64,000 bases of DNA from a phage, in sequence record PX418213.1. One strand, written 5' to 3'. A model generated the notes under the pieces. The model had not been told where the DNA came from. It saw only the letters and a list, made by a program, of their open reading frames with translations, and searched no databases. Positions 1-64,000 of the stretch are shown piece after piece (position 1 is the stretch's first letter; each line of letters begins with the position of its first letter). A program made the position numbers and the translations under genes.

Positions 1-2
1 AT

Positions 3-176
3 GAAGTAAAATGTAATCTTGAATTTGTGTATAATAGAGTGTTAAAAGTATACCAACGTAGCCCCAATGGGTACGAAGATATTACTTGGAGCATTAAACA
101 GTATCTTAAAGATATATACTCTAGTTTTTCTGACGAAGACCTAGAAACAGTTGCAGTGGAGTTTAATAATGACTAA
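3..176 (+). CDS. hypothetical protein, 3' fragment (gene starts upstream of the window)
   Basis: Frame is open from the window edge to TAA at 174-176; its stop overlaps the next start (ATGACTAA). Confidence 0.3.
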   Translation, partial: EVKCNLEFVYNRVLKVYQRSPNGYEDITWSIKQYLKDIYSSFSDEDLETVAVEFNND

Positions 177-375
177 GAATGTGAAACACCTTAAATATCG
201 CTTAATTTACAATGGACGTATGGAAACAGAAGACCTAGCCCAATTAGCTATTAATTCTAATGAGGTTACAGTGCGTGCGCTGGCAATTGAAAAGTTGCGT
301 GCCTCTTATGAAAATCGTGTTATGGAACTAGAGGAGAAACTTTATGGCATTCTCGAAGCCGATGCTACCAGATAA
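169..375 (+). CDS. hypothetical small protein (about 68 aa)
   Basis: ORF track 151..375; ATG at 169 preceded by GGAG about 8 nt upstream, so the start is refined from TTG 151. Confidence 0.4.
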   Translation: MTKNVKHLKYRLIYNGRMETEDLAQLAINSNEVTVRALAIEKLRASYENRVMELEEKLYGILEADATR

Positions 376-565
376 TGGTTTAAATGCCGCTTTGGAAAAT
401 GCATTAATGCAGCAGTGGGAAACTGGCTATAAGGATGGTGTTGAATCCTGTGCTACTATGCTAGAAGTTATTGCTAATACCTTAATGGAGAAAGGCAATA
501 AAGAATTAGCTGAGCTATTAGACAGTATTGGGCAAAACTTCAGAGAACAGGTGAAAAATGCGTAG
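344..565 (+). CDS. hypothetical protein (73 aa)
   Basis: ORF track; short overlaps with both neighbours, typical of phage gene packing. Confidence 0.35.
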   Translation: MAFSKPMLPDNGLNAALENALMQQWETGYKDGVESCATMLEVIANTLMEKGNKELAELLDSIGQNFREQVKNA

Positions 566-1376
566 ATTAATTATTATTAGCGGTGCAGGTTTGAGTGTTG
601 AAAGTGGTGTACGAGCTTTTCGTACTGATACTACTAGTGGTAAAGCACTGTGGGATGACTATGATCTAGAAGAAGTATGTAATATTCATGCCTTTCGTGG
701 TAATTTTTATCATAAAACCCATATGTTTTACAACAAGCGTCGTGAAGAGCTAAAAACTGTTGAACCCAATCTTGCGCATTTGCGTATTGGTGAATGGTAT
801 AAACAATATCCAGGTCAAGTAGTAAACTTGACTACCAACGTTGATGACCTTATTGAGCGTGCTGGAGTTCCACATAGTGACATTCTGCACATTCACGGAT
901 ATTTAAAAGAGGTTGTTGTAGCTGATAGCTACAATAGTAGCAATAAACGGATTATTGATGTAGGATACAATTCTGTTGATCCAGATGATTATAAATGGGT
1001 TAAACCTAATGTAATCTTCTTTGGAGAGCATGCTCCTGCATACGCAGAAATGTATAATGTTTTTGATGGTATTACCAGTCAAGATATGATCATTGTGGTT
1101 GGTTGCTCTAACCAAGTAATTAACTTCTACTGGGAATTATTTCCTGTTCTTAATTTGACTGCTGCGAAACTTATGGTTGTTAACTATTATGATAGTGCCC
1201 TAGCGGCGGAACCGGGCTATCAAGGTATGACTCGTAGTGAGATGTACCAGCTGGAAGAACGTGGTATCCCTTACTGGAGTAAAGGTGCAGTAGATGCTTT
1301 CAGTGATCCTGATTTTATTGCTCGTGTAGAAGCTCATTTAGAGGGTAGACCTTATGTGTCGAGAAGCAAGAAATAA
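558..1376 (+). CDS. SIR2-family (sirtuin-like) NAD-binding protein
   Basis: N-terminal IISGAGLSVESGVRAFR resembles the sirtuin GAGIS.ESGIP.FR Rossmann motif; NVIFFGEH (FGE motif), HIHG (catalytic His-Gly) and VVGCSN are present; no Zn-ribbon cysteine pairs, as in many prokaryotic SIR2 domains. Confidence 0.6.
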   Translation: MRRLIIISGAGLSVESGVRAFRTDTTSGKALWDDYDLEEVCNIHAFRGNFYHKTHMFYNKRREELKTVEPNLAHLRIGEWYKQYPGQVVNLTTNVDDLIERAGVPHSDILHIHGYLKEVVVADSYNSSNKRIIDVGYNSVDPDDYKWVKPNVIFFGEHAPAYAEMYNVFDGITSQDMIIVVGCSNQVINFYWELFPVLNLTAAKLMVVNYYDSALAAEPGYQGMTRSEMYQLEERGIPYWSKGAVDAFSDPDFIARVEAHLEGRPYVSRSKK

Positions 1377-1551
1377 TGAATGGGATATTTTTATAACTGA
1401 GTCTGGCACTTGGTGTTATAGGTTTGCCTACAGGTTTGCCTACAGGTTTCCTAGTGTAAGAAAACGGTTGGGATACGCATATAAAATTATCTATACTATG
1501 GATAATATATGGTTATCCTCTGGAGATGAGGAGAAACAGGTATGTCCATAG
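1354..1551 (+). CDS. doubtful small ORF overlapping a 12-bp tandem repeat
   Basis: ORF track only; the YRFAYRFAYRF stretch is encoded by the direct repeat aggtttgcctac at 1421-1452; start lies inside the SIR2-like gene. Confidence 0.2.
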   Translation: MCREARNNEWDIFITESGTWCYRFAYRFAYRFPSVRKRLGYAYKIIYTMDNIWLSSGDEEKQVCP

Positions 1552-1724
1552 TTAAATCTGTGTATACACATCCAGATGATATATTTGTATGGGCGGATGG
1601 TAGTTGGTGCTATCGCTGTGAGCTGTGGGAAATGGATTATAAATCCGATGACTATGGTGTTATATATGTTGATACGGTTGAGTATGATACGTTCTTAGAA
1701 AGGAACAGAAATGGAAATAAGTAA
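1542..1724 (+). CDS. hypothetical small protein (60 aa)
   Basis: ATG preceded by GAGGAG; compact spacing with neighbours. Confidence 0.35.
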   Translation: MSIVKSVYTHPDDIFVWADGSWCYRCELWEMDYKSDDYGVIYVDTVEYDTFLERNRNGNK

Positions 1725-2217
1725 TACTCCAATTATTTTTCTAGACATTGATGGGGTGCTCAATTCGAGCATCTCCCACCATCATGCACCTGACGATGAG
1801 AAGATTTTCTTTGGAAGTGATTGGGTTTTCAAACCGCTTCTCAAGGCTTTTCAGGACTTTATTCGTCCTTCTCCAATAATGATTGTTGGAGTATCATCTT
1901 GGTTCTCTGTCAGAAATGAGATGGAGAACGTTCGGATTATGACCGGATTAGGTCTTATCGATCGTTTTCTTGGTACAACGGATTTTACTGGTGGTGGATT
2001 ATCTAGGGGTAATTCTGTTCTTCGTTTCGTCGAAAAGCATAAGCTCAAACATTGGTGTGTACTTGATGATGCGGGTGCTATGATGTATCAGTATCCAACG
2101 GTTATAGTCAACGGTAGAACTGGGATAAATCTTCAAGATTTAAAAGCTGTTAGCTATATGCTAGAATTTAGCCCAGATCTTGAAATGTGTAAATCCTTAC
2201 AACAATTTAAGGTGTAA
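1711..2217 (+). CDS. HAD-superfamily phosphatase or hydrolase
   Basis: N-terminal IIFLDIDGVLNSS matches HAD motif I (DxDG[TV]). Confidence 0.55.
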   Translation: MEISNTPIIFLDIDGVLNSSISHHHAPDDEKIFFGSDWVFKPLLKAFQDFIRPSPIMIVGVSSWFSVRNEMENVRIMTGLGLIDRFLGTTDFTGGGLSRGNSVLRFVEKHKLKHWCVLDDAGAMMYQYPTVIVNGRTGINLQDLKAVSYMLEFSPDLEMCKSLQQFKV

Positions 2218-2219
2218 AT

Positions 2220-2648
2220 ATGTTCAATAATGTATTCTCTAAAGAAGCTAACCCAATTTTGGTTAACTTTTGGCGTACTCTCCCGGCTAGCCTGTATAAT
2301 GAGGCTATTAACTCCTTGAAAATATGGTGTGAGAATAATGAAATCTCCTTTGCTTTTAAAGATGATATTGATGAGGGCCCCTGTATTGGTTTAACTGTGC
2401 AGGTAGAGGATGGTCTTGAAGAGATTGTCGGCTGGAAAGAGTTGGATGAAATGGGCTTAGTTTTTGCGTTAAACTATAAGCTGTTTATGCCTAACAAACA
2501 CCGTATTGCTATTAATTATAAAACCGGTGAATCTCCTGGTTTTCAGGTTAATGAACGTTATGGTTGGTCTTACTCACCAGAAGAAGTAAATGAGGGGATT
2601 CAGAAACTTCGACGTTTCGGGTATATAATCCCAGGTTTAACTGCTTAA
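2220..2648 (+). CDS. hypothetical protein, tandem paralog 1
   Basis: Shares with the next ORF the pattern D(D)PCIG...ELD(E/A)MGL(V/I)(F/V)ALN...GW/PGL. Confidence 0.45.
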   Translation: MFNNVFSKEANPILVNFWRTLPASLYNEAINSLKIWCENNEISFAFKDDIDEGPCIGLTVQVEDGLEEIVGWKELDEMGLVFALNYKLFMPNKHRIAINYKTGESPGFQVNERYGWSYSPEEVNEGIQKLRRFGYIIPGLTA

Positions 2649-2657
2649 GGAGGCAGA

Positions 2658-3050
2658 ATGGAACAAGTATATTGGCGTCAGATTGACCCTAGTTTGGTGA
2701 AACGTGCGGAGAAGCTGCTACAACGTTGGTTGGGGGTAAGACAAGCCTCCTTCACTTTTCCGGAACAGCAAATAGATGACCCCTGCATTGGTGTTTTCCT
2801 GTCTGGATATGCCGGGGAATGGGAATTGGATTGGAATGAATTGTCTGCTATGGGCTTGATTGTTGCCCTAAACTTCTCTATATTCCATCCACGTGGTTTG
2901 GCCATATGTCGTGTGCCTGATGACGGTTGTTCGCCCCATCTTTTACAGGTGGAAGATGATATTTGGGAGTACACTCCAGATATTCTCAAAGAGGCTAAAG
3001 AACAATTAAACCGTGTTGGGATATATGTTCCGGGATTAAATGATGAATAA
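2658..3050 (+). CDS. hypothetical protein, tandem paralog 2
   Basis: Paralogous to 2220..2648; preceded by AAGGAGG. Confidence 0.45.
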   Translation: MEQVYWRQIDPSLVKRAEKLLQRWLGVRQASFTFPEQQIDDPCIGVFLSGYAGEWELDWNELSAMGLIVALNFSIFHPRGLAICRVPDDGCSPHLLQVEDDIWEYTPDILKEAKEQLNRVGIYVPGLNDE

Positions 3051-3237
3051 GGAATTTTGGAAAATAAAAGGTAAGATTTCTAAGTGGAATACTACAGGGA
3101 AAATTAGTAAGTCTCTAGAGATAGAGATAGCTAGAATGTTTACTGATCCTGATTTTGATATAGGAAAGCTAAGTAAAGTAGATGCTAAAAAAGTAGATAA
3201 GTATATGGAAGAGATTAGAAGTATTTTAAGTGTCTAA
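3040..3237 (+). CDS. hypothetical small protein (65 aa)
   Basis: ORF track; followed by an intrinsic terminator. Confidence 0.35.
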   Translation: MMNKEFWKIKGKISKWNTTGKISKSLEIEIARMFTDPDFDIGKLSKVDAKKVDKYMEEIRSILSV

Positions 3238-3244
3238 TCCACAT

Positions 3245-3270
3245 AACCGAGTCATTTTGGCTCGGTTTTA
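3245..3270 (+). terminator. rho-independent terminator
   Basis: Stem aaccgag / ctcggtt with 9-nt loop, followed by a T-run. Confidence 0.55.
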
Positions 3271-3313
3271 CCCGTACTCAAGACCAATGATAGCACCATC
3301 CGGAAAATTTTAC

Positions 3314-3342
3314 TTGCAGGATGCCCAAAATCTTGATATAAT
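3314..3342 (+). promoter_or_regulatory. sigma70-type promoter
   Basis: TTGCAG, 17 nt, TATAAT, in an AT-rich context. Confidence 0.4.
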
Positions 3343-3841
3343 ATTTATATTGAATTGAGAGACATTAGTAAAAATTGATTTTGCTAATTTTTCTTGTTTA
3401 CAATCCGCGATACGGAACAGTTAGGCTGCCCCATTAAGGGTTGTTTTAACTGTTACGTGTTAGTTTTTAAACAAATAATTAATAGAATACTTAGCGATCT
3501 ACATCCCGTAGGAACCCTGGTAAGGCCTCGAAGCAACCTAGTGTGAGGTGGTTGTGAAGTGAGACGGGAAGAGTGAAAAACTCTGAGAAGTGATGACGTA
3601 AGGTATACTACATCTAGTATGAGCTAGTACATGAAGCATTAGGTGAGCAAATCTGGCTTAGCGGCCATCCTCAAGGATTTGTGCGGTATAGTGAAGCGGC
3701 AGTGTAGCGTGAAAGGGGAAGTTGCCACCCCCCTTCAGTATTTGCGATTAATTTGTTGAGAAATTGACAGTAACAGTTGTTCTATTCTTTCTGAATAGTC
3801 CTAAAGAAAACTTATTTCATTTCCAACACAGGAGTATTGTT

Positions 3842-6628
3842 GTGTTCTCAATCCTACAAGGTCATGCAGGATTTCATCGCGATTTAGCCACAGGCAATTG
3901 GCGAGAAGTTAAAGCAGAAGACTATCTTTTTGCTAAAAGATTTTCCTCAAAGCATCCTGAAGGTAAACCAGCTTCAATGCCCTTCAAGTTTGATGTAATT
4001 GATGAAGTTGATCCTCAAACCCTAGTAGAAATGCTTCCTCTTATGAGACGTTTAACGTCTGACCCTCATATCGTTGCGGTACGAGGTCGATGTCTTGCAC
4101 CTAAAAATAATGTGCGACGTAAGAAGGGCAACTTTAATATATCTAACCCAAGTCATATAATTGCAATGGACGTGGATGGTATTGTAGATACAGGTGGTTG
4201 TAACAAGTTTGATCTTGTTGGCATGGCTCGACATATTATTAGAATGTTAAATAGTATTAGTGAGGATATGTTTCCTCTTGATGCAGGGTTTATTGCTCAT
4301 GCATCGTCTTCGGCTGGACTAAAACCAGGTATCCGAATGCACTTAATACTAGAATCTAATGTTAAAGTAACTCAGGGTCAAATCAAATTCTTATTTACAT
4401 CTATCAACGAAAGTAGTAGACAAAAGTATGGCTTTGATATTGCCGACTTAGCCTATTACTCTTCCGTACAGCTCCATTACTTTGCAGATCCGTTATTTAT
4501 CGATGGTATAGTAGATCCGTTTAAAGCGGAGGGTGCTTCACGTCTGGTATTTGTTAAGGGTTCTAAAGTAAATTTACCCAATAATCTGGTTGACTATGAA
4601 ACAACTAGGGGTGAGTTTAAAGAGGAGTTTTACTCTTTACTCGATCAAATTAAAGGTAAAAAAGCTGCCTCTGATAAAGTAGAGGAAACTATCAGCGAAC
4701 TAGAAGAAGCTGAGGATGGAGTGTATCTACGTATCATACCTAAACTCTATCACAGAGCTTTAGAGGATGGTGTTGACTTTGCATGGCTAGAAAAAGAAAT
4801 CCGTCCAGCCTTATCAGAGTATATTGCAACTAAAGATAATAGTCGTAATATTCAAGATTACTTTAATAACGGTCGTAAACAGGCTCTGAAAGCATTTGTT
4901 AATAATTCTAAACGTGATATACCGGATGTTTTAAAAGGTATTCCACTTAAAAAACTAGAAACTAATTCTCTAGAAACTGATAACTTCTTGAAATTAAATA
5001 CTGTACCACCAGAAGGTTATATGACTTTTGTAAAAGCAAGTCTAGGTACAGGTAAAACTACAGCGGTTGTGCGTTGGTTAGACTCAGGAGTTATTAAAGG
5101 TAATTTCTTAGCAATTACCAATACTAGAGCGCTAGTATCTTCAAATGCTAAGAAATTTAGTGCAGGACAATATGATAAGTCTGTAGATATGCTTAATTTT
5201 AAGCGTGGTGCTATTGACCGTATGTCCACAACTATTCACTCTTTGCATAAGTTCAAGAGTTTTATTGGTCAAATTGATGCAATCTTTATCGATGAATGTG
5301 ATGCTGTAATGAATGACCTATTATTCGCCCCGGTTGTTAAACAACGTCGTGAATGTATTCAGGTTCTTCGAGACATTCTTGCAACTGCAAAAATCATTAT
5401 ATTATCTGATGGGGATATTAGTGCAGAAACAATTGAAGCATATGGTTCTTTGATTGAGTTTGATAAACCGGTTGCATTTTATAATCATCACCGTAAAATG
5501 CTATCAAAAGCTCATGCTTATGAGTTCCCGGATGAATCCAGTATTTGGGTTGCACTTCAGACTTCTCTAGAGATGGGTGAGAAATCTATCCTAGTATCTG
5601 ACTGTGGGCCGGATGAACTGAATGAGAAGGGCATGGCATTACGTCGTAATACGGGTGCGTTAGTTAAGGAAATCCACTCAAACTCTACGTCTGATGTAGA
5701 TATTCGACGTATTCTGGATTACACAACTAATGAGCTAATTGATCAACAAATTGATTGCTTATTATGTAGTCCATCGGTAACAAGTGGTGTTGACTTTAAC
5801 TACTTTGATAACGTATTCGTTATTACTAGAACCTCAAACCAAGCGCCAAACATGCGTTTCCAAGCAATCAGGCGCGACCGTGGTGCTCAGAACATTTATT
5901 ATTTTATTGATAAATCTACGAGTGGGTTCTCCGCAGGTTCTGAGCAATATAACATTGATGAAGGTTGGCTGGAGTTAGCACAGCAATTATACGCACGTCG
6001 CAGGGAGCTGGAATCTAGAAACTATACTAGTACTCTACGTTATTACTTGCTTGATCAGGGTGCAACTATTGATATTTTCAGTGAAAGCTGGGGAAATATC
6101 GAAGGTGCAGGAAAAGAGTATACGGAAGAGCGAATCAAAGCTATTTTGTATTCAACTCCTGATTATTGTGCTCCACGCCATGCAGATGCGTATGAAGCTA
6201 AACTACTTCTTGTTCGCTATTACCATCTTGAGTCTATTAAAGATGTAACAGTTGAGCATGTTGAACAATATATCAAAGATAAACCGAATGATCGAGCTGC
6301 ATTCTTCCATAAGATGCACGAGATGTTCTGGGAAGATATTAAGAAGTGTTCAAATGTCACTATCAAACCCTTTATAGAAGCTCTGAAAGGTAAGAAGAAA
6401 GATTTCTTCCTTAAAACAGGTCAGAGTGCTAACCCAAAATATGCGAGAATGTATCTTGGTATGATGGGTATTGGCAAGGATATGAACACGGAGAATATTG
6501 TAGACTGGTACAGAACCTATTGTAAAATCGAGTGTATGCCAATCCCCCTAAAATTCATGACAGAGGAAGAGAAGGCCATGGCAGAAGAAGTAATGTCCGA
6601 ACTTGGAGCAACCAATGAAGATACATAA
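3842..6628 (+). CDS. large helicase-domain protein (possible replication initiator or origin-binding helicase)
   Basis: Walker A ASLGTGKTT and DExD-like box IFIDECDAV; start refined to in-frame GTG 3842 preceded by AGGAG at 7-nt spacing (ORF track starts at 3764). Confidence 0.5.
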   Translation: MFSILQGHAGFHRDLATGNWREVKAEDYLFAKRFSSKHPEGKPASMPFKFDVIDEVDPQTLVEMLPLMRRLTSDPHIVAVRGRCLAPKNNVRRKKGNFNISNPSHIIAMDVDGIVDTGGCNKFDLVGMARHIIRMLNSISEDMFPLDAGFIAHASSSAGLKPGIRMHLILESNVKVTQGQIKFLFTSINESSRQKYGFDIADLAYYSSVQLHYFADPLFIDGIVDPFKAEGASRLVFVKGSKVNLPNNLVDYETTRGEFKEEFYSLLDQIKGKKAASDKVEETISELEEAEDGVYLRIIPKLYHRALEDGVDFAWLEKEIRPALSEYIATKDNSRNIQDYFNNGRKQALKAFVNNSKRDIPDVLKGIPLKKLETNSLETDNFLKLNTVPPEGYMTFVKASLGTGKTTAVVRWLDSGVIKGNFLAITNTRALVSSNAKKFSAGQYDKSVDMLNFKRGAIDRMSTTIHSLHKFKSFIGQIDAIFIDECDAVMNDLLFAPVVKQRRECIQVLRDILATAKIIILSDGDISAETIEAYGSLIEFDKPVAFYNHHRKMLSKAHAYEFPDESSIWVALQTSLEMGEKSILVSDCGPDELNEKGMALRRNTGALVKEIHSNSTSDVDIRRILDYTTNELIDQQIDCLLCSPSVTSGVDFNYFDNVFVITRTSNQAPNMRFQAIRRDRGAQNIYYFIDKSTSGFSAGSEQYNIDEGWLELAQQLYARRRELESRNYTSTLRYYLLDQGATIDIFSESWGNIEGAGKEYTEERIKAILYSTPDYCAPRHADAYEAKLLLVRYYHLESIKDVTVEHVEQYIKDKPNDRAAFFHKMHEMFWEDIKKCSNVTIKPFIEALKGKKKDFFLKTGQSANPKYARMYLGMMGIGKDMNTENIVDWYRTYCKIECMPIPLKFMTEEEKAMAEEVMSELGATNEDT

Positions 6629-7133
6629 ACCAATGCCTCCTATGGCATTTATCCTGAAAAAGCTTAAGTATGATGAAAGTACTGGGGACTTAATTTGGTT
6701 ATCTGGCCCAAGGAAGGGAAGGGTAGCGGGCTCCAAAATGAAAACTGGGAGACAGTTAGAGTTTACTATAAAGGGAGAGCGGACAGCTTACTTAGCCCAT
6801 AGAATAATCTGGTTTATAAAAACAGGCGAAGATCCTGGGGATAAAACTATCGACCACAAAGACGGGGATAACTTAAACAACTTGTGGGATAATTTACGTA
6901 AGGCTACCTACTCCGAAAATGGAAAGAATAAGAAGTGTTCTACTAATTCTACCGGATTCACTGGAGTTGTAAAACGAGGTAATAGGTATATGGCCTACGC
7001 TTACTGTGATGGAAAGCAGCATATTTTTGGTAGACGAGATACCCCGGAAGAAGCCCATCAGCTATACCTTATGGGAGTTAAAGAACTGTTTGGTGAATTT
7101 AATCCCTCGGAGAGATATGACAGTGAAGAATAA
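6615..7133 (+). CDS. HNH homing endonuclease with AP2-type DNA-binding domain
   Basis: IDHKDGDNLNNLWDNLR (HNH His-Asn-Asn core) followed by GFTGVVKRGNRYMAYAY (AP2-like); ATG 6615 preceded by GGAG. Confidence 0.6.
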   Translation: MKIHKPMPPMAFILKKLKYDESTGDLIWLSGPRKGRVAGSKMKTGRQLEFTIKGERTAYLAHRIIWFIKTGEDPGDKTIDHKDGDNLNNLWDNLRKATYSENGKNKKCSTNSTGFTGVVKRGNRYMAYAYCDGKQHIFGRRDTPEEAHQLYLMGVKELFGEFNPSERYDSEE

Positions 7134-7350
7134 AAAATGGGAAACAAGGAAGTTCCCAGTAAAAGAACGTAAAGTTCCTGCTTACAACACTTCGGAAAAG
7201 CTATGTAGGGTGGTTCCTGCTAGACTAGCTGGCATCCCTAACATATCCGAGTGGTTACTTAAACAACGGAAAACAAACGTGTCTCTTCGCATCGGCTTTG
7301 AGTTAGATAAAGTCTATGCTGAACTTGCTTCTTTGCTCAAGGAATCGTAA
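7117..7350 (+). CDS. hypothetical small protein (about 77 aa)
   Basis: In-frame ATG 7117 preceded by GGAGAG; the ORF track version starts at 7006 inside the HNH gene. Confidence 0.35.
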   Translation: MTVKNKKWETRKFPVKERKVPAYNTSEKLCRVVPARLAGIPNISEWLLKQRKTNVSLRIGFELDKVYAELASLLKES

Positions 7351-7358
7351 AAATTTAT

Positions 7359-7387
7359 TTGCTTTCAGGAAAATTTTTCTGTATAAT
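7359..7387 (+). promoter_or_regulatory. strong sigma70 promoter, N25 type
   Basis: TTGCTT, 17 nt, TATAAT, AT-rich upstream, leader cataaatttgagagaggag then ATG 7419; the block 7350-7418 matches the canonical T5 N25 promoter as I recall it. Confidence 0.75.
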
Positions 7388-7418
7388 AGATTCATAAATT
7401 TGAGAGAGGAGTTTAAAT

Positions 7419-8123
7419 ATGGCTGGTTCTCGCAGAAAGAAACATATCCATGAAATCCCTGATGAAGTCTTTAAAAAGGTTATAGAGCATCTGGAGAACG
7501 GTGGTACTAAGAAAGCAGCATGTGAAATGCTCGGCGTATCATCCAATCCAACTATGGAAAGGATGATTGAGGAGTGGCAAGACCGCCAGATCCAAGTTGC
7601 CGAAATGAAGAAAAAGAAACGCGGCACACTTATTGAAGGCATTGAGTTAGCTAACGTTATTGAGCAGTATTTATCTGGTGATTCTTTCGAAGAAATTGCC
7701 GATCGTAATTACCGCTCTGTAGCAATGGTTAAATCTGTTCTGGAACGATATGGTGCTCTACTTCGTTTGAACGATATTGTAGATCCATTGAATCCTCCAA
7801 TTATTCCTGATGATGCTGTAGCAGAAGAATTTGCAGTTGGTGAGCTTGTTTGGGTTCCTGGATACCAGTGTATTGGTGAAATCAAAAAAGCAATGGATAA
7901 TCCTGTTGGTTGCTATCGTGTATGGCTTCTATCAGAAGGCAAACAACAGAACGTCCATTATATGAATTACGAGCTGGCTTCTGTTAAACATCTGGAAAAA
8001 TTAGGGGTTGACGTAAAATCTCTAGGGTACAAGTGGACTCGTGAAGAAGTAATTTCATTAATTAATGAAGCTGTTAAGGCTGCCTTGAAACTTGATAAAG
8101 AAAAAGGAAAACGCCGTGAGTAA
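7419..8123 (+). CDS. putative helix-turn-helix DNA-binding protein (234 aa)
   Basis: First gene downstream of the N25-type promoter; HTH-like segment TKKAACEMLGVSSNPTMERMI. Confidence 0.4.
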   Translation: MAGSRRKKHIHEIPDEVFKKVIEHLENGGTKKAACEMLGVSSNPTMERMIEEWQDRQIQVAEMKKKKRGTLIEGIELANVIEQYLSGDSFEEIADRNYRSVAMVKSVLERYGALLRLNDIVDPLNPPIIPDDAVAEEFAVGELVWVPGYQCIGEIKKAMDNPVGCYRVWLLSEGKQQNVHYMNYELASVKHLEKLGVDVKSLGYKWTREEVISLINEAVKAALKLDKEKGKRRE

Positions 8124-8367
8124 GCTAACAGATTTGCTTAAAGATGGGGAAGTAAAAACTCTGTATCGTAGAAGCTGGGATAATGATAATAATGGCTTAG
8201 TATTACTAACTCTAGATGCTGACTCAGATGTAGTTACCCAACATACCTGGGTAGCTGGTAATTATCCCTATAGTGAGGTTGTTACGTTAACAGTATGCGA
8301 AGCTATTGCCGACGATTGGGAGGTTGCCAGCATCGATGATATGCTCGCTGTTGGCCTGGTGGAGTAA
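8116..8367 (+). CDS. hypothetical protein (about 83 aa)
   Basis: In-frame GTG 8116 preceded by AAGGAA; ORF track starts at 8092. Confidence 0.35.
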   Translation: MSKLTDLLKDGEVKTLYRRSWDNDNNGLVLLTLDADSDVVTQHTWVAGNYPYSEVVTLTVCEAIADDWEVASIDDMLAVGLVE

Positions 8368-8384
8368 CTACAGAAAAATTTCAG

Positions 8385-8412
8385 TTGCTTAATCCTATAA
8401 TTCTTGATATAA
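8385..8412 (+). promoter_or_regulatory. sigma70 promoter
   Basis: TTGCTT, 16 nt, TATAAT, upstream of 8471. Confidence 0.5.
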
Positions 8413-8470
8413 TATTCTCATAGTTTGAAAGAACTATTCTGTTTAATTCTTAATTAAGGAAATATAAAAT

Positions 8471-8881
8471 ATGACTACTCCAACTCAGTGGACTGATGAA
8501 CTGTTCGAAAAAATGTCTTCCGAATACGTTGCTCGTATGGAGCAATTCCCAGAGGATGAACGTCCGGGTGTTAGCATGGAAATTGTTAGCGAAATTGCCC
8601 AGGAAAATGGTGTAACTCCGAACGGTTTTCGTATGAAGCTGACTAAAGCAGGTTTGTATATCAAGAAAGCTGCTGGCTCCGCTTCTAAATCTAGCGCATC
8701 TACTGGAGAAAAAGCTTCTGGTGGTTCTCGTACTTCCAAAGCCCAAGCTCATGCCGATCTTCGTTCAGCATTCTCTGATGCTGGCTTAGCACCAGATTTT
8801 CTGGATGATGCAATTATCGACAAACTGACCGGTAAAGCGGCTGCTCATCTGGCAGAAGCAATCCGAGCTATCACTAAGTAA
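8471..8881 (+). CDS. hypothetical early protein (136 aa)
   Basis: Own promoter and AAGGAA site; codon usage resembles highly expressed host genes (ctg, cgt, gct rich). Confidence 0.45.
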   Translation: MTTPTQWTDELFEKMSSEYVARMEQFPEDERPGVSMEIVSEIAQENGVTPNGFRMKLTKAGLYIKKAAGSASKSSASTGEKASGGSRTSKAQAHADLRSAFSDAGLAPDFLDDAIIDKLTGKAAAHLAEAIRAITK

Positions 8882-8917
8882 TTTTTAGATAAATCCACCA
8901 ACAAAAGGAACACAGTT

Positions 8918-9214
8918 ATGACCAAAGCTGAAATTATCGCACAATGTGAAAAATTTGGTGAGTTTTATCTTCATTACGAGAAACTTCGTCAGAAAGGAAC
9001 CACGTACCTTCAGGGTACGATGGAATTTGATCCAGCCCAAGATAAATATCTGGCTGAGCGTATTAAACGTGAACGTATTCGTAAAGCGAAAGATGATGAG
9101 ATCCTTGTCTTCTCTCGTACTAATGATAGCTTCCGTTTTATTCCTGTCGAGAAAGTCCGTCGTGTGACTAGCCTCCAATCAGAGTTAGATCGTGCTTCTC
9201 CAGTAGGCCGATAA
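8918..9214 (+). CDS. hypothetical protein (98 aa)
   Basis: ORF track; AAGGAA upstream; terminator downstream. Confidence 0.45.
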   Translation: MTKAEIIAQCEKFGEFYLHYEKLRQKGTTYLQGTMEFDPAQDKYLAERIKRERIRKAKDDEILVFSRTNDSFRFIPVEKVRRVTSLQSELDRASPVGR

Positions 9215-9224
9215 GAAACCAATT

Positions 9225-9246
9225 AGCCCCTATATGGGGCTTTTTG
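9225..9246 (+). terminator. rho-independent terminator
   Basis: Stem agcccc / ggggct, loop tatat, then TTTTT. Confidence 0.6.
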
Positions 9247-9264
9247 TGTATTTGGGATAAGTAA

Positions 9265-9573
9265 ATGAGCGAACAGGTAAATCAAAACTATGAAGGACAC
9301 GTTGATGACCAGTCCATCATACTCTGGGAGAAGGAGGGAGAACAAATAAGATTAACAGTATCTGAATTTCGTGGGAATCTATACATGGGTATTCGTTACT
9401 GGCTTCTTGATATTAATGATGAATGGTTTCCAACGAAATCTGGCTTCTCTTTTCCTTACACCCTAGAAACAACATCACAGCTTTTCTATGCGTTTACACA
9501 GATTCTTAGCGAATCTGAGGTTTTACATGAAGTACAGAAACGAGCTGAAGAACTCAAAGCCAAGAATGCCTAG
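9265..9573 (+). CDS. hypothetical protein (102 aa)
   Basis: ORF track; flanked by terminators. Confidence 0.45.
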   Translation: MSEQVNQNYEGHVDDQSIILWEKEGEQIRLTVSEFRGNLYMGIRYWLLDINDEWFPTKSGFSFPYTLETTSQLFYAFTQILSESEVLHEVQKRAEELKAKNA

Positions 9574-9590
9574 TTCTTGGCTTTTTCTTT
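9559..9590 (+). terminator. rho-independent terminator
   Basis: Stem gccaaga / tcttggc followed by tttttcttt. Confidence 0.6.
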
Positions 9591-9600
9591 ATAAATGTAT

Positions 9601-9629
9601 TTGCTTTCAACTCAGTTTTGTTATATAAT
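9601..9629 (+). promoter_or_regulatory. sigma70 promoter, N25 type
   Basis: TTGCTT, 17 nt, TATAAT; downstream leader gagagggttgcaaaGTG. Confidence 0.55.
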
Positions 9630-9659
9630 ATTTATATAAATTAATGAGAGGGTTGCAAA

Positions 9660-9932
9660 GTGAAAAAGATAAATATAAGTACACTTAAACCTTTCCCATA
9701 TATCGGACAGCCTCTTATACTTATGTGGGAGGAGAAGATTAATGGAGAAAAGTATTCTAAAATTAGAAGTGGGTATAAGCTGATTTCACTTCATTACGAA
9801 AAAGAAATATTAACAGCTGAAATATACTCTCCATTGTCAGATAGGCTAGTAAAAACCACGTATTTGCATCTCTGCAAAAATTTTACATGGCACGGATCCA
9901 CTAGACAGCCCACGTACTATGAGGCAGAATAA
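9660..9932 (+). CDS. hypothetical protein (90 aa, GTG start)
   Basis: ORF track; stop overlaps the ligase start (TAAATG). Confidence 0.4.
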   Translation: MKKINISTLKPFPYIGQPLILMWEEKINGEKYSKIRSGYKLISLHYEKEILTAEIYSPLSDRLVKTTYLHLCKNFTWHGSTRQPTYYEAE

Positions 9933-10904
9933 ATGACTAATATAAAAGACTTTATTAAACGTTGTCAAGAAGCGTATTACCAGGGAATGTCTTTAATCTC
10001 TGACGAAGAATATGATCGTCTGATTAAAAGATTTCCGTTAGAAGAAGAGATTGGCCCTAAGGGCGATATTCCACATCTGTATCGTATGTATTCTTTACAG
10101 AAAGTTTATTATAATCGTGGAGATAAACCCCCATTTAACCCATTAGGTCAGGTAGAAACTGACAAGTTAGATGGTTGTGCGATTTCTCTATTATATATTA
10201 ATGGCGAATTTGTTCAAGCGCTAACTCGTGGTAATGGCATTTTAGGGAATGATGTCACAAGCAACGTAAGATTGCTGAATATCCCTGAAAAGATTTCCCA
10301 AAAAGTACCTACTCAAATCACTGGTGAAGTTCTAATTACAAAAGAAGTAGAAAATAAACGTAACTTTGCCTCTGGTGCTATTAACCTCAAAGATAGCGAT
10401 GATTTCGTACAACGTATCGGGGAAGGTGGTTTAATCTTCGTTGCATACGGTATCCAGTGTTCTGCTGAATCTGTAGGTATTACAGAATCGTATTTAAAAG
10501 ATATGCTCTGGCTAGAGAATGAAGATTTCTTAACAGTTGTTAATGTGCGTTCCTTCTTTAAATGGATTCCGACGGACGGTAAAGTTGTTCGTATTAATGA
10601 CAACAACAAATTCTTCCGAGAAGGCTGGACTAATAAATTCCCTCGTGGGGCATTCGCTATTAAAGAGGATGAAGAAGGCGAGATTACAACTCTTACTAAA
10701 GTTGAATGGCAGGTAGGGGCTTCTGGTAAAGTAACTCCAGTTGGTTATTTCGAACCGGTAATTATTGATGATGCTACAATTGTTAAAGCGACTCTTAATA
10801 ACGTTGATTATATTAACTCTCTTGATCTAGAGATCGGTTGCCAGATTCGAGTGATTCGTGCTGGTGGTGTAATCCCGTGCATAGTAGAGCGAGTATACGA
10901 TTAA
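9933..10904 (+). CDS. NAD-dependent DNA ligase, N-terminal adenylation-domain ORF
   Basis: Adenylation lysine motif DKLDGCAISL (KxDG); ends with a stop well before the Zn-finger/HhH/BRCT part. Confidence 0.7.
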   Translation: MTNIKDFIKRCQEAYYQGMSLISDEEYDRLIKRFPLEEEIGPKGDIPHLYRMYSLQKVYYNRGDKPPFNPLGQVETDKLDGCAISLLYINGEFVQALTRGNGILGNDVTSNVRLLNIPEKISQKVPTQITGEVLITKEVENKRNFASGAINLKDSDDFVQRIGEGGLIFVAYGIQCSAESVGITESYLKDMLWLENEDFLTVVNVRSFFKWIPTDGKVVRINDNNKFFREGWTNKFPRGAFAIKEDEEGEITTLTKVEWQVGASGKVTPVGYFEPVIIDDATIVKATLNNVDYINSLDLEIGCQIRVIRAGGVIPCIVERVYD

Positions 10905-11047
10905 TACATAACCCTTTGCTACCCATCTACCATATCGGAATTATAAAGTGGTTATTGACATTTTCGCCGCTTAGGTATATACTATTATCATTCAGTTGAG
11001 GGATAGAAAGTTATGGCGAGGGTAAGCAAAGTTAGTTAAAATTGTAG

Positions 11048-11076
11048 TTGCTAAATGCTTAAATACTTGCTATAAT
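11048..11076 (+). promoter_or_regulatory. sigma70 promoter inside the ligase intergenic gap
   Basis: TTGCTA, 17 nt, TATAAT; a second candidate with TTGACA lies at 10955-10983. Confidence 0.5.
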
Positions 11077-11106
11077 ATTTATATAAATTGATAAGGAAGA
11101 AATTTG

Positions 11107-11886
11107 ATGAAAATCGAAATTCCAACACAATGTCCCTCTTGTGGTTCTAAGCTAGATCTTGTCAACGGACAATTATTCTGTCGGAATAAGTCCAACTGTC
11201 CAGCGCAATCAAGTAAGTTAATTGAGAACTTCTGTTCAAAAATGAAGTTAAAGGGCTTTGGCCCAAAAACTATTGAGAAGCTGGAGCTGACGAAGATTTC
11301 AGAACTATTTTACCTAACCGAAGAAGATTTGGTTAGAGCCGTGGGTAGCAAGGTTGCCGCTAAGTTAATTAGCGAATTAAATACTAAAGTTCGCGGAGAC
11401 ATTGACTTTGGTTCAGTTCTCGGTTCTTTAGGAATCCCTCTAATTGGAGAGGTTGCAGCAAAGAAATTATCCCAAAATTGCACTAGCTTCCACGATGTGA
11501 AGGCTGACGGCAAGGCTGGAGAAAACTATAAAGCCTGGCTAAATTCCCCACAAGGCAAGGATGTTATCGAACTACCGTGGAAATTCTCAACTGGTATTAA
11601 GGGCACTAAAGCTAATATTATCATTACGGATGAATTAGTTGCCCGGCCAAATGGAATCACGGTATGTATTACCGGATCTTTGCAAGATTTTGCAAATAGA
11701 ACGGATGCAACAAACTATTTAGAAAGTCTAGGATATACGGTTAAGAAATCCGTTACCAAAGACGTTAAATACCTAATCTGTGAGGATGAATCAAAACGTT
11801 CTTCCTCATCTTATAAGAAAGCCGAAACGAATGGGATAGAAATCCTGTCGATTAAAGAACTATTGGAGAAAAATAATAATGTCTAA
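11107..11886 (+). CDS. NAD-dependent DNA ligase, C-terminal ORF (Zn finger, HhH, BRCT-like)
   Basis: CPSCGSKLD...CRNKSNC zinc-finger pattern; BRCT-like ITGSLQDF segment; ATG 11107 preceded by AAGGAAGA. Confidence 0.6.
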   Translation: MKIEIPTQCPSCGSKLDLVNGQLFCRNKSNCPAQSSKLIENFCSKMKLKGFGPKTIEKLELTKISELFYLTEEDLVRAVGSKVAAKLISELNTKVRGDIDFGSVLGSLGIPLIGEVAAKKLSQNCTSFHDVKADGKAGENYKAWLNSPQGKDVIELPWKFSTGIKGTKANIIITDELVARPNGITVCITGSLQDFANRTDATNYLESLGYTVKKSVTKDVKYLICEDESKRSSSSYKKAETNGIEILSIKELLEKNNNV

Positions 11887-12646
11887 ACTGAACTGGAACG
11901 TAGAAGGTGTAACCGAGTCTCTGAAAGCAAAAGCCACTGCTCTGGGTGTTGCTGTAATCTCTCAAGAACAAGTAGCTGCTATCGCTGCTGAACTGGCCGC
12001 TGAAACTGGCAAAGATGTTACTGCTCGCTCTGTTGGCTCTAAACTGCGTAAAGAAGGTTTTGAAGTACAGAAAGCTAACGAAGTACAGAAATCCCCGTGG
12101 ACTCCTGAGCAGGAAGCTGAACTGGTTGATTTCCTGAACGCTCATGCTGGTCAGTATACCTATGCTGAGATCGCTGCTGCTGTAGCTGGTGGTCAGTTCG
12201 GTGCTAAACAGGTACAGGGTAAGATTCTGAGTCTGGAAATGACCGCTTCTGTTAAACCAACCGAAAAAGCTGCTGCTGTTCGTTCCTTCACTCCGGATGA
12301 AGAAACTGATTTTGTTAATCAGGTTGTTGCTGGTGCTACTATTGAAGCTATCGCTGCTCACTTCGGTCGCAATATTAAGCAGATCCGCGGTAAAGCTCTG
12401 AGTCTGCTTCGTGAAGGTCGTATCGCTGCTATGCCAGTACAGGAAACTTCAAGTGCTAAAACTCGTGAAGATCTGTTAGAAGGTCTGGATCTGGTTAACA
12501 TGACTGTTGCTGAGATCGCTGAGAAAACTGGTAAGTCTGAGCGCGGTGTTAAATCTATGCTGTCTCGTCGTGGTCTGGTTGCTAAGGACTATGATGGTGC
12601 CGCTAAGCGTGCTAAACTGGATGCAAAAGCTGCGGCTGCTGAATAA
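11879..12646 (+). CDS. putative DNA-binding protein with four tandem HTH-like repeats
   Basis: Four internal repeats of the form (T/Y)xAEIAxxxGxxxxxVxxKxLSL..G; host-optimal codon usage suggests high expression. Confidence 0.4.
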   Translation: MSKLNWNVEGVTESLKAKATALGVAVISQEQVAAIAAELAAETGKDVTARSVGSKLRKEGFEVQKANEVQKSPWTPEQEAELVDFLNAHAGQYTYAEIAAAVAGGQFGAKQVQGKILSLEMTASVKPTEKAAAVRSFTPDEETDFVNQVVAGATIEAIAAHFGRNIKQIRGKALSLLREGRIAAMPVQETSSAKTREDLLEGLDLVNMTVAEIAEKTGKSERGVKSMLSRRGLVAKDYDGAAKRAKLDAKAAAAE

Positions 12647-12663
12647 TCTGGTAAATTAAACCT

Positions 12664-12697
12664 AAGGGGAGGGGGCTATGCTCCTTCCCCTTTTTGC
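12664..12697 (+). terminator. rho-independent terminator
   Basis: 12-bp stem (two G-U pairs) aaggggaggggg / ctccttcccctt followed by TTT. Confidence 0.55.
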
Positions 12698-12728
12698 ATT
12701 TAGAAGGCACGAAAGCGTGCAAAGGAGA

Positions 12729-14201
12729 ATGACCTTGTTTAACGTGCAAGCTGTAGTGTTGAAGATGCTTCTAGCTTCCGAACAGAAGCAAATAGCATTG
12801 GAAACATTCTCAAAACTGCATAAAGATCATTTTAATGACGCTTTCTCCTCAATTTACCAAGCCGTCCAGAATTATTATAAAAAATATAACACAATGCCGT
12901 CCATTGACGCACTTATGCTTGAAGCTAATAGGAACGCCCGCCTTTCTCAAGCTCTAGTCGTCTTAGCTAACACTCAAATTCCAGAAGTGAGCATGGAACA
13001 GGCACTTGAAGTCCTAGAAGCCGAATATACACAGGATTTATTCCTGAAGCTTCTAGAAACAGACGTGCTTCAAGATTTAACAATGCTGGATCAGGGAGAA
13101 ATTCTCAACCGAGTTGCCTCCCTTCACTTAAAATTAGAAGAGAAAGTAACGAATACTGGAAAAGTATTCAACGCAGATAACATGCGTATTTTCCAGAGAG
13201 AAGAAGATACCAAACTGAACTTAATCGCTCTTGGTATTTGTAATGAGTTCGACGCTCAAATTGGTTTAGCTCGCACAGAAACGTTACTGCTTGGTGGTTG
13301 GCGTGGTACTGGTAAATCCATTATCTGTTCAAACATACAGGTTCAGCAATATTTGAATGGGGATATTGCTCCATACTTCTCAATTGAGATGAAAGAACAT
13401 GAGGTATTTAGACGTAATCTAGCCATGTTAGCTGGTGTATCAGCATTAGCAATGCGTAATAATACTCTAGAAGGTGCAGCTCTGTTGAGATTAGCCAGAA
13501 CTAGAGCTAGAATGTTTAATGGTGGTGAAGAGCTTTTCGATAACTTCGTTAAACAGTACACAATGGCTAAGATGAGTGATTTCTACGATATGGAGAGTAA
13601 GCTAATAGAAGGATATGAGCTACATACTCCTATGATTATTGTTTATGACCCTGAGCTGTCTATTACAACAGTTGACGTAGAATTAAATAAATTAGTTGCT
13701 AGATATGGTGATAAAGTTACAGTAGCTTTACTGGACTATATTAACCAAACCCGACTTCCAGACTCTAAAACCATTGATATGTATGACTGGAAAGAACAGA
13801 TGGTTGTCAGCTCGTCTTTCAAATCTATCTGCCAGAAACATAACGTGGCTGGTGTAGCTCCTTACCAGATCGATCAAGATGGTAGAACACGTATGTCAAA
13901 GGGGATTCTTGATTCCGCAGACATGGCTGCTAATCTTAATGCTGCAAAAGCTGATAATGGTCAAGGTGCTATTATGTTTGACTTCGTTAAGACTCGTTCT
14001 TCTGATAGCGTGAAGTTTATGCCTAAAATGAACTGGGAAACTCTGCGAATGGATAACACTACCAACCTAGCAATGGAAGATATATCTCAAATGGAAGCTG
14101 AGTTCGTTATCCCTATTGAGAAGGATAAGCCGGCTCAACCTAAACGTGCTAAGAAAGACAAAACTGAAAATTCAACAGGTGAACAGGCCAGCGATATATG
14201 A
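12729..14201 (+). CDS. DnaB-like replicative helicase
   Basis: Walker A GGWRGTGKS in the C-terminal RecA-like domain; ORF track start 12678 lies inside the upstream terminator, so ATG 12729 (or in-frame TTG 12735 with better AAGGAG spacing) is more likely. Confidence 0.6.
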   Translation: MTLFNVQAVVLKMLLASEQKQIALETFSKLHKDHFNDAFSSIYQAVQNYYKKYNTMPSIDALMLEANRNARLSQALVVLANTQIPEVSMEQALEVLEAEYTQDLFLKLLETDVLQDLTMLDQGEILNRVASLHLKLEEKVTNTGKVFNADNMRIFQREEDTKLNLIALGICNEFDAQIGLARTETLLLGGWRGTGKSIICSNIQVQQYLNGDIAPYFSIEMKEHEVFRRNLAMLAGVSALAMRNNTLEGAALLRLARTRARMFNGGEELFDNFVKQYTMAKMSDFYDMESKLIEGYELHTPMIIVYDPELSITTVDVELNKLVARYGDKVTVALLDYINQTRLPDSKTIDMYDWKEQMVVSSSFKSICQKHNVAGVAPYQIDQDGRTRMSKGILDSADMAANLNAAKADNGQGAIMFDFVKTRSSDSVKFMPKMNWETLRMDNTTNLAMEDISQMEAEFVIPIEKDKPAQPKRAKKDKTENSTGEQASDI

Positions 14202-15088
14202 GTAGAATAACAGAACTACTTGATCTGAAAGGCATTGAATATAAAGACACAGGTGGGGACATCCTCATCTGTTGTCTCAATCCAGATCATGACGATAAAC
14301 ACCCAAGTTTGCGTATTGATCCTGAAACAGGTATTATGCACTGCTTGAGTTGTGGCTTCGGTAAAGGTATACCGAGCATTTACCATTATTTTAATGAGAC
14401 TCAGTACCGACAGTCCCCAAGACTATCGCAGGTACGCAAAAAGATTTCAGAGATTAGGAATGGATCAACGAATCTTGCAATTCCTGAATCTGCTTACCTT
14501 TTCGAAGGTGATTTCCGAGGTATAAGTTCTAAGACCTTGAAGAAATATTTTGCTTTCCAACACCAAGCAGACTGGGAAGGCAGAATTGTATTCCCAATCA
14601 CAGATGCTGTTGGACGCAATATCCTATTTTTGGGTCGTTCTATAAACAGTTCTGCCCCTCCTAAATACTTAGTAAAACCAAAACAAGTTTCACCACCTAT
14701 TTTCCCTGTACGATATAATACTCCAGTTCTTATTCTAGTTGAAGGTATCTTTGATATGCTGAACCTAGAGGATAATGGTATAGACTATGCTTCTTGCTGC
14801 TTTGGTACACATCAGTTTACTTCGGATAACATTGCAGATAAGTTCAGCCCTTATATTATTGCTGGTGTAAAAGTTGTTGTTATCTTACTAGATAATGATG
14901 CTTCTGGTAATAAGGCTGCACAAGCATTGGCCAAATTAATTCGCACAAAAACGCGTTTAACACCTGTAGTTGCTAACTTTCTCCTGCCTGAAGGCAAAGA
15001 TCCGGGTGATTTAAACAAAGATGAAATTGATATGTTAGCAAAACGTATTGAAATTTTAGTTGCTGAATCGCTTAAAGATTTGGTATAA
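14198..15088 (+). CDS. DnaG-like DNA primase (zinc-binding plus TOPRIM)
   Basis: CCLNPDHDDKHPSL...HCLSCGFG zinc-binding motif; TOPRIM residues LVEG and LDNDASG; ATG overlaps the helicase stop (ATGA). Confidence 0.65.
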   Translation: MSRITELLDLKGIEYKDTGGDILICCLNPDHDDKHPSLRIDPETGIMHCLSCGFGKGIPSIYHYFNETQYRQSPRLSQVRKKISEIRNGSTNLAIPESAYLFEGDFRGISSKTLKKYFAFQHQADWEGRIVFPITDAVGRNILFLGRSINSSAPPKYLVKPKQVSPPIFPVRYNTPVLILVEGIFDMLNLEDNGIDYASCCFGTHQFTSDNIADKFSPYIIAGVKVVVILLDNDASGNKAAQALAKLIRTKTRLTPVVANFLLPEGKDPGDLNKDEIDMLAKRIEILVAESLKDLV

Positions 15089-15150
15089 TATATTGGTAAG
15101 TTAGAGAAGAAACACTGAAGTTATACTTACTTACCAAGAGGAGATTAAAT

Positions 15151-17718
15151 TTGAAAATCGCAGTAGTTGATAAAGCTCTAAATAACACTCGTTACGATAA
15201 ACATTTCCAGCTATACGGCGAGGAAGTTGATGTATTCCATATGTGTAACGAGAAGTTATCTGGTCGTTTGCTTAAAAAGCACATTACTATTGGAACACCA
15301 GAAAACCCATTTGATCCGAATGATTATGATTTTGTTATACTAGTAGGTGCTGAACCTTTCCTGTATTTCGCAGGTAAGAAAGGTATTGGTGACTATACTG
15401 GTAAACGTGTAGAGTATAATGGATATGCTAACTGGATTGCGAGTATCAGCCCAGCCCAGTTACACTTTAAGCCTGAAATGAAACCAGTTTTCGATGCAAC
15501 AGTAGAGAATATCCACGATATTATCAATGGTCGTGAGAAGATTGCAAAAGCTGGTGATTACCGTCCTATTACTGACCCTGACGAGGCAGAAGAATATATC
15601 AAGATGGTGTATAATATGGTTATCGGACCTGTCGCATTCGACTCCGAAACCTCAGCACTATACTGTCGAGATGGTTATCTGCTTGGTGTTTCTATGTCTC
15701 ACCAAGAATATCAGGGTGTATATATCGATTCTGATTGTCTCACAGAGGTTGCAGTATATTATCTCCAGAAAATTCTGGATAGTGAAAACCACACTATTGT
15801 TTTTCACAACTTGAAGTTTGATATGCACTTTTATAAGTACCATCTGGGACTTACTTTTGATAAAGCACATAAAGAACGTAGGCTCCATGATACCATGTTG
15901 CAGCATTATGTTCTGGATGAACGTCGTGGTACTCATGGCTTGAAATCTCTAGCAATGAAGTATACCGATATGGGTGACTATGACTTTGAACTAGATAAGT
16001 TCAAGGAGGATTACTGCAAAGCACATAAAATCAAGAAAGAAGATTTCACCTATGATTTAATTCCGTTTGATATTATGTGGCCTTACGCTGCAAAAGATAC
16101 CGATGCCACCATACGTTTGCATAACTTCTTCTTACCAAAAATTGAGAAGAATGAAAAACTTTGCAGTCTGTATTATGACGTTCTAATGCCTGGTTGCGTA
16201 TTTCTCCAGCGTGTTGAGGATCGTGGTGTACCTATTTCTATTGATCGTTTAAAAGAAGCTCAGTACCAGTTAACACATAATCTGAATAAAGCTCGTGAAA
16301 AGCTGTATACTTATCCAGAAGTCGTTCAGCTAGAGAAAGATCAGAACGAAGCGTTTAACCCAAACTCTGTTAAACAACTCCGTGTTCTTCTGTTTGATTA
16401 TGTTGGCTTAACTCCAACAGGTAAATTGACGGATACTGGAGCAGACTCTACAGATGCAGAAGCTCTGAACGAACTGTCTACGCAGCATCCAATTGCTAAA
16501 ACTCTGCTAGAGATTCGTAAGCTAACTAAGCTGATCTCTACTTACGTTGAGAAGATTCTTCTGAGCATTGATGCTGATGGTTGCATTCGTACTGGCTTCC
16601 ACGAACACATGACTACTTCTGGTCGTCTGAGTTCTTCTGGTAAACTGAACCTGCAACAGCTACCTCGTGATGAATCTATTATCAAGGGTTGTGTAGTAGC
16701 TCCTCCCGGGTATCGTGTAATCGCGTGGGACTTAACAACTGCGGAAGTTTATTATGCTGCTGTTCTATCTGGTGATAGAAATATGCAACAAGTATTTATC
16801 AACATGAGAAATGAACCAGATAAATACCCTGACTTCCACTCTAACATCGCACACATGGTATTTAAGCTCCAATGCGAACCTCGTGATGTTAAAAAGTTAT
16901 TCCCAGCTCTGCGTCAGGCTGCTAAGGCAATTACCTTCGGTATTTTGTATGGTTCTGGCCCGGCTAAAGTAGCTCATTCTGTTAATGAAGCTCTTCTGGA
17001 ACAAGCTGCTAAGACAGGTGAACCGTTTGTAGAGTGTACTGTTGCAGATGCTAAAGAGTACATTGAAACTTACTTCGGTCAGTTCCCGCAGCTTAAGCGT
17101 TGGATTGATAAATGTCATGACCAGATCAAGAATCATGGATTTATCTATAGTCACTTTGGTCGTAAACGTCGTCTGCATAATATCCATTCCGAAGACCGTG
17201 GTGTTCAGGGTGAAGAAATCCGTTCTGGATTTAACGCAATCATTCAGTCTGCTTCTTCTGATAGTCTCCTTTTAGGTGCTGTAGATGCAGATAATGAGAT
17301 CATTTCTCTTGGCCTAGAACAAGAGATGAAGATTGTTATGCTGGTTCATGACTCCGTAGTTGCTATTGTTCGTGAGGATTTGATCGACCAATACAATGAA
17401 ATCCTGATTCGTAATATTCAGAAAGACCGTGGTATCAGTATTCCTGGCTGTCCGATTGGTATTGATTCAGATTCTGAAACTGGAGGTTCTCGTGACTATT
17501 CTTGTGGTAAGATGAAGAAACAGCACCCATCAATCGCTTGTATTGATGATGATGAATATACTCGTTATGTCAAGGGTGTATTACTTGATGCAGAGTTCGA
17601 GTATAAGAAACTAGCTGCAATGGATAAAGAGCATCCAGATCATAGCAAATACAAGGATGATAAGTTTATTGCTGTATGTAAAGATTTGGATAACGTGAGA
17701 AGGATTCTCGGTGCTTGA
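15151..17718 (+). CDS. family-A DNA polymerase with 3'-5' exonuclease domain
   Basis: Exo motif FDSETSALY; Pol I motif A AWDLTTAEVYY, motif B RQAAKAITFGILYGSG, motif C LVHDS; 855 aa; TTG start after GAGGAG. Confidence 0.85.
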   Translation: MKIAVVDKALNNTRYDKHFQLYGEEVDVFHMCNEKLSGRLLKKHITIGTPENPFDPNDYDFVILVGAEPFLYFAGKKGIGDYTGKRVEYNGYANWIASISPAQLHFKPEMKPVFDATVENIHDIINGREKIAKAGDYRPITDPDEAEEYIKMVYNMVIGPVAFDSETSALYCRDGYLLGVSMSHQEYQGVYIDSDCLTEVAVYYLQKILDSENHTIVFHNLKFDMHFYKYHLGLTFDKAHKERRLHDTMLQHYVLDERRGTHGLKSLAMKYTDMGDYDFELDKFKEDYCKAHKIKKEDFTYDLIPFDIMWPYAAKDTDATIRLHNFFLPKIEKNEKLCSLYYDVLMPGCVFLQRVEDRGVPISIDRLKEAQYQLTHNLNKAREKLYTYPEVVQLEKDQNEAFNPNSVKQLRVLLFDYVGLTPTGKLTDTGADSTDAEALNELSTQHPIAKTLLEIRKLTKLISTYVEKILLSIDADGCIRTGFHEHMTTSGRLSSSGKLNLQQLPRDESIIKGCVVAPPGYRVIAWDLTTAEVYYAAVLSGDRNMQQVFINMRNEPDKYPDFHSNIAHMVFKLQCEPRDVKKLFPALRQAAKAITFGILYGSGPAKVAHSVNEALLEQAAKTGEPFVECTVADAKEYIETYFGQFPQLKRWIDKCHDQIKNHGFIYSHFGRKRRLHNIHSEDRGVQGEEIRSGFNAIIQSASSDSLLLGAVDADNEIISLGLEQEMKIVMLVHDSVVAIVREDLIDQYNEILIRNIQKDRGISIPGCPIGIDSDSETGGSRDYSCGKMKKQHPSIACIDDDEYTRYVKGVLLDAEFEYKKLAAMDKEHPDHSKYKDDKFIAVCKDLDNVRRILGA

Positions 17719-17726
17719 TTTCAAAT

Positions 17727-17747
17727 TGCCCGTATATGCTTTACGGG
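17727..17747 (+). other. hairpin immediately after the polymerase stop
   Basis: gcccgta / tacgggc stem with 7-nt loop; no strong T-run. Confidence 0.3.
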
Positions 17748-17758
17748 CGTTTGTATCA

Positions 17759-18208
17759 ATGGAGCAAGAAGGTGATTATTCCGTAATTACAACAAGATAT
17801 AATAAATATGTGCTAGATAACAGGAAGTTGCCTGGCACTTTTTCTCAACGTAGGCTTATTCTATTTGAGAAACGGAAAGAATTACCATACAAGCTCTACC
17901 CTATTAGAGGTAGAATATCAATGTTGTCTCAATTAGTTGGGTCAAAGCGTAACCAATTCATAGATTCTGATGGAAATCTTATTAATTGGAAGAAAACTAC
18001 GTTCTATGATGTTGTCACCTCTAAAGTTTTGCATTCAGCTAGAATTTATAACGGAAAATACCAATGCTATGTAGCTAAAGTTCCATATCCATTTGTATTA
18101 TCCTATGTTCCAGCTTATATAAGCTATATTCTGGTAAATAATAGCCCTGTTATTTATCAAGTCCATCAAGAGGAGCCTGAAATTCCTAGACTTAGAATAA
18201 AATTATGA
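17759..18208 (+). CDS. hypothetical protein
   Basis: ORF track 17711..18208; first ATG downstream of the hairpin is 17759; start uncertain. Confidence 0.3.
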   Translation: MEQEGDYSVITTRYNKYVLDNRKLPGTFSQRRLILFEKRKELPYKLYPIRGRISMLSQLVGSKRNQFIDSDGNLINWKKTTFYDVVTSKVLHSARIYNGKYQCYVAKVPYPFVLSYVPAYISYILVNNSPVIYQVHQEEPEIPRLRIKL

Positions 18209-19557
18209 AGGTTGTTATATCTAATAAAGCCTATTTCAAGCCCGATGATGAACTTTGGGATTATTGTAGTAAGCAAACCACTTATCACATAGAGACAATG
18301 ACTAGTAAATACCCTATTATGTATAAGAATAGTGGTGTTGTTGCTAAAGAGATTAAGTGGATTCCTATCACGCGTCTGGATTTACTAGATGCTAAAGGAG
18401 TAAAATACGAATTAGTAGATAAACGTACATTAGCTCCGGTAGATATACCAAAACCTAAGTTCAAGCTGCGTGAAGAAGACCAGCTCCCAATATATGAAGA
18501 GTGCGATGATACTTGTATTATTAATGGTAAGCCTGGATTTGGTAAAACTATCCTAGCCCTTGCACTTGCGTATAAATTTGGCCAGAAAACTCTGGTAATA
18601 TGTACGAATACATCCATTCGTGAGATGTGGGCAGCAGAAGTTCGTAAATGGTTTGGGTTTGAGCCTGGTATCATAGGTTCTGGGAAATATAACATTGATC
18701 CACCAATTGTGGTCAGTAATATTCAAACAGTGAATAAACATGCGAATAATCTTTCTAAAGTATTCGGTACTGTTATAGTTGATGAAGTTCATCATTGTGT
18801 GGCTACAACTTTCACTAACTTCCTAGAAATATCATGTGCTCGCTATAAGATTGGACTATCCGGTACATTAAAACGAAAAGATGGTCTACAAGTTATGTTC
18901 AAAGATTTCTTTGGATATAAGATCTTTAGCCCACCGGTTAATAATACTGTTGCACCTACAATCCATAGGTACTCCGTGCCTGTTGAGTTATCAGGAAACC
19001 AAAACGTACCATGGGCATTACGTGCTAATGATGTGTACAATCATCCTGAGTATCGAGAGACTATTATAAACCTGGCACACTTATACGTGAATATGGGGCA
19101 TAAAGTACTCATTGTAAGTGACAGAACAGAGTTAATCCAAACAGTACTAGAAGCTCTTGCACAGCGTGGTGTTACAACATATGAAATTATAGGGGCAACC
19201 CACTTAGATGACCGATTAAAAATCCAGGAAGATATAGCAAAAGGTGGACCTTGTGTACTTGCAGCAGCTCAAAGTATCTTCTCTGAAGGTATTTCTCTTA
19301 ATGAGTTGTCTTGTTTAATAATGGGAAGTCTTATTAATAATGAGTCTCTCATTGAACAGCTTGCAGGACGTGTTCAACGTATTGTCGATGGTAAACTCGA
19401 CCCTATTGTTGTAGATCTAATCATGAAAGGTGGCACTGGACTAAGACAGGCTTCTGGACGTATGGCAGTATATCGTAACAATGGGTGGAAAACTATTACC
19501 ATGACTCCGGAGAAAGCAGTTCAATTAGCTAAAATTGCATTTGGCAACAGCTCATAA
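18205..19557 (+). CDS. SF2 DNA helicase
   Basis: Walker A GKPGFGKT, DEVH box VDEVHHC, C-terminal helicase motifs QLAGRVQR. Confidence 0.7.
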   Translation: MKVVISNKAYFKPDDELWDYCSKQTTYHIETMTSKYPIMYKNSGVVAKEIKWIPITRLDLLDAKGVKYELVDKRTLAPVDIPKPKFKLREEDQLPIYEECDDTCIINGKPGFGKTILALALAYKFGQKTLVICTNTSIREMWAAEVRKWFGFEPGIIGSGKYNIDPPIVVSNIQTVNKHANNLSKVFGTVIVDEVHHCVATTFTNFLEISCARYKIGLSGTLKRKDGLQVMFKDFFGYKIFSPPVNNTVAPTIHRYSVPVELSGNQNVPWALRANDVYNHPEYRETIINLAHLYVNMGHKVLIVSDRTELIQTVLEALAQRGVTTYEIIGATHLDDRLKIQEDIAKGGPCVLAAAQSIFSEGISLNELSCLIMGSLINNESLIEQLAGRVQRIVDGKLDPIVVDLIMKGGTGLRQASGRMAVYRNNGWKTITMTPEKAVQLAKIAFGNSS

Positions 19558-19569
19558 ATGATGTATAAT
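19541..19569 (+). promoter_or_regulatory. sigma70 promoter
   Basis: TTGGCA, 17 nt, TATAAT. Confidence 0.45.
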
Positions 19570-19640
19570 ATATACATAAATTTGAGAGAGAAAGTTTCGG
19601 ATTGATAAGAAAGTCCGAAGCAGAAAAATAAAAATTTTAG

Positions 19641-19670
19641 TTGCTAAATTCTCTCGAAATCTAGTATAAT
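19641..19670 (+). promoter_or_regulatory. sigma70 promoter
   Basis: TTGCTA, 18 nt, TATAAT; leader cataaattcgaggag. Confidence 0.5.
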
Positions 19671-19777
19671 ATATACATAAATTCGAGGAGAAAACAAAAA
19701 TTAAATTCTTCGATTATGAAAAGCTATACTTACTAGCTAGAGGAAATTCCGACCTAATTATTAAGTTATTCAAAAGA

Positions 19778-20062
19778 ATGCTTACAGAGCCTGATGCTCA
19801 CCAATTATTGGTCGGTTCCTCATTCATTTTGAATGAATCAACAATAGTTGATAATCCAAATAAATTGTCTAATAGACAACTGGCAGAATATCTAGGAATT
19901 TTAAGTCTACGAAATTATGCCGAATACAAGTTTACAAACGATCCTAGTTTGGACATACAATATGTTCCAGTATGGATACCACGTTTAGTAATCGACATTA
20001 ACCCACTAATCGCAATTAACAAATCGAAATTAATCTTTAAAGAGGAAATAAAATATGGCTAA
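19778..20062 (+). CDS. hypothetical protein (94 aa)
   Basis: ORF track; weak ribosome-binding site. Confidence 0.3.
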   Translation: MLTEPDAHQLLVGSSFILNESTIVDNPNKLSNRQLAEYLGILSLRNYAEYKFTNDPSLDIQYVPVWIPRLVIDINPLIAINKSKLIFKEEIKYG

Positions 20063-20828
20063 GTCTTGGGGCGAAACTACTGGCGGTTCTAACGATAAAA
20101 TCGAATTCCTGAAGTTCAACAACGGTATCACTCGTGTTCGTATCGTTTCTGGTGTTCTTCCACGTTATGTTTATTGGCTGACTAATAAAGACGGTAACGC
20201 AGCTCCTTTCGAGTGTCTCCGTTTTAACCGTGACAAAGAGAGCTTTGTTCGTGGTAAAGCTGATCCGGTTCATGAGATGGGCTTCTTCGAGAAAGAGCTG
20301 GATAAAGATGGTAATCGTGTTCCGCTGAAACCGAAGAAAAACTATATCGCTTTTGTTATCGACCGTTCTGATAACAAACTGAAAGTAATGGAAGTCAAGG
20401 CTACTATTCTGAAAGGCATCCAGTCTATCATGAAGCAGTTGAGCCTGGCAACTCCATTTGATATTGATATTTCTATCGAGAAAAAAGGTAAAGGTTTCGA
20501 TACTGAGTATGATGTACAGCAGATTGCTGCTATGCAGTTCCAGATTAAGCTGCAAGATCCTAACAGTGCGGAATCCAAGCAATATGCTGCGGATGTAGAT
20601 CTGATCGGTGAAGCTATGTGTGATGAAGATGGCGACATCATTAAGTTCGAAAAAGTTCCTTCTCTGGAACAAACCTATCCGGTTCCTACCTATGAAGAGC
20701 AGAAAGAAGCAATTCTAGCCTTCATGGAGGGTCGTGAGAATAAAGATGATGATGCCAAATCTGGTAATAGCAATGCAGGCTCCCAGAAAGGTATTGACTC
20801 AGAAGCTGCAAGCGATCTGGACGACTAA
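20055..20828 (+). CDS. putative ssDNA-binding protein
   Basis: Strong AAAGAGGAAA site; highly-expressed-type codon usage; acidic C-terminal tail EAASDLDD as in SSB-type proteins; no diagnostic motif, so tentative. Confidence 0.35.
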   Translation: MAKSWGETTGGSNDKIEFLKFNNGITRVRIVSGVLPRYVYWLTNKDGNAAPFECLRFNRDKESFVRGKADPVHEMGFFEKELDKDGNRVPLKPKKNYIAFVIDRSDNKLKVMEVKATILKGIQSIMKQLSLATPFDIDISIEKKGKGFDTEYDVQQIAAMQFQIKLQDPNSAESKQYAADVDLIGEAMCDEDGDIIKFEKVPSLEQTYPVPTYEEQKEAILAFMEGRENKDDDAKSGNSNAGSQKGIDSEAASDLDD

Positions 20829-20834
20829 TAAATA

Positions 20835-20859
20835 GAGGGGCTTCGGCCCCTTTCTTTTT
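20835..20859 (+). terminator. rho-independent terminator
   Basis: gaggggc-ttcg-gcccct followed by TTTCTTTTT. Confidence 0.65.
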
Positions 20860-20864
20860 AACCA

Positions 20865-21842
20865 ATGAGAATATTATTTAGTGCTGATCATCATATCAAA
20901 CTAGGACAAGATAAAGTTCCAAAGGAATGGCAGAAGCGTCGCTTCCTGATGCTAGGAGAACGGTTAAATGATATATTCCATAATCATAACTGTGATCTTC
21001 ATATTGCTGGTGGTGATATACTTGATGTTGCCGACCCGTCGTCAGAAGAAATAGAACTGCTTGAACAGTTCATGTCAAGACTCGACCATCCAGGTAAAAT
21101 CTTTACTGGAAATCATGAAATGTTAACTAAAACCATTTCATGTCTATATCATTATGCAGGAGTTATTAATAAAGTAACGAGTGGGAAGTGGGAAGTAGTT
21201 ACCAAACCATATCGTTCCCCTGAATTTGATATTGTTCCGTATGATGAAATCCATAAGTCTAAGTGGAAACCATCTGAATCAAAACTATGTTTCACGCATG
21301 TTCGTGGTGAAATCCCTCCACATGTAAAACCAGAAATTGATCTAACTAAGTATAACTGTTATGATACTGTAATTGCTGGCGATTTACATTCTTATACTAA
21401 TAGCCAGACTATCGGGTCTACTAGACTCCTCTACCCAGGATCCCCATTAACTACATCGTTTCATAGAGAACGCACAAAAGGTACAAATGGTTGTTTTATC
21501 ATTGATACCGACACATTAAAAGTAGAATGGATTGAACTCGGTGATTTACCACAACTGATTCGTAAAACAATCGGAGCTGGTGAAGAGATGGAACCTAGTG
21601 ATTATGATCGTGTAGTCTATGAAGTTACTGGTGACGTTGTTCAATTAAAGTCTATTAAAGACTCTGATTTATTAGATAAGAAGATTAACCATCGAGTTAC
21701 TAAAGATGCTAAGTTAAATCTTGTTGATCTTGATATGTTAGGTGAACTTGAACTTTACTTCCGTGAAGTCGAGAAGCTATCTCAAGGCGACATTGATAGA
21801 ATCTTGGCTAGAGCTGCGAAATATGTCAAAGATTACAATTAA
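20865..21842 (+). CDS. SbcD/Mre11-like metallophosphoesterase nuclease
   Basis: Calcineurin-like motifs ADHH, GGDILD, GNHE. Confidence 0.65.
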   Translation: MRILFSADHHIKLGQDKVPKEWQKRRFLMLGERLNDIFHNHNCDLHIAGGDILDVADPSSEEIELLEQFMSRLDHPGKIFTGNHEMLTKTISCLYHYAGVINKVTSGKWEVVTKPYRSPEFDIVPYDEIHKSKWKPSESKLCFTHVRGEIPPHVKPEIDLTKYNCYDTVIAGDLHSYTNSQTIGSTRLLYPGSPLTTSFHRERTKGTNGCFIIDTDTLKVEWIELGDLPQLIRKTIGAGEEMEPSDYDRVVYEVTGDVVQLKSIKDSDLLDKKINHRVTKDAKLNLVDLDMLGELELYFREVEKLSQGDIDRILARAAKYVKDYN

Positions 21843-23661
21843 GACACTAAAATTTAGTAACGTTATGTCTTACGGTAAAGACATCGTAATTCATTTCGAT
21901 AAGAATCCAGTTACTCAACTAATTGGTGGCAATGGGCTAGGGAAATCCACTATTGCTACTGTTATTGAAGAACTATTTTATAATAAGAACTCACGTGGTA
22001 TTAAGAAGGATGCTCTGTTCTCTTGGTCTTCTCCGAAAAAAGAGTATGATATGCACGCTTACTTCTCGAAAGATGAAGATGAGTATGAATTGCATAAAGT
22101 AGTTAAATCAACTGCTAAAGTAACTCTTATTAAGAATGGGGAAGATATTAGTGGGCACACGGCAACTCAAACATACAAGATGATTGAAGAGATTATGGGT
22201 GGTGACTTCCAAACATTCACCAAACTAATTTATCAATCAGTGGGTTCCAATCTAGACTTTCTAAAAGCAACAGACGCAACACGTAAGGCTTTTCTTGTTA
22301 ACTTGTTCAATCAAGAACAGTACAAAGAAATGTCAGAAACTATTAAGGCTGACCGTAAAGAAATAGCAAATACTCTAAATAATTTGCAAGGCCAAATGGC
22401 TGTAATTACGAAAATCCTTAATGGAAAGAATAATCTGGGAACTTTGCAGGAACCTGTAGAAGTACCAGAGTTTGATGAAGAGCCATTAGCACAAGAACTT
22501 ACTGAATCGAAAATTAAGGCGGCATTAGCCAAGTCTCAAGAGGCTAATATTACTAAATTGCGTAATTTGGACAAAGCTGTACAAGTTGCCGAACAATCTT
22601 TCGAGCCTTTCAAAAATTTACCTGCGCCCACTGACCAAAATGAAGAGATCTCGAGTGTTACGCGTGACCTAACGATTGTGACCTCACGTGCGTGCGAAGT
22701 CAAGAAACGTTATCAGAGGTTCAAGCAGGAAGCTTCAAATACTGAATGTCCTACTTGTGGTACTCATCTGGATACAACTGCTGCTCAAAAAGCAATGGAT
22801 ATGGCTAGAACAGAATACGATCCTCTGTTCAAAGAAAAGCAATCTCTTGAAGCTAAGCTAGAACAGCTGAAGAAAGAACAACTTGAGTACGTTGCGTATA
22901 CTAGAGCAAAAGATGCTTTGGATAAGGCAGTAGCAGCTAGAGACGAGTTCAAAAACTCAATGAGTGATGCTTCTTTTGAAGAACTCAATGTGCAAATCCT
23001 ACAGGTGCAAATCCGACAATTAGAACAGGAAATCGCTGATGGCCGTTCTAAGGTTGCAATTGCCAAAGAGCATAACGCAAATGTAGAATTAGCCAATGCA
23101 AAATATAAAGCGAAACTAGAACAGATTGAGAAAGCTGAGGCAGAAATGTCTGAGATTACTTCCAAACTGGATGAAGTATCAGAAGCTGTTGCTGATCTCG
23201 ATATTCTGATCGCCGCATTGAAAAATCTGGTAGGGTATAAGCTAGAGCATAGTGTGAAAGTATTTGAAGAACTAATTAATAAATACCTTTCCATTATGAC
23301 TGGCGGTAAGTTCGCACTTGGATTTGAACTTGATGAAACAAAATTACAAGTAGTAATTTTCAATGATGGAAACCGTACCAGTATGGAGAACTGCTCTACT
23401 GGTCAGCAAAGTCGAATCAACCTAGCAACTCTGTTAGCTATTCGAATGCTGCTAACATCTATTAGTAAAGTTAATATTAATCTTCTATTCCTTGATGAAG
23501 TAATTAGCTTTATTGATACTAAAGGACTTGATACCCTTGTTGAATTGTTAAATGAGGAAGAAAGCCTAAATTCTATCATTGTTTCTCATGGGCATACGCA
23601 TCCATTAGCCCATAAGATTACTGTCAAAAAAGATGCAGAAGGATTTTCCTACTTAGAATAA
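21823..23661 (+). CDS. SbcC/Rad50-like ATPase
   Basis: Walker A GGNGLGKST, long coiled-coil middle, C-terminal LLFLDE Walker B region; ATG 21823 chosen over ORF track 21742, which overlaps the nuclease gene by 100 nt. Confidence 0.65.
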   Translation: MSKITIKTLKFSNVMSYGKDIVIHFDKNPVTQLIGGNGLGKSTIATVIEELFYNKNSRGIKKDALFSWSSPKKEYDMHAYFSKDEDEYELHKVVKSTAKVTLIKNGEDISGHTATQTYKMIEEIMGGDFQTFTKLIYQSVGSNLDFLKATDATRKAFLVNLFNQEQYKEMSETIKADRKEIANTLNNLQGQMAVITKILNGKNNLGTLQEPVEVPEFDEEPLAQELTESKIKAALAKSQEANITKLRNLDKAVQVAEQSFEPFKNLPAPTDQNEEISSVTRDLTIVTSRACEVKKRYQRFKQEASNTECPTCGTHLDTTAAQKAMDMARTEYDPLFKEKQSLEAKLEQLKKEQLEYVAYTRAKDALDKAVAARDEFKNSMSDASFEELNVQILQVQIRQLEQEIADGRSKVAIAKEHNANVELANAKYKAKLEQIEKAEAEMSEITSKLDEVSEAVADLDILIAALKNLVGYKLEHSVKVFEELINKYLSIMTGGKFALGFELDETKLQVVIFNDGNRTSMENCSTGQQSRINLATLLAIRMLLTSISKVNINLLFLDEVISFIDTKGLDTLVELLNEEESLNSIIVSHGHTHPLAHKITVKKDAEGFSYLE

Positions 23662-23664
23662 AAC

Positions 23665-24147
23665 ATGGCTGTAGATAGTAGAGAGAAAGGTAAACGTGGT
23701 GAATATCAGGTAAGAGATATTTTACGTGAACGTACAGGTCTTGAGTGGGAACGTGTTCCTGGCTCTGGTGCTTTTGGCCAGAGCCACGGATTGAAGGGTG
23801 ACATCTACCTTCCACCACAAAGCGGACACATTAGTAAATACTGCTTCGAAGTTAAGTGGTATAAAGATGATAATATATCAAGTAATTTATTTAATGTTGG
23901 TGAATCCACTCTAGAGAAGTGGTGGCAGCAGTGCTCACGTGAAGGTGAGCAGATGAACTCCAAACCTGCATTAATATTCAAAAAAGACAGAGGACAGTGG
24001 TTAATAGCTTTGGATAGCTCAGACCCGATGGTTGACAACTTAATGAGTCGTACCCATATGGTATTAAATAAGAAAGACATGGAAATCGTAATTGGTTTAT
24101 TTGAGCCGTGGCTACATCATGCATCTGTTGAGGACTTAATTAAATAA
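23665..24147 (+). CDS. putative PD-(D/E)XK nuclease
   Basis: GDIY ... FEVK arrangement resembles the PD-(D/E)XK core; tentative. Confidence 0.35.
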   Translation: MAVDSREKGKRGEYQVRDILRERTGLEWERVPGSGAFGQSHGLKGDIYLPPQSGHISKYCFEVKWYKDDNISSNLFNVGESTLEKWWQQCSREGEQMNSKPALIFKKDRGQWLIALDSSDPMVDNLMSRTHMVLNKKDMEIVIGLFEPWLHHASVEDLIK

Positions 24148-25022
24148 TGAGTAAATCCTGGGGAAAATTTATTGAAGAAGAGGAAGCTGAAATGGCTTCC
24201 CGTCGTAACCTAATGATTGTCGATGGAACTAACTTAGGCTTTCGCTTCAAGCATAACAATAGTAAAAAACCATTTGCCTCAAGTTATGTTTCCACTATTC
24301 AATCTCTTGCAAAATCTTATTCTGCTAGAACTACAATAGTTTTAGGAGATAAAGGGAAGTCTGCATTCCGCTTAGAGCATCTCCCAGAGTATAAAGGGAA
24401 TCGAGATGAGAAATACTCGCAGCGTACGGAAGAGGAGAAAGCGTTAGATGAGCAGTTCTTCGAGTATTTGAAAGATGCTTTCGAATTATGTGAAACTACA
24501 TTCCCAACTTTCACTATTCGTGGTGTAGAAGCAGATGATATGGCAGCTTATATTGTTAAGCTGATAGGGCATCTATATGCTCATGTTTGGCTAATTTCTA
24601 CCGATGGTGACTGGGATACTTTATTAACTGATAAAGTTTCTCGCTTCTCTTTCACAACACGTCGTGAATATCATCTTCGTGATATGTATGAACATCATAA
24701 TGTTGACGATGTAGAGCAGTTTATCTCCCTGAAAGCAATTATGGGTGATTTAGGGGATAATATCCGAGGTGTTGAGGGTATTGGGGCAAAGCGTGGGTAT
24801 AATATTATTCGTGAATTTGGTAACGTTCTGGATATTATTGATCAGCTTCCACTGCCTGGAAAACAGAAATATATACAGAATTTAAATGCTTCGGAAGAAT
24901 TGCTTTATCGAAACCTAATTCTGGTTGATTTACCTACCTACTGTGTGGATGCTATTGCTGCTGTAGGTCAAGATGTATTAGATAAATTTACAAAAGATAT
25001 TTTGGAGATTGCAGAACAATGA
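24147..25022 (+). CDS. flap endonuclease / 5'-3' exonuclease
   Basis: N-terminal MIVDGTNLGFRF and FEN-family acidic clusters; 291 aa. Confidence 0.75.
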   Translation: MSKSWGKFIEEEEAEMASRRNLMIVDGTNLGFRFKHNNSKKPFASSYVSTIQSLAKSYSARTTIVLGDKGKSAFRLEHLPEYKGNRDEKYSQRTEEEKALDEQFFEYLKDAFELCETTFPTFTIRGVEADDMAAYIVKLIGHLYAHVWLISTDGDWDTLLTDKVSRFSFTTRREYHLRDMYEHHNVDDVEQFISLKAIMGDLGDNIRGVEGIGAKRGYNIIREFGNVLDIIDQLPLPGKQKYIQNLNASEELLYRNLILVDLPTYCVDAIAAVGQDVLDKFTKDILEIAEQ

Positions 25023-25465
25023 TTAAAATTAAATTAACTCATCCAGATTGTATGCCTAAGATTGGCTCTGAAGATGCCGCAGGTATGGATCTGCGAGCGT
25101 TCTTTGGTACTAACCCTGCTGCAGATTTACGTGCTATTGCACCAGGCAAATCTCTTATGATTGACACCGGTGTCGCGGTAGAAATTCCGCGAGGTTGGTT
25201 CGGTTTGGTAGTTCCTCGTAGCTCCTTAGGTAAGCGTCATCTGATGATTGCAAACACCGCAGGAGTGATTGACTCAGACTATCGTGGAACTATTAAGATG
25301 AACCTTTATAACTATGGTTCTGAAATTCAAACTCTGGAAAATTTTGAAAGACTTTGTCAGCTAGTAGTAGTACCACACTACTCAACTCATAATTTTGAAA
25401 TCGTTGACGAACTAGGGGAGACTAATCGTGGAGAAGGCGGATTTGGAAGTTCAGGAAGCAAATAA
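25019..25465 (+). CDS. dut: dUTP diphosphatase (dUTPase)
   Basis: dUTPase motifs AAGMDLRA, RSSLGKR, GVIDSDYRG. Confidence 0.8.
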   Translation: MIKIKLTHPDCMPKIGSEDAAGMDLRAFFGTNPAADLRAIAPGKSLMIDTGVAVEIPRGWFGLVVPRSSLGKRHLMIANTAGVIDSDYRGTIKMNLYNYGSEIQTLENFERLCQLVVVPHYSTHNFEIVDELGETNRGEGGFGSSGSK

Positions 25466-25691
25466 TTTTACTGATCCTAATATGGTAGGTGTTGATACTA
25501 ATACATCAACTTATCAGATTAAAACTACTGAACCAGAAACGTTTGTGCTAAAAACAGATAAAGAGGGTAATGTTACCTTCTGGGATCCTGAAGGTTTTGT
25601 AGAGCTTTGTACTAATACAGATAATGAGCAGTTAAAATTACTACTAACTATTTATAATCTTGGTATTATAGAAGGTTGTAGAAGCGAATAA
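25428..25691 (+). CDS. hypothetical protein (87 aa)
   Basis: ORF track; overlaps the dUTPase 3' end in another frame. Confidence 0.3.
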   Translation: MEKADLEVQEANNFTDPNMVGVDTNTSTYQIKTTEPETFVLKTDKEGNVTFWDPEGFVELCTNTDNEQLKLLLTIYNLGIIEGCRSE

Positions 25692-25697
25692 TAGAAA

Positions 25698-25734
25698 AAC
25701 CCCAGTGGATTTTGTCCACTGGGGTTTCTTTTTT
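25698..25734. terminator. bidirectional intrinsic terminator between convergent early and late transcription units
   Basis: Perfect 12-bp stem aaccccagtgga / tccactggggtt, A-run upstream and T-run downstream. Confidence 0.7.
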
Positions 25735-28700
25735 ACTGTGCCCTATTTGCTAACAAAGAGTTAACTACTAGAGTTAGGTCTGCAATTTGCTTTTTAAGAT
25801 CAGATACTTCTGATTCTAGAGCTGTGATCCTGCTATCAGATTCTCTGCCTGCTTGTACTAGTAGACCTGTTACAGCAGCATAGTCAACAGAATAGAAACG
25901 TTCCTCGCCAACTAGTTGCTCACCAGTAAGTGTAGGCCCTTCAAGATCTGTATATTTTGTAAATCCACTTACAGCCTCCGGTAGCGCTTCCATCACTTCC
26001 TGAGCTATAACACCAGCGTAAGGCAGCCCATTTTCCTTAAGGGTATAAGTATAACCTTTCATTTTGCGCAATGATTCAGTGGCGTTTTGGATTTCCTCAA
26101 TATTATCCTTCAGATCTCTATCGGATGACTGAGTAATGTTTGTTGCTTCAACTTTTCCATTAACATTAAAAACACGGGATCCATCAGAACTTTGCTGAGC
26201 ATAAAACAAATAACCATCTGGTAGCTTACATTCAACAACAGATGGCCTTCCAGTAGTATTACCCCATAGTAGGATAGTAGCACTTTTTGCTGACGTCTGG
26301 TTATTTTCGTATTTGAATTCACGACCATTACTTCTTCTAACAGAAATACCACTACCATCAGCAAATATTCCGCCGCTATAGTTAGGAGTTCTTAATGTGA
26401 TATTATCACTTACAGTTAGAGTACTGCCGTTCATATCGTTATGTAGGATAACATCCTTAGCAGCCCCACCTTTTCCCACGTACCACAGTCTAGCAGAATC
26501 TGTTCTACATGCTAAATAACCAACTTGAGACGTATCGGTTCCGGTAAGTCTTATTGATAAGGCCTCACCAGCTTTAGCTATCGAAACAGGAACACCAAAA
26601 TCAGCAAATTTATCTGTGATTAATCTGTTCCATGTTCCAATAGTACCACCCTCAATACTTCTAGCCCAGAATTTAGATCCACGACCTACAAACTGGGTAG
26701 CATAATTACCGCTAAACCCTACATGGATACCACCATATACAACATTATTTTCCGGAGTATTAACTTGACCCGCAACACCATAAAATTTATTGATAGTATT
26801 ATGTTGGGTATTCCAGTCTATACCAGTAGAAGATAAAATACCAGAAGGAGCTGAAAAGGTTCCATCCTTATTGAAGTTAAAGAATTTATGGCTAGCAGAA
26901 CTACTCATATCTCTAACAATAATTTGTCCTGCTTCTTCGGTTGCCCTAAACTCACTCTGCCCTACTATGTTATCGTCACTATTTACCAGTTGAGATGTAT
27001 ACGTATTTTTTGTTACAGCATCACCTCTAGCAGAATAACTATTAGCACCGACAACACTACCATTAAAAGTAAAAGAAGGTGCAGTAGCAGAAAAAGCATC
27101 TCCAGTACTAAGGTTATTAGTTAGGGCAAAATTATTAGATAATCCCTGGCGGAAAGGATGGGTAGAGTAGTAACCAGAACCACCACCAGTAAAGTTCAGA
27201 ATATTCTTCACATTACCTTCTGTGTTCCCATCACCCGCATCTGTTACCCCAAACTTAAATTTAACACCGTTAGTACCTAATACATAATCCTCAGTTGGAA
27301 CAATTATCTCAACCTTAGGGTCTGTCATAATATTTACAGGGAATGCCTTATAGTGTACATACACTGCTATATGCTGGGCGTAGTCTTTGTTACTACCCTT
27401 TATACATAAGATCCCTAGTTCATTAGGGTCGTATGTTGTAAACATGCCGTGTGCCATAGTGGGACTATCACTCCAACCCCCACAAGTTACATATCCAGAG
27501 AAAACATTATTGTTCATCTCATGGGACGCAGATCTACCAGGAGTACGCACAAATATAGGTACAGGCGTAATACCATAACCATTGGTACCCCCAGTGTAGA
27601 TTATAACTGGGTAATATTTTCCATCTACAGCACCTGCGGGTGCATTGATAGTCTGGTAATCACCCATAAATCCAGTAGTAGGTATACCTAAATTTCGTTG
27701 GGTTACAGTAAGATCCCTAACAGCTATAGTCTCCGTATTTATCTCATTTGGTACGTATAATTGGCCATTGTGTTTAAAATGGAATGTTTTATAAGATGGA
27801 CCAGTATCTTCCCCCATAACCTGTAGAGTTGCAGCCGCAACCCCATCAGCAAGTTTCTCTGGGTATAGGCGCATACGTACCCTTTGAGTACCATCTGTAG
27901 CTCTTAGATAGCTATTAATAATACCGCCGGCAGCTACAGTACTATCACTATATCCAGTTAAAGCCAAACCAGCAAATAAAGGAGCATGTTGAGAACCTAG
28001 TTCTATAAGCTGTCTACAATAACTAGGATCGTAGCTATTAAGAATAGACCCCCAAGGAGACCACGTTGAAGTACCTGGGTTATAGCTACGTTCATATATT
28101 CTATTAGAACTAAAGGTAATGTATATCTGACAACATCCTGGGGTTCCATTAGCACTATTTTGTAGTACCATTAAGTTTCCAGCTTCTTGAATAGGGTAAT
28201 TACGGGCTGTAGTTGCATTAGCTGATAGGCTCTGGTAGTAGAAACCTGCGTAATCACCATTAAGGTCATTCAAGTTCTGCCCTGTTAAGGTAGAAAATCT
28301 ACGATACATTACTTCTAGATTTCTACGCGCATCAGAAGTATTATTACCGCCAGTACCGCCATGGGATACGTCTAGTGGAATCCACCTTTTTTCTGTGTCA
28401 CTATATGCTCCCCAAGAGTTGTCAGTAAGTCCTAGACGCATAGTCTTAGAAGCATTGTAGACCCAGGTTTCGCTTCCCCACTGATCTAACCTATCAATCT
28501 TCAAGTTTACTTTAGAAGTAGCTACATCTGACAAGCTTATGGCATTACCTATAAAATTTCCATTAATCTGAAAGTTTCCATCAATACTTAATCCTGCGTA
28601 CTTATTAGTATTAGTATCTGATTGTAGGTGTATAGTAACCCATTCTTTGTTATCGCCACGTACTTCGGAGTACAACCTATAGCGTGCCCTCTGTGCACCG

Positions 28701-29812
28701 GAATTATTGTTTAAATATCCACTTATAATACCAGAGGCTGCCCGGGCCTTATCGGACACATTTACTAAATTAACATTCGCAAATTGAGGGTTATTGAGCG
28801 CCCCTAGACCAATTCTAGTTCTGTATGCATCAGAGGATTCAGGTGCATAAAAGGCAGACCATGTAGACCATACAGATTTGGCAGAATCATACCACCTAGA
28901 AAAATAGAAGTCTTGTGTATTATATGGTCTATATATTTGGTGACAACCATCTACTGTATTAGCAGCATTTTTTATTACCTCCAGTGATCCTGCTGCTCTA
29001 ACTGGATAACCTTTTTCTGTGGTAGCAAGGGCATTAGCGGACTGATAATAAAAACCGGCCTGACCCCCTTTAAGAGTATCTAAGTTAGTATCATCTAGGT
29101 TTACTCTTGATTGATGGAATACTTCTAGATTAAGGCGAGCGGCAGATTTATTAGGTATATCATCTAAATTTTGAGATTTAGAAAGAAAATTACTAGGAGC
29201 AACTATATCCGCATATTCCTTAGCCTTTAACTCGCTAGCTTTTGCATTAGTCTCAGAAGTTTTAGCAGCTGTCTCACTAGCCTTTGCCTTAGTTTCTGAA
29301 GTTTTAGCAGCAGATGCAGACGCAGCAGCATTAGTTTCTGAGGTTTTTGCTGCTGAAGCAGAAGCAGCCGCAGCAGTTTTACTACTATTAGCATTAGTCT
29401 CAGAAGTTTTAGCTGCGGTTTCACTAGCTTTTGCGTTAGTCTCTGAAGTTTTTGCAGCTGTCTCGCTAGCTTTTGCATTGGTCTCAGAAGTCTTAGCAGC
29501 TTTAGCACTATTAGCAGAAGCAGTAGCAGAAGAAGCAGACTGAGTTGCAGACTGCTGGGAAGATGCAGCAGAAATTTCTGCTTCATTCTCAGAATCTTTG
29601 GCATTTAGCTCCGACTGTTTAGCATTAATCTCTGATTGTTTAGCTGCTGCAGCAGAAGCTTTGGAGGATTCTATTGCAGTAGTTAGCTCACCAGCAGTGA
29701 TAGAACTAATAGAATTAGAAAGCACAACTGTATACTTAGGATATTTACTTGCAGTTATACTATTCTGGTCCATAGTGACCATTTGCTGTAGAATTATTTT
29801 AGTTATAGCCAT
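25733..29812 (-). CDS. L-shaped tail fibre protein with C-terminal intramolecular chaperone domain
   Basis: 1359 aa; C-terminal SDRDLKDNIEEIQ...GYTYTLKENG segment resembles the self-cleaving chaperone domain of fibre and tailspike proteins; position is last in the tail operon. Confidence 0.7.
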   Translation of the reverse strand: MAITKIILQQMVTMDQNSITASKYPKYTVVLSNSISSITAGELTTAIESSKASAAAAKQSEINAKQSELNAKDSENEAEISAASSQQSATQSASSATASANSAKAAKTSETNAKASETAAKTSETNAKASETAAKTSETNANSSKTAAAASASAAKTSETNAAASASAAKTSETKAKASETAAKTSETNAKASELKAKEYADIVAPSNFLSKSQNLDDIPNKSAARLNLEVFHQSRVNLDDTNLDTLKGGQAGFYYQSANALATTEKGYPVRAAGSLEVIKNAANTVDGCHQIYRPYNTQDFYFSRWYDSAKSVWSTWSAFYAPESSDAYRTRIGLGALNNPQFANVNLVNVSDKARAASGIISGYLNNNSGAQRARYRLYSEVRGDNKEWVTIHLQSDTNTNKYAGLSIDGNFQINGNFIGNAISLSDVATSKVNLKIDRLDQWGSETWVYNASKTMRLGLTDNSWGAYSDTEKRWIPLDVSHGGTGGNNTSDARRNLEVMYRRFSTLTGQNLNDLNGDYAGFYYQSLSANATTARNYPIQEAGNLMVLQNSANGTPGCCQIYITFSSNRIYERSYNPGTSTWSPWGSILNSYDPSYCRQLIELGSQHAPLFAGLALTGYSDSTVAAGGIINSYLRATDGTQRVRMRLYPEKLADGVAAATLQVMGEDTGPSYKTFHFKHNGQLYVPNEINTETIAVRDLTVTQRNLGIPTTGFMGDYQTINAPAGAVDGKYYPVIIYTGGTNGYGITPVPIFVRTPGRSASHEMNNNVFSGYVTCGGWSDSPTMAHGMFTTYDPNELGILCIKGSNKDYAQHIAVYVHYKAFPVNIMTDPKVEIIVPTEDYVLGTNGVKFKFGVTDAGDGNTEGNVKNILNFTGGGSGYYSTHPFRQGLSNNFALTNNLSTGDAFSATAPSFTFNGSVVGANSYSARGDAVTKNTYTSQLVNSDDNIVGQSEFRATEEAGQIIVRDMSSSASHKFFNFNKDGTFSAPSGILSSTGIDWNTQHNTINKFYGVAGQVNTPENNVVYGGIHVGFSGNYATQFVGRGSKFWARSIEGGTIGTWNRLITDKFADFGVPVSIAKAGEALSIRLTGTDTSQVGYLACRTDSARLWYVGKGGAAKDVILHNDMNGSTLTVSDNITLRTPNYSGGIFADGSGISVRRSNGREFKYENNQTSAKSATILLWGNTTGRPSVVECKLPDGYLFYAQQSSDGSRVFNVNGKVEATNITQSSDRDLKDNIEEIQNATESLRKMKGYTYTLKENGLPYAGVIAQEVMEALPEAVSGFTKYTDLEGPTLTGEQLVGEERFYSVDYAAVTGLLVQAGRESDSRITALESEVSDLKKQIADLTLVVNSLLANRAQ
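29226..29520 (-). repeat. in-frame tandem DNA repeats inside the fibre gene
   Basis: Imperfect repeat units (for example gcattagtctcagaagttttagcagc) encoding AAKTSETNAKASET-type repeats. Confidence 0.6.
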
Positions 29813-30234
29813 TATTGAGTTACTCCATCACTAATATAAACCTTGCCTTCCATAATACGGAAAGAACTAGCAGCACTACCAACAGCTGTTCTAGTAATAA
29901 TTACATCATAGTATCCAGCCAATCTCTGTCTAGGGTTATATCTATCTCTTTCTTTGGATGCTTTGGAAGCAATAGTAGTTACAGCACTAACAGGTAGACT
30001 TATAGAGGCTACTCCTTGCGCAGCATCAACAATAGATGTAGTAAAAGATGCTAAAGTTTCAGCCCCATCTTCTAAGCTACTTTTAATACTTCCTCTAAGA
30101 GAAAAGCCAGTAAGATCTACTGGCTTAGATGTAGCAGGATAAACACTATCATCTACATCCATAAATTGCATAAGTAAACCATAAGGTACGTTCTCATCTA
30201 CTACTAAATCAATAACTCTATTTTCTGTACTCAT
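29812..30234 (-). CDS. tail collar protein (p132-like, 140 aa)
   Basis: Position and length within the T5-type tail gene order. Confidence 0.45.
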
Positions 30235-30238
30235 TATT

Positions 30239-32341
30239 TTACCTTATATGGATATACCCGTTTTGCAGGTCTATCTTCATTTTGTAAGATCCCTCTGGGT
30301 TAGAGGATAGTGCTGCTGCACGATCATATATAATATTTACACCAATTTGTGATAAGAAAGCATTGTTAGCAACAATTTTACTAGCAGTTACCGTACCATT
30401 AACTATCATATCACCGTGTAAAACCATTGCAGGGCTAGTCCATGCTGAACCATTCCACTGCCTAGTAAACGCTGTTCCCGGTGCCCCACTTTTATACTCA
30501 GTTAATACATCATATTTAACAGGGCCAGTACCAAAGTTAGATGTAAAGAATGAATTAGCCTGAGAATCATTCCATGCTGTTAAATTAGCGATAGCAAGAG
30601 AATACATTCCAGGACCACGTTGTCCTGTATCTCCTGGTCTACCATCAGCTCCTGGTTTACCATCCGCTCCGGGCCTACCATCAACACCTTCAGTACCACT
30701 CCATTGAACTACATCTGACCAACTGGTTCCTGATACTAATTGGTTAGTAACAGGGTCTAGAGTACCAGTAGAGCAGTAAATATTCTGAGTATTAGATGTT
30801 CTATTCGGTGGAGTTTTAGACCAACCAGAAGGTGGATATGCAGGGCTTGTTGGTTTAGCAGGTAATGAAGTATCTAGAATATAAATAAATACTGTTTGTT
30901 TACCCTGTATACCCGTTGCTATATCAATGTCACCATTAGGTGTACCAATCACAACTCCACTAGAAATTCTTAAGGTATCACCATCATAACGAATGTATTG
31001 TGTAGCATTACCAATATCTAGTTTTGGCTTCGCAGTGGCATTATCCATCCCCATCCAAATACCAGATTTTGTATCTCCCCAAGCTTTACCTTGAGTATAA
31101 ATTGCTGGGTTGTCTTGACCAGTTAGGTTAGTCATGACAAAATTCGCAGCATTAATAGTTTTAGTGATTACGCTACCATCAACGTTAACAATCTTTTTAA
31201 TCGGGTCAAAAGAGATAGGTGCTTTTCCTTCAGCATCTAGAAGCCCTATGTTAATAGCACCGGTGGCAGCATCTATTAGGAAGGTTTGTTTCCAGGTAGA
31301 TCCATCTTTGATCTTACCTTTGATATATGCGTAGTTTACTTCGATACCAGTTTCATTAACAAAACTATTGTCTAACGGTGTGCTCTCATTTAATATAAAT
31401 GTCTGTACCGCGGAATCAGTAACATCTTGGGCATCTGGTCCCCAGGCAATAGATGACACTTTAAATTTATGTTCTACTTTCCATGGGAAGGATATAATCG
31501 TTGCAGCTTGTGCAGCACCTACGTTAATTTTTTGTGCTTTAGTCCATCCAGTTCTTGCAAATTCTGCTGAATCTATATAAGAGACAACGAATTCACGAAC
31601 GTTGGCACCTGCACCCCTATTCCAGTCCCATTGCACACGTAAATCATAGCGTTCTTTACCGTCTGCTATACGCGCAGCTTTAAACGCAATATTAACAGGA
31701 GCTGTAGGAGGTACAAAGTTATATCTAACTTCAAAGACAGTAGGATACTCATAGTATCCAGATGAATCAATAGTTACCCCATCTGGTAGGGATATTTGTC
31801 CAGAAATTCTTACCTTATAGGATCCGATTGGCACACCACCAAACATAATAGTTGGCATCAACGCACCAACGTAATATTTAACCCACGGATTATTAGCATT
31901 AGAATTATTTTTTAATTCTATAGTACAATAATCAGCTTCTCCTGTAGTATCTATATAAACTATTGGCGCTCCAACACCTACGTCTACAGGCTCTGATTCA
32001 CATCTAGCACCTGTAATTCTAGGTGCTGACTTCATTTTAAAAGTTTGTTTGTCAGATAGATTAATACCTATCTGAGCATTAAGTAGTTCAGAGTCTATTA
32101 TAGAATCATAAAATGCACCCTGAACTTCATAAGTTGTTGTAGGTTTTAGATTATTAATAGTTACAGAGAAGGTATCAACCCCAGTAAAATCTCTACGAGT
32201 AACGTTGCTACCTTCTTTAAGCCAAAAAGACCTGCCTATAACGTCATAATCAGAGTAGATAGAATGCTGGATATACGCCAACGTATATCCAGTTAAGACG
32301 CTATTTAGGACCATTTTAGCTGGTGCATTATTTGAAATCAT
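30239..32341 (-). CDS. baseplate / central fibre protein (pb4-like) with collagen-like G-X-Y stretch
   Basis: 700 aa; [24 protein letters not shown]; position downstream of the hub protein. Confidence 0.5.
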
Positions 32342-35191
32342 TTAAATAGTAGCCCAACCAACAGATTGCTCACCATTTTCCCCCTCTGCTCTAATCCTAA
32401 ATCGTAGTTTACGATTAATTCCTAAAGCACCTGAGTTTAATAGTGCAAAATCCGCCTTATTATATGTTAATAGATAGTCATAGGTATAGGCATCCTCTAT
32501 CCTAATACTACGAAGCATTCTATCCTGAGAATCATGTATTTCTAGAGTGTAATAGATTTCTGGGATTATTTCTTCCTCAGGTATCTTATCCCAAGCAAGT
32601 TTCACGTCTGGACCAACAAATTCAGTCACATCTCCAGAAGCTGTATTAGTTACTCTGAAGTTACTAACTACACTCAAGTTTCTAGCAGAGTTAAGATCCA
32701 CGGAAAGAGTAACAGGAGAACTACGTCTACCGTTAATATCAACAGCACGTAACTCAAAAATAGCTAAACCAGCAGGCTCACCTATAATCTCCTGAATCAT
32801 CCTTTCATTAGGATTATTCTCTAATTGCTGAATTATGTAAGGATCTACATGTCCTGAATGAGCTATAGAATAATATACTACGTTATTAGTAAGACTAGGT
32901 AGCCAAGATAGTTCCCCATTTTTACCTATAGCACCTATCATACCACCAGGAGTTGGTGTATATTTAAAGTCTCTAGGAGGAAGAACATTATTACTAATAT
33001 CTGGAATATCATTGCCACTATTATCCACTTGATCAGAATTGATGAATACATCTTCACCATATTCTTGTAGTGTTAAGTTAATCTTACCATCACGAGTATT
33101 TTCTACCTCATCTACTAAGAAGAACTTGTCTTTCCATCCATAACGCTCATAAGTAAAAGCAATCGGATCATTTGGCTCTATACCAATGAACTTATAGGGT
33201 ACTGAGAAGCTAAGTGTACGTGAGTACCTGGACTTTTTAAGCTCTCTATCAGCGTAACTACGAGCGGTGTAGTAGTTAGTAATATTTGCAAAAGATAGCT
33301 GAAGTTTTTTATCCAAACCCTTATCTTGTTCTTTAAACTTAGAGTTATAGAATGTAATAGAGTTTGTTTTCCAGCTTAGTGCAGGATCCACTAAAGATGC
33401 TTGTACTGAGTTAAACTTATTCCTACCAGTAGTATCAGATAAGTCTAAGTCCCCATAAGTATCTAGAAAACCTATTTTCAAAGGAGTTGTAGAGTGCTTC
33501 TCTACAGTTATTCTATACTCACCAGATAAGTTATTTATAGCACCACCAAAAGAGTCCAGTACTCCCTGAACGTTTTTAAATACTGATTCGGAGGTGTCTA
33601 ATATAGTATTTAACTGGACTACTTGGCGGTGTTCAGAAATAGAATCACTCCAACCAATATATCTCCAATAGGGTTGCCAGCTAACCTGATAAGATTCATC
33701 AATTATATCTAGAATTTTTGCTTCTGATATAATTTTTTGTAGTGGAAACTGGTCTAGAGTTATATTAGCTCCATAACGTTCAGAGGTTAGATAGTCCATG
33801 AGCTGCCAGATACCGTTAAGGCTAGTTTTATCAGCTTTAACAGACCCATCAGAGCTATATACTTTGACTTTCTTACCTTGTACTTCAGCACTAATTTCTG
33901 GAATTTCAGTTCTATTCTCATTAATAGTAAATCTAACTACAGCGTAGGCTGTGTCTAATAGCTTATAACGAGAATCCCAGTATTCTGGGCCATTGCCATT
34001 TTGATTCTGTAAATAGAAACCTTTTCTTTTAGCAATATCCACTAATACTTGAGCTGCTGTCTGGTCTGGTTTGCCATGAAAGGTCCATATTCTTATGTCA
34101 CCATTACCATCATTATACTTATACTCCTGACCATGAACAGAAGGTTGAGAAGTACTTGTACCAGCAGCTAGTCTATGCATTGTATCACCTACTAGTTTTT
34201 TACGACCGAAGCAGGTTCTAGTATTGGAATCTGTTTCATCGAAACAGATCATTGGGCTGTCACCAATATAGAAATCTAGGAATCCATCAATTTCTCCTTC
34301 CGAGAAAGCGTAGACTACGTACACTATATTAGGATTATTTAGCTCAGTATCTGCAAAAATAGGTATACCAGGAATTTTCTGGACACCGTATACTACAGGT
34401 ATAAATTTAGCTGCTAAGTTAAAGTCTAGGTCAACTTCTTTAGTTACAGTCTCATAGTATTTTTTAAGGCTATAGCTTCTAGACAAACCAAATAACTTTT
34501 TCTTAGACTGAAGTTTATAACGTTCTTCTTTTACTTGATATTTAGCTAATATAGTGGTACTTTTATTAGAGTGGAAGAATCCATAGTCTTCTTGATACTC
34601 GGGACGTTTAGCACCATTTGATGGCTGAAGAGTTCCATTAACAACTTCAAGTCCTCGGTGAGAAGCATCATCGGTATAGCGACCGTTTACCCTATCAAAA
34701 TCATAGAACTGGTTAGAACAGTTCCATGTTATAACAGAAGTTCCTATACCGGAAGTACTAACATTATCCTTTATTCCGCCGCCAGTAATTTTACCACGAA
34801 AGAATAGTAAAGGTCCATTAGTATCAGGATCTACAGGAAGAATATTACCTTCTTCATCAATTATAGCTTGATGTATAGTGATAGTTCTATCTAAGAAAGA
34901 TACTCCATTTTGAACTAGTTTTAATACTTCATCTTCTGCTGTACCAGTTATGGTAAAAGATAGACTACCAATAGATAGTTCACGGTTTTGTTTGTGGGAG
35001 CCGATACTTTTTACTTTACCGGATCTATATAATATTCCGTTATAAGTAACATCTCTAAAGTAGTCAGTTAAATAAATATAAGTAGCAGCAGAGCCTGATG
35101 AACTAGGAAGCTCTAAAGCTATAAGACAAGCTGTTTTTAGCTTGTCATGAGTATTAAGATATGTTTTAGCACTATCGAGTATCTGCTTCAT
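32342..35191 (-). CDS. baseplate hub protein (pb3-like)
   Basis: 949 aa large tail protein immediately downstream of the distal tail protein. Confidence 0.55.
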   Translation of the reverse strand: MKQILDSAKTYLNTHDKLKTACLIALELPSSSGSAATYIYLTDYFRDVTYNGILYRSGKVKSIGSHKQNRELSIGSLSFTITGTAEDEVLKLVQNGVSFLDRTITIHQAIIDEEGNILPVDPDTNGPLLFFRGKITGGGIKDNVSTSGIGTSVITWNCSNQFYDFDRVNGRYTDDASHRGLEVVNGTLQPSNGAKRPEYQEDYGFFHSNKSTTILAKYQVKEERYKLQSKKKLFGLSRSYSLKKYYETVTKEVDLDFNLAAKFIPVVYGVQKIPGIPIFADTELNNPNIVYVVYAFSEGEIDGFLDFYIGDSPMICFDETDSNTRTCFGRKKLVGDTMHRLAAGTSTSQPSVHGQEYKYNDGNGDIRIWTFHGKPDQTAAQVLVDIAKRKGFYLQNQNGNGPEYWDSRYKLLDTAYAVVRFTINENRTEIPEISAEVQGKKVKVYSSDGSVKADKTSLNGIWQLMDYLTSERYGANITLDQFPLQKIISEAKILDIIDESYQVSWQPYWRYIGWSDSISEHRQVVQLNTILDTSESVFKNVQGVLDSFGGAINNLSGEYRITVEKHSTTPLKIGFLDTYGDLDLSDTTGRNKFNSVQASLVDPALSWKTNSITFYNSKFKEQDKGLDKKLQLSFANITNYYTARSYADRELKKSRYSRTLSFSVPYKFIGIEPNDPIAFTYERYGWKDKFFLVDEVENTRDGKINLTLQEYGEDVFINSDQVDNSGNDIPDISNNVLPPRDFKYTPTPGGMIGAIGKNGELSWLPSLTNNVVYYSIAHSGHVDPYIIQQLENNPNERMIQEIIGEPAGLAIFELRAVDINGRRSSPVTLSVDLNSARNLSVVSNFRVTNTASGDVTEFVGPDVKLAWDKIPEEEIIPEIYYTLEIHDSQDRMLRSIRIEDAYTYDYLLTYNKADFALLNSGALGINRKLRFRIRAEGENGEQSVGWATI

Positions 35192-35802
35192 AGACTTTCC
35201 CTCAAGGAAAGTGAAATACCAGAGTAAGTACCATTGTTATTTAATGTAGAACCAAAAGAATCAGCATTCATTAGCTTAGTTCTAAATAAGATACCATTAA
35301 AAACTGGTTTTTCACTACCCGTAGTAGTAATAAATAGGTCAGGGTATAAGGATAAGTTCCATACATTTCCTGAGCTAGTAAAATTTGTTATTTTATAGAC
35401 TTTTGGGTGATTTGATAATTTAAATAGATCTCCAGCTTTTGGTAGTCCTGTCAAGGTTCCATTAGTATTTAGTATAATCTGAGAACCTTTCTGTCCTGCT
35501 GGTATAGTAACATTTTTAGTATCACCACGTACTCTAAATGCTTCATACTGAGGTAGAAGTACTTCTAGATAATCTCCAGTTCTTTTATATTCTAAAATTT
35601 TAGAATCTAGGAACGCATATTCATCTGGGAAAAGTTCCGGGTATGAGATATTAATTCCCCAGTATTGAGCAGATATTTTAACCTCTTTGACTTTACCATT
35701 AGGTAATTCATCACGAATCATAGGGTCATTATCTACTACGTTGACGCTTTCAAAACCTAACCCTGGGTATTCTGGGTTCGTGTATGGATCTGGTAGTCTC
35801 AT
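35188..35802 (-). CDS. distal tail protein (pb9-like)
   Basis: 204 aa; directly downstream of the tape measure gene; stop overlaps the hub start. Confidence 0.5.
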   Translation of the reverse strand: MRLPDPYTNPEYPGLGFESVNVVDNDPMIRDELPNGKVKEVKISAQYWGINISYPELFPDEYAFLDSKILEYKRTGDYLEVLLPQYEAFRVRGDTKNVTIPAGQKGSQIILNTNGTLTGLPKAGDLFKLSNHPKVYKITNFTSSGNVWNLSLYPDLFITTTGSEKPVFNGILFRTKLMNADSFGSTLNNNGTYSGISLSLRESL

Positions 35803-35870
35803 AGTTAATTTCTCCTCTTTAATAACAATATTATAATAGTATTGGAAAATTTTATCAAGAAATTTTTATT

Positions 35871-35904
35871 TTTCCATAAAGAAAAGGAGGACATAAAGTC
35901 CTCC
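35871..35904 (-). terminator. intrinsic terminator after the tape measure gene
   Basis: Stem ggaggac / gtcctcc followed on the minus strand by a T-run. Confidence 0.5.
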
Positions 35905-35911
35905 TCCAATA

Positions 35912-38900
35912 TTACATATTACCAAGAGATTTAAGGGTGGATCCATTCTCATTAAGAGCCAGTTCCACGGCATCTCTTAAAGCAGTGCTGTTATTCGATG
36001 CAAAATCTCTAAAGCTAGCAGCATCCATTGTGCTAATATTCAGAATGATTGGTCTTCCAGAGGTAGTCTTTGATCCATCGGAAAGCTGATCATTAGGTGT
36101 GGCTTTCATAGGAACCATAGGAGTTACTACTTCGGTACCGTGCTCACCCATTTGATAGCTAACTCCAGGGTACATCATACCACCCTCAGCACGCGGAACA
36201 AATGAGTTGGCATTACCAATACCCTTATCACCACGTAAGTAGGATAATTCTCCTGAACTAGCTTGCATAGATACATCAATGTTCTTCTGTCGCTCACCTA
36301 AAGTTAGGTACTGAGTAGTATCTGCTCCAGAATCTGCAATAGAAGACATACCAGATGCAGAAGATGCTTGAGCAAGAGCTAAGGCACCTGCCAAACCTGC
36401 CGCCACCATCAAAGGAATAGAGAACGGGTATGGTACAGCTGTTGCCGCTTGCATTACTGCTACTGCTGTCTGGATAATAATTTGTTTCTTAGCTGCATCT
36501 TGCTGAATTTTTAACTTTTCAGCTTCTAACTTTTTCAGTTTAGCTTTAGATGCTTCAGATTTACCATCTCGTTTCTGTTCTGCTGCAATAGCCTGGTCAA
36601 TCGCACTAACCTGCTGACTAGCACTATACTGAATCACAGAAGATACAGCTTGCATACCTGCTGCGATCGTAGAAGTAGTATCTAAAGACCCCATGGAGAA
36701 CTGAATCATAGCATTGGTTAAATTACCCATGCTTTGAGCCACAGCAGTTGCTTCGGAGTTTAGCTCAGATAACTTAGAGATTGCCTGATCATAAGAAGCC
36801 ATTCTATTTCCCATATCAGCAAAATCTTTGTCTTTTCCAGATAGTCCAGTTGTAGGGGTATACACAGCACCTAAAGAAGACCCAACAGAAGCTTGCATTT
36901 GAGCATTGCGTTGTGCTGTTAAAGCTGACATCTGAGCCCTTGTCTTAGCTATTTCAGCATTCCAGCGCATTTGCTCGTTAGCATTACCTTTGGTAAGTTC
37001 TTTCATCTGAGTATAAAAATCTAACTGCATTTCCATTTTTTGCATTTCCCCTGCCAGAGGGAACATGGAAGTTAGAGTATTTTCAAAGGCTTCTTGCCTT
37101 TTACTGGTCATTTCAGCTTGCTGGTCCTGACGGAATTTCCATATTTCACGCTCAATTTGGGCTTGAGAACGTCTAGACTGTTCGGCCTCTTTCTGTTTAT
37201 CAGCTTGTTTTGTATACCATTCGTACTTCTCTTTTTCAATGGTCAATTCAAGATTTAACTGTGCTAGACGATACTGAGTATCTGTCATAGTACGGTTATT
37301 TAAGAGAGCTATCTCACGATCTACACCCAGAATTTTATCAGTATAATCCTTAACCTTCTTCTGAGCTTCCATACCCTGATTAGTAAGTTTAAGTTTCTCC
37401 AGCTGAATTTTTTCAATTTCTTTCTCAACAGCTTTATTTCCCTGGTTTGTTTGAAGTACACGGCGTAGGGCAGCTTCTTGCTCTTCTAACTGTTGTAACT
37501 CTAAACGTCTACCTGCTTCTTGTGCTTTTTCTTTATCCTTAGTTTGGTTGTATACATCAGCTATCTTCTGTTGAACTGCTAACTGATTTTTAGTTTCATT
37601 ACCAGTTAGTTTAACATACTCAGATAAGGCCTGAGACGCAGTTTTCATTTCAGACAGAGTGTTATAGCCTAGGTTAAGATTTTTAACATACTCATCTGCA
37701 CTTTTACCAGTACCTAGAGATAGAGATTCTATGTTTTTTATAGCATCTGCTAAAGTAGCACTAGTCTTAGCAGCAGTATCTGTATTCTGAGCAACGTTCT
37801 GTATATCATTAGCTAAGTCACTAGCAGTTTTCTTAGTCTGATTATATGCTTTTTGTTGTTCAGTTAGTCCTTTTAATACAGTAGAGTTAAAATCGTATAC
37901 AGCATCAGGATCAGTAGTATCTCTCTGTAGATTAATCTGTTTCTGAAACTCTGGATTAGCCTTTGCAGCAGCAGCCCCAGCAGCTTGATACGCTGATTTC
38001 CAAGCAGTAAGATTCTCTGTAGAATCATTAACTTCTTTATCCAAGCGTGCTACTTGTAGTCCCATAGCGGCAGTTTCTGCTACAAATTGTTTATTAGCTT
38101 CCGAAGCACCTGCTGCTGCAAGACCAACAGGAATACCTTCACCAACTTGACGTATAGCTAGTTTTGTGTAGAAATCTGCTTGTTCCATTCGTTTATCGAA
38201 CTCAGATTTTAGCTTATTACGCTTATCAAGAGATTCCTTATACATATCTAGAGCTTTATTATAGCCTTCTTCAGAAGCGGCCAAACTTAAAGCAACAGCA
38301 CCAACGTTGGTAGGATCTATCTGTCTATTAGTTTTTTCTTGAGCCCTAGCTGCTTCAGCAGATACAGAAGCCTGAGAAGTATAAAATACTGTGTTGATAG
38401 CATCAATTACTGGTCCTAAGTACTTAGCAGCAGCTTGTTGTACTGTTCTTAGTGCAGCATCTGCGTTAGCAGCAAACTGCTCCCACGGAGTAGCACGTAA
38501 AACTTCATCTAAGTAACCAAAACGTTTAGTAGATTCTGCTATAACAGCATTAGCATATGCTTGCTGTTTCTGGAAAGTGGTAAGACTATTAATGTTATAA
38601 GTTATGCCTGTGTTTGCAGCATTTAACTGTTTAACGTAATCAGCATAAGCATCGTTAAGACGAATAGTAACACCAAGTTCATCCAGAAGTTCGATTTCTT
38701 GTTTAGATACACCCTTAATTACACGGTTAAGTGCATCAGTCATATCAACACCAAGAACAGCGGCAGCACGACGAGCTACTAAACCAAATTTATTAAGTTG
38801 TTCAGCATCAAATCCATAAGCGGATGCTGAGGATGCTTGCCTCATAGCTTCTTCAAAAGAGATTGCATAGCCAGCTGCCTCTTGTAGTGATCTAGCAAGA

Positions 38901-39595
38901 GACTGAACAGGAGTACCTGTCTGAGTACCAACTATAACACCAAATTTTTCTAGACGATTTAACTGATCACCTAGTTTAAGCTGTTCGAATGCAGATTGCA
39001 AAACGAAGATGTTAGAAGCAATAGCAGCGTATAATAAAGGTAAACCACCACCAACTTTAGCCATTGCCGCAAAATCACGAGTTGCACCACGTGCTGAGCC
39101 AGAAGTATTACCAATAGCTCTAGAAGCTCTACCAGCGGCACCAGCAGTATCATTAAAACCTCTAGCTGTACCGCCTAAGACTCTATTGGTGTCATACAAT
39201 CTATCTTGAACTTTCTCTGTTGCAGCTGCAACATCATTACCCATTGCTTTAACAGATCTAGAAACTCCATCGAATCCAATCTCTAGTTTATCTGTTACTT
39301 CAATAAGTTGGATAGCAAGGTCATCTAACTTAGCCCCTATATCATTTATAGATTTAGTAACACTAAGCATACCTCGGCTTGCTTGCATTTTAGTAAGACT
39401 TTTCGCTGCTCTATCCGCTGCCCTCTCAATGGAGTAAAGGGTTTTGGGCATTTTACCTAACTGTTCATTTGTCAGTTCGGAAGCAGCAGCAGCGTTTTCC
39501 AACGCATCAGATACGTTTTCAATAGACTTTGCAGTACGAGTTGCCCCCTTCTGCTTAACGTCTATTAGTAATTCTCGTATTAGCTTATCAGTCAT
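35912..39595 (-). CDS. tail tape measure protein
   Basis: 1227 aa, largely alpha-helical and Ala/Gln-rich; follows the chaperone pair. Confidence 0.8.
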   Translation of the reverse strand: MTDKLIRELLIDVKQKGATRTAKSIENVSDALENAAAASELTNEQLGKMPKTLYSIERAADRAAKSLTKMQASRGMLSVTKSINDIGAKLDDLAIQLIEVTDKLEIGFDGVSRSVKAMGNDVAAATEKVQDRLYDTNRVLGGTARGFNDTAGAAGRASRAIGNTSGSARGATRDFAAMAKVGGGLPLLYAAIASNIFVLQSAFEQLKLGDQLNRLEKFGVIVGTQTGTPVQSLARSLQEAAGYAISFEEAMRQASSASAYGFDAEQLNKFGLVARRAAAVLGVDMTDALNRVIKGVSKQEIELLDELGVTIRLNDAYADYVKQLNAANTGITYNINSLTTFQKQQAYANAVIAESTKRFGYLDEVLRATPWEQFAANADAALRTVQQAAAKYLGPVIDAINTVFYTSQASVSAEAARAQEKTNRQIDPTNVGAVALSLAASEEGYNKALDMYKESLDKRNKLKSEFDKRMEQADFYTKLAIRQVGEGIPVGLAAAGASEANKQFVAETAAMGLQVARLDKEVNDSTENLTAWKSAYQAAGAAAAKANPEFQKQINLQRDTTDPDAVYDFNSTVLKGLTEQQKAYNQTKKTASDLANDIQNVAQNTDTAAKTSATLADAIKNIESLSLGTGKSADEYVKNLNLGYNTLSEMKTASQALSEYVKLTGNETKNQLAVQQKIADVYNQTKDKEKAQEAGRRLELQQLEEQEAALRRVLQTNQGNKAVEKEIEKIQLEKLKLTNQGMEAQKKVKDYTDKILGVDREIALLNNRTMTDTQYRLAQLNLELTIEKEKYEWYTKQADKQKEAEQSRRSQAQIEREIWKFRQDQQAEMTSKRQEAFENTLTSMFPLAGEMQKMEMQLDFYTQMKELTKGNANEQMRWNAEIAKTRAQMSALTAQRNAQMQASVGSSLGAVYTPTTGLSGKDKDFADMGNRMASYDQAISKLSELNSEATAVAQSMGNLTNAMIQFSMGSLDTTSTIAAGMQAVSSVIQYSASQQVSAIDQAIAAEQKRDGKSEASKAKLKKLEAEKLKIQQDAAKKQIIIQTAVAVMQAATAVPYPFSIPLMVAAGLAGALALAQASSASGMSSIADSGADTTQYLTLGERQKNIDVSMQASSGELSYLRGDKGIGNANSFVPRAEGGMMYPGVSYQMGEHGTEVVTPMVPMKATPNDQLSDGSKTTSGRPIILNISTMDAASFRDFASNNSTALRDAVELALNENGSTLKSLGNM

Positions 39596-39604
39596 GTTTT
39601 ATTT

Positions 39605-39643
39605 TTCCCAATAAAAAAGGCTCTGGGCAAATCACCCAGAGCC
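39605..39643 (-). terminator. intrinsic terminator / attenuator between chaperone and tape measure genes
   Basis: Stem ggctctggg / cccagagcc followed on the minus strand by TTTTTTATTGGGAAAA. Confidence 0.5.
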
Positions 39644-39678
39644 AAGCCTCATCGTGGAACGCCCATTGGAGGAAACTT

Positions 39679-40134
39679 TTACCGTGCTCGAGATTTAGCA
39701 TGTGGCTTAACGTTAGGAATCCTTCCGTTTTGCGGTTTATGCTTCTCAGCACGTTTACGTGCAGCATCTACAGCTTTAGCATCAAATATATTGATAATGT
39801 GTAGAACAAATTCTTTTTCTATAGGATCAGTAATCCCATAAATATCAAATAAAACACCTAATGCAGCCTTATCCTTACCTATAAAAATAGGAAAGTCACC
39901 CGGTATGAAACAGTCAATTAGACTGTTATAAATATTCATACTAATAGCTACAATAGGTGGAAAATCCTCAAGTTCAACGGGCATAGCCTTAGGATCAGGC
40001 TCTATACCCATTGACTCACAAAGTATTAAATATTGTTGTTTGGTCATTTTAGATGCTGAGCTTTTAATACATTTATCTGCAAAATCAGCAACAGCATCTA
40101 GAAGTTCTTTACGCTTTTGCGCTACGAAAAGTAT
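39679..40134 (-). CDS. tail assembly chaperone, downstream (T-like) frame
   Basis: ORF track 39679..40047; this frame is open upstream to 40134 and overlaps the end of the upstream ORF by about 25 nt in the +1 frame. Confidence 0.35.
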   Translation of the reverse strand: MLFVAQKRKELLDAVADFADKCIKSSASKMTKQQYLILCESMGIEPDPKAMPVELEDFPPIVAISMNIYNSLIDCFIPGDFPIFIGKDKAALGVLFDIYGITDPIEKEFVLHIINIFDAKAVDAARKRAEKHKPQNGRIPNVKPHAKSRAR

Positions 40135-40513
40135 CTAAGTGGAACACTGTCTGGTTGATCCAAGAATCAAACGCAGCAGAGTTCTGCATAAGCATTACAG
40201 CATTATCGCGACTAAAAGGAACTTCAGTCTCAGGATCAGCATCTGTTTCAATCAGCATCAGTTTTTCAACGTCACCTACAGTCAAACCAGTCCAACCTTT
40301 AATAGCAGCATCAACGAAGGCTTCAATGAACTTATCATCATCCTGTACCTGAATCAAAGTACCATTAACCCACTCATCACGTTTAGCAGAAGTGATAACT
40401 CGTTTAGAAGTAGCACGAGACATATAATTAAGCTCTAGCTTAAAATTCGGCATGCCTGGGTATGAGAGAGTGACAGTACGAGTTTCTAGAGTAATATCTT
40501 TTAAGTTAATCAT
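40109..40513 (-). CDS. tail assembly chaperone, upstream (G-like) ORF
   Basis: 134 aa acidic protein between tail tube/collar genes and the tape measure gene. Confidence 0.4.
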   Translation of the reverse strand: MINLKDITLETRTVTLSYPGMPNFKLELNYMSRATSKRVITSAKRDEWVNGTLIQVQDDDKFIEAFVDAAIKGWTGLTVGDVEKLMLIETDADPETEVPFSRDNAVMLMQNSAAFDSWINQTVFHLDTFRSAKA

Positions 40514-41409
40514 TATTTTCTTTCTCCAAAGAAGTTTATTTCTACAGGATCTGAATCAGCAGTAGGTATTACATCATACTCTACCTGATACAAATCTGAG
40601 AAGTTTAGGCGTTTTGAAATACGTGCTAAAGGGAATGTTATAGAAACATATTTATTCTTAATAATTAGTGGAGTTCTTGTTTCAGGGTCTAGATTCAAGA
40701 ACTTATCTCCTACCAATCTCTTAACGTAATAGAAAGCTAGCGTTGCGGAAGCATTCATTTCATTGACATAAGCTCGTTTATTAGTATAAACTTTATTTAT
40801 ATCAAATATACTTCTATCTTCTCTCCAAGAACATTGTTGCTGGAAGGACATAGATGCTGAAACTAATGCAGGCAATGGTGCGCTATTAGTATACACAGCT
40901 GGAGGACTATACGGAAGTACTTCACCTTGTGTAATTGTATACCCATCACGGAAAGTAGATACTTCAGAGAATTTTCCAGACTCAATACCAACATTTAGAA
41001 TTGGTATACTCTTATCTAGAGAAAAATCAACTGTTGATACATAACAGTTTTCGAAATAAATACAGCTATTATTATAATTAATAATATACATATTGAACAT
41101 AATAGGTTCAATATTGGGAGTATTTCTTGGCAAAAATAAAGAATTTCCCTCACGCGTGAATCCCATCCAATCAAAGAAATTAGATTCAATAAGCGTAGTA
41201 CTGAAATTTATTGCCAATGAAATAGATGAAGGATCTTGAGCATTAATAATAGAGTCTGCATAGTTAGTACGATTATGGATAGTACGTCTAAGAGTCTTAA
41301 ACTCTTGAAAAGACGTACTAGCATCATAGTTAGAGAGGGCATCGAAATGATACCCCCTACCATCGTACTCAATAACTATTTTAGACTCTCGCATGAGAGA
41401 ATAAAACAT
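40513..41409 (-). CDS. tail protein (p140-like, 298 aa)
   Basis: Position and length. Confidence 0.4.
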   Translation of the reverse strand: MFYSLMRESKIVIEYDGRGYHFDALSNYDASTSFQEFKTLRRTIHNRTNYADSIINAQDPSSISLAINFSTTLIESNFFDWMGFTREGNSLFLPRNTPNIEPIMFNMYIINYNNSCIYFENCYVSTVDFSLDKSIPILNVGIESGKFSEVSTFRDGYTITQGEVLPYSPPAVYTNSAPLPALVSASMSFQQQCSWREDRSIFDINKVYTNKRAYVNEMNASATLAFYYVKRLVGDKFLNLDPETRTPLIIKNKYVSITFPLARISKRLNFSDLYQVEYDVIPTADSDPVEINFFGERK

Positions 41410-41413
41410 TTAA

Positions 41414-42805
41414 TTAACCACCTGTTACAGTAATCTGTTTAGTGCCTTTAACTCCGGAACCATCTTTAGCAGTAGCTTCCACAGTTACTGCACCAGTTTT
41501 ACTAGCATTTGCTGTTAGTAACCCTGTTGCATTGATAGTAGCTGCATCACCGGCAGTGATAGCCCAGGTAACATCCTTATTCCTTGCGGAAGAGGGAGTA
41601 ACTTCAACACTCATCTGAAGAGTTTGTCCAGTCCGAACAGAAGTAGCCTCACCGGCAGATTTAACAGTAATTGCAGTTACAGCATCAGTAGCACCATCAC
41701 CATTAACAATCAAGTTATTAATAGTTGTTTTAGTATATTTACTAGAGAAACCTAAGTAACCTTCATCACCAGCATCCAGCTCTGACGGAATAGCCTTAAA
41801 CTCTACTGATGTACCAAGTACATCATCAGTCTCAATCGTAGGGATGTTAACGTGCGCTTGTTTAGCTACCAGAATAGCTGCAGGACGTTCATCCTCATAC
41901 TCGCCACCAAGTACTAGAGCTATTTCGAAGCGGTTAACTACCTTCAGAGTTTTAATAAGATCTTTATACAGTTCCATAGAACCAAGAGATTTATCATTCA
42001 GGTAAGCAGTTAATGAACCAGTTAATTCAAAAGCACCGGTAAAGGAACCAATTGGAATAGTAACACGGGACATTACATTAGGTGTTAAATAAGTAATGTT
42101 GTTGTTAATAGTAAAAGTACCACCGGTAATCGGTATGTCATAAGACTTATTGGTATCCATGTCCTTGATCTTCAAGATCGTTAGTTTGTTCTTAATATAA
42201 GAACCCTGGATAGTCATATAAGTTTCATCATCAATACCTAGCTGATCTGGGTCAAATGGGGCGGAATCCAGAGGAATAAGCTGATTACCATTACCAGACC
42301 AAGTTACACGGCCGATATCTTCGATATCAACGTTAACTTCTGCCTGATTAATCTGACAGGAATCAATATAACTCCATGCTTTATCAGTCAGAATATAAAT
42401 ATGTAACATTGCTAACTCATGATAGGAGTTATCTTTGAAGTTAACCATGAAGTTAGTTGCATTATTGTGCGCCCCTGTATTACCTTCTAAGTTAATAGCT
42501 TTACCACTAGAAAGTGCATGCCATAACATATAGTCAGGAACAATTTGTTTGCTAGTAGTTTTATCTTTATACGGTAGGATGTAAGTAGAGAAACTCCACT
42601 CAGCTGCGTTTAAAGAGTCGTTAAAACGTTTAGAACCACGAGTTGGACGCGGACCAGCTTCATTAACAGTAATATCTGTTGAGTTACTGTCCTGACCCCA
42701 AGAAATATCATCCTGAACTAGAATCTCTTGCGTGTTGGTCTTATTATGACCAGTCTTAACCGTAGACACGAAGATTCGAGTATTACGTAATAGTTGTAAA
42801 GACAT
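41414..42805 (-). CDS. major tail tube protein with C-terminal Ig-like domain
   Basis: 463 aa; C-terminal region TVKSAGEATSVRTGQTLQMSVEVTPSSARNKDVTWAITAGDAATINATGLLTA is typical of Big_2-like Ig domains. Confidence 0.7.
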   Translation of the reverse strand: MSLQLLRNTRIFVSTVKTGHNKTNTQEILVQDDISWGQDSNSTDITVNEAGPRPTRGSKRFNDSLNAAEWSFSTYILPYKDKTTSKQIVPDYMLWHALSSGKAINLEGNTGAHNNATNFMVNFKDNSYHELAMLHIYILTDKAWSYIDSCQINQAEVNVDIEDIGRVTWSGNGNQLIPLDSAPFDPDQLGIDDETYMTIQGSYIKNKLTILKIKDMDTNKSYDIPITGGTFTINNNITYLTPNVMSRVTIPIGSFTGAFELTGSLTAYLNDKSLGSMELYKDLIKTLKVVNRFEIALVLGGEYEDERPAAILVAKQAHVNIPTIETDDVLGTSVEFKAIPSELDAGDEGYLGFSSKYTKTTINNLIVNGDGATDAVTAITVKSAGEATSVRTGQTLQMSVEVTPSSARNKDVTWAITAGDAATINATGLLTANASKTGAVTVEATAKDGSGVKGTKQITVTGG

Positions 42806-42831
42806 TTAATTATTTTCTCCTAATCTGTAAC

Positions 42832-43317
42832 TTATCTGCGAAGTGACCTACGTGGAGGCTGATACCTCACTGTTACATTTATTTCTGCTAAACCATATGG
42901 GGCCAGTAGACCCTCATCTGTACTAACTGATGTAATGATCATATCAGTTGCCTCACATGGGAAGGTCGATCCATTAGGTTTACTAACAGTATATTCTAAA
43001 TTTCCACCTGTGTCAATAACGGTTTTTATATCCGCTACGAGTTTTTCAAGTTGCTCTTGAATGTCTGTTTTCTCTTTATCGTACACTAGGATTGGAAGTT
43101 CTAAAAACATCCACTGTTGGCCTGAAGGAAGATACTGCCCAGTTTCAGTTCCGATATGAACTGCCACATAAGGAAACTCTCGTATTTCCTCAAATTTATA
43201 AGTTTGACGAGAAACGTTTCCATATAGGTTATTAAAATATTCGTCAGGTTGAGAGCCATCCAGCTGTTTAGATATACGGTCAACCAGAGCTTGTGCAATA
43301 CTTGTTCTATGATCCAT
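42832..43317 (-). CDS. tail terminator protein (161 aa)
   Basis: Position immediately upstream of the tail tube gene; length. Confidence 0.45.
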   Translation of the reverse strand: MDHRTSIAQALVDRISKQLDGSQPDEYFNNLYGNVSRQTYKFEEIREFPYVAVHIGTETGQYLPSGQQWMFLELPILVYDKEKTDIQEQLEKLVADIKTVIDTGGNLEYTVSKPNGSTFPCEATDMIITSVSTDEGLLAPYGLAEINVTVRYQPPRRSLRR

Positions 43318-43320
43318 TTA

Positions 43321-44088
43321 TTATGTTCCTTGATTAACCTTGATTTTATATCTAGAGTGAATCAGGTCTCTTGCAGCTTTTGCTATAGCCTCACCAATAA
43401 GTTTTTGGGGGTTTCTAGCACCAGGATAAGGTCGTAGAGATAGTCTCCTGTAGGTAGATACTGCAGGGTTGAACACAGAATATGGACGAGTCATATAATT
43501 ATATGTTACGTTCAATTCAGGAGAGCCTTTACTAGTCTCTGCATCTCTAAGCATAACATCCTTAATTTTCAGAGAATTTGCAAAGCGACCGGTTCTAAAT
43601 TTTAATGGCGCTCCTGTCTTTTTCATATCCTTTATTAAGTACTCTTTAGCAACTATCTCTAATATAACCTTCATATTGCTATTAGACACAAAACGTCCAG
43701 AAGCACCTGTTACTGCACCAGAGTATCCATCTTCAACATCACTAGGATCACCAAAGTTTACCTCTACTCTGCCTGTAGAACGTTTTTTACCTACTGAGGA
43801 TTTTTTACCAGCAGTTGCTTGTATTAGATTCTCCAGAGCACCTAAATCTCCAGAAAGATCTAAACTAGAGGATACAGCTTTTAGTATAGAGGCTGTTCTA
43901 ACATCAAGAAGATTTTGGGATACAGGTTTTGAAAACTTAAAAGATACTTGAGCAACAGTACCATCTCTGGTAGGATCTTTTAGCCCTGTTTCAACAGAGT
44001 ACACAACAGTATTCTTATTATTTTCAGATCGTCCTGCAGTATCTAGCTGCTCTTTAATAATTTGTTTAGCTAGATCGGAAAGAGACAT
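43321..44088 (-). CDS. head-tail connector / tail completion protein (255 aa)
   Basis: Position only. Confidence 0.35.
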   Translation of the reverse strand: MSLSDLAKQIIKEQLDTAGRSENNKNTVVYSVETGLKDPTRDGTVAQVSFKFSKPVSQNLLDVRTASILKAVSSSLDLSGDLGALENLIQATAGKKSSVGKKRSTGRVEVNFGDPSDVEDGYSGAVTGASGRFVSNSNMKVILEIVAKEYLIKDMKKTGAPLKFRTGRFANSLKIKDVMLRDAETSKGSPELNVTYNYMTRPYSVFNPAVSTYRRLSLRPYPGARNPQKLIGEAIAKAARDLIHSRYKIKVNQGT

Positions 44089-44600
44089 TATACTCTCCTA
44101 TATACTTCAATAATAGTACGAATATGCTCTGGGATACCAGACTTAGTGCTATTGAAGGTTACTGTTTCACCACCAATTGTTTTAGCTTGGCGGTAATCTT
44201 GTTTGTGCCAATGATCTACTAGCATACACGCTGCAAGTTTGAGATCTTCAGGTATTGGATTAAACCCACCTTGTGTATATGCTACATCCATATAACCTTC
44301 TGGAGGATTAAATTTGAGAAGGATAATACCGTCAGAGTATAGCTTATACTGCTCTGGGTCAATCTCATTATCGTTAATCGTCACTTTAGTTACGGAGGTA
44401 GCAGATGGTGAACTCAGAAAATATTTCCTACGTGTAGGTTTTGTATTGATTAACTGGTCTACCGCATCAGCATCATCCATGCCTAGAAGGCTCGTAATCA
44501 GCGCATTGGCAGCAGTAATCATCATTTCTACACCAGATTCTAATTCAGGTCGTTTTAACCCACCATATAATCTATAATCTTCGGCTGTGATGATTTGCAT
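44088..44600 (-). CDS. head completion (connector) protein (170 aa)
   Basis: Position directly after the capsid gene and its terminator. Confidence 0.4.
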   Translation of the reverse strand: MQIITAEDYRLYGGLKRPELESGVEMMITAANALITSLLGMDDADAVDQLINTKPTRRKYFLSSPSATSVTKVTINDNEIDPEQYKLYSDGIILLKFNPPEGYMDVAYTQGGFNPIPEDLKLAACMLVDHWHKQDYRQAKTIGGETVTFNSTKSGIPEHIRTIIEVYRRV

Positions 44601-44610
44601 TTATTTTCCC

Positions 44611-44638
44611 AATAAAAAAGGAGAGCCGAAGCTCTCCT
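44611..44638 (-). terminator. intrinsic terminator after the major capsid gene
   Basis: Stem aggagagc / gctctcct, loop cgaa, followed on the minus strand by TTTTTTATTGGGAAAA. Confidence 0.6.
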
Positions 44639-44658
44639 TATCGGCTGAAAAGCCTGTA

Positions 44659-45351
44659 TTAAACGGCAGCGTAAGCACCAGATACAACGCCATTATTAAA
44701 GTAACGTTGCAGGTTAACACGCTGAGTAACGTAGTATGCATCACGCTGTTTACCAGCTTGGCGCTCACGTTCAACAGTAACAGCACGCTGACGTGGCATT
44801 ACGAAGTTATCTTTATAAACAATAACTGCGAACTCTTTATCAGCCGCTTTAGCTGGGAAGTACTCAGAAACTACAACCGGCAGACCGTAAATACGACCAA
44901 CTTGACCTTGCAGTTTAACAGCATCATTACCAACCTGGGAAACATCCTGCCATTCTTCATCTTCCAGCAGATCGTAGTAAGCATCCATAGATACAATCAG
45001 TACCAGTTTGCTCAGCTTCAGGCCATGACGGCCCAGTTTACGACGCAGTTTAGAGATAGTTTTAGCAGTTACCATAACAGAACCATCAGCTTTAGCTTCG
45101 GTAGTAACTTTAGCACTATCTTCACTAGCAAGAGTCAGCAGACCTTTCGGTTTACCAGAACCATCACCAGTCATGAAAGCTTCTTCGATAGAAACAGCAT
45201 GTGCTTCAATCAGACGCTTACGCAGCAGCGGCAGCAGGGAGAAGATTGCATCTTCTTCAGTTTCATCAGTAATAAAGGACTTAGCAGCCAGTTTGTAGGT
45301 CTTAAACGTCACGAATGATACGCTGAGAGAAGATAGTTTCATAGCTTTCAC
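44659..45351 (-). CDS. major capsid protein (HK97 fold), downstream reading-frame segment
   Basis: MCP-like C-terminal sequence GLPVVVSEYF; begins in a different frame from the upstream delta-domain ORF. Confidence 0.55.
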   Translation of the reverse strand: MKAMKLSSLSVSFVTFKTYKLAAKSFITDETEEDAIFSLLPLLRKRLIEAHAVSIEEAFMTGDGSGKPKGLLTLASEDSAKVTTEAKADGSVMVTAKTISKLRRKLGRHGLKLSKLVLIVSMDAYYDLLEDEEWQDVSQVGNDAVKLQGQVGRIYGLPVVVSEYFPAKAADKEFAVIVYKDNFVMPRQRAVTVERERQAGKQRDAYYVTQRVNLQRYFNNGVVSGAYAAV

Positions 45352-45862
45352 TAGAAACTTCTACAGAAGAAGACTGATTCACTGCTTTAAGGTGATTCTG
45401 ACCATGTTCAGTTTCGAATACGCCTTTTTCCATTACATAGGACAACAGAACCAGTTTTTCTACTTCGTCTTCAAAGTTTTCCTGAGTACCGTACAGTGCT
45501 TTAGCAACACTATCACCAACGAAGGAACGACCTTCACGAGCTGTTAGCAGAGATTTGATTTCGTCCTGAAGACCAACAATAGTTTCCTGCTGTTTTTCTA
45601 CGGTTTGTGCAAACAGTTCTGCACTCTTCTTAGATTTCTCATCCAGCGACTTAACCAGTTCCAGAGCCTCTTCCAGACGCTTACGATCTTCGCCAACTGC
45701 TTTAGAAACCAGGTCATTCATACGAGCCAGTTCTTTTTCTTCCTGCTCTTTACGCATACGTTCAGCTTCCTGAGCTTTCTGAGCAGCGGTCAGACCTTCC
45801 AGAGATTTAGCCAGATCACCCAGACCAAGTTCTTCTTTCAGCTTATTAATATCAATAGTCAT
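45302..45862 (-). CDS. major capsid protein precursor, N-terminal scaffolding (delta) domain segment
   Basis: Coiled-coil-rich 186 aa ORF directly after the protease gene; ends at TAA 45302 in a frame offset by one from the downstream MCP segment. Confidence 0.5.
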   Translation of the reverse strand: MTIDINKLKEELGLGDLAKSLEGLTAAQKAQEAERMRKEQEEKELARMNDLVSKAVGEDRKRLEEALELVKSLDEKSKKSAELFAQTVEKQQETIVGLQDEIKSLLTAREGRSFVGDSVAKALYGTQENFEDEVEKLVLLSYVMEKGVFETEHGQNHLKAVNQSSSVEVSSESYETIFSQRIIRDV

Positions 45863-45879
45863 TTTTAAATAATTCTCCG

Positions 45880-46512
45880 TTATTCTTTAACGTAGCCTAA
45901 AGCTATCGCAAGTTTTTCTAGTTCAGAAAGATTACGTTCTTGAGCTGGGACAGCCTTAGAACTTATTGCAGTAAAAGATTTACGCCATTCAGTATAATCA
46001 TGACCATTCATGCTCTTAGCGAGATTGAACGTTGAGTCCTGATTACAAGGTACAGAAACTACCGAAACTTCGTATAGTTCTAAATCTTTAATAATAAATA
46101 TATCAGTAGCTTCATCCCACTCTGCATCTAGGCAGCGGAATCCGATACTAAAAGTTTTCAGTACACCGTTTTTAATTAGTGAAAAGATAGCAGGATCAGA
46201 ACTTTCATAGATCTCGCATTCGATTTCGAGACCCATTTCAGTAGGGTTAAGATCAATACACTTGCCGATTGGACGACGATGGTCGTGTCCGAAAAGAATA
46301 ATAGGGTTTTTCATGTAGTTAGCGAGTGCATTAGATGTTTTCCATGCGGAGGCAGGAATTACATCACCAGCGCGATCTTTACTAATTGTATTAGCGAATC
46401 CGCGGATTTTTACAACACCTTCTTTGGATTCGCTATCAATAGATTTAATATAAGCATCTAAATGAACCGGTGCTGATTTTAACTTGTTATAGTCAATAGC
46501 AGCTTGTGTCAT
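45880..46512 (-). CDS. prohead maturation protease
   Basis: 210 aa; between decoration and capsid genes; GFANTISKDRAGDVI region is protease-like. Confidence 0.65.
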   Translation of the reverse strand: MTQAAIDYNKLKSAPVHLDAYIKSIDSESKEGVVKIRGFANTISKDRAGDVIPASAWKTSNALANYMKNPIILFGHDHRRPIGKCIDLNPTEMGLEIECEIYESSDPAIFSLIKNGVLKTFSIGFRCLDAEWDEATDIFIIKDLELYEVSVVSVPCNQDSTFNLAKSMNGHDYTEWRKSFTAISSKAVPAQERNLSELEKLAIALGYVKE

Positions 46513-46515
46513 TTA

Positions 46516-47007
46516 TTAGCCTCCAACACCTGGATTAACCGTTACTGTACATGCAGTAGAAGGTTTACTAACTTTCTTGCTATCTGTAACCGTTACTTTA
46601 TAGACTCCAGAATCATCAGTAGCTGCTGCAGGCTTAGTATAGGTAGCTCCTGAAGCCTCTGGAATAGGAGAACCATCTTTAGTCCATGCATAAGTATATG
46701 GACCAGTACCACCGGTTGCAGTAACAGAAAGTGTTAATGCTGCTCCCTCTTCAACTGACATGCTAGCAGTTAAATCTTTAGAAAGAGTTAATGGTGGGGC
46801 CGGTGGAGCAGAAGGAACTGCTTTACCATATGCCTCTACAAATTTCTTCCATACTTTGCGGTTAGTATGCGCAGATGAAAGTCCTAGTTCTCTACGCAGA
46901 AAAGCATAGCTAGGAACATATTTATGCGCAGCAACCGTAGCAAAGAAGATATGAGATTCTGGTAGTTTTTCACCAAAAATGGTCTTTAGACCACTATAAT
47001 CAATCAT
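46516..47007 (-). CDS. capsid decoration protein with C-terminal Ig-like domain
   Basis: 163 aa; C-terminal LTLSVTATGGTGPYTYAWTKDGSPIPEASGATYTK is Ig-like. Confidence 0.6.
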   Translation of the reverse strand: MIDYSGLKTIFGEKLPESHIFFATVAAHKYVPSYAFLRRELGLSSAHTNRKVWKKFVEAYGKAVPSAPPAPPLTLSKDLTASMSVEEGAALTLSVTATGGTGPYTYAWTKDGSPIPEASGATYTKPAAATDDSGVYKVTVTDSKKVSKPSTACTVTVNPGVGG

Positions 47008-48104
47008 TCTTTATCTCCCTCGGTGGAACCTTGAGGTCTACCACCTTCTTGACCGGATACGCCTGTTGCAGAACCAGCGACGTTAGCAGGAATACGAATC
47101 TTATTCATCTGCTCATCATCTAAAGGCTCAAGGTTCAGCTCTAAACGAGCTTCGTTACCAGTTATAATACCATTATTAACCAATGAGGTTAAATGTTTAG
47201 CCTCAGATTCTTTATCTGGTGTTAATGCAGCTACTTCCTTAGTATTAGGAGTAATCTTATAACCAAAAAAGAAAGTAAGAGAACTAGTCAGCTTGTTCAG
47301 CATAGGAATGATAGTCATGTAATAGAACAGTTCGATATTTGGTCGAATGTTCGCATTATTACCACCATCAAGTAGCACTTGCGGAACACCAAAGGCTAGA
47401 CAGATGGATTTATTAAATCCTTCAATGTCTTCCTTAAAGTCTATCAGGACAGAAGACTGACCCGTACTAGGATTATAATCGAGTTGTAATTCTTCTTGTT
47501 TACGCTCACGCAATTTCTTGTTCAGGATTTCATCCGTCTCAAGAATAAGACCAATCACGGTTCCGTTATCGAGGAATTTCTCTTTAAAGTTGAGCATCTT
47601 GGAACGCTTCTCAAGAGAATCAATAACAGTAGCAACACGAGATTGTCCAGAAATTTGAGAATTTGTGCCACACACGTAACTGTTATCCTTTATAAAGATA
47701 ATCTCATCTACGCGATAGTCTATCTGATTATTAAATATAAATTTTTTGATAAACTTATTGGCATCTGCCTCTACTTGCATTAGTGCAGCAGGGACATGGT
47801 AAAGTGCTGTGCCATCCCAATAGATGTATGCACAACCTTCAAAAAGTAGGTCAGTGACTACAAGTCTACGGAATGTGCTTATATCCATGAATGGATTAGG
47901 TCGTACATTTAAGAGAGTAGTATAAGAACACTCCGCCGCACTATCTATAACCATATTAGCAGTTCTATTGAGAATCTCAATTTTACTGTAGGCTTGTCCA
48001 GTGGTAAAAGGCTTACGGTTAGTGCGATGACTAACTGGTTCCATGTCTCTTATAATACGTTGACCCGGATTTAGCTTTTCAGTAATCCAGCTTTTAAAAC
48101 CCAT
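47004..48104 (-). CDS. portal protein
   Basis: Position upstream of the protease; ICLAFGVPQVLLDGG resembles the conserved portal core. Confidence 0.55.
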   Translation of the reverse strand: MGFKSWITEKLNPGQRIIRDMEPVSHRTNRKPFTTGQAYSKIEILNRTANMVIDSAAECSYTTLLNVRPNPFMDISTFRRLVVTDLLFEGCAYIYWDGTALYHVPAALMQVEADANKFIKKFIFNNQIDYRVDEIIFIKDNSYVCGTNSQISGQSRVATVIDSLEKRSKMLNFKEKFLDNGTVIGLILETDEILNKKLRERKQEELQLDYNPSTGQSSVLIDFKEDIEGFNKSICLAFGVPQVLLDGGNNANIRPNIELFYYMTIIPMLNKLTSSLTFFFGYKITPNTKEVAALTPDKESEAKHLTSLVNNGIITGNEARLELNLEPLDDEQMNKIRIPANVAGSATGVSGQEGGRPQGSTEGDKE

Positions 48105-48556
48105 TATAAGAACCTTGCGAATCCTGATTTTGTTTCAGTCTTGACTTGTGTCTTTTCTTGAGGATTCTGTAATTTGTCTTTCTGCTTTTGAACCCACACT
48201 TTTTGCTTATTAGCAGAAAATAAAGGAGGTTCTTTTGTATAAACCTTATGTAATAATTGGTGGTGATGCTGGCAGAGTGTTACTACTTCTTCAATTAGCT
48301 CTCGCTCATATTGCTTATAGAATGCTTCCCTATTAGATAGGGTAATCTCCTCATCAGTGAAATCTAATTGATTTTCTTTAGCGAATTTTTTAACTAATTG
48401 AGAAATAGTAAAATAATGATGTAACTCTAGGTCATCATTACTACCACAGATTGCACAGCAATCACCCCTCCTATACCTAGATTTAATGCCGTCACGCATA
48501 ATCGATATGGCGTCACGTTTGAATTTTACATTGGTGGCCATGTTCCTCCAATCCAA
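48104..48556 (-). CDS. HNH endonuclease
   Basis: CCAICGS...LELHH...LCQHHHQLLH zinc-binding HNH signature. Confidence 0.65.
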   Translation of the reverse strand: MDWRNMATNVKFKRDAISIMRDGIKSRYRRGDCCAICGSNDDLELHHYFTISQLVKKFAKENQLDFTDEEITLSNREAFYKQYERELIEEVVTLCQHHHQLLHKVYTKEPPLFSANKQKVWVQKQKDKLQNPQEKTQVKTETKSGFARFL

Positions 48557-49205
48557 AGTTACTTAGAAAGACTACTATATCCTCTGGAGCAACATTAAAA
48601 AATTCTGTGCTTCCTGTAAATTTTGAAAACCCACAGTTTTTATTATAGTACTCTCTATGGACTTCTTTTTCTAAATCTAGAGCAGTTTCTCTATCAGGTA
48701 GATGATATGTGGTAAACAAGTATAAATCTGAAAATCCAGACTCTCTTTTAACCTCGTTCAACCGCTTCTCGGGGTATAAACTTATACCTACTTTAGTACC
48801 CATAGAGGAGGACATGATATAGAGAAACCCGCCATTATCCCATTTAAGGGAGCAATAAGGACATCTTCTACCCTGCGTCAACCCATCTAAGGCAATATAG
48901 CATTCATGACCATTGTTACAGCGTAGATGCAGTTTTGTTTTTGCATTAGTATAGTTATTTAATAGTGTATACCCTATACTGGATACCCTATTATTAACTT
49001 CATCTAGCGATATATTATTAGGAGCGCAATGTGGGCAACTCCTTCCCATATGAAGTATAGAATGCGGCGTTGCTTCCCAAACGTGTGCTCTTTGGCACAT
49101 AAATAATGTTTTTGTACGTTGGTTTACATATTCACCGACAATTCGGATTCCACGATCAGCTAATCTAGTATTTATATCTTTTATTGTTAGCTTTTGTCGA
49201 CCCAT
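48513..49205 (-). CDS. GIY-YIG-like nuclease (possibly T5orf172 family) with duplicated N-terminal zinc-ribbon motifs
   Basis: Two repeats of the (I/Y)xLxxxYxNxxTKxxxxC...H...CPxC(A/S) pattern, then GFLYIMSS...KVGIS resembling GIY...YIG. Confidence 0.4.
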   Translation of the reverse strand: MGRQKLTIKDINTRLADRGIRIVGEYVNQRTKTLFMCQRAHVWEATPHSILHMGRSCPHCAPNNISLDEVNNRVSSIGYTLLNNYTNAKTKLHLRCNNGHECYIALDGLTQGRRCPYCSLKWDNGGFLYIMSSSMGTKVGISLYPEKRLNEVKRESGFSDLYLFTTYHLPDRETALDLEKEVHREYYNKNCGFSKFTGSTEFFNVAPEDIVVFLSNFGLEEHGHQCKIQT

Positions 49206-49376
49206 AGAATCTCCTACACCCCATGTAGAGCACTAATTTTTCTTGTTTACGTTCTATTATGGGAGAAGTTCTCCCGATCAATGAATATAGTATACATAAT
49301 CGTATCGAATTTGTAAAGGGGATTTTAAAATGCAGGAATGGGATACCAACTGAGTAGTATCCCATCCTATACTTAT

Positions 49377-50693
49377 TTATTTACCACGGGAAATAGAGTA
49401 AATTCCATAGCGCAGCGCATCACAAAGGTGAGAGTTAGCATCATGACGTGGTTTTTCACGTGATAATTTTTCCTCACCTTCTTGGAAATCCCACTTATAG
49501 TTCTGCAATGCATGGATTAATGAGGAACATGAAGCATCTACAATAATCTTACCCTGCTGGAATAGTGCTTGTAAACATGCTAGACCATCTAGGACAGATT
49601 TCTTAGCAGGAGCTGATGCAATTTCATGTTCATACGCTAAATCCTGACGGAACTGGGCAGCCGCGGAGTCAACGAAGATACGATCTACGTTATAACGATC
49701 TATACAGTGCTGAATATACGCAGCATGCTGAGCTGTGGTTTTCTCCGCCTGCTGATACTCTTCTAATACATAGTAAGTATCCGTATCGTAATGATATTTA
49801 ATAGTAAGAACTGCTGTAGGATCACGATAACCAACGTCAATACCGAGCAACGTTTCGAAGGCTTCATCATCTTTAAAGAAGTGACGCATACCTTTAAGGT
49901 CTTTAACATGATCGATAGCATTAAAGGTGTCAAAGATCTGACCTTCGAATACAGAGAAGTCAGCCTCGTATTCTTGGCGGAAGTAGTTTTTACTAACAGT
50001 ACGACGTGCTTCCTCAATGTCATTCAGGTCAGCACGTGGATTATCACGATATGTACCATGAATAGACACCCAGTTAGGCAACGTATCATCAAACCCATAG
50101 GCATAAAACTCTTTAAACCAGTTACCACCACGAGGAGTAGAGATAAACAGAGCCTTAGAATTAGGTTTATCTAGAGTAGGACGCAACTGAACCCTGAAGG
50201 CATCACCACCTACATCAGAAATTGCAGCCTCATCAAAGATGATAAAATCATATGAACGTCCAACTGCGGAGTCAGCCTGAGCCGCAGAAGCTAGTTTAAA
50301 TAAAGAACCATTAGCTAACTCAATCTCCTTATCTTTAGCGTTCTCACGTTCGGTTTGTAGGCCGTACTTTTTAATAAGACCACGAATCTGAGACCATCCG
50401 ATATTGGCCAGTGAGTAGTTAGGGGCAACTACTAGCACTTTCACATTAGGTTCAAGCAACTTTAGGAACCCAAGTGTATATGCGATGAAGGACTTGCCCA
50501 CACGGCGTGATACACACGCCGTTACAAAACGATGTCTAGGATCTTCTAGCGCATTGATAATTGCTATTTGAGGACCATTAGGTGTAATACCTTCTTGCGC
50601 CAATATTCCAGAAACAGGTAGACGAAAGAAACGTTTATCTATCCCGAAATCAATAACATCTACCGTATTAACGTAGGGTCTTGATACTTCCAT
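49377..50693 (-). CDS. terminase large subunit
   Basis: Walker A CVSRRVGKS, Walker B-like FIIFDEAA, C-terminal nuclease region; 438 aa. Confidence 0.8.
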   Translation of the reverse strand: MEVSRPYVNTVDVIDFGIDKRFFRLPVSGILAQEGITPNGPQIAIINALEDPRHRFVTACVSRRVGKSFIAYTLGFLKLLEPNVKVLVVAPNYSLANIGWSQIRGLIKKYGLQTERENAKDKEIELANGSLFKLASAAQADSAVGRSYDFIIFDEAAISDVGGDAFRVQLRPTLDKPNSKALFISTPRGGNWFKEFYAYGFDDTLPNWVSIHGTYRDNPRADLNDIEEARRTVSKNYFRQEYEADFSVFEGQIFDTFNAIDHVKDLKGMRHFFKDDEAFETLLGIDVGYRDPTAVLTIKYHYDTDTYYVLEEYQQAEKTTAQHAAYIQHCIDRYNVDRIFVDSAAAQFRQDLAYEHEIASAPAKKSVLDGLACLQALFQQGKIIVDASCSSLIHALQNYKWDFQEGEEKLSREKPRHDANSHLCDALRYGIYSISRGK

Positions 50694-51175
50694 TACTTCT
50701 TACCTCCAGTAGCTAGGGAAGTAATTAAGTCCATGTAGTTTTGATCCCCAGCTCCAGCAATAATATTATTCTGGATGTTGGTCTGGTTAGCTGGAGTACG
50801 GGCTGCTGCCTTCACTTTCTCCAACTCTACCATCATTTTCATCTCTTCCATCTTCATCTTGTGTGCCTTCCAGAGGATATCCATAATATCTTGGTCAGAA
50901 CCCATTCCAGTTTCTTCCAGTTCCTCCAGCTTACGTTTAATAACTTCATCTAGAACACCGAACAAACGATCTCTGTTACGGAAACCACTCTCCATAAAAA
51001 TATCGTTTAAGTAGTTCTTAACTTCACTACGATTCATAATATCTCGGAAAGCAATCTCGGACATTCCAAGACTACGTGCGGCAGAAGGCACATCGCTGCC
51101 ACACTGTAAATAAGCTTCAATCACATCCATCCCTTCAGGGGACATAAGATCTGGTACTAATACATCATTTGCCAT
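50693..51175 (-). CDS. putative terminase small subunit / DNA-binding protein
   Basis: Immediately upstream of the large subunit with overlapping stop/start; HTH-like [17 protein letters not shown]. Confidence 0.35.
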
Positions 51176-51185
51176 ATTTCCTCCT

Positions 51186-52973
51186 TTAGGTAAGGCGTTG
51201 AACTGTTACTCGTAATCTCGGTAAGAAAACTGCGGCGGATTCATTTGCATGTATAACTACACCTAACTCAGCTTTACCGTTACCCAAATTTTTAATAGTA
51301 TAAATAAATCCACTTCTAGTAAATGTTAAATCATCAGGTCGACTAGCCCACTGCTGTGTATAGCTATAAGAAGCTGTAGTATGGAAGGGCACCAAATGAT
51401 TAGGTGGTAAAGTTAATATTTGATGGAATACCCCGTCACCACCGGTATAACTTTGTTGTCTTCTACCTTGCACCTGCCACGCAGTACCACCGTATGTTCG
51501 TATAGGACCTCCTGCTGTATTAAGATTTCCGGCAACTACTTCAGTAGTTAGGATTACTGTAGAGTTTGCATTAGGTAATCCAAGACCCACTGTAGATAGA
51601 GCTACGTACTTATTCCCAGTACCTGGGTAAGAAGGATTTATGTCATCACCTATGTACGTACTAGCTACGTTATTTGGTAGTAATCGTAAAGGTACTGAAG
51701 AAGGCCCCCAAACAACTCCGTGCTCATTACCTATAGTATTATTATTGGAATTAACATACCATTGTTTACCAGCAGAGAATTTGTAAATACTTATCTGAGA
51801 CTTAGAACCACCATAATTTACAGGTGACCACAAAGAACCTTTGTTAGAGCCTACAATTTCACATCTTGCTGTAGTATCCCCAAAGACTCCGGTATAAGCA
51901 ACGTTATTACCAATGTACTCCATATCAGGTCTAGATGATAAGTTACCAAAAGCATTCTGATTAATGAATTTGTAACTAGTGTTTGGAAGACTAACACCTT
52001 TTATAGTAAAGTTAGAAGGACTTATACGAATGTCGGATCCAGTAAAAGGATTACTAGCAACGCTCATACTACCATTAGAGTATCTAAGATTCAGCACATA
52101 CCAAATAACCCTAGTCGGAGTAATATTATAGCTATCTTGAACATACTTCTTCTTTGCTGCCTGTGATGCTAAATTAGATGTCGAGCCTCTGCATACATAA
52201 ACCTTATTCGGATAGGTAGAAGAATTATATAGTACACTCACATTACTTGGCGTAGTGCCTTTTTTACCCGCGTATCCACGTATATTAGAGTTACAAACAT
52301 AAAACCAATTATGACCTCTTTTTCCCGCCCCTATAGGAGCTTGCCAATTAGGGTGCCAGAAGTCAACATTACCACTATTTATCGATACTTTAGATGCTCC
52401 AGCTGGAAATCCTGCTAAAGTCCATGCCCTACCTATAGCTTCACCGGCGTATGCCCCACCAGGTCTATATAAATTAAACCCAGAAGCCTGTGATATAGTA
52501 CCACCAGTACCTTGTCTAGCTATTGACTCTTCATGTCCCAGACTAGAGTTATAAGTATAAGTACCATGTGCTAAACTATTACCAGATGCAAAAGCTGACG
52601 TAAGACCTAATTCAGCACCAGCCCTGCCAATAGGGGGATCTTCAAAAAATGCAAGAAATTGTCCAACCTGGGATTGAGTACCATTAAGAAAAGCTCTATG
52701 TGTACCATTTATCTCAACAGCGGTTAGTATAACTCTACCAGGATCATTACTCTTTAGGTTAGCTATCACAGAAGGCATCTGGCATACGTAGAAACCATTC
52801 CCAGCGCTACTTAATGCACTTTCATAAGTACTCTCAACTAGAACAAATGGCATATCAGAGTGAAATATAGTATTGGCATTAGGAGTTTTGTGAGCATTAA
52901 TATCCCCACCATTCACTTTGTTTAGTGATAATACAGTTTTACCATCACTATATTTTCCAGCGAAAAAACCCAT
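51186..52973 (-). CDS. receptor-binding tail protein (pb5-like)
   Basis: 595 aa, Gly/Asn/Ser/Thr-rich; divergent from an adjacent lipoprotein gene, as in the T5 oad/llp arrangement. Confidence 0.5.
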
Positions 52974-52998
52974 ATAATCTCCTATTATAAAAATGTAT

Positions 52999-53027
52999 TT
53001 GCTTTCATCCCTCTATTTTGCTATAAT
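52999..53027 (+). promoter_or_regulatory. sigma70 promoter, N25 type, for the lipoprotein gene
   Basis: TTGCTT, 17 nt, TATAAT, then tagattcataaatt leader nearly identical to the 7359-7400 promoter. Confidence 0.6.
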
Positions 53028-53058
53028 AGATTCATAAATTAGAAATGGAGAGATAAAT

Positions 53059-53325
53059 ATGAAAAAGTTTGTGATTGCACTAGTTGCCGCAGTTATGTTA
53101 TCTGGTTGTGCACCTGCTCCCAAACCATTTTGTACGGGATTTGTAAAATCTTTTGGTGGTGCGGGAGAAGAACATTACGGTCTCAAGGTTCAAAAAGTTC
53201 GTATTAAGGGAGACCGCTTTCCAGTAGTACAGCTCCGTACTAAGTTTGGATGGTGGGATCTCAGTCAGTTTGACCTTAAATATGGTGATTGTAAATTTAA
53301 ACTAGAACAATCTAATTACTTGTAA
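53059..53325 (+). CDS. llp: lipoprotein, lytic-conversion (receptor-blocking) type
   Basis: Signal peptide with lipobox MLSGC; small size; divergent from the receptor-binding protein gene. Confidence 0.55.
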   Translation: MKKFVIALVAAVMLSGCAPAPKPFCTGFVKSFGGAGEEHYGLKVQKVRIKGDRFPVVQLRTKFGWWDLSQFDLKYGDCKFKLEQSNYL

Positions 53326-53501
53326 TTAGTATAAAACAAAAAGACATCCAAGTAAACTAAATTTTTTATTTCTTGGATGGTGTACTGGCAGAAAACACTA
53401 TGCAAGAAAAGTAGAAGTCCTTCTAGGAAGTCACAAGCATGGTTGGTTATGCACAAATTTTAAAATATTTCAAAATACCACATTTACGGGGCACGAAAGA
53501 T

Positions 53502-53630
53502 ATGTCAAACAAAAGAAAGAACAGACGCGGAGAAGTGTATGAAGCGTGGATTAATATTTACGGATTTGGTTTTGTATTATTCCTAATCTTCGTGGGTTTT
53601 TGGTTAGCAGCTATGGCGGGGTGGATTTAA
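53502..53630 (+). CDS. small single-pass membrane protein (array member 1)
   Basis: MSNKRKNRRGEVYEAWINIYGFGFVLFLIFVGFWLAAMAGWI; ORF track version starts at 53439. Confidence 0.35.
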   Translation: MSNKRKNRRGEVYEAWINIYGFGFVLFLIFVGFWLAAMAGWI

Positions 53631-53785
53631 TGGAATGGGTAACTATTGGCATATTCGTCTTATTGATACTTCTCTTCGTAGGCTTACGTGTAATAGATAC
53701 CTCTGTAACCCAAACAGAAATTAAATTAATGCAGTTGAGTAATAGATTATCTAGAATTGAAACTTTATTAGAGGAGCGTAAATAA
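53630..53785 (+). CDS. small single-pass membrane protein (array member 2)
   Basis: MEWVTIGIFVLLILLFVGL...RIETLLEERK; ATG overlaps the previous stop (TAATG); GGGTGGA upstream. Confidence 0.4.
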   Translation: MEWVTIGIFVLLILLFVGLRVIDTSVTQTEIKLMQLSNRLSRIETLLEERK

Positions 53786-53892
53786 TGGAATGGGTAATTA
53801 TTGCACTACTGGGGATTGTGATTATTGGGCAATGTATTTTAGATAATCACCTAGCTAGAATTGAAACCTTATTATTGGAGAAACGTAAATGA
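53785..53892 (+). CDS. small single-pass membrane protein (array member 3, 35 aa, absent from the ORF track)
   Basis: MEWVIIALLGIVIIGQCILDNHLARIETLLLEKRK, a clear paralog of member 2; TAATG overlap; GAGGAG upstream. Confidence 0.4.
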   Translation: MEWVIIALLGIVIIGQCILDNHLARIETLLLEKRK

Positions 53893-54083
53893 TGGAAGTG
53901 ACAGTTACACTAATAGTAATATTAGTCTGGGTAATCCTCATTGTCTCTCGTATCGTGTACCTCCGCCTAAAAACTCTAGAAGCTCAGGTGAAACAACAAC
54001 AAGTTATTCTAGAAAAGCTAGTACTACTGCAACGTTGTGATAGCACCCGTATTCTGCAAATTGAGAGGGAATTAGATGTTTAG
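53889..54083 (+). CDS. small single-pass membrane protein (array member 4)
   Basis: MMEVTVTLIVILVWVILIVSRIVYLRLKTLEAQ...; ATGA overlap with member 3. Confidence 0.4.
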   Translation: MMEVTVTLIVILVWVILIVSRIVYLRLKTLEAQVKQQQVILEKLVLLQRCDSTRILQIERELDV

Positions 54084-54321
54084 TATTATAATTGCTTTTA
54101 TTATCGGGATACTCGCGGGGGTTTTCGGAACGACTGCGGCAATCAACAAGCATCGTAAATATATTGCGGGAGTGACGCGGGAAATTGCGGAAAGGGAGCG
54201 GAAGTTTGACGAGAAACGTGCGGAGTTTGAGCGGGAGTGGTCGGATGGATCTCGGGCGTCGCGGAAGAGATTCCGTGAGTTCAGACCAGAACACAGGTTT
54301 GATGACCCTTCTATGCGCTAA
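54076..54321 (+). CDS. small membrane-anchored protein with charged C-terminal tail (array member 5)
   Basis: MFSIIIAFIIGILAGVFGTTAAI then Arg/Glu-rich tail; overlaps member 4. Confidence 0.4.
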   Translation: MFSIIIAFIIGILAGVFGTTAAINKHRKYIAGVTREIAERERKFDEKRAEFEREWSDGSRASRKRFREFRPEHRFDDPSMR

Positions 54322-54432
54322 TTTGACTTTTGCCAAATTTCATAAGATTACACATGGAGGTGTGTCCAGTGGGTTGGGAGAGAATACTTAGTCTGCTAAC
54401 CGCCACCCCCGTTACTATTACCATGCTAAATG

Positions 54433-54471
54433 TTTCACCCTGCAACCATTTTAATTGCAAGGTGAAACAAT
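54433..54471. other. hairpin between convergent genes
   Basis: 14-bp stem with one mismatch, gtttcaccctgcaa / ttgcaaggtgaaac. Confidence 0.3.
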
Positions 54472-54485
54472 TTCAACTTTAATTA

Positions 54486-55262
54486 TTACGCGACTTTTAG
54501 TTTCTCAATATATTGTTGCGGGCTGCAACTATATTCTGCGCGTTCTTCTTCTGTCATACTTTCCCAACATAGTTTTAAGCGATCGGCTAGGAACTGATAA
54601 TCATTATCATCCTCGAGCGATTCATCAATAAAGGTTCCGCCTATCAATGCCACGCCGATTGATAGAATATCATTAACGGCTTGCGCGTCCAACGTTTTAA
54701 ATCCGTATGATGCCGCCGCTGATAATACACCTTTATGATCATCAATCATTGTAAAATCAGCGTTCGGGTATAGCTGTTTAAATAATCCAAAGTAGTAACT
54801 TTTATATACTGCGTCCTTGCTGTGGTATATTTCGCTAACCTTATCAGCTTCAAAATATTTGTGCAGTGTATCGCGGGAAAATACACGGATATTACTATCC
54901 CCACGCCCGCGCAAGCCTTGCTTGCGTAGGAAGTAATAATCTGATTTGCTCATCAGGCGAGCGGTACAAATAAGGTTTAAGGTATTTGCGTCATTCATGC
55001 ATTGGCGCATATATTCAACTAATGGTAATAAGGTGTCTTGCATTATTAAATGATGCTTGCAAGCCTCGTTTTTGTATTTATTTAAATCTAAATTCCCGTC
55101 GCTATCAAAGCAAGGCGCTACGCGATGGAATGAGTTAACGATAGTGCCATCAAGATCCCAAATCATGACGCGGGAAACATGAGGAAAGCTACGGGTAATA
55201 TTCGTTTTAACTTGATTCATTTTGTTACGTTCTCCATTAAAGGGATGTAGTTTATCCAGCAT
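54486..55262 (-). CDS. dmp: HAD-family phosphatase, likely deoxynucleoside 5'-monophosphatase (dmp-like)
   Basis: HAD motif I VMIWDLDGTIV; sits in a pre-early-like block next to an A1-like gene. Confidence 0.5.
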   Translation of the reverse strand: MLDKLHPFNGERNKMNQVKTNITRSFPHVSRVMIWDLDGTIVNSFHRVAPCFDSDGNLDLNKYKNEACKHHLIMQDTLLPLVEYMRQCMNDANTLNLICTARLMSKSDYYFLRKQGLRGRGDSNIRVFSRDTLHKYFEADKVSEIYHSKDAVYKSYYFGLFKQLYPNADFTMIDDHKGVLSAAASYGFKTLDAQAVNDILSIGVALIGGTFIDESLEDDNDYQFLADRLKLCWESMTEEERAEYSCSPQQYIEKLKVA

Positions 55263-55300
55263 TGCCCGCTATCTATCAGCGGGCAATAATAAATCAACTA

Positions 55301-55693
55301 TTAAAGACCAAAGGCCAGCGCATCAGCGATAAAACTAATATCTTCTCCTGATACGTGGGAACGAATGCCCGCGCATGTAAATACCTTCGCGCTCATTAGT
55401 TGATCATCAAGACAAGCCGGACAAGGCGCGACAACTGCAAACGCTAGGCCGGATTTCACGGCGTCGATGATAATCGTTTCCTGCTTCACCGTATCAACAT
55501 AAACGCCTGCGGCCTTGATGTGACTACTTGCGCGGCCTTGCGTATAGGCGAAAGTCGTGATCTGCAGCGCCTCGTTAAACTCGAGTAAATCATCAACAAC
55601 GTGACCGGCCTCAACGTGATACCGCTCCCCATTAGAATAAACCAGAACGATTGAGGATTGAGCGCGATCGAATGGAATATTTTGCTTTTTCAT
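55301..55693 (-). CDS. hypothetical protein (130 aa)
   Basis: ORF track; contains HVE and PCPAC motifs but with spacing atypical for cytidine deaminases. Confidence 0.35.
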   Translation of the reverse strand: MKKQNIPFDRAQSSIVLVYSNGERYHVEAGHVVDDLLEFNEALQITTFAYTQGRASSHIKAAGVYVDTVKQETIIIDAVKSGLAFAVVAPCPACLDDQLMSAKVFTCAGIRSHVSGEDISFIADALAFGL

Positions 55694-55760
55694 AGTTATA
55701 AAACTCCAATTAATTTAATAAGGGAAATAAGCGAGGTATATACCCCGCTTATAAATTTAA

Positions 55761-57446
55761 TTATGCGAAAAACTTACCGTTTTTAAAGTCAATCAAAGTG
55801 CGCTGGCCGTTCGCATAGGTAATTAAATGCGTTTGCGTCCAGCTTGACGCGCCAACGTTATAGCCCATATCTAGGGAACCAGCAACGCCCGCCGTATATA
55901 CGCCGCCGTAAATGCTGGCGGTGTGAGTGTGCCCCGTGTTTAACTTGCCCAATTTCTTAAACTGCTTAGGATTGCCACGGCTGCCGTTTATGCCGTTGTG
56001 ACCGTGTACGCCGCATTCAATGCCTGCAATCTTGAAAGATTGATCAGTCGTTAGGAAAATCGCGTTAAACTCGCAACCTGCGACGGTACGCAGCGCATAA
56101 TCTAGCACGTTGAAAGTATCATCCTGCCTTGCAATAGCTGCATAGATAGCGGCATTCAGGCGGTGATATAATTCCGCGTTTGCTGGATCGTCTTTAATGT
56201 TAGCATTGCGATCATCAAGCCAACGGGATAGCGCCAGATCGTGGTTTGATTCCACAATGATTGTTTGACTAAAATCACGTTCCATTGATTCCAGCACGCG
56301 CCCGGTATCGATGAGATCATCCAGAACCTTATCACGTCCGGCTGCATACTGTTTCGCTAGAAATACACCAGAAGCGCGGTTATGGTGGTTGCGCGATGTA
56401 AAATCATGCACGTCATGCACAAATTGATATTTTGGCTTGAGAATATCCACTAGCCCATAAGTATCACCGTGCCCCCATGACGCTGCGGCGCACTCCTCAT
56501 CAAGTTTTTCGGCGTGTATGTCGCCATATTGCAAGCCTAAAACATGCCCCGACGTTTCAAAGCATCCGGTGGGAGTAGCGCAAACGTTCAGATCGTAAAA
56601 CATGCCGCTTTCGTCCATCGTTTCAAGCTGGCGCACAAAAAACTCACCGTCTTCGTCGAACTCAACAATCAGCGCACCGAAATTATGCAATGCTTCCGCT
56701 TTCTGTCCTGCTTTCTGCTGAATGTAGTTTTTAAGCGTTGCCGTTCCGGTGGAATACATGCGGCGCACTACTTCACCTTTGAGAGCTGGCACGCTTTCGG
56801 CGGTGATTTTAGCGTGACCAATTGCCAGACCTTCCAGATTAAGCGCGGTTGCAGTTTCTGCGAATCCAGACAGCGGATAGTCTGCGGTGGGCAAAACATT
56901 AATTTCAGCCATGAAAGCGAAACGGCGGTTATTTAAAAACACGTTTTTACTGCAAATATATTTATCAAACGCGGAATCATATTTGATTCCGTCTGCGCCT
57001 TCCCCATTCTGGAATCCGTTTTTATTATAAATATACTTGCTAACCAGCAAATCAGCGCCGATAAATTGGGCGTATTGCTCCAACGCGGCTAAAAAGTTTT
57101 TATGCGGGAAAGTATTATTTTGAATCGACGTTAGAATAAAGCGTTTACCTTGTTTTACTTCCCACTGTTCCACCGTGCTAGAAATAATTCCAGCCGCTTC
57201 GGGGCGCTCGTCGTTTTTAATGGCTTTTGCTACTTTCGCCGCTTTTGGTTTCGCTGGTTTATTTGCTTCCAGCCAATCACAAATCGCGGTGGAGTGTTTT
57301 GCAGTATCGTAAACCGCTTTCGAAATATCGTCACAAACTTCCAGCTTGGTGGCGCGCAGACGTTTACCATAGAAATTAAAGTCAGCGGCCAGCTTCAGGA
57401 TAACGGTTTGCTTTTCTGCGGAAATAATCATAGTAATAAGCTCCAT
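55761..57446 (-). CDS. A1: A1-like pre-early protein with metallophosphoesterase domain
   Basis: 561 aa; calcineurin-like motifs YGDIH, ESNHD, GHxH-like GHTH; adjacent to an A2-like gene. Confidence 0.55.
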   Translation of the reverse strand: MELITMIISAEKQTVILKLAADFNFYGKRLRATKLEVCDDISKAVYDTAKHSTAICDWLEANKPAKPKAAKVAKAIKNDERPEAAGIISSTVEQWEVKQGKRFILTSIQNNTFPHKNFLAALEQYAQFIGADLLVSKYIYNKNGFQNGEGADGIKYDSAFDKYICSKNVFLNNRRFAFMAEINVLPTADYPLSGFAETATALNLEGLAIGHAKITAESVPALKGEVVRRMYSTGTATLKNYIQQKAGQKAEALHNFGALIVEFDEDGEFFVRQLETMDESGMFYDLNVCATPTGCFETSGHVLGLQYGDIHAEKLDEECAAASWGHGDTYGLVDILKPKYQFVHDVHDFTSRNHHNRASGVFLAKQYAAGRDKVLDDLIDTGRVLESMERDFSQTIIVESNHDLALSRWLDDRNANIKDDPANAELYHRLNAAIYAAIARQDDTFNVLDYALRTVAGCEFNAIFLTTDQSFKIAGIECGVHGHNGINGSRGNPKQFKKLGKLNTGHTHTASIYGGVYTAGVAGSLDMGYNVGASSWTQTHLITYANGQRTLIDFKNGKFFA

Positions 57447-57527
57447 TAAAGGGATAAAAAACGTTTGTTATTGGCAAATGTTGCCAAATATAACGCCTCC
57501 AATAATAGGCGTTATAATTTGCAATAT

Positions 57528-57725
57528 TTAACTAATAGGCATCAGGCTAGAACTAACACCGCAAACAACGGCGGCAATAAAACAAATCAGGCCCAAACGC
57601 TTCGCTAACTTAGATTTGCGTTTAAAATAATACGAATCTAAATCATTTTGAAAATATGCGAACAATAACGAGGCCGCCACAATAAATAGGCCTAAAATTA
57701 AGGATTCAGTAGGAAAGAAAATCAT
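57528..57725 (-). CDS. small membrane protein (two predicted TM segments)
   Basis: MIFFPTESLILGLFIVAASLLFAYF...LICFIAAVVCGV; ORF track version 57528..57773. Confidence 0.3.
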   Translation of the reverse strand: MIFFPTESLILGLFIVAASLLFAYFQNDLDSYYFKRKSKLAKRLGLICFIAAVVCGVSSSLMPIS

Positions 57726-57782
57726 TTTAATAACTCCAATTAAAGGGAAATTATAGTGGGGAATAATCCCCACTAATTAAAT

Positions 57783-58190
57783 TTATTCACCTGCGGCTTG
57801 TTTTACCTCATCGGCAACGCCTAACAACTGCGCCACGGCGTCCAGCGTTTCCAGCTTCGCGCTTTCAAGGCTTGCCAGATCATCGGCGTCCTTGATAATG
57901 CCGGAATCGATAGCGTGTTTTGCAATTACTCGCACATAGTGAGCTTTACGGATTGAGCTGCCGCCGCCAACCTTGCGCGGCTTGTCGCTTTTTTGGTAGG
58001 CTTTCGCGCTGGTCAATTTCGAACGAACTGACACGGGAGAAGCCGCACCAACTGCTTTCGCGATCTCTTTCAAGCCGTCGCTATTTGCGAATTCTAGCCC
58101 GTTTTCATTGATTAACTGCTGATACATGGAAACAGCCTGCTGGGTGTTTTCTTCGTTCCAGGAAAATTTTGCGGCTTTAACGTTAGTCAT
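57783..58190 (-). CDS. A2: A2-like pre-early DNA-binding protein (135 aa)
   Basis: Size and position immediately upstream of the A1-like gene; basic C-terminal half. Confidence 0.45.
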   Translation of the reverse strand: MTNVKAAKFSWNEENTQQAVSMYQQLINENGLEFANSDGLKEIAKAVGAASPVSVRSKLTSAKAYQKSDKPRKVGGGSSIRKAHYVRVIAKHAIDSGIIKDADDLASLESAKLETLDAVAQLLGVADEVKQAAGE

Positions 58191-58290
58191 GGTAAAAACT
58201 CCAATTAATTTAATTTAAGGGATTAAATGATTAACTAATGTTAATCGTTATATGCCCCGAACTACTGGGGCATATAAAGTTAACACTAAT

Positions 58291-58542
58291 TTATAAAACG
58301 GCTTCCCATTTTTCGTTGCGTTGAACAACCTTTACAACGTCGCCGGATTTAACGCGAACGTTATAAATCGGCTTGCCGTTGTTACTGCGCTCATTTTCAG
58401 CGTATACCGCGTCGATTGTATCGAACGGCATGAGCGCCGCGCCTTTAATACGTTCGGCTTTTCCGGTCAATTCATCCGTTTTAGTAACGAAAGGAATAAA
58501 AACGGATTGACCAACTTTCGGCGCATTAATAACGTTTTTCAT
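58291..58542 (-). CDS. hypothetical small protein (83 aa)
   Basis: ORF track; first gene of the minus-strand pre-early-like unit. Confidence 0.4.
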   Translation of the reverse strand: MKNVINAPKVGQSVFIPFVTKTDELTGKAERIKGAALMPFDTIDAVYAENERSNNGKPIYNVRVKSGDVVKVVQRNEKWEAVL

Positions 58543-58774
58543 GGTATAAACTCCAAGTTATTTGTGGATTGTTCCGCATTATCTGCTACTTTCTAGCAGA
58601 CAATAAGAAAAAATCCGCTAGCCATTATAAAATCAATTTAAGGAACTCCACGCGGGCCGCTATATCCCAGTTAGGGGGCGGGATGCATTATGGTAAGCAC
58701 CGACCGTCAGATTTTATCAAGTTATCGCTCTTATCGAACTGGGTACATCTTAAAGCCTATCGGCTAGGGTGTCA

Positions 58775-58948
58775 AATAGTTTTTTCGTTTTCTTTTAAGT
58801 TAGGATCTTCCCAACTGAATAGCATTTCGCAAAATATTTTCCCATCTTTATGATGGTAAGCTATTTCACTTCCGTGGTTAGCACAAAAATTAATCACCGC
58901 TTCAGCTTGTTCTACCGTGATATTGTTAGCCGTTTCTTTGATTTTCAT
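58775..58948 (-). CDS. hypothetical small protein (57 aa, absent from the ORF track)
   Basis: ATG at 58948 preceded by AAGGAA at 8-nt spacing; translation MKIKETANNITVEQAEAVINFCANHGSEIAYHHKDGKIFCEMLFSWEDPNLKENEKTI. Confidence 0.3.
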
Positions 58949-59373
58949 ATCGTCGATTCCTTATAATGTAATAAGTTTACCGCCGATAGGCTTTAAGATA
59001 TACCCAATTTTTAAAGAGCGCGGCGGTAAACTTCCCGCCGTGTAGTTCGTCATTGCCGCCCTACGAGATAAATAATAACAAACAACGAAAAAGGCGCAAC
59101 CTTATATTTGTAAAGAAATGTAAAGACAAACGCCACCGGACACCGTGCGGCGACCTGGGCGCAGCGCATTAAAATTAAAAGAAACGGGCGCGCGAATAAC
59201 ACAAAACATAGCAGATAGGCAAGTAATTTTTTCACTTATATTTGCTTTGGGGGTATTGACAAAATCTAAAAAGCTCGTGGCAGCGATAAACGACGTGGCC
59301 CCTTATGATTGGATGGCCAAAAACTTTATTGCGTTCTGGGGCGTTTTAGGCGCATTCTAGCCTTGTTGATAAC

Positions 59374-59834
59374 TTATCCACAGAAGCAAAAATGAAATTT
59401 TCCTAGTTATCCACTTGACTTTTATTTTCCAGTGGATAACTACTTATTTTATGAAATAAATTAATTGACTTTTATTTGCTAGTATGCATCGGAAAGATAG
59501 CAGACTAATAATTGCTAGGATGATGATCATGCTGGTGGATTGTAACGGCCTGAATTATTAGCAGACTGTTAATCAGGGAAAATCTCATTAGCCAACTAAC
59601 TATTTCATGATATATAATATACTTATAAATTAATGAGAAATAATAACTATAAGAAATCATCATCATTATAATAATAACTATAAGAAATCATCATCATTAT
59701 AATAATAACTATAAGAAACTATCGGCATAAGTGAGAACCACTATCATTTAAGTTATCCACAACGTTATCCACAGCACAAAATAATTTGACACGATAGGCG
59801 GCGATATGAGGGCTTTTACACAGACTTATCCACA
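59374..59834. promoter_or_regulatory. cluster of DnaA-box-like 9-mers in an AT-rich intergenic region
   Basis: TTATCCACA at 59374, 59744, 59755, 59826; TTATCCACT / AGTGGATAA inverted pair at 59407 and 59431. Confidence 0.55.
59640..59727. repeat. tandem direct repeat, 31-bp unit, about 2.6 copies
   Basis: ataataactataagaaatcatcatcattata repeated with period 31. Confidence 0.7.
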
Positions 59835-59860
59835 GGTTATCCTACTGTATAAATATACAG
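59821..59860. repeat. left arm of a 40-bp inverted repeat containing a DnaA box
   Basis: cagacttatccacaggttatcctactgtataaatatacag; reverse complement of 63118-63157 with one mismatch. Confidence 0.7.
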
Positions 59861-59956
59861 GGTAAAAAGGCAGTGTTAACGACTGCAATCAATTTTAGGC
59901 GGCCTAAAACGCTTTCTAACGAGCTAAACGCTGCGGGGTAATATTAAAGTAAAGAC

Positions 59957-60003
59957 CCAACACGTCGCCCTGATGGCTTCAGTGCGTCGCCCTGGTGGCT
60001 TCG
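59957..60003. repeat. tandem direct repeat, about 22-bp unit, two copies
   Basis: cgtcgccctgatggcttc / cgtcgccctggtggcttc. Confidence 0.5.
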
Positions 60004-60149
60004 CCGTGTTTTGCTCGTTACTACACCGCTGCGCGGTTAGCATAAAATTAGGCGTTAGGCAAGAAAAATAAAAAAGTAAAATAATCTTTGCCTATGCTAG
60101 AAAATTACCTTTATCATTCACTCACCGATTAACGAGAGGGGCCGAACAA

Positions 60150-61136
60150 ATGAGGCTATATAAACCAGATAACGCAACCGTCTTAAAAGGTGCGCTGCGT
60201 AACCTGCTGGACGGTAGCAGAACAACCAGCATTAAGCATTTTGTTTTCAATATTGAAACTATTCATCAAAACTTTTTTGATGATTATGATGCTTATAATA
60301 TGAATAGTTTTCTACCGTTATATAAGCAAGGGGCAACGCTTGTTTTATATAATCAGGATTATCAATTACTTACTAGTCGGGGGCCGGATACTGATTTCAT
60401 AATAGTAAAAGGCAACACAGTAAAAGCCTATGATACTGGGGCGGGCCTAGAAGTTTTTTCAATAGAAAACTATGAGGCCAATGATAATGATCTTTATGAC
60501 GTAGAAAATTTTCTCGATTCATTTTGGCGTTATTTATCAGTTGGCTGGAATCGGTCGGATTCTGATGGGTATCGTTTTGCGGCTATAATGGCCTTTGATG
60601 ATAACGGTAATTTTTTGCTACCGTCGGAGTTATATAATCGGGTATATGAAGGCGATATTGTTGACGCCGGATTTTCTTTCGAAAGGGAAGAAAGTATTGG
60701 CAATATAGAAAAACATGTTGTAAATTCTAACACTAAAAACGTTCACACTCAAACTACTGAAAACAAAGGAAAAAATACCATGACCAAGATTGCTAACATC
60801 GTTGCCGCTAATAAATCCGCCGTTGTAAACGCTGCAAAACTGGAAGCGGGTAAAATTGCACTAACTCAAATCACGAAAGTAGCGGCTAAAAAAGCACCGT
60901 TCATGATCAGAGGCTATATTGATACGCCGATTGGTCGCGTAGTGATCGCTAACCTGCTGAGTGTAGCGGTTGACCAGTACGCCCCGAGTAACCAGAAAGC
61001 GAAAGCGGTAGCAAGCGCGGCAATGGAAGCGGCTATGTTAGAAATGGTGCAATCTTTTAACATCGCTGAGATGATCGATGAAATGGTAAAAGGTATCGAT
61101 ATTTCTACTTTTACCAATAACACCGAAAACGAGTAA
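60150..61136 (+). CDS. hypothetical protein (328 aa; possibly two fused domains or genes)
   Basis: ORF track; internal ATG at about 60780 preceded by AAGGAAAA starts an Ala/Val-rich C-terminal part. Confidence 0.4.
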   Translation: MRLYKPDNATVLKGALRNLLDGSRTTSIKHFVFNIETIHQNFFDDYDAYNMNSFLPLYKQGATLVLYNQDYQLLTSRGPDTDFIIVKGNTVKAYDTGAGLEVFSIENYEANDNDLYDVENFLDSFWRYLSVGWNRSDSDGYRFAAIMAFDDNGNFLLPSELYNRVYEGDIVDAGFSFEREESIGNIEKHVVNSNTKNVHTQTTENKGKNTMTKIANIVAANKSAVVNAAKLEAGKIALTQITKVAAKKAPFMIRGYIDTPIGRVVIANLLSVAVDQYAPSNQKAKAVASAAMEAAMLEMVQSFNIAEMIDEMVKGIDISTFTNNTENE

Positions 61137-61253
61137 TAAATAATCTAATGTAAAGTTTTGTAAAGGTCGCCTTTTATGGTGGCCTTTTTTGTTATAATGC
61201 CTTTACACCGTTCGAGGACGGTTGAAATTTTCCCAAAATTTTGGAGGCTTAAA

Positions 61254-61484
61254 ATGGTTGCTTTTTCTTCTGCTAGTCATCTTTTCACTGGAAAAGGCTG
61301 GGTATCAAATCGCTGGATCATTCAAGAAATGGTGCAAGAGTACGGCATCGCTAAAACTTATACTACCATACAGGCGCTTTATGATAATGATCAGATTGAT
61401 CAGCAAACGGCGGGCTTTTTACTGGATACCCTGAAGGCGGAGCACTGTACCAAAAAACAAGCGGCCAAAATTATTTTAATGTAA
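61254..61484 (+). CDS. hypothetical small protein (76 aa)
   Basis: ATG 61254 preceded by GGAGG; ORF track start 61176 overlaps the upstream intergenic region. Confidence 0.35.
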   Translation: MVAFSSASHLFTGKGWVSNRWIIQEMVQEYGIAKTYTTIQALYDNDQIDQQTAGFLLDTLKAEHCTKKQAAKIILM

Positions 61485-61492
61485 TCAATAAC

Positions 61493-61511
61493 GGGGGATA
61501 TAATATCCCCC
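61493..61511. other. perfect palindromic hairpin
   Basis: gggggatataatatccccc. Confidence 0.4.
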
Positions 61512-61533
61512 ACTAACTAGGGGAGTATTACAA

Positions 61534-61713
61534 ATGGTTATTTTTCGAGCTTTTTTAGCGGGTATCTTGGGCGCTATTCTTACTCTTTTTGCTACCGCTT
61601 ACGGTATCCAAGATTATTGCGGCTTAGTAGTCACAAAACCTATGGTTACTATTGGCGCGGGTATCGCTGTATTTTCTTATCTGCTGGGCTGCATGACTAG
61701 TAAAGGAGAATAA
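61534..61713 (+). CDS. small membrane protein (59 aa, absent from the ORF track)
   Basis: ATG preceded by GGGGAG; two hydrophobic segments (FLAGILGAILTLFATAY and VTIGAGIAVFSYLLG). Confidence 0.3.
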   Translation: MVIFRAFLAGILGAILTLFATAYGIQDYCGLVVTKPMVTIGAGIAVFSYLLGCMTSKGE

Positions 61714-61715
61714 AA

Positions 61716-61928
61716 ATGATCCGCAACGTTTCTCTTGCACGTTCGAAAGGCTTTGCGCTGGTGGATGCTAACACGTTCGAGCGTCCTGATTGTAAAATTG
61801 AATATGTAGCACGTAATAAAAATGCCTTTCGTGTTACTGAAAAGAAATTCGACAAGCGCGGCAACGTGATCCTTGAAACGGTCAGGCACTTTGCCACCTT
61901 TTACGCTGCGTTTCGTGGGGTACTATGA
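61716..61928 (+). CDS. hypothetical small protein (70 aa)
   Basis: ATG preceded by AAAGGAG. Confidence 0.45.
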   Translation: MIRNVSLARSKGFALVDANTFERPDCKIEYVARNKNAFRVTEKKFDKRGNVILETVRHFATFYAAFRGVL

Positions 61929-62056
61929 AAAGCGTTATTGTTGTTCTCCTTGCAATGGCTGGCGGTTTTATCGCCACCTTATTTAGGAATGACCCCGTTT
62001 CGCTGGGGATCTTTATGCTTTTATCTGGATACCTGATCGGGAGGTTATGCAAATGA
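61925..62056 (+). CDS. small membrane protein (43 aa, absent from the ORF track)
   Basis: ATGA overlap with the previous stop; hydrophobic MKSVIVVLLAMAGGFIATLF. Confidence 0.3.
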   Translation: MKSVIVVLLAMAGGFIATLFRNDPVSLGIFMLLSGYLIGRLCK

Positions 62057-62397
62057 TCATTTACGAGGGCAATCGTTTTGTTGCTAACTGCCGCCCGGCA
62101 TTGTTAGCAAACTATTTAAACCAGCTTTCGCCAGCTTATAAGGGCGTTATTAATATTTATGAGGGCAAGGCGCATTATAAAATCAATGCGGTCGTTGCCC
62201 GTGAACTAGCGTTTCAATTTTTAACCTTCGCATCTTGCGACGTTCAGGTAATGGGTGAGGCATTAATCGCAGAAAATGAGGATGATTTTATTAATATTTT
62301 TCGCAAGATATGCACCGAGCGCCTGATAATGAAAGGCGCGTATATTCAATCCACGGCTGATAGTATTGAAACAGCGTTTCGAAAGGTGGCGCAATGA
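62047..62397 (+). CDS. hypothetical protein (116 aa)
   Basis: ORF track; overlapping start and stop with neighbours. Confidence 0.4.
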   Translation: MQMIIYEGNRFVANCRPALLANYLNQLSPAYKGVINIYEGKAHYKINAVVARELAFQFLTFASCDVQVMGEALIAENEDDFINIFRKICTERLIMKGAYIQSTADSIETAFRKVAQ

Positions 62398-62609
62398 GTG
62401 AAATTACTTGGAATATGTTGCTGAAGGTTAAACGGGTAAAATTAACGCAGGATTTATGGGGAGTAGGTAAAACTGGGGATGTATTCACTGTGTTTAAAGA
62501 CGCCCATCATAGGTTTATAAGAAGGAATAACAATACCGGTACAGCGTTTTATTTAATTGATTTAATCAAATTACATGGTGAGGATATTTTCAAACTAGAA
62601 TATGAGTAA
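62394..62609 (+). CDS. hypothetical protein (71 aa)
   Basis: ORF track; ATGA overlap with the previous gene. Confidence 0.4.
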   Translation: MSEITWNMLLKVKRVKLTQDLWGVGKTGDVFTVFKDAHHRFIRRNNNTGTAFYLIDLIKLHGEDIFKLEYE

Positions 62610-62664
62610 CTATATAATTTTGGCGTATTGCAATGAGATAGCCAACTAATAACGGAGCGTTATT

Positions 62665-62859
62665 ATGAGCAATAAAATTGTTGTAACCAAAACTACTACG
62701 ATGGTAGACGTTTTTTACGTGCCCAATACGCCGGAGAATCGACAAGCGGTTGAGCGTGGGGAATATGATAAAGTGATCTATGATCACGATGGTTATTATC
62801 AGTATTTGGTGGATTCATACGGGGAGGAGGAAAAGATCACGCATCAACTACCTGACTAA
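62665..62859 (+). CDS. hypothetical protein (64 aa)
   Basis: ORF track; last gene of the plus-strand cassette. Confidence 0.4.
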   Translation: MSNKIVVTKTTTMVDVFYVPNTPENRQAVERGEYDKVIYDHDGYYQYLVDSYGEEEKITHQLPD

Positions 62860-63117
62860 TAATCACGGGGCGCAACTATCCGGGAGTGCCCCCAATTTTC
62901 AAACGATAATCATTCTCATTTGACCGCGCTCGCGATGGTTAGCCTGCTAATGGTTCGGGTGTTACGTGTCGCCTTGTGTGATCGTTAGCGTGCTAACTAA
63001 TTTTCAAGCCTCCTCCAATTTTGCCCTTGTTTTAGTATCTCCACCAAAATAAAACGCGTTAGAATGCGTTTGAGAGCGTTTTAGCGGTATATTAGAATTA
63101 TTCACTACATAGGAATA

Positions 63118-63157
63118 CTGTATATTTATACAGTAGGATAAGCTGTGGATAAGTCTG
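63118..63157. repeat. right arm of the 40-bp inverted repeat, with DnaA-box-like sites
   Basis: ctgtatatttatacagtaggataagctgtggataagtctg; further TGTGGATAA at 63207-63215. Confidence 0.7.
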
Positions 63158-63250
63158 TTAATAACGCCTCAAAATGGCTAGGATTCTGTCAAGTCAAATC
63201 GTGCTGTTAATAAGTCTGTGGATAACTTAAATAACAGTGTTTCTCACTTC

Positions 63251-63500
63251 CGTTCTTAAATGAGAATCATTATCATTTGCATTTCACTATCTAACTAATA
63301 ATCATTCCACTTTTTAAATGAGAATCGTTCCACTTCCTGAATAATTTTCGTTCCACTTTCTAAATGATAATCGTTATCATTTGCATTCCTCTTTCTAAAT
63401 GCGAATCATTCCACTTCTTAAATGAGAATCGTTTCACTTTTTAAATGAGAATTATTATCATTCTCATTCCGCTTTTTAAATGAGAATGATTCTTATTATC
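63251..63500. repeat. array of about seven direct repeats with a Fur-box-like palindromic core
   Basis: TTAAATGAGAATC(A/G)TT(A/C/T) units, for example 63256-63274 and 63360-63378; each matches the Fur consensus GATAATGATAATCATTATC at about 15 of 19 positions; an isolated copy at 62905-62920. Confidence 0.6.
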
Positions 63501-63510
63501 ATTCGTATTT

Positions 63511-63534
63511 AGCGCAGGGCAATTGCCCTGCGCT
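63511..63534. other. perfect 24-bp palindrome
   Basis: agcgcagggcaattgccctgcgct followed by TTTT; possible terminator or dimeric protein site. Confidence 0.5.
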
Positions 63535-63537
63535 TTT

Positions 63538-63760
63538 GTGCAAATCCGACATTGCTCCACGGGTGTTACGTGCGGGCGTGTATGTGCGAATCCGACAATT
63601 TTTGGTAGTGTGCAAATCCGACTCGAAAAATTTTTATAGTGTGCAAATCCGACAATGAATTTTTCTAGAAACTCCAGCAATCTCGAACTGCGCATCAATC
63701 CTGTGGAGTATGTGCAAATCCGACATGGTTTTTCTAGGATTAAGATGTGCGAATCCGACA
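63538..63760. repeat. six dispersed direct repeats of a 14-bp motif GTGC(A/G)AATCCGAC(A/T)
   Basis: Copies at 63538, 63584, 63609, 63641, 63712, 63747, spaced 25-71 bp, all in the same orientation. Confidence 0.7.
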
Positions 63761-64000
63761 AGATTTTTGTGACTTCGATGAGAGGGTGTGTGATTGTGTG
63801 AGTTTGAGGAGAAGTTGAGAGAGCGAGTGAAACTTGGGGGAACTGCGAGAGGGGCGCATGTTTGGTGCAGGGCACCTGATTTGCGGGGATTTTGGGGAAG
63901 AGTTGAGAAGATTTGGGTTAATTTGAGATTAGGGGAGATAAAGTAAAATTTTATTAGCAAAATGGGGCAAAATAGCTTGACAAGTGAAAATTTCTGTGGC

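Follow-up and report, generated by a model that had tools for sequence, protein, structure and literature searches.

Polar direct repeats near the right end of a T5-like phage genome: conserved candidate protein-binding sites beside a terminal cut

The DNA analyzed here, a 64,000-nucleotide stretch of a phage sequence record (PX418213.1) referred to below as the window, is colinear with T5 56446-121748 (local BLAST), and its last base aligns with T5 10217, i.e. 2 nt short of the annotated end of the T5 terminal repeat. The colinearity, together with the ending of the window at the terminal-repeat boundary, indicates that the window is the right-most 64 kb of a linear T5-like genome (Demerecviridae), the right terminal repeat of which begins near 54363. 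The injection stop signal (iss) of such phages is defined functionally as the cis-acting sequence where first-step transfer halts, at ~8% of the genome. The T5 annotation (NC_005859) places it at 9140-10149 and the terminal repeat at 1-10219.

Downstream of its rightward pre-early genes, where the long terminal repeat has its inner end, the window has a non-coding stretch with a set of short direct repeats. This set aligns with T5 121284-121506 and 9753-9975, within both the annotated iss and the terminal repeat, and on positional homology to the annotated T5 iss we assign the array of the window to the iss. On the same alignment, the array is located 240-460 bp from the physical right DNA end, inside the right terminal repeat. 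The 1.2 kb around it matches 454 phage records, all of them from T5-like Demerecviridae. The neighborhood also holds DnaA boxes, which lie 300-400 bp upstream and in the same orientation, as well as AT-rich iterons. Between the last repeat and the terminal-repeat boundary, the DNA is G-rich and C-poor, with a GC skew of +0.58 to +0.69, and has a conserved TTGACAAGTGAAAA (63977-63990) immediately ahead of the cut; the pre-cut sequence TTGACAA(G/A)TGAAAA..., followed beyond the cut by (TC)TAAAAAC, is common to T5, BF23 and a My1-like contig.

A pattern search of the 64-kb window with GTGCRAATCCGACW returned six exact copies of GTGC(A/G)AATCCGAC(A/T) between 63538 and 63760, on the + strand only (Table 1). 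The start-to-start intervals are irregular (46, 26, 31, 71 and 35 bp) and, when checked for helical phasing, showed no common phase; a run of five T occurs within ~10 nt after five of the six copies. When up to two mismatches were allowed, the window gave eight motif matches against 0.69 expected, a count reached in none of 100 shuffles; the two matches besides the array form an in-gene pair, at 22990 and 23005. Exact matching thus reproduces what had been noticed in a sequence-only reading of this DNA, i.e. six direct copies at irregular intervals following a perfect 24-bp palindrome. The same reading had stressed the position beside pre-early genes, with which the location of the orthologous T5 stretch inside the annotated injection stop signal agrees, and had proposed motif searches of the genome and of relatives as a check; the motif is far above background in the window and is found in relatives, among them T5, BF23 and L6jm.

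Table 1. Features of the window (positions 1 to 64,000) and, in the last five rows, layout of motif copies around the terminal-repeat boundary in related phages.
Feature	Position	Strand	Remarks
Exact motif copy in D13 (SbcC/Rad50-like) gene	23005..23018	+	preceded by a 1-mismatch copy, 22990-23003
Small terminase subunit gene, candidate trans-acting binder	50693..51175	-	PHROG 3802, E 6.5e-91
Gene A2, candidate trans-acting binder	57783..58190	-	pre-early DNA-binding protein
GC-rich palindrome/stem-loop, then TTTT	63511..63534	.	perfect 12+12 nt, no spacer
Repeat copy 1, GTGCAAATCCGACA	63538..63551	+	inside the spacer of the bipartite nick site; GCGC 4 nt before
TTACG element	63566..63570	+	distal half of the bipartite signature C[CT]GCGC-N29-33-TTAC[GA]
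Repeat copy 2, GTGCGAATCCGACA	63584..63597	+	exact match and 23-array alignment
Repeat copy 3, GTGCAAATCCGACT	63610..63623	+	exact match and 23-array alignment
Repeat copy 4, GTGCAAATCCGACA	63641..63654	+	replaced in two relatives (L026, L038)
Repeat copy 5, GTGCAAATCCGACA	63712..63725	+	10-bp positional shift between two alleles
Repeat copy 6, GTGCGAATCCGACA	63747..63760	+	missing from L042
G-rich, C-poor terminal segment	63761..64000	+	extends to the terminal-repeat boundary (mature right end)
T5	inner 9753-9975; boundary 10219; outer 10306, 10341, 10478 and in-gene 12154		
L6jm	inner arranged as in T5; boundary 10386; outer 10473, 10508		
BF23	inner -465 to -257; boundary 9743; outer +87, +122, +1911		ends read-mapped (PhageTerm)
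My1-like contig (122 kb)	last inner ~364 bp inside; boundary 2379; outer from +247		boundary in L044 coordinates
Vibrio phage Ceto	eight TAGGTGCAAA-type inner copies, last ~110 bp inside; boundary 8301; outer +139, +166		boundary in coordinates of the reverse-complemented locus L013

As a feature, the array is already known: by motif, order and position, the six repeats are the right-terminal-repeat orthologue of the T5 DRD direct repeats. The DRD repeats have been described as part of T5 'Repeat Region 3', or the injection stop signal (Heusterspreute 1987; Wang 2005; Davison, bioRxiv 10.1101/866236), and Davison regards them as conserved, without giving them a function, and favors the upstream DnaA boxes as the stop signal (bioRxiv 10.1101/866236). 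Our scan of T5 found six copies within the terminal repeat and three just outside it, and these copies end where Davison's region ends, after an 80-bp offset between two T5 records. Our equation of DRD with the motif is based on three points of agreement, namely where DRD stands in Davison's list, the total of nine copies (6 + 3) and the coordinate at which the region ends. The T5 copies read GTGC(A/G)AATCCGAC(A/C), and T5 and the window are alike in motif, in the order of elements (palindrome, iterons and DnaA boxes relative to the repeats, with the repeats following the palindrome), in the six inner copies, in orientation and in orthologous position. They differ in that the palindrome is a perfect 24 bp in the window, whereas it is imperfect in T5, and in the intervals between copies 4, 5 and 6, which are 71/35 in the window and 81/25 in T5. 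The window, which stops at the genome end and so carries the right-repeat copy, has the six inner copies of the nine-copy DRD layout; in the closest relatives, L6jm and BF23, outer copies are present in the left-end context. In the literature up to 2026, we found no function or binding protein assigned to the DRD repeats, and according to papers from 2026, second-step transfer and the iss are still poorly understood and A2, a DNA-binding protein, has no known role. The present work adds a sharper description of the repeats, in terms of their polarity, their start at a nick site, their bracketing of the terminal cut, the depth to which GTGCRAA is conserved and the copy in D13.

The motif is strictly polar in T5 as well. 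In one T5 terminal repeat plus the unique region, all 12 copies recovered with up to two mismatches were on the + strand, whereas a tolerance of 3-4 mismatches gave 35 and 39 matches on the two strands, i.e. background. In a 15-mer scan of IMG/VR, stretches with at least two matches all came from contigs of 96-123 kb, as for T5-like genomes, with isolated single matches in other contigs. Arrays of the exact motif are present in Epseptimavirus, in Sugarlandvirus (10 copies, with an A2 protein that is 65% identical) and in the My1-like contig. In Vibrio phages the 5' half, GTGC(A/G)AA, is kept and the 3' half is different; a GTGCRAA core is thus conserved from E. coli to Vibrio phages. The array as such is not universal in the Demerecviridae: a search of Proteus phage PM135 found it absent, with only a single unit of GCGC plus copy 1 (CTGCGC-ctat-GTGCGTAATCGAC...TTACGTG).

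Alignment of 23 distinct, colinear arrays from the Markadamsvirinae revealed that conservation is higher in the motif columns than in the spacers (0.969 vs 0.876), with 52 of 78 motif columns invariant compared with 74 of 159 spacer columns, and that single copies have been lost or replaced in relatives. Two interval alleles, 71+35 and 81+25, are present, such that the distance from copy 4 to copy 6 is constant at 106 bp; the 10-bp shift of copy 5 between them hints at a phasing constraint on the array. Because the motif columns outconserve the spacers and single copies are dispensable, the array behaves as a redundant, strictly polar set of short asymmetric sites that are candidates for protein binding. 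The proposal of the sequence-only reading that the repeats are sites for a sequence-specific protein thus gains from the difference between motif and spacer columns, from the 12:0 strand bias and from the family-wide core.

The palindrome directly upstream of the array, with arms AGCGCAGGGCAA/TTGCCCTGCGCT, aligns with T5 9725-9749, where a major single-chain interruption of the minus strand, at 9748/9749, is annotated in T5. The right arm of the palindrome, CCCTGCGC (63526-63533), is orthologous to the 7.9%/99.5% major nick of T5, which falls within the right arm of the palindrome, between CCCTGCGC and T, 4 nt ahead of the first repeat. The minus strand of the window reads A/GCGCAGG at 63534-63527, fitting the T5 nick consensus R/GCGCRGG, and a nick is predicted in the window on the minus strand, between 63534 and 63533. 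A bipartite signature, C[CT]GCGC-N29-33-TTAC[GA], is common to all four distinct T5 major nick sites. Applied to T5, it picks out all five annotated major positions on the + strand plus one minus-strand site, in a test that is partly circular because the signature was derived from the same T5 sites; in the window, it occurs at 63528 (the palindrome), 22622 (the D13 site) and 62924.

As RNA, the palindrome is predicted to fold into a strong hairpin (-24.4 kcal/mol, z -5.74) with TTTT behind it. A consensus scan of the region left this hairpin unlisted as an intrinsic terminator, and in Rfam no family reached its threshold, the best being rliI with 26.5 bits vs 45; all matches overlap the hairpin. 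Across 13 sequence variants, two stem pairs show compensatory double changes, a result matched by 3 of 500 shuffles; the inner six stem pairs are practically always paired, with a loop insertion in one lineage, and the outer two are paired in only 5-7 of the 13. The perfect 24-bp form of the palindrome is thus a trait of a sub-lineage, with conservation confined to an inner GC-rich stem of ~6-9 bp. Since Klebsiella phages are without the palindrome yet keep GCGC and copy 1, the stem-loop is a lineage-specific addition over the nick site, possibly a terminator or a cruciform. The unit CYGCGC-N4-6-GTGCR.. is kept in T5 and in Klebsiella, Proteus and Vibrio (Ceto) phages, and, because PM135 retains that one unit without the array, the nick-type GCGC together with the first repeat is the most conserved piece of the region.

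The feature that discriminates best between the possible roles of the repeats is one not stressed before, i.e. their placement with respect to the terminal cut. The mature right-end cut is bracketed by the inner array and an outer pair, the latter located just outside the repeat in the left-end or concatemer context, in T5, BF23, L6jm, the My1-like contig and Ceto (Table 1), whereas the other boundary of the repeat is without copies, the search at the left boundary of the T5 terminal repeat having found none nearby. In Ceto, the A2 protein is only 41% identical and the DNA has no detectable similarity, yet both the inner array and the outer pair are present. Of 11 contigs checked, 9 have their last inner copy beginning 255-257 bp before the terminal locus ends. 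Polarity, conservation and geometry relative to nick and terminus are in this sense direct observations on the sequences. In practical terms, the motif and its distance to the end can help to place the true ends of T5-like genomes, whose database records are often permuted.

Copies of the motif also occur within genes. In the window, the D13 pair (22990-23018) specifies the residues VQILQVQIRQ of the protein's coiled coil; identical copies are found in T5 D13, at 78936/78951, and lie 363-378 bp from another major nick. In phage Eos, the D13 segment has 55% protein identity and an exact copy, ATGTGCGAATCCGACAT, with a rare CGA codon, the neighboring codons having diverged; Klebsiella and Vibrio D13 homologs are without a motif copy. 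The retention in Eos of both motif and CGA codon while the flanking codons diverge suggests that the isolated D13 copy is under constraint at the DNA level within one subfamily. Another conserved isolated in-gene copy is present in T5.019.

From these observations we infer binding, a binder and a mechanism as follows. The reading that we rank first, with a probability of roughly 0.35, is that the repeats form an array recognized, by the small terminase subunit as reader, in the terminase-dependent processing of DNA ends and in packaging. After assembly of the small subunit on the array, the repeat boundary ~245 bp downstream would be cut by the large subunit or by a nuclease associated with it, which would also nick at the GCGC next to copy 1. 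The common orientation of the sites would determine which way packaging proceeds into the repeat. In four lineages, copy 1 lies directly against the nick site, and the small-terminase open reading frame is labelled 'putative sciB' in two older records, one of them from 1991; sciA and sciB are T5 late-region genes required for nicking (PMC3517423), and we count both the abutment and the label in favor of a packaging role. The strict one-strand polarity of the sites argues in the same direction, as does the lack of copies at the left repeat boundary, which would be expected of an initiation-side signal. The first rank of the packaging reading is due to the clusters that bracket the right end even where there is no other DNA similarity.

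Sets of repeats flanking a terminase cut are a standard packaging-signal architecture, and repeat sets lie beside terminase cut sites in SPP1 (pacL/pacR), lambda (the cosB R sites) and T7 (SRL/SRR). As in SPP1 pacL-pacC-pacR and in lambda cosB, the T5-type copies are short asymmetric repeats on both sides of the cut and within a few hundred bp of it, with irregular intervals and with bendable A/T tracts nearby. T5 differs from both SPP1 and lambda in that it has long exact terminal repeats, being neither a cos phage nor a headful phage, and in its variable distance from array to cut. In T7, for which Dunn and Studier are said to have described in 1983 that the SRL/SRR short-repeat arrays flank the terminal repeat, the likeness lies in irregular short direct repeats at a terminal-repeat boundary and in packaging from concatemers. 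The T7 arrays, however, lie outside the repeat and on both sides, whereas the T5-type arrays straddle one boundary and are mostly inside, and the sequences are unrelated.

The packaging reading has its difficulties, one of which concerns direction. If the left end enters first, a last-in-first-out rule would have the right end packaged first, and the inner array would then occupy a cosB-like position; according to PMC3517423, on the contrary, the left end is packed first, so that a polarity which is itself inferred stands contradicted. The cut is not measured from the repeats, because the array-to-cut distance varies from ~110 to 350 bp among lineages. The link between terminase and nicking is weakened by the two of the four T5 major nick sites that are without copies, and by the sciB label being 'putative'. 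The in-gene copies in D13 and T5.019 are not accounted for, some database record ends may have been set by homology to T5 and not from measurement, and the helix-turn-helix (HTH) of the terminase is poorly conserved between T5 and Vibrio phages, which have the GTGCRAA core in common.

The last point raises the question of the reader, for which A2 is the other candidate. The AF2 model of A2 is confident (pLDDT 85.1), and alignment of the family reveals an invariant W-x-E-(E)...Y signature as well as a putative recognition helix, SVR(S/T)KL, that is invariant in all lineages, Vibrio and Proteus phages included. We assign to A2 a Myb/GcrA-like DNA-binding domain, in which the recognition helix is putative; domains of this type read short asymmetric sites. 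A Foldseek search with the A2 model gave no significant match, and Pfam and PDB sequence searches with A2 and the small terminase gave no informative matches. The small terminase has the usual N-terminal HTH-like segment, which is far less conserved between T5 and Vibrio phages. The identities to the Klebsiella, Vibrio and Proteus phage proteins are 65, 39-44 and 39% for A2 and 52, 41-47 and 50% for the small terminase; because the values for the distant lineages are similar, co-variation does not single out the binder, and the helix comparison, although suggestive both ways, favors neither protein decisively.

Nearly as good as the packaging reading, and like it tentative, is the possibility that the repeats are candidate binding sites of the pre-early protein A2, possibly together with A1, for second-step transfer. 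A2 made from the first-step DNA would bind the polar array at the stalled segment and would ratchet or pull the DNA inward; alternatively, A2 may recruit A1 to process the adjoining nicked palindrome, upon which second-step transfer would resume. A2 is a DNA-binding protein essential for second-step transfer (2026 papers), the array is inside the annotated injection stop signal of T5, and Davison's shear-point estimate falls within ~50-150 bp of the array (bioRxiv 10.1101/866236). The invariance of SVR(S/T)KL parallels both the family-wide GTGCRAA core and the unit of GCGC plus copy 1, and the copies extend into the DNA that enters next (+87, +122, +260 and +1.9 kb), as would suit a ratchet for the restart. 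On the other hand, motif copies were found neither close to the A2 gene nor in other parts of the first-step DNA, and a correct shear estimate could leave the array inside the tail, outside the cytoplasm, at the time when A2 has to act. The A2 reading also leaves unexplained the consistent bracketing of the repeat boundary and the D13 copy 69 kb away. By analogy, the arrangement recalls the telomere repeats bound by Myb-type proteins (Rap1, TRF), i.e. asymmetric tandem repeats near a linear end with the G-rich strand running 3' endward, the candidate binder A2 being Myb-like; this would be only a resemblance, and the repeats are 240-460 bp inside.

Readings that start from the nick site or from host DnaA fare much less well. 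It is improbable that the repeats are auxiliary nicking elements, through which a nick-associated protein raises nicking at the terminal-repeat and D13 sites, although such a role would fit the position of copy 1, 4-6 nt from the GCGC core in T5, Klebsiella, Proteus and Ceto phages, the proximity of the D13 copies to a major nick, the shared strand polarity of repeats and nick signatures, and the report that the 7-nt nick consensus alone is insufficient for nick specificity (PMC3517423). The repeats are not nick sites themselves, and they can be ruled out as a general nick determinant, since no copy, even with up to four mismatches, lies within 1.5 kb of the T5 major nicks at 18.5% and 32.6% (22336 and 39746), which make up half of the four distinct sites. 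Moreover, the array is highly conserved although nickless T5 mutants are viable (PMC3517423), and for one nick at least five extra copies, as well as the outer cluster, would be superfluous.

Slightly less credible again is the proposal that the repeats are low-affinity boxes for host DnaA, by which Davison's model of an iss region held by membrane-bound DnaA would be extended. The reverse complement ATTTGCACA fits TTWTNCACA at 8/9 positions, as do the Vibrio variants, genuine DnaA boxes lie upstream in the same orientation, and the conservation of DnaA across hosts would account for that of the core. No copy, however, equals the consensus box, 8/9 being the best match, and the G variant ATTCGCACA fits at only 7/9, with a conserved T broken. 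In addition, conservation spans 14-16 nt (TCCGACA), far past a DnaA box, and the intervals are unlike those of the low-affinity arrays of oriC.

A replication origin with iterons, or a partition-like centromere, is very unlikely: the surroundings are origin-like, with DnaA boxes, AT-rich iterons and direct repeats, but T5 origins are near the genome center and the replication genes outside the first-step DNA (literature cited by Davison), no adjacent Rep or ParB-type gene was found, the phage is virulent, and a position 240-460 bp from the DNA end, bracketing a cut, would be unexplained. Among the roles offered by the sequence-only reading, transfer control and packaging accordingly still lead, whereas a partition-like site is not supported for an element at the genome end of a virulent phage with no ParB-type partner found. 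That reading was correct in setting aside a CRISPR array and coding repeats, given the irregular intervals and the 10-bp indels among relatives. It had identified neither the repeats as the DRD elements of T5 nor the T5 major nick site in the palindrome. CRISPR arrays have repeats of ~24-48 nt at regular intervals, with unique spacers of similar length, whereas the repeat here is 14 nt at intervals of 26-71 bp, with spacers conserved from phage to phage; program-called open reading frames do overlap the array, but the 10-bp indels, the copy losses and the non-coding annotation of the T5 region argue against coding repeats or small genes. A promoter or operator array is likewise rejected, because a scan of the array for promoter-like sites found none and the region is between convergent transcription units.

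The packaging and A2 readings might also be combined, in that the nick site, the polar array, the G-rich segment and the outer pair would form a single Demerecviridae 'terminal module' uniting a packaging cut, a pause held in the tail and an A2 ratchet, a proposal that would be of real interest if true but that, taken as a whole, is unlikely. In packaging, the module would define the right-end cut. In infection, the ~560-730 bp from the nick to the outer copies, which is about one tail length, would be held in the tail at the first-step pause; each repeat in turn would be bound by Myb/GcrA-like A2 on emerging, and this directional ratchet would set transfer going again.

The overall results bear on how entry of T5 DNA is stopped and restarted, a question open since the 1960s, as well as on the making of the 10-kb exact terminal repeats. 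Within the 1 kb of the iss, few elements are, like the array, discrete, conserved and mutable. Its strict polarity, its start beside a nick site and its placement around the terminal cut, even in the distant Vibrio phages, narrow the hypotheses for its role to a few that are separable from one another. Were the terminal module to prove true, it would give the 50-year-old injection-stop problem both a defined cis element and a defined reader.

The bipartite signature C[CT]GCGC-N29-33-TTAC[GA] recovers every annotated major nick position in T5, which represent the four distinct sites that it was itself derived from, and suggests that the nick site extends beyond the 7 nt of the published consensus. 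The matches in the window include an additional candidate, at 62924, for which T5 has no counterpart. A possible link between nicking and terminase function is hinted at by the small terminase ORF, which carries the label 'putative sciB' in M62847, a T5 record from 1991, and 'putative SciB protein' in MT311645, sciB being one of two late genes reported as controlling site-specific nicking.

The D13 nick-type site at 22622 is followed ~380 bp to its right, in the gene for the SbcC/Rad50-like protein D13, by a tandem pair of the 14-bp direct-repeat motif, one copy exact and the other with 1 mismatch; the T5 copies are identical to this pair. The motif copy is absent from the Klebsiella and Vibrio homologs of D13. 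Constraint at the DNA level is suggested by Eos, a distant phage with 55% protein identity across the D13 segment, which retains an exact copy despite divergence of the flanking codons. Proteus phage PM135 (Novosibvirus) lacks the repeat array and retains a lone CTGCGC-ctat-GTGCGTAATCGAC...TTACGTG unit, at about 12030-12090 on the reverse complement; thus, the arrays may be later expansions of an ancestral arrangement in which the nick site held a single copy. Short TTTCTAGAAA-type palindromes, which lie downstream of several motif copies, both within the terminal repeat and just beyond its boundary, may be a second recurring element of the array.

Coordinates of features in the window and in T5
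Feature	Genome	Position	Strand	Location or remark
Nick signature	window	22622, 62924, 63528	+	
Nick signature	window	31677	-	
Nick signature	T5	9743, 22331, 39741, 78568, 121274	+	
Nick signature	T5	87886	-	
Tandem motif pair	window	22990-23018	+	D13/SbcC-like coding region
Small terminase ORF	window	50693-51175	-	
TAAATGAGAATCATTATCATT-type iterons	window	63250-63505, also 62899-62923		upstream of palindrome
Sigma-70-like promoter match, TTGAGA-17-TAGAAT	window	63070-63098	+	10/12; ~430 nt upstream of palindrome hairpin and T-run
DnaA-type box pairs, TGTGGATAA with TGTTAATAA, 3 bp apart	window	63144-63164, 63205-63225		two pairs, mutually inverted
TTTCTAGAAA-type palindrome	window	63663-63672		
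TTTCTAGAAA-type palindrome	T5	10326-10335		
TTGACAAGTGAAAA	window	63977-63990		10-24 nt ahead of terminal cut

The ~250 bp preceding the genome end (63725-64000) are strongly G-rich and C-poor, with a GC skew of +0.58 to +0.69, the G-rich strand being that whose 3' end is the terminus. The complementary strand has a nick, predicted from the T5 ortholog, ~466 nt from the end, and melting off of the short nicked fragment could leave a G-rich 3' single-stranded tail. TTGACAAGTGAAAA is conserved in position across T5, BF23 and a My1-like contig, where the cut immediately precedes (TC)TAAAAAC. This sequence could belong to the context of the cut site or, alternatively, be a -35 element with its -10 past the repeat, in the left-end context only.

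To the left of the palindrome, the DnaA-type box pairs correspond to the DnaA and DnaA* boxes of the IRD'-spacer-IRC' described by Davison (bioRxiv 10.1101/866236). A short non-coding transcript could conceivably run from the promoter match to 63534 and hence span both these boxes and the Fur-like iterons; the weak hits to Rfam sRNAs (rliI, PrrF) simply reflect the palindrome hairpin.

The iterons resemble the Fur box (GATAATGATAATCATTATC), and 15 of the window's 26 Fur-box matches with ≤5 mismatches fall inside the 670-bp stretch of the iterons (shuffle mean 0.05), the best having 3 mismatches (63447 and 63482, minus strand). None of the top-ranked papers in a literature search drew a link between Fur boxes and T5. 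A putative array of Fur sites in the first-step DNA, i.e. the portion entering the cell before the injection pause, could matter for a phage that uses Fur-regulated receptors.
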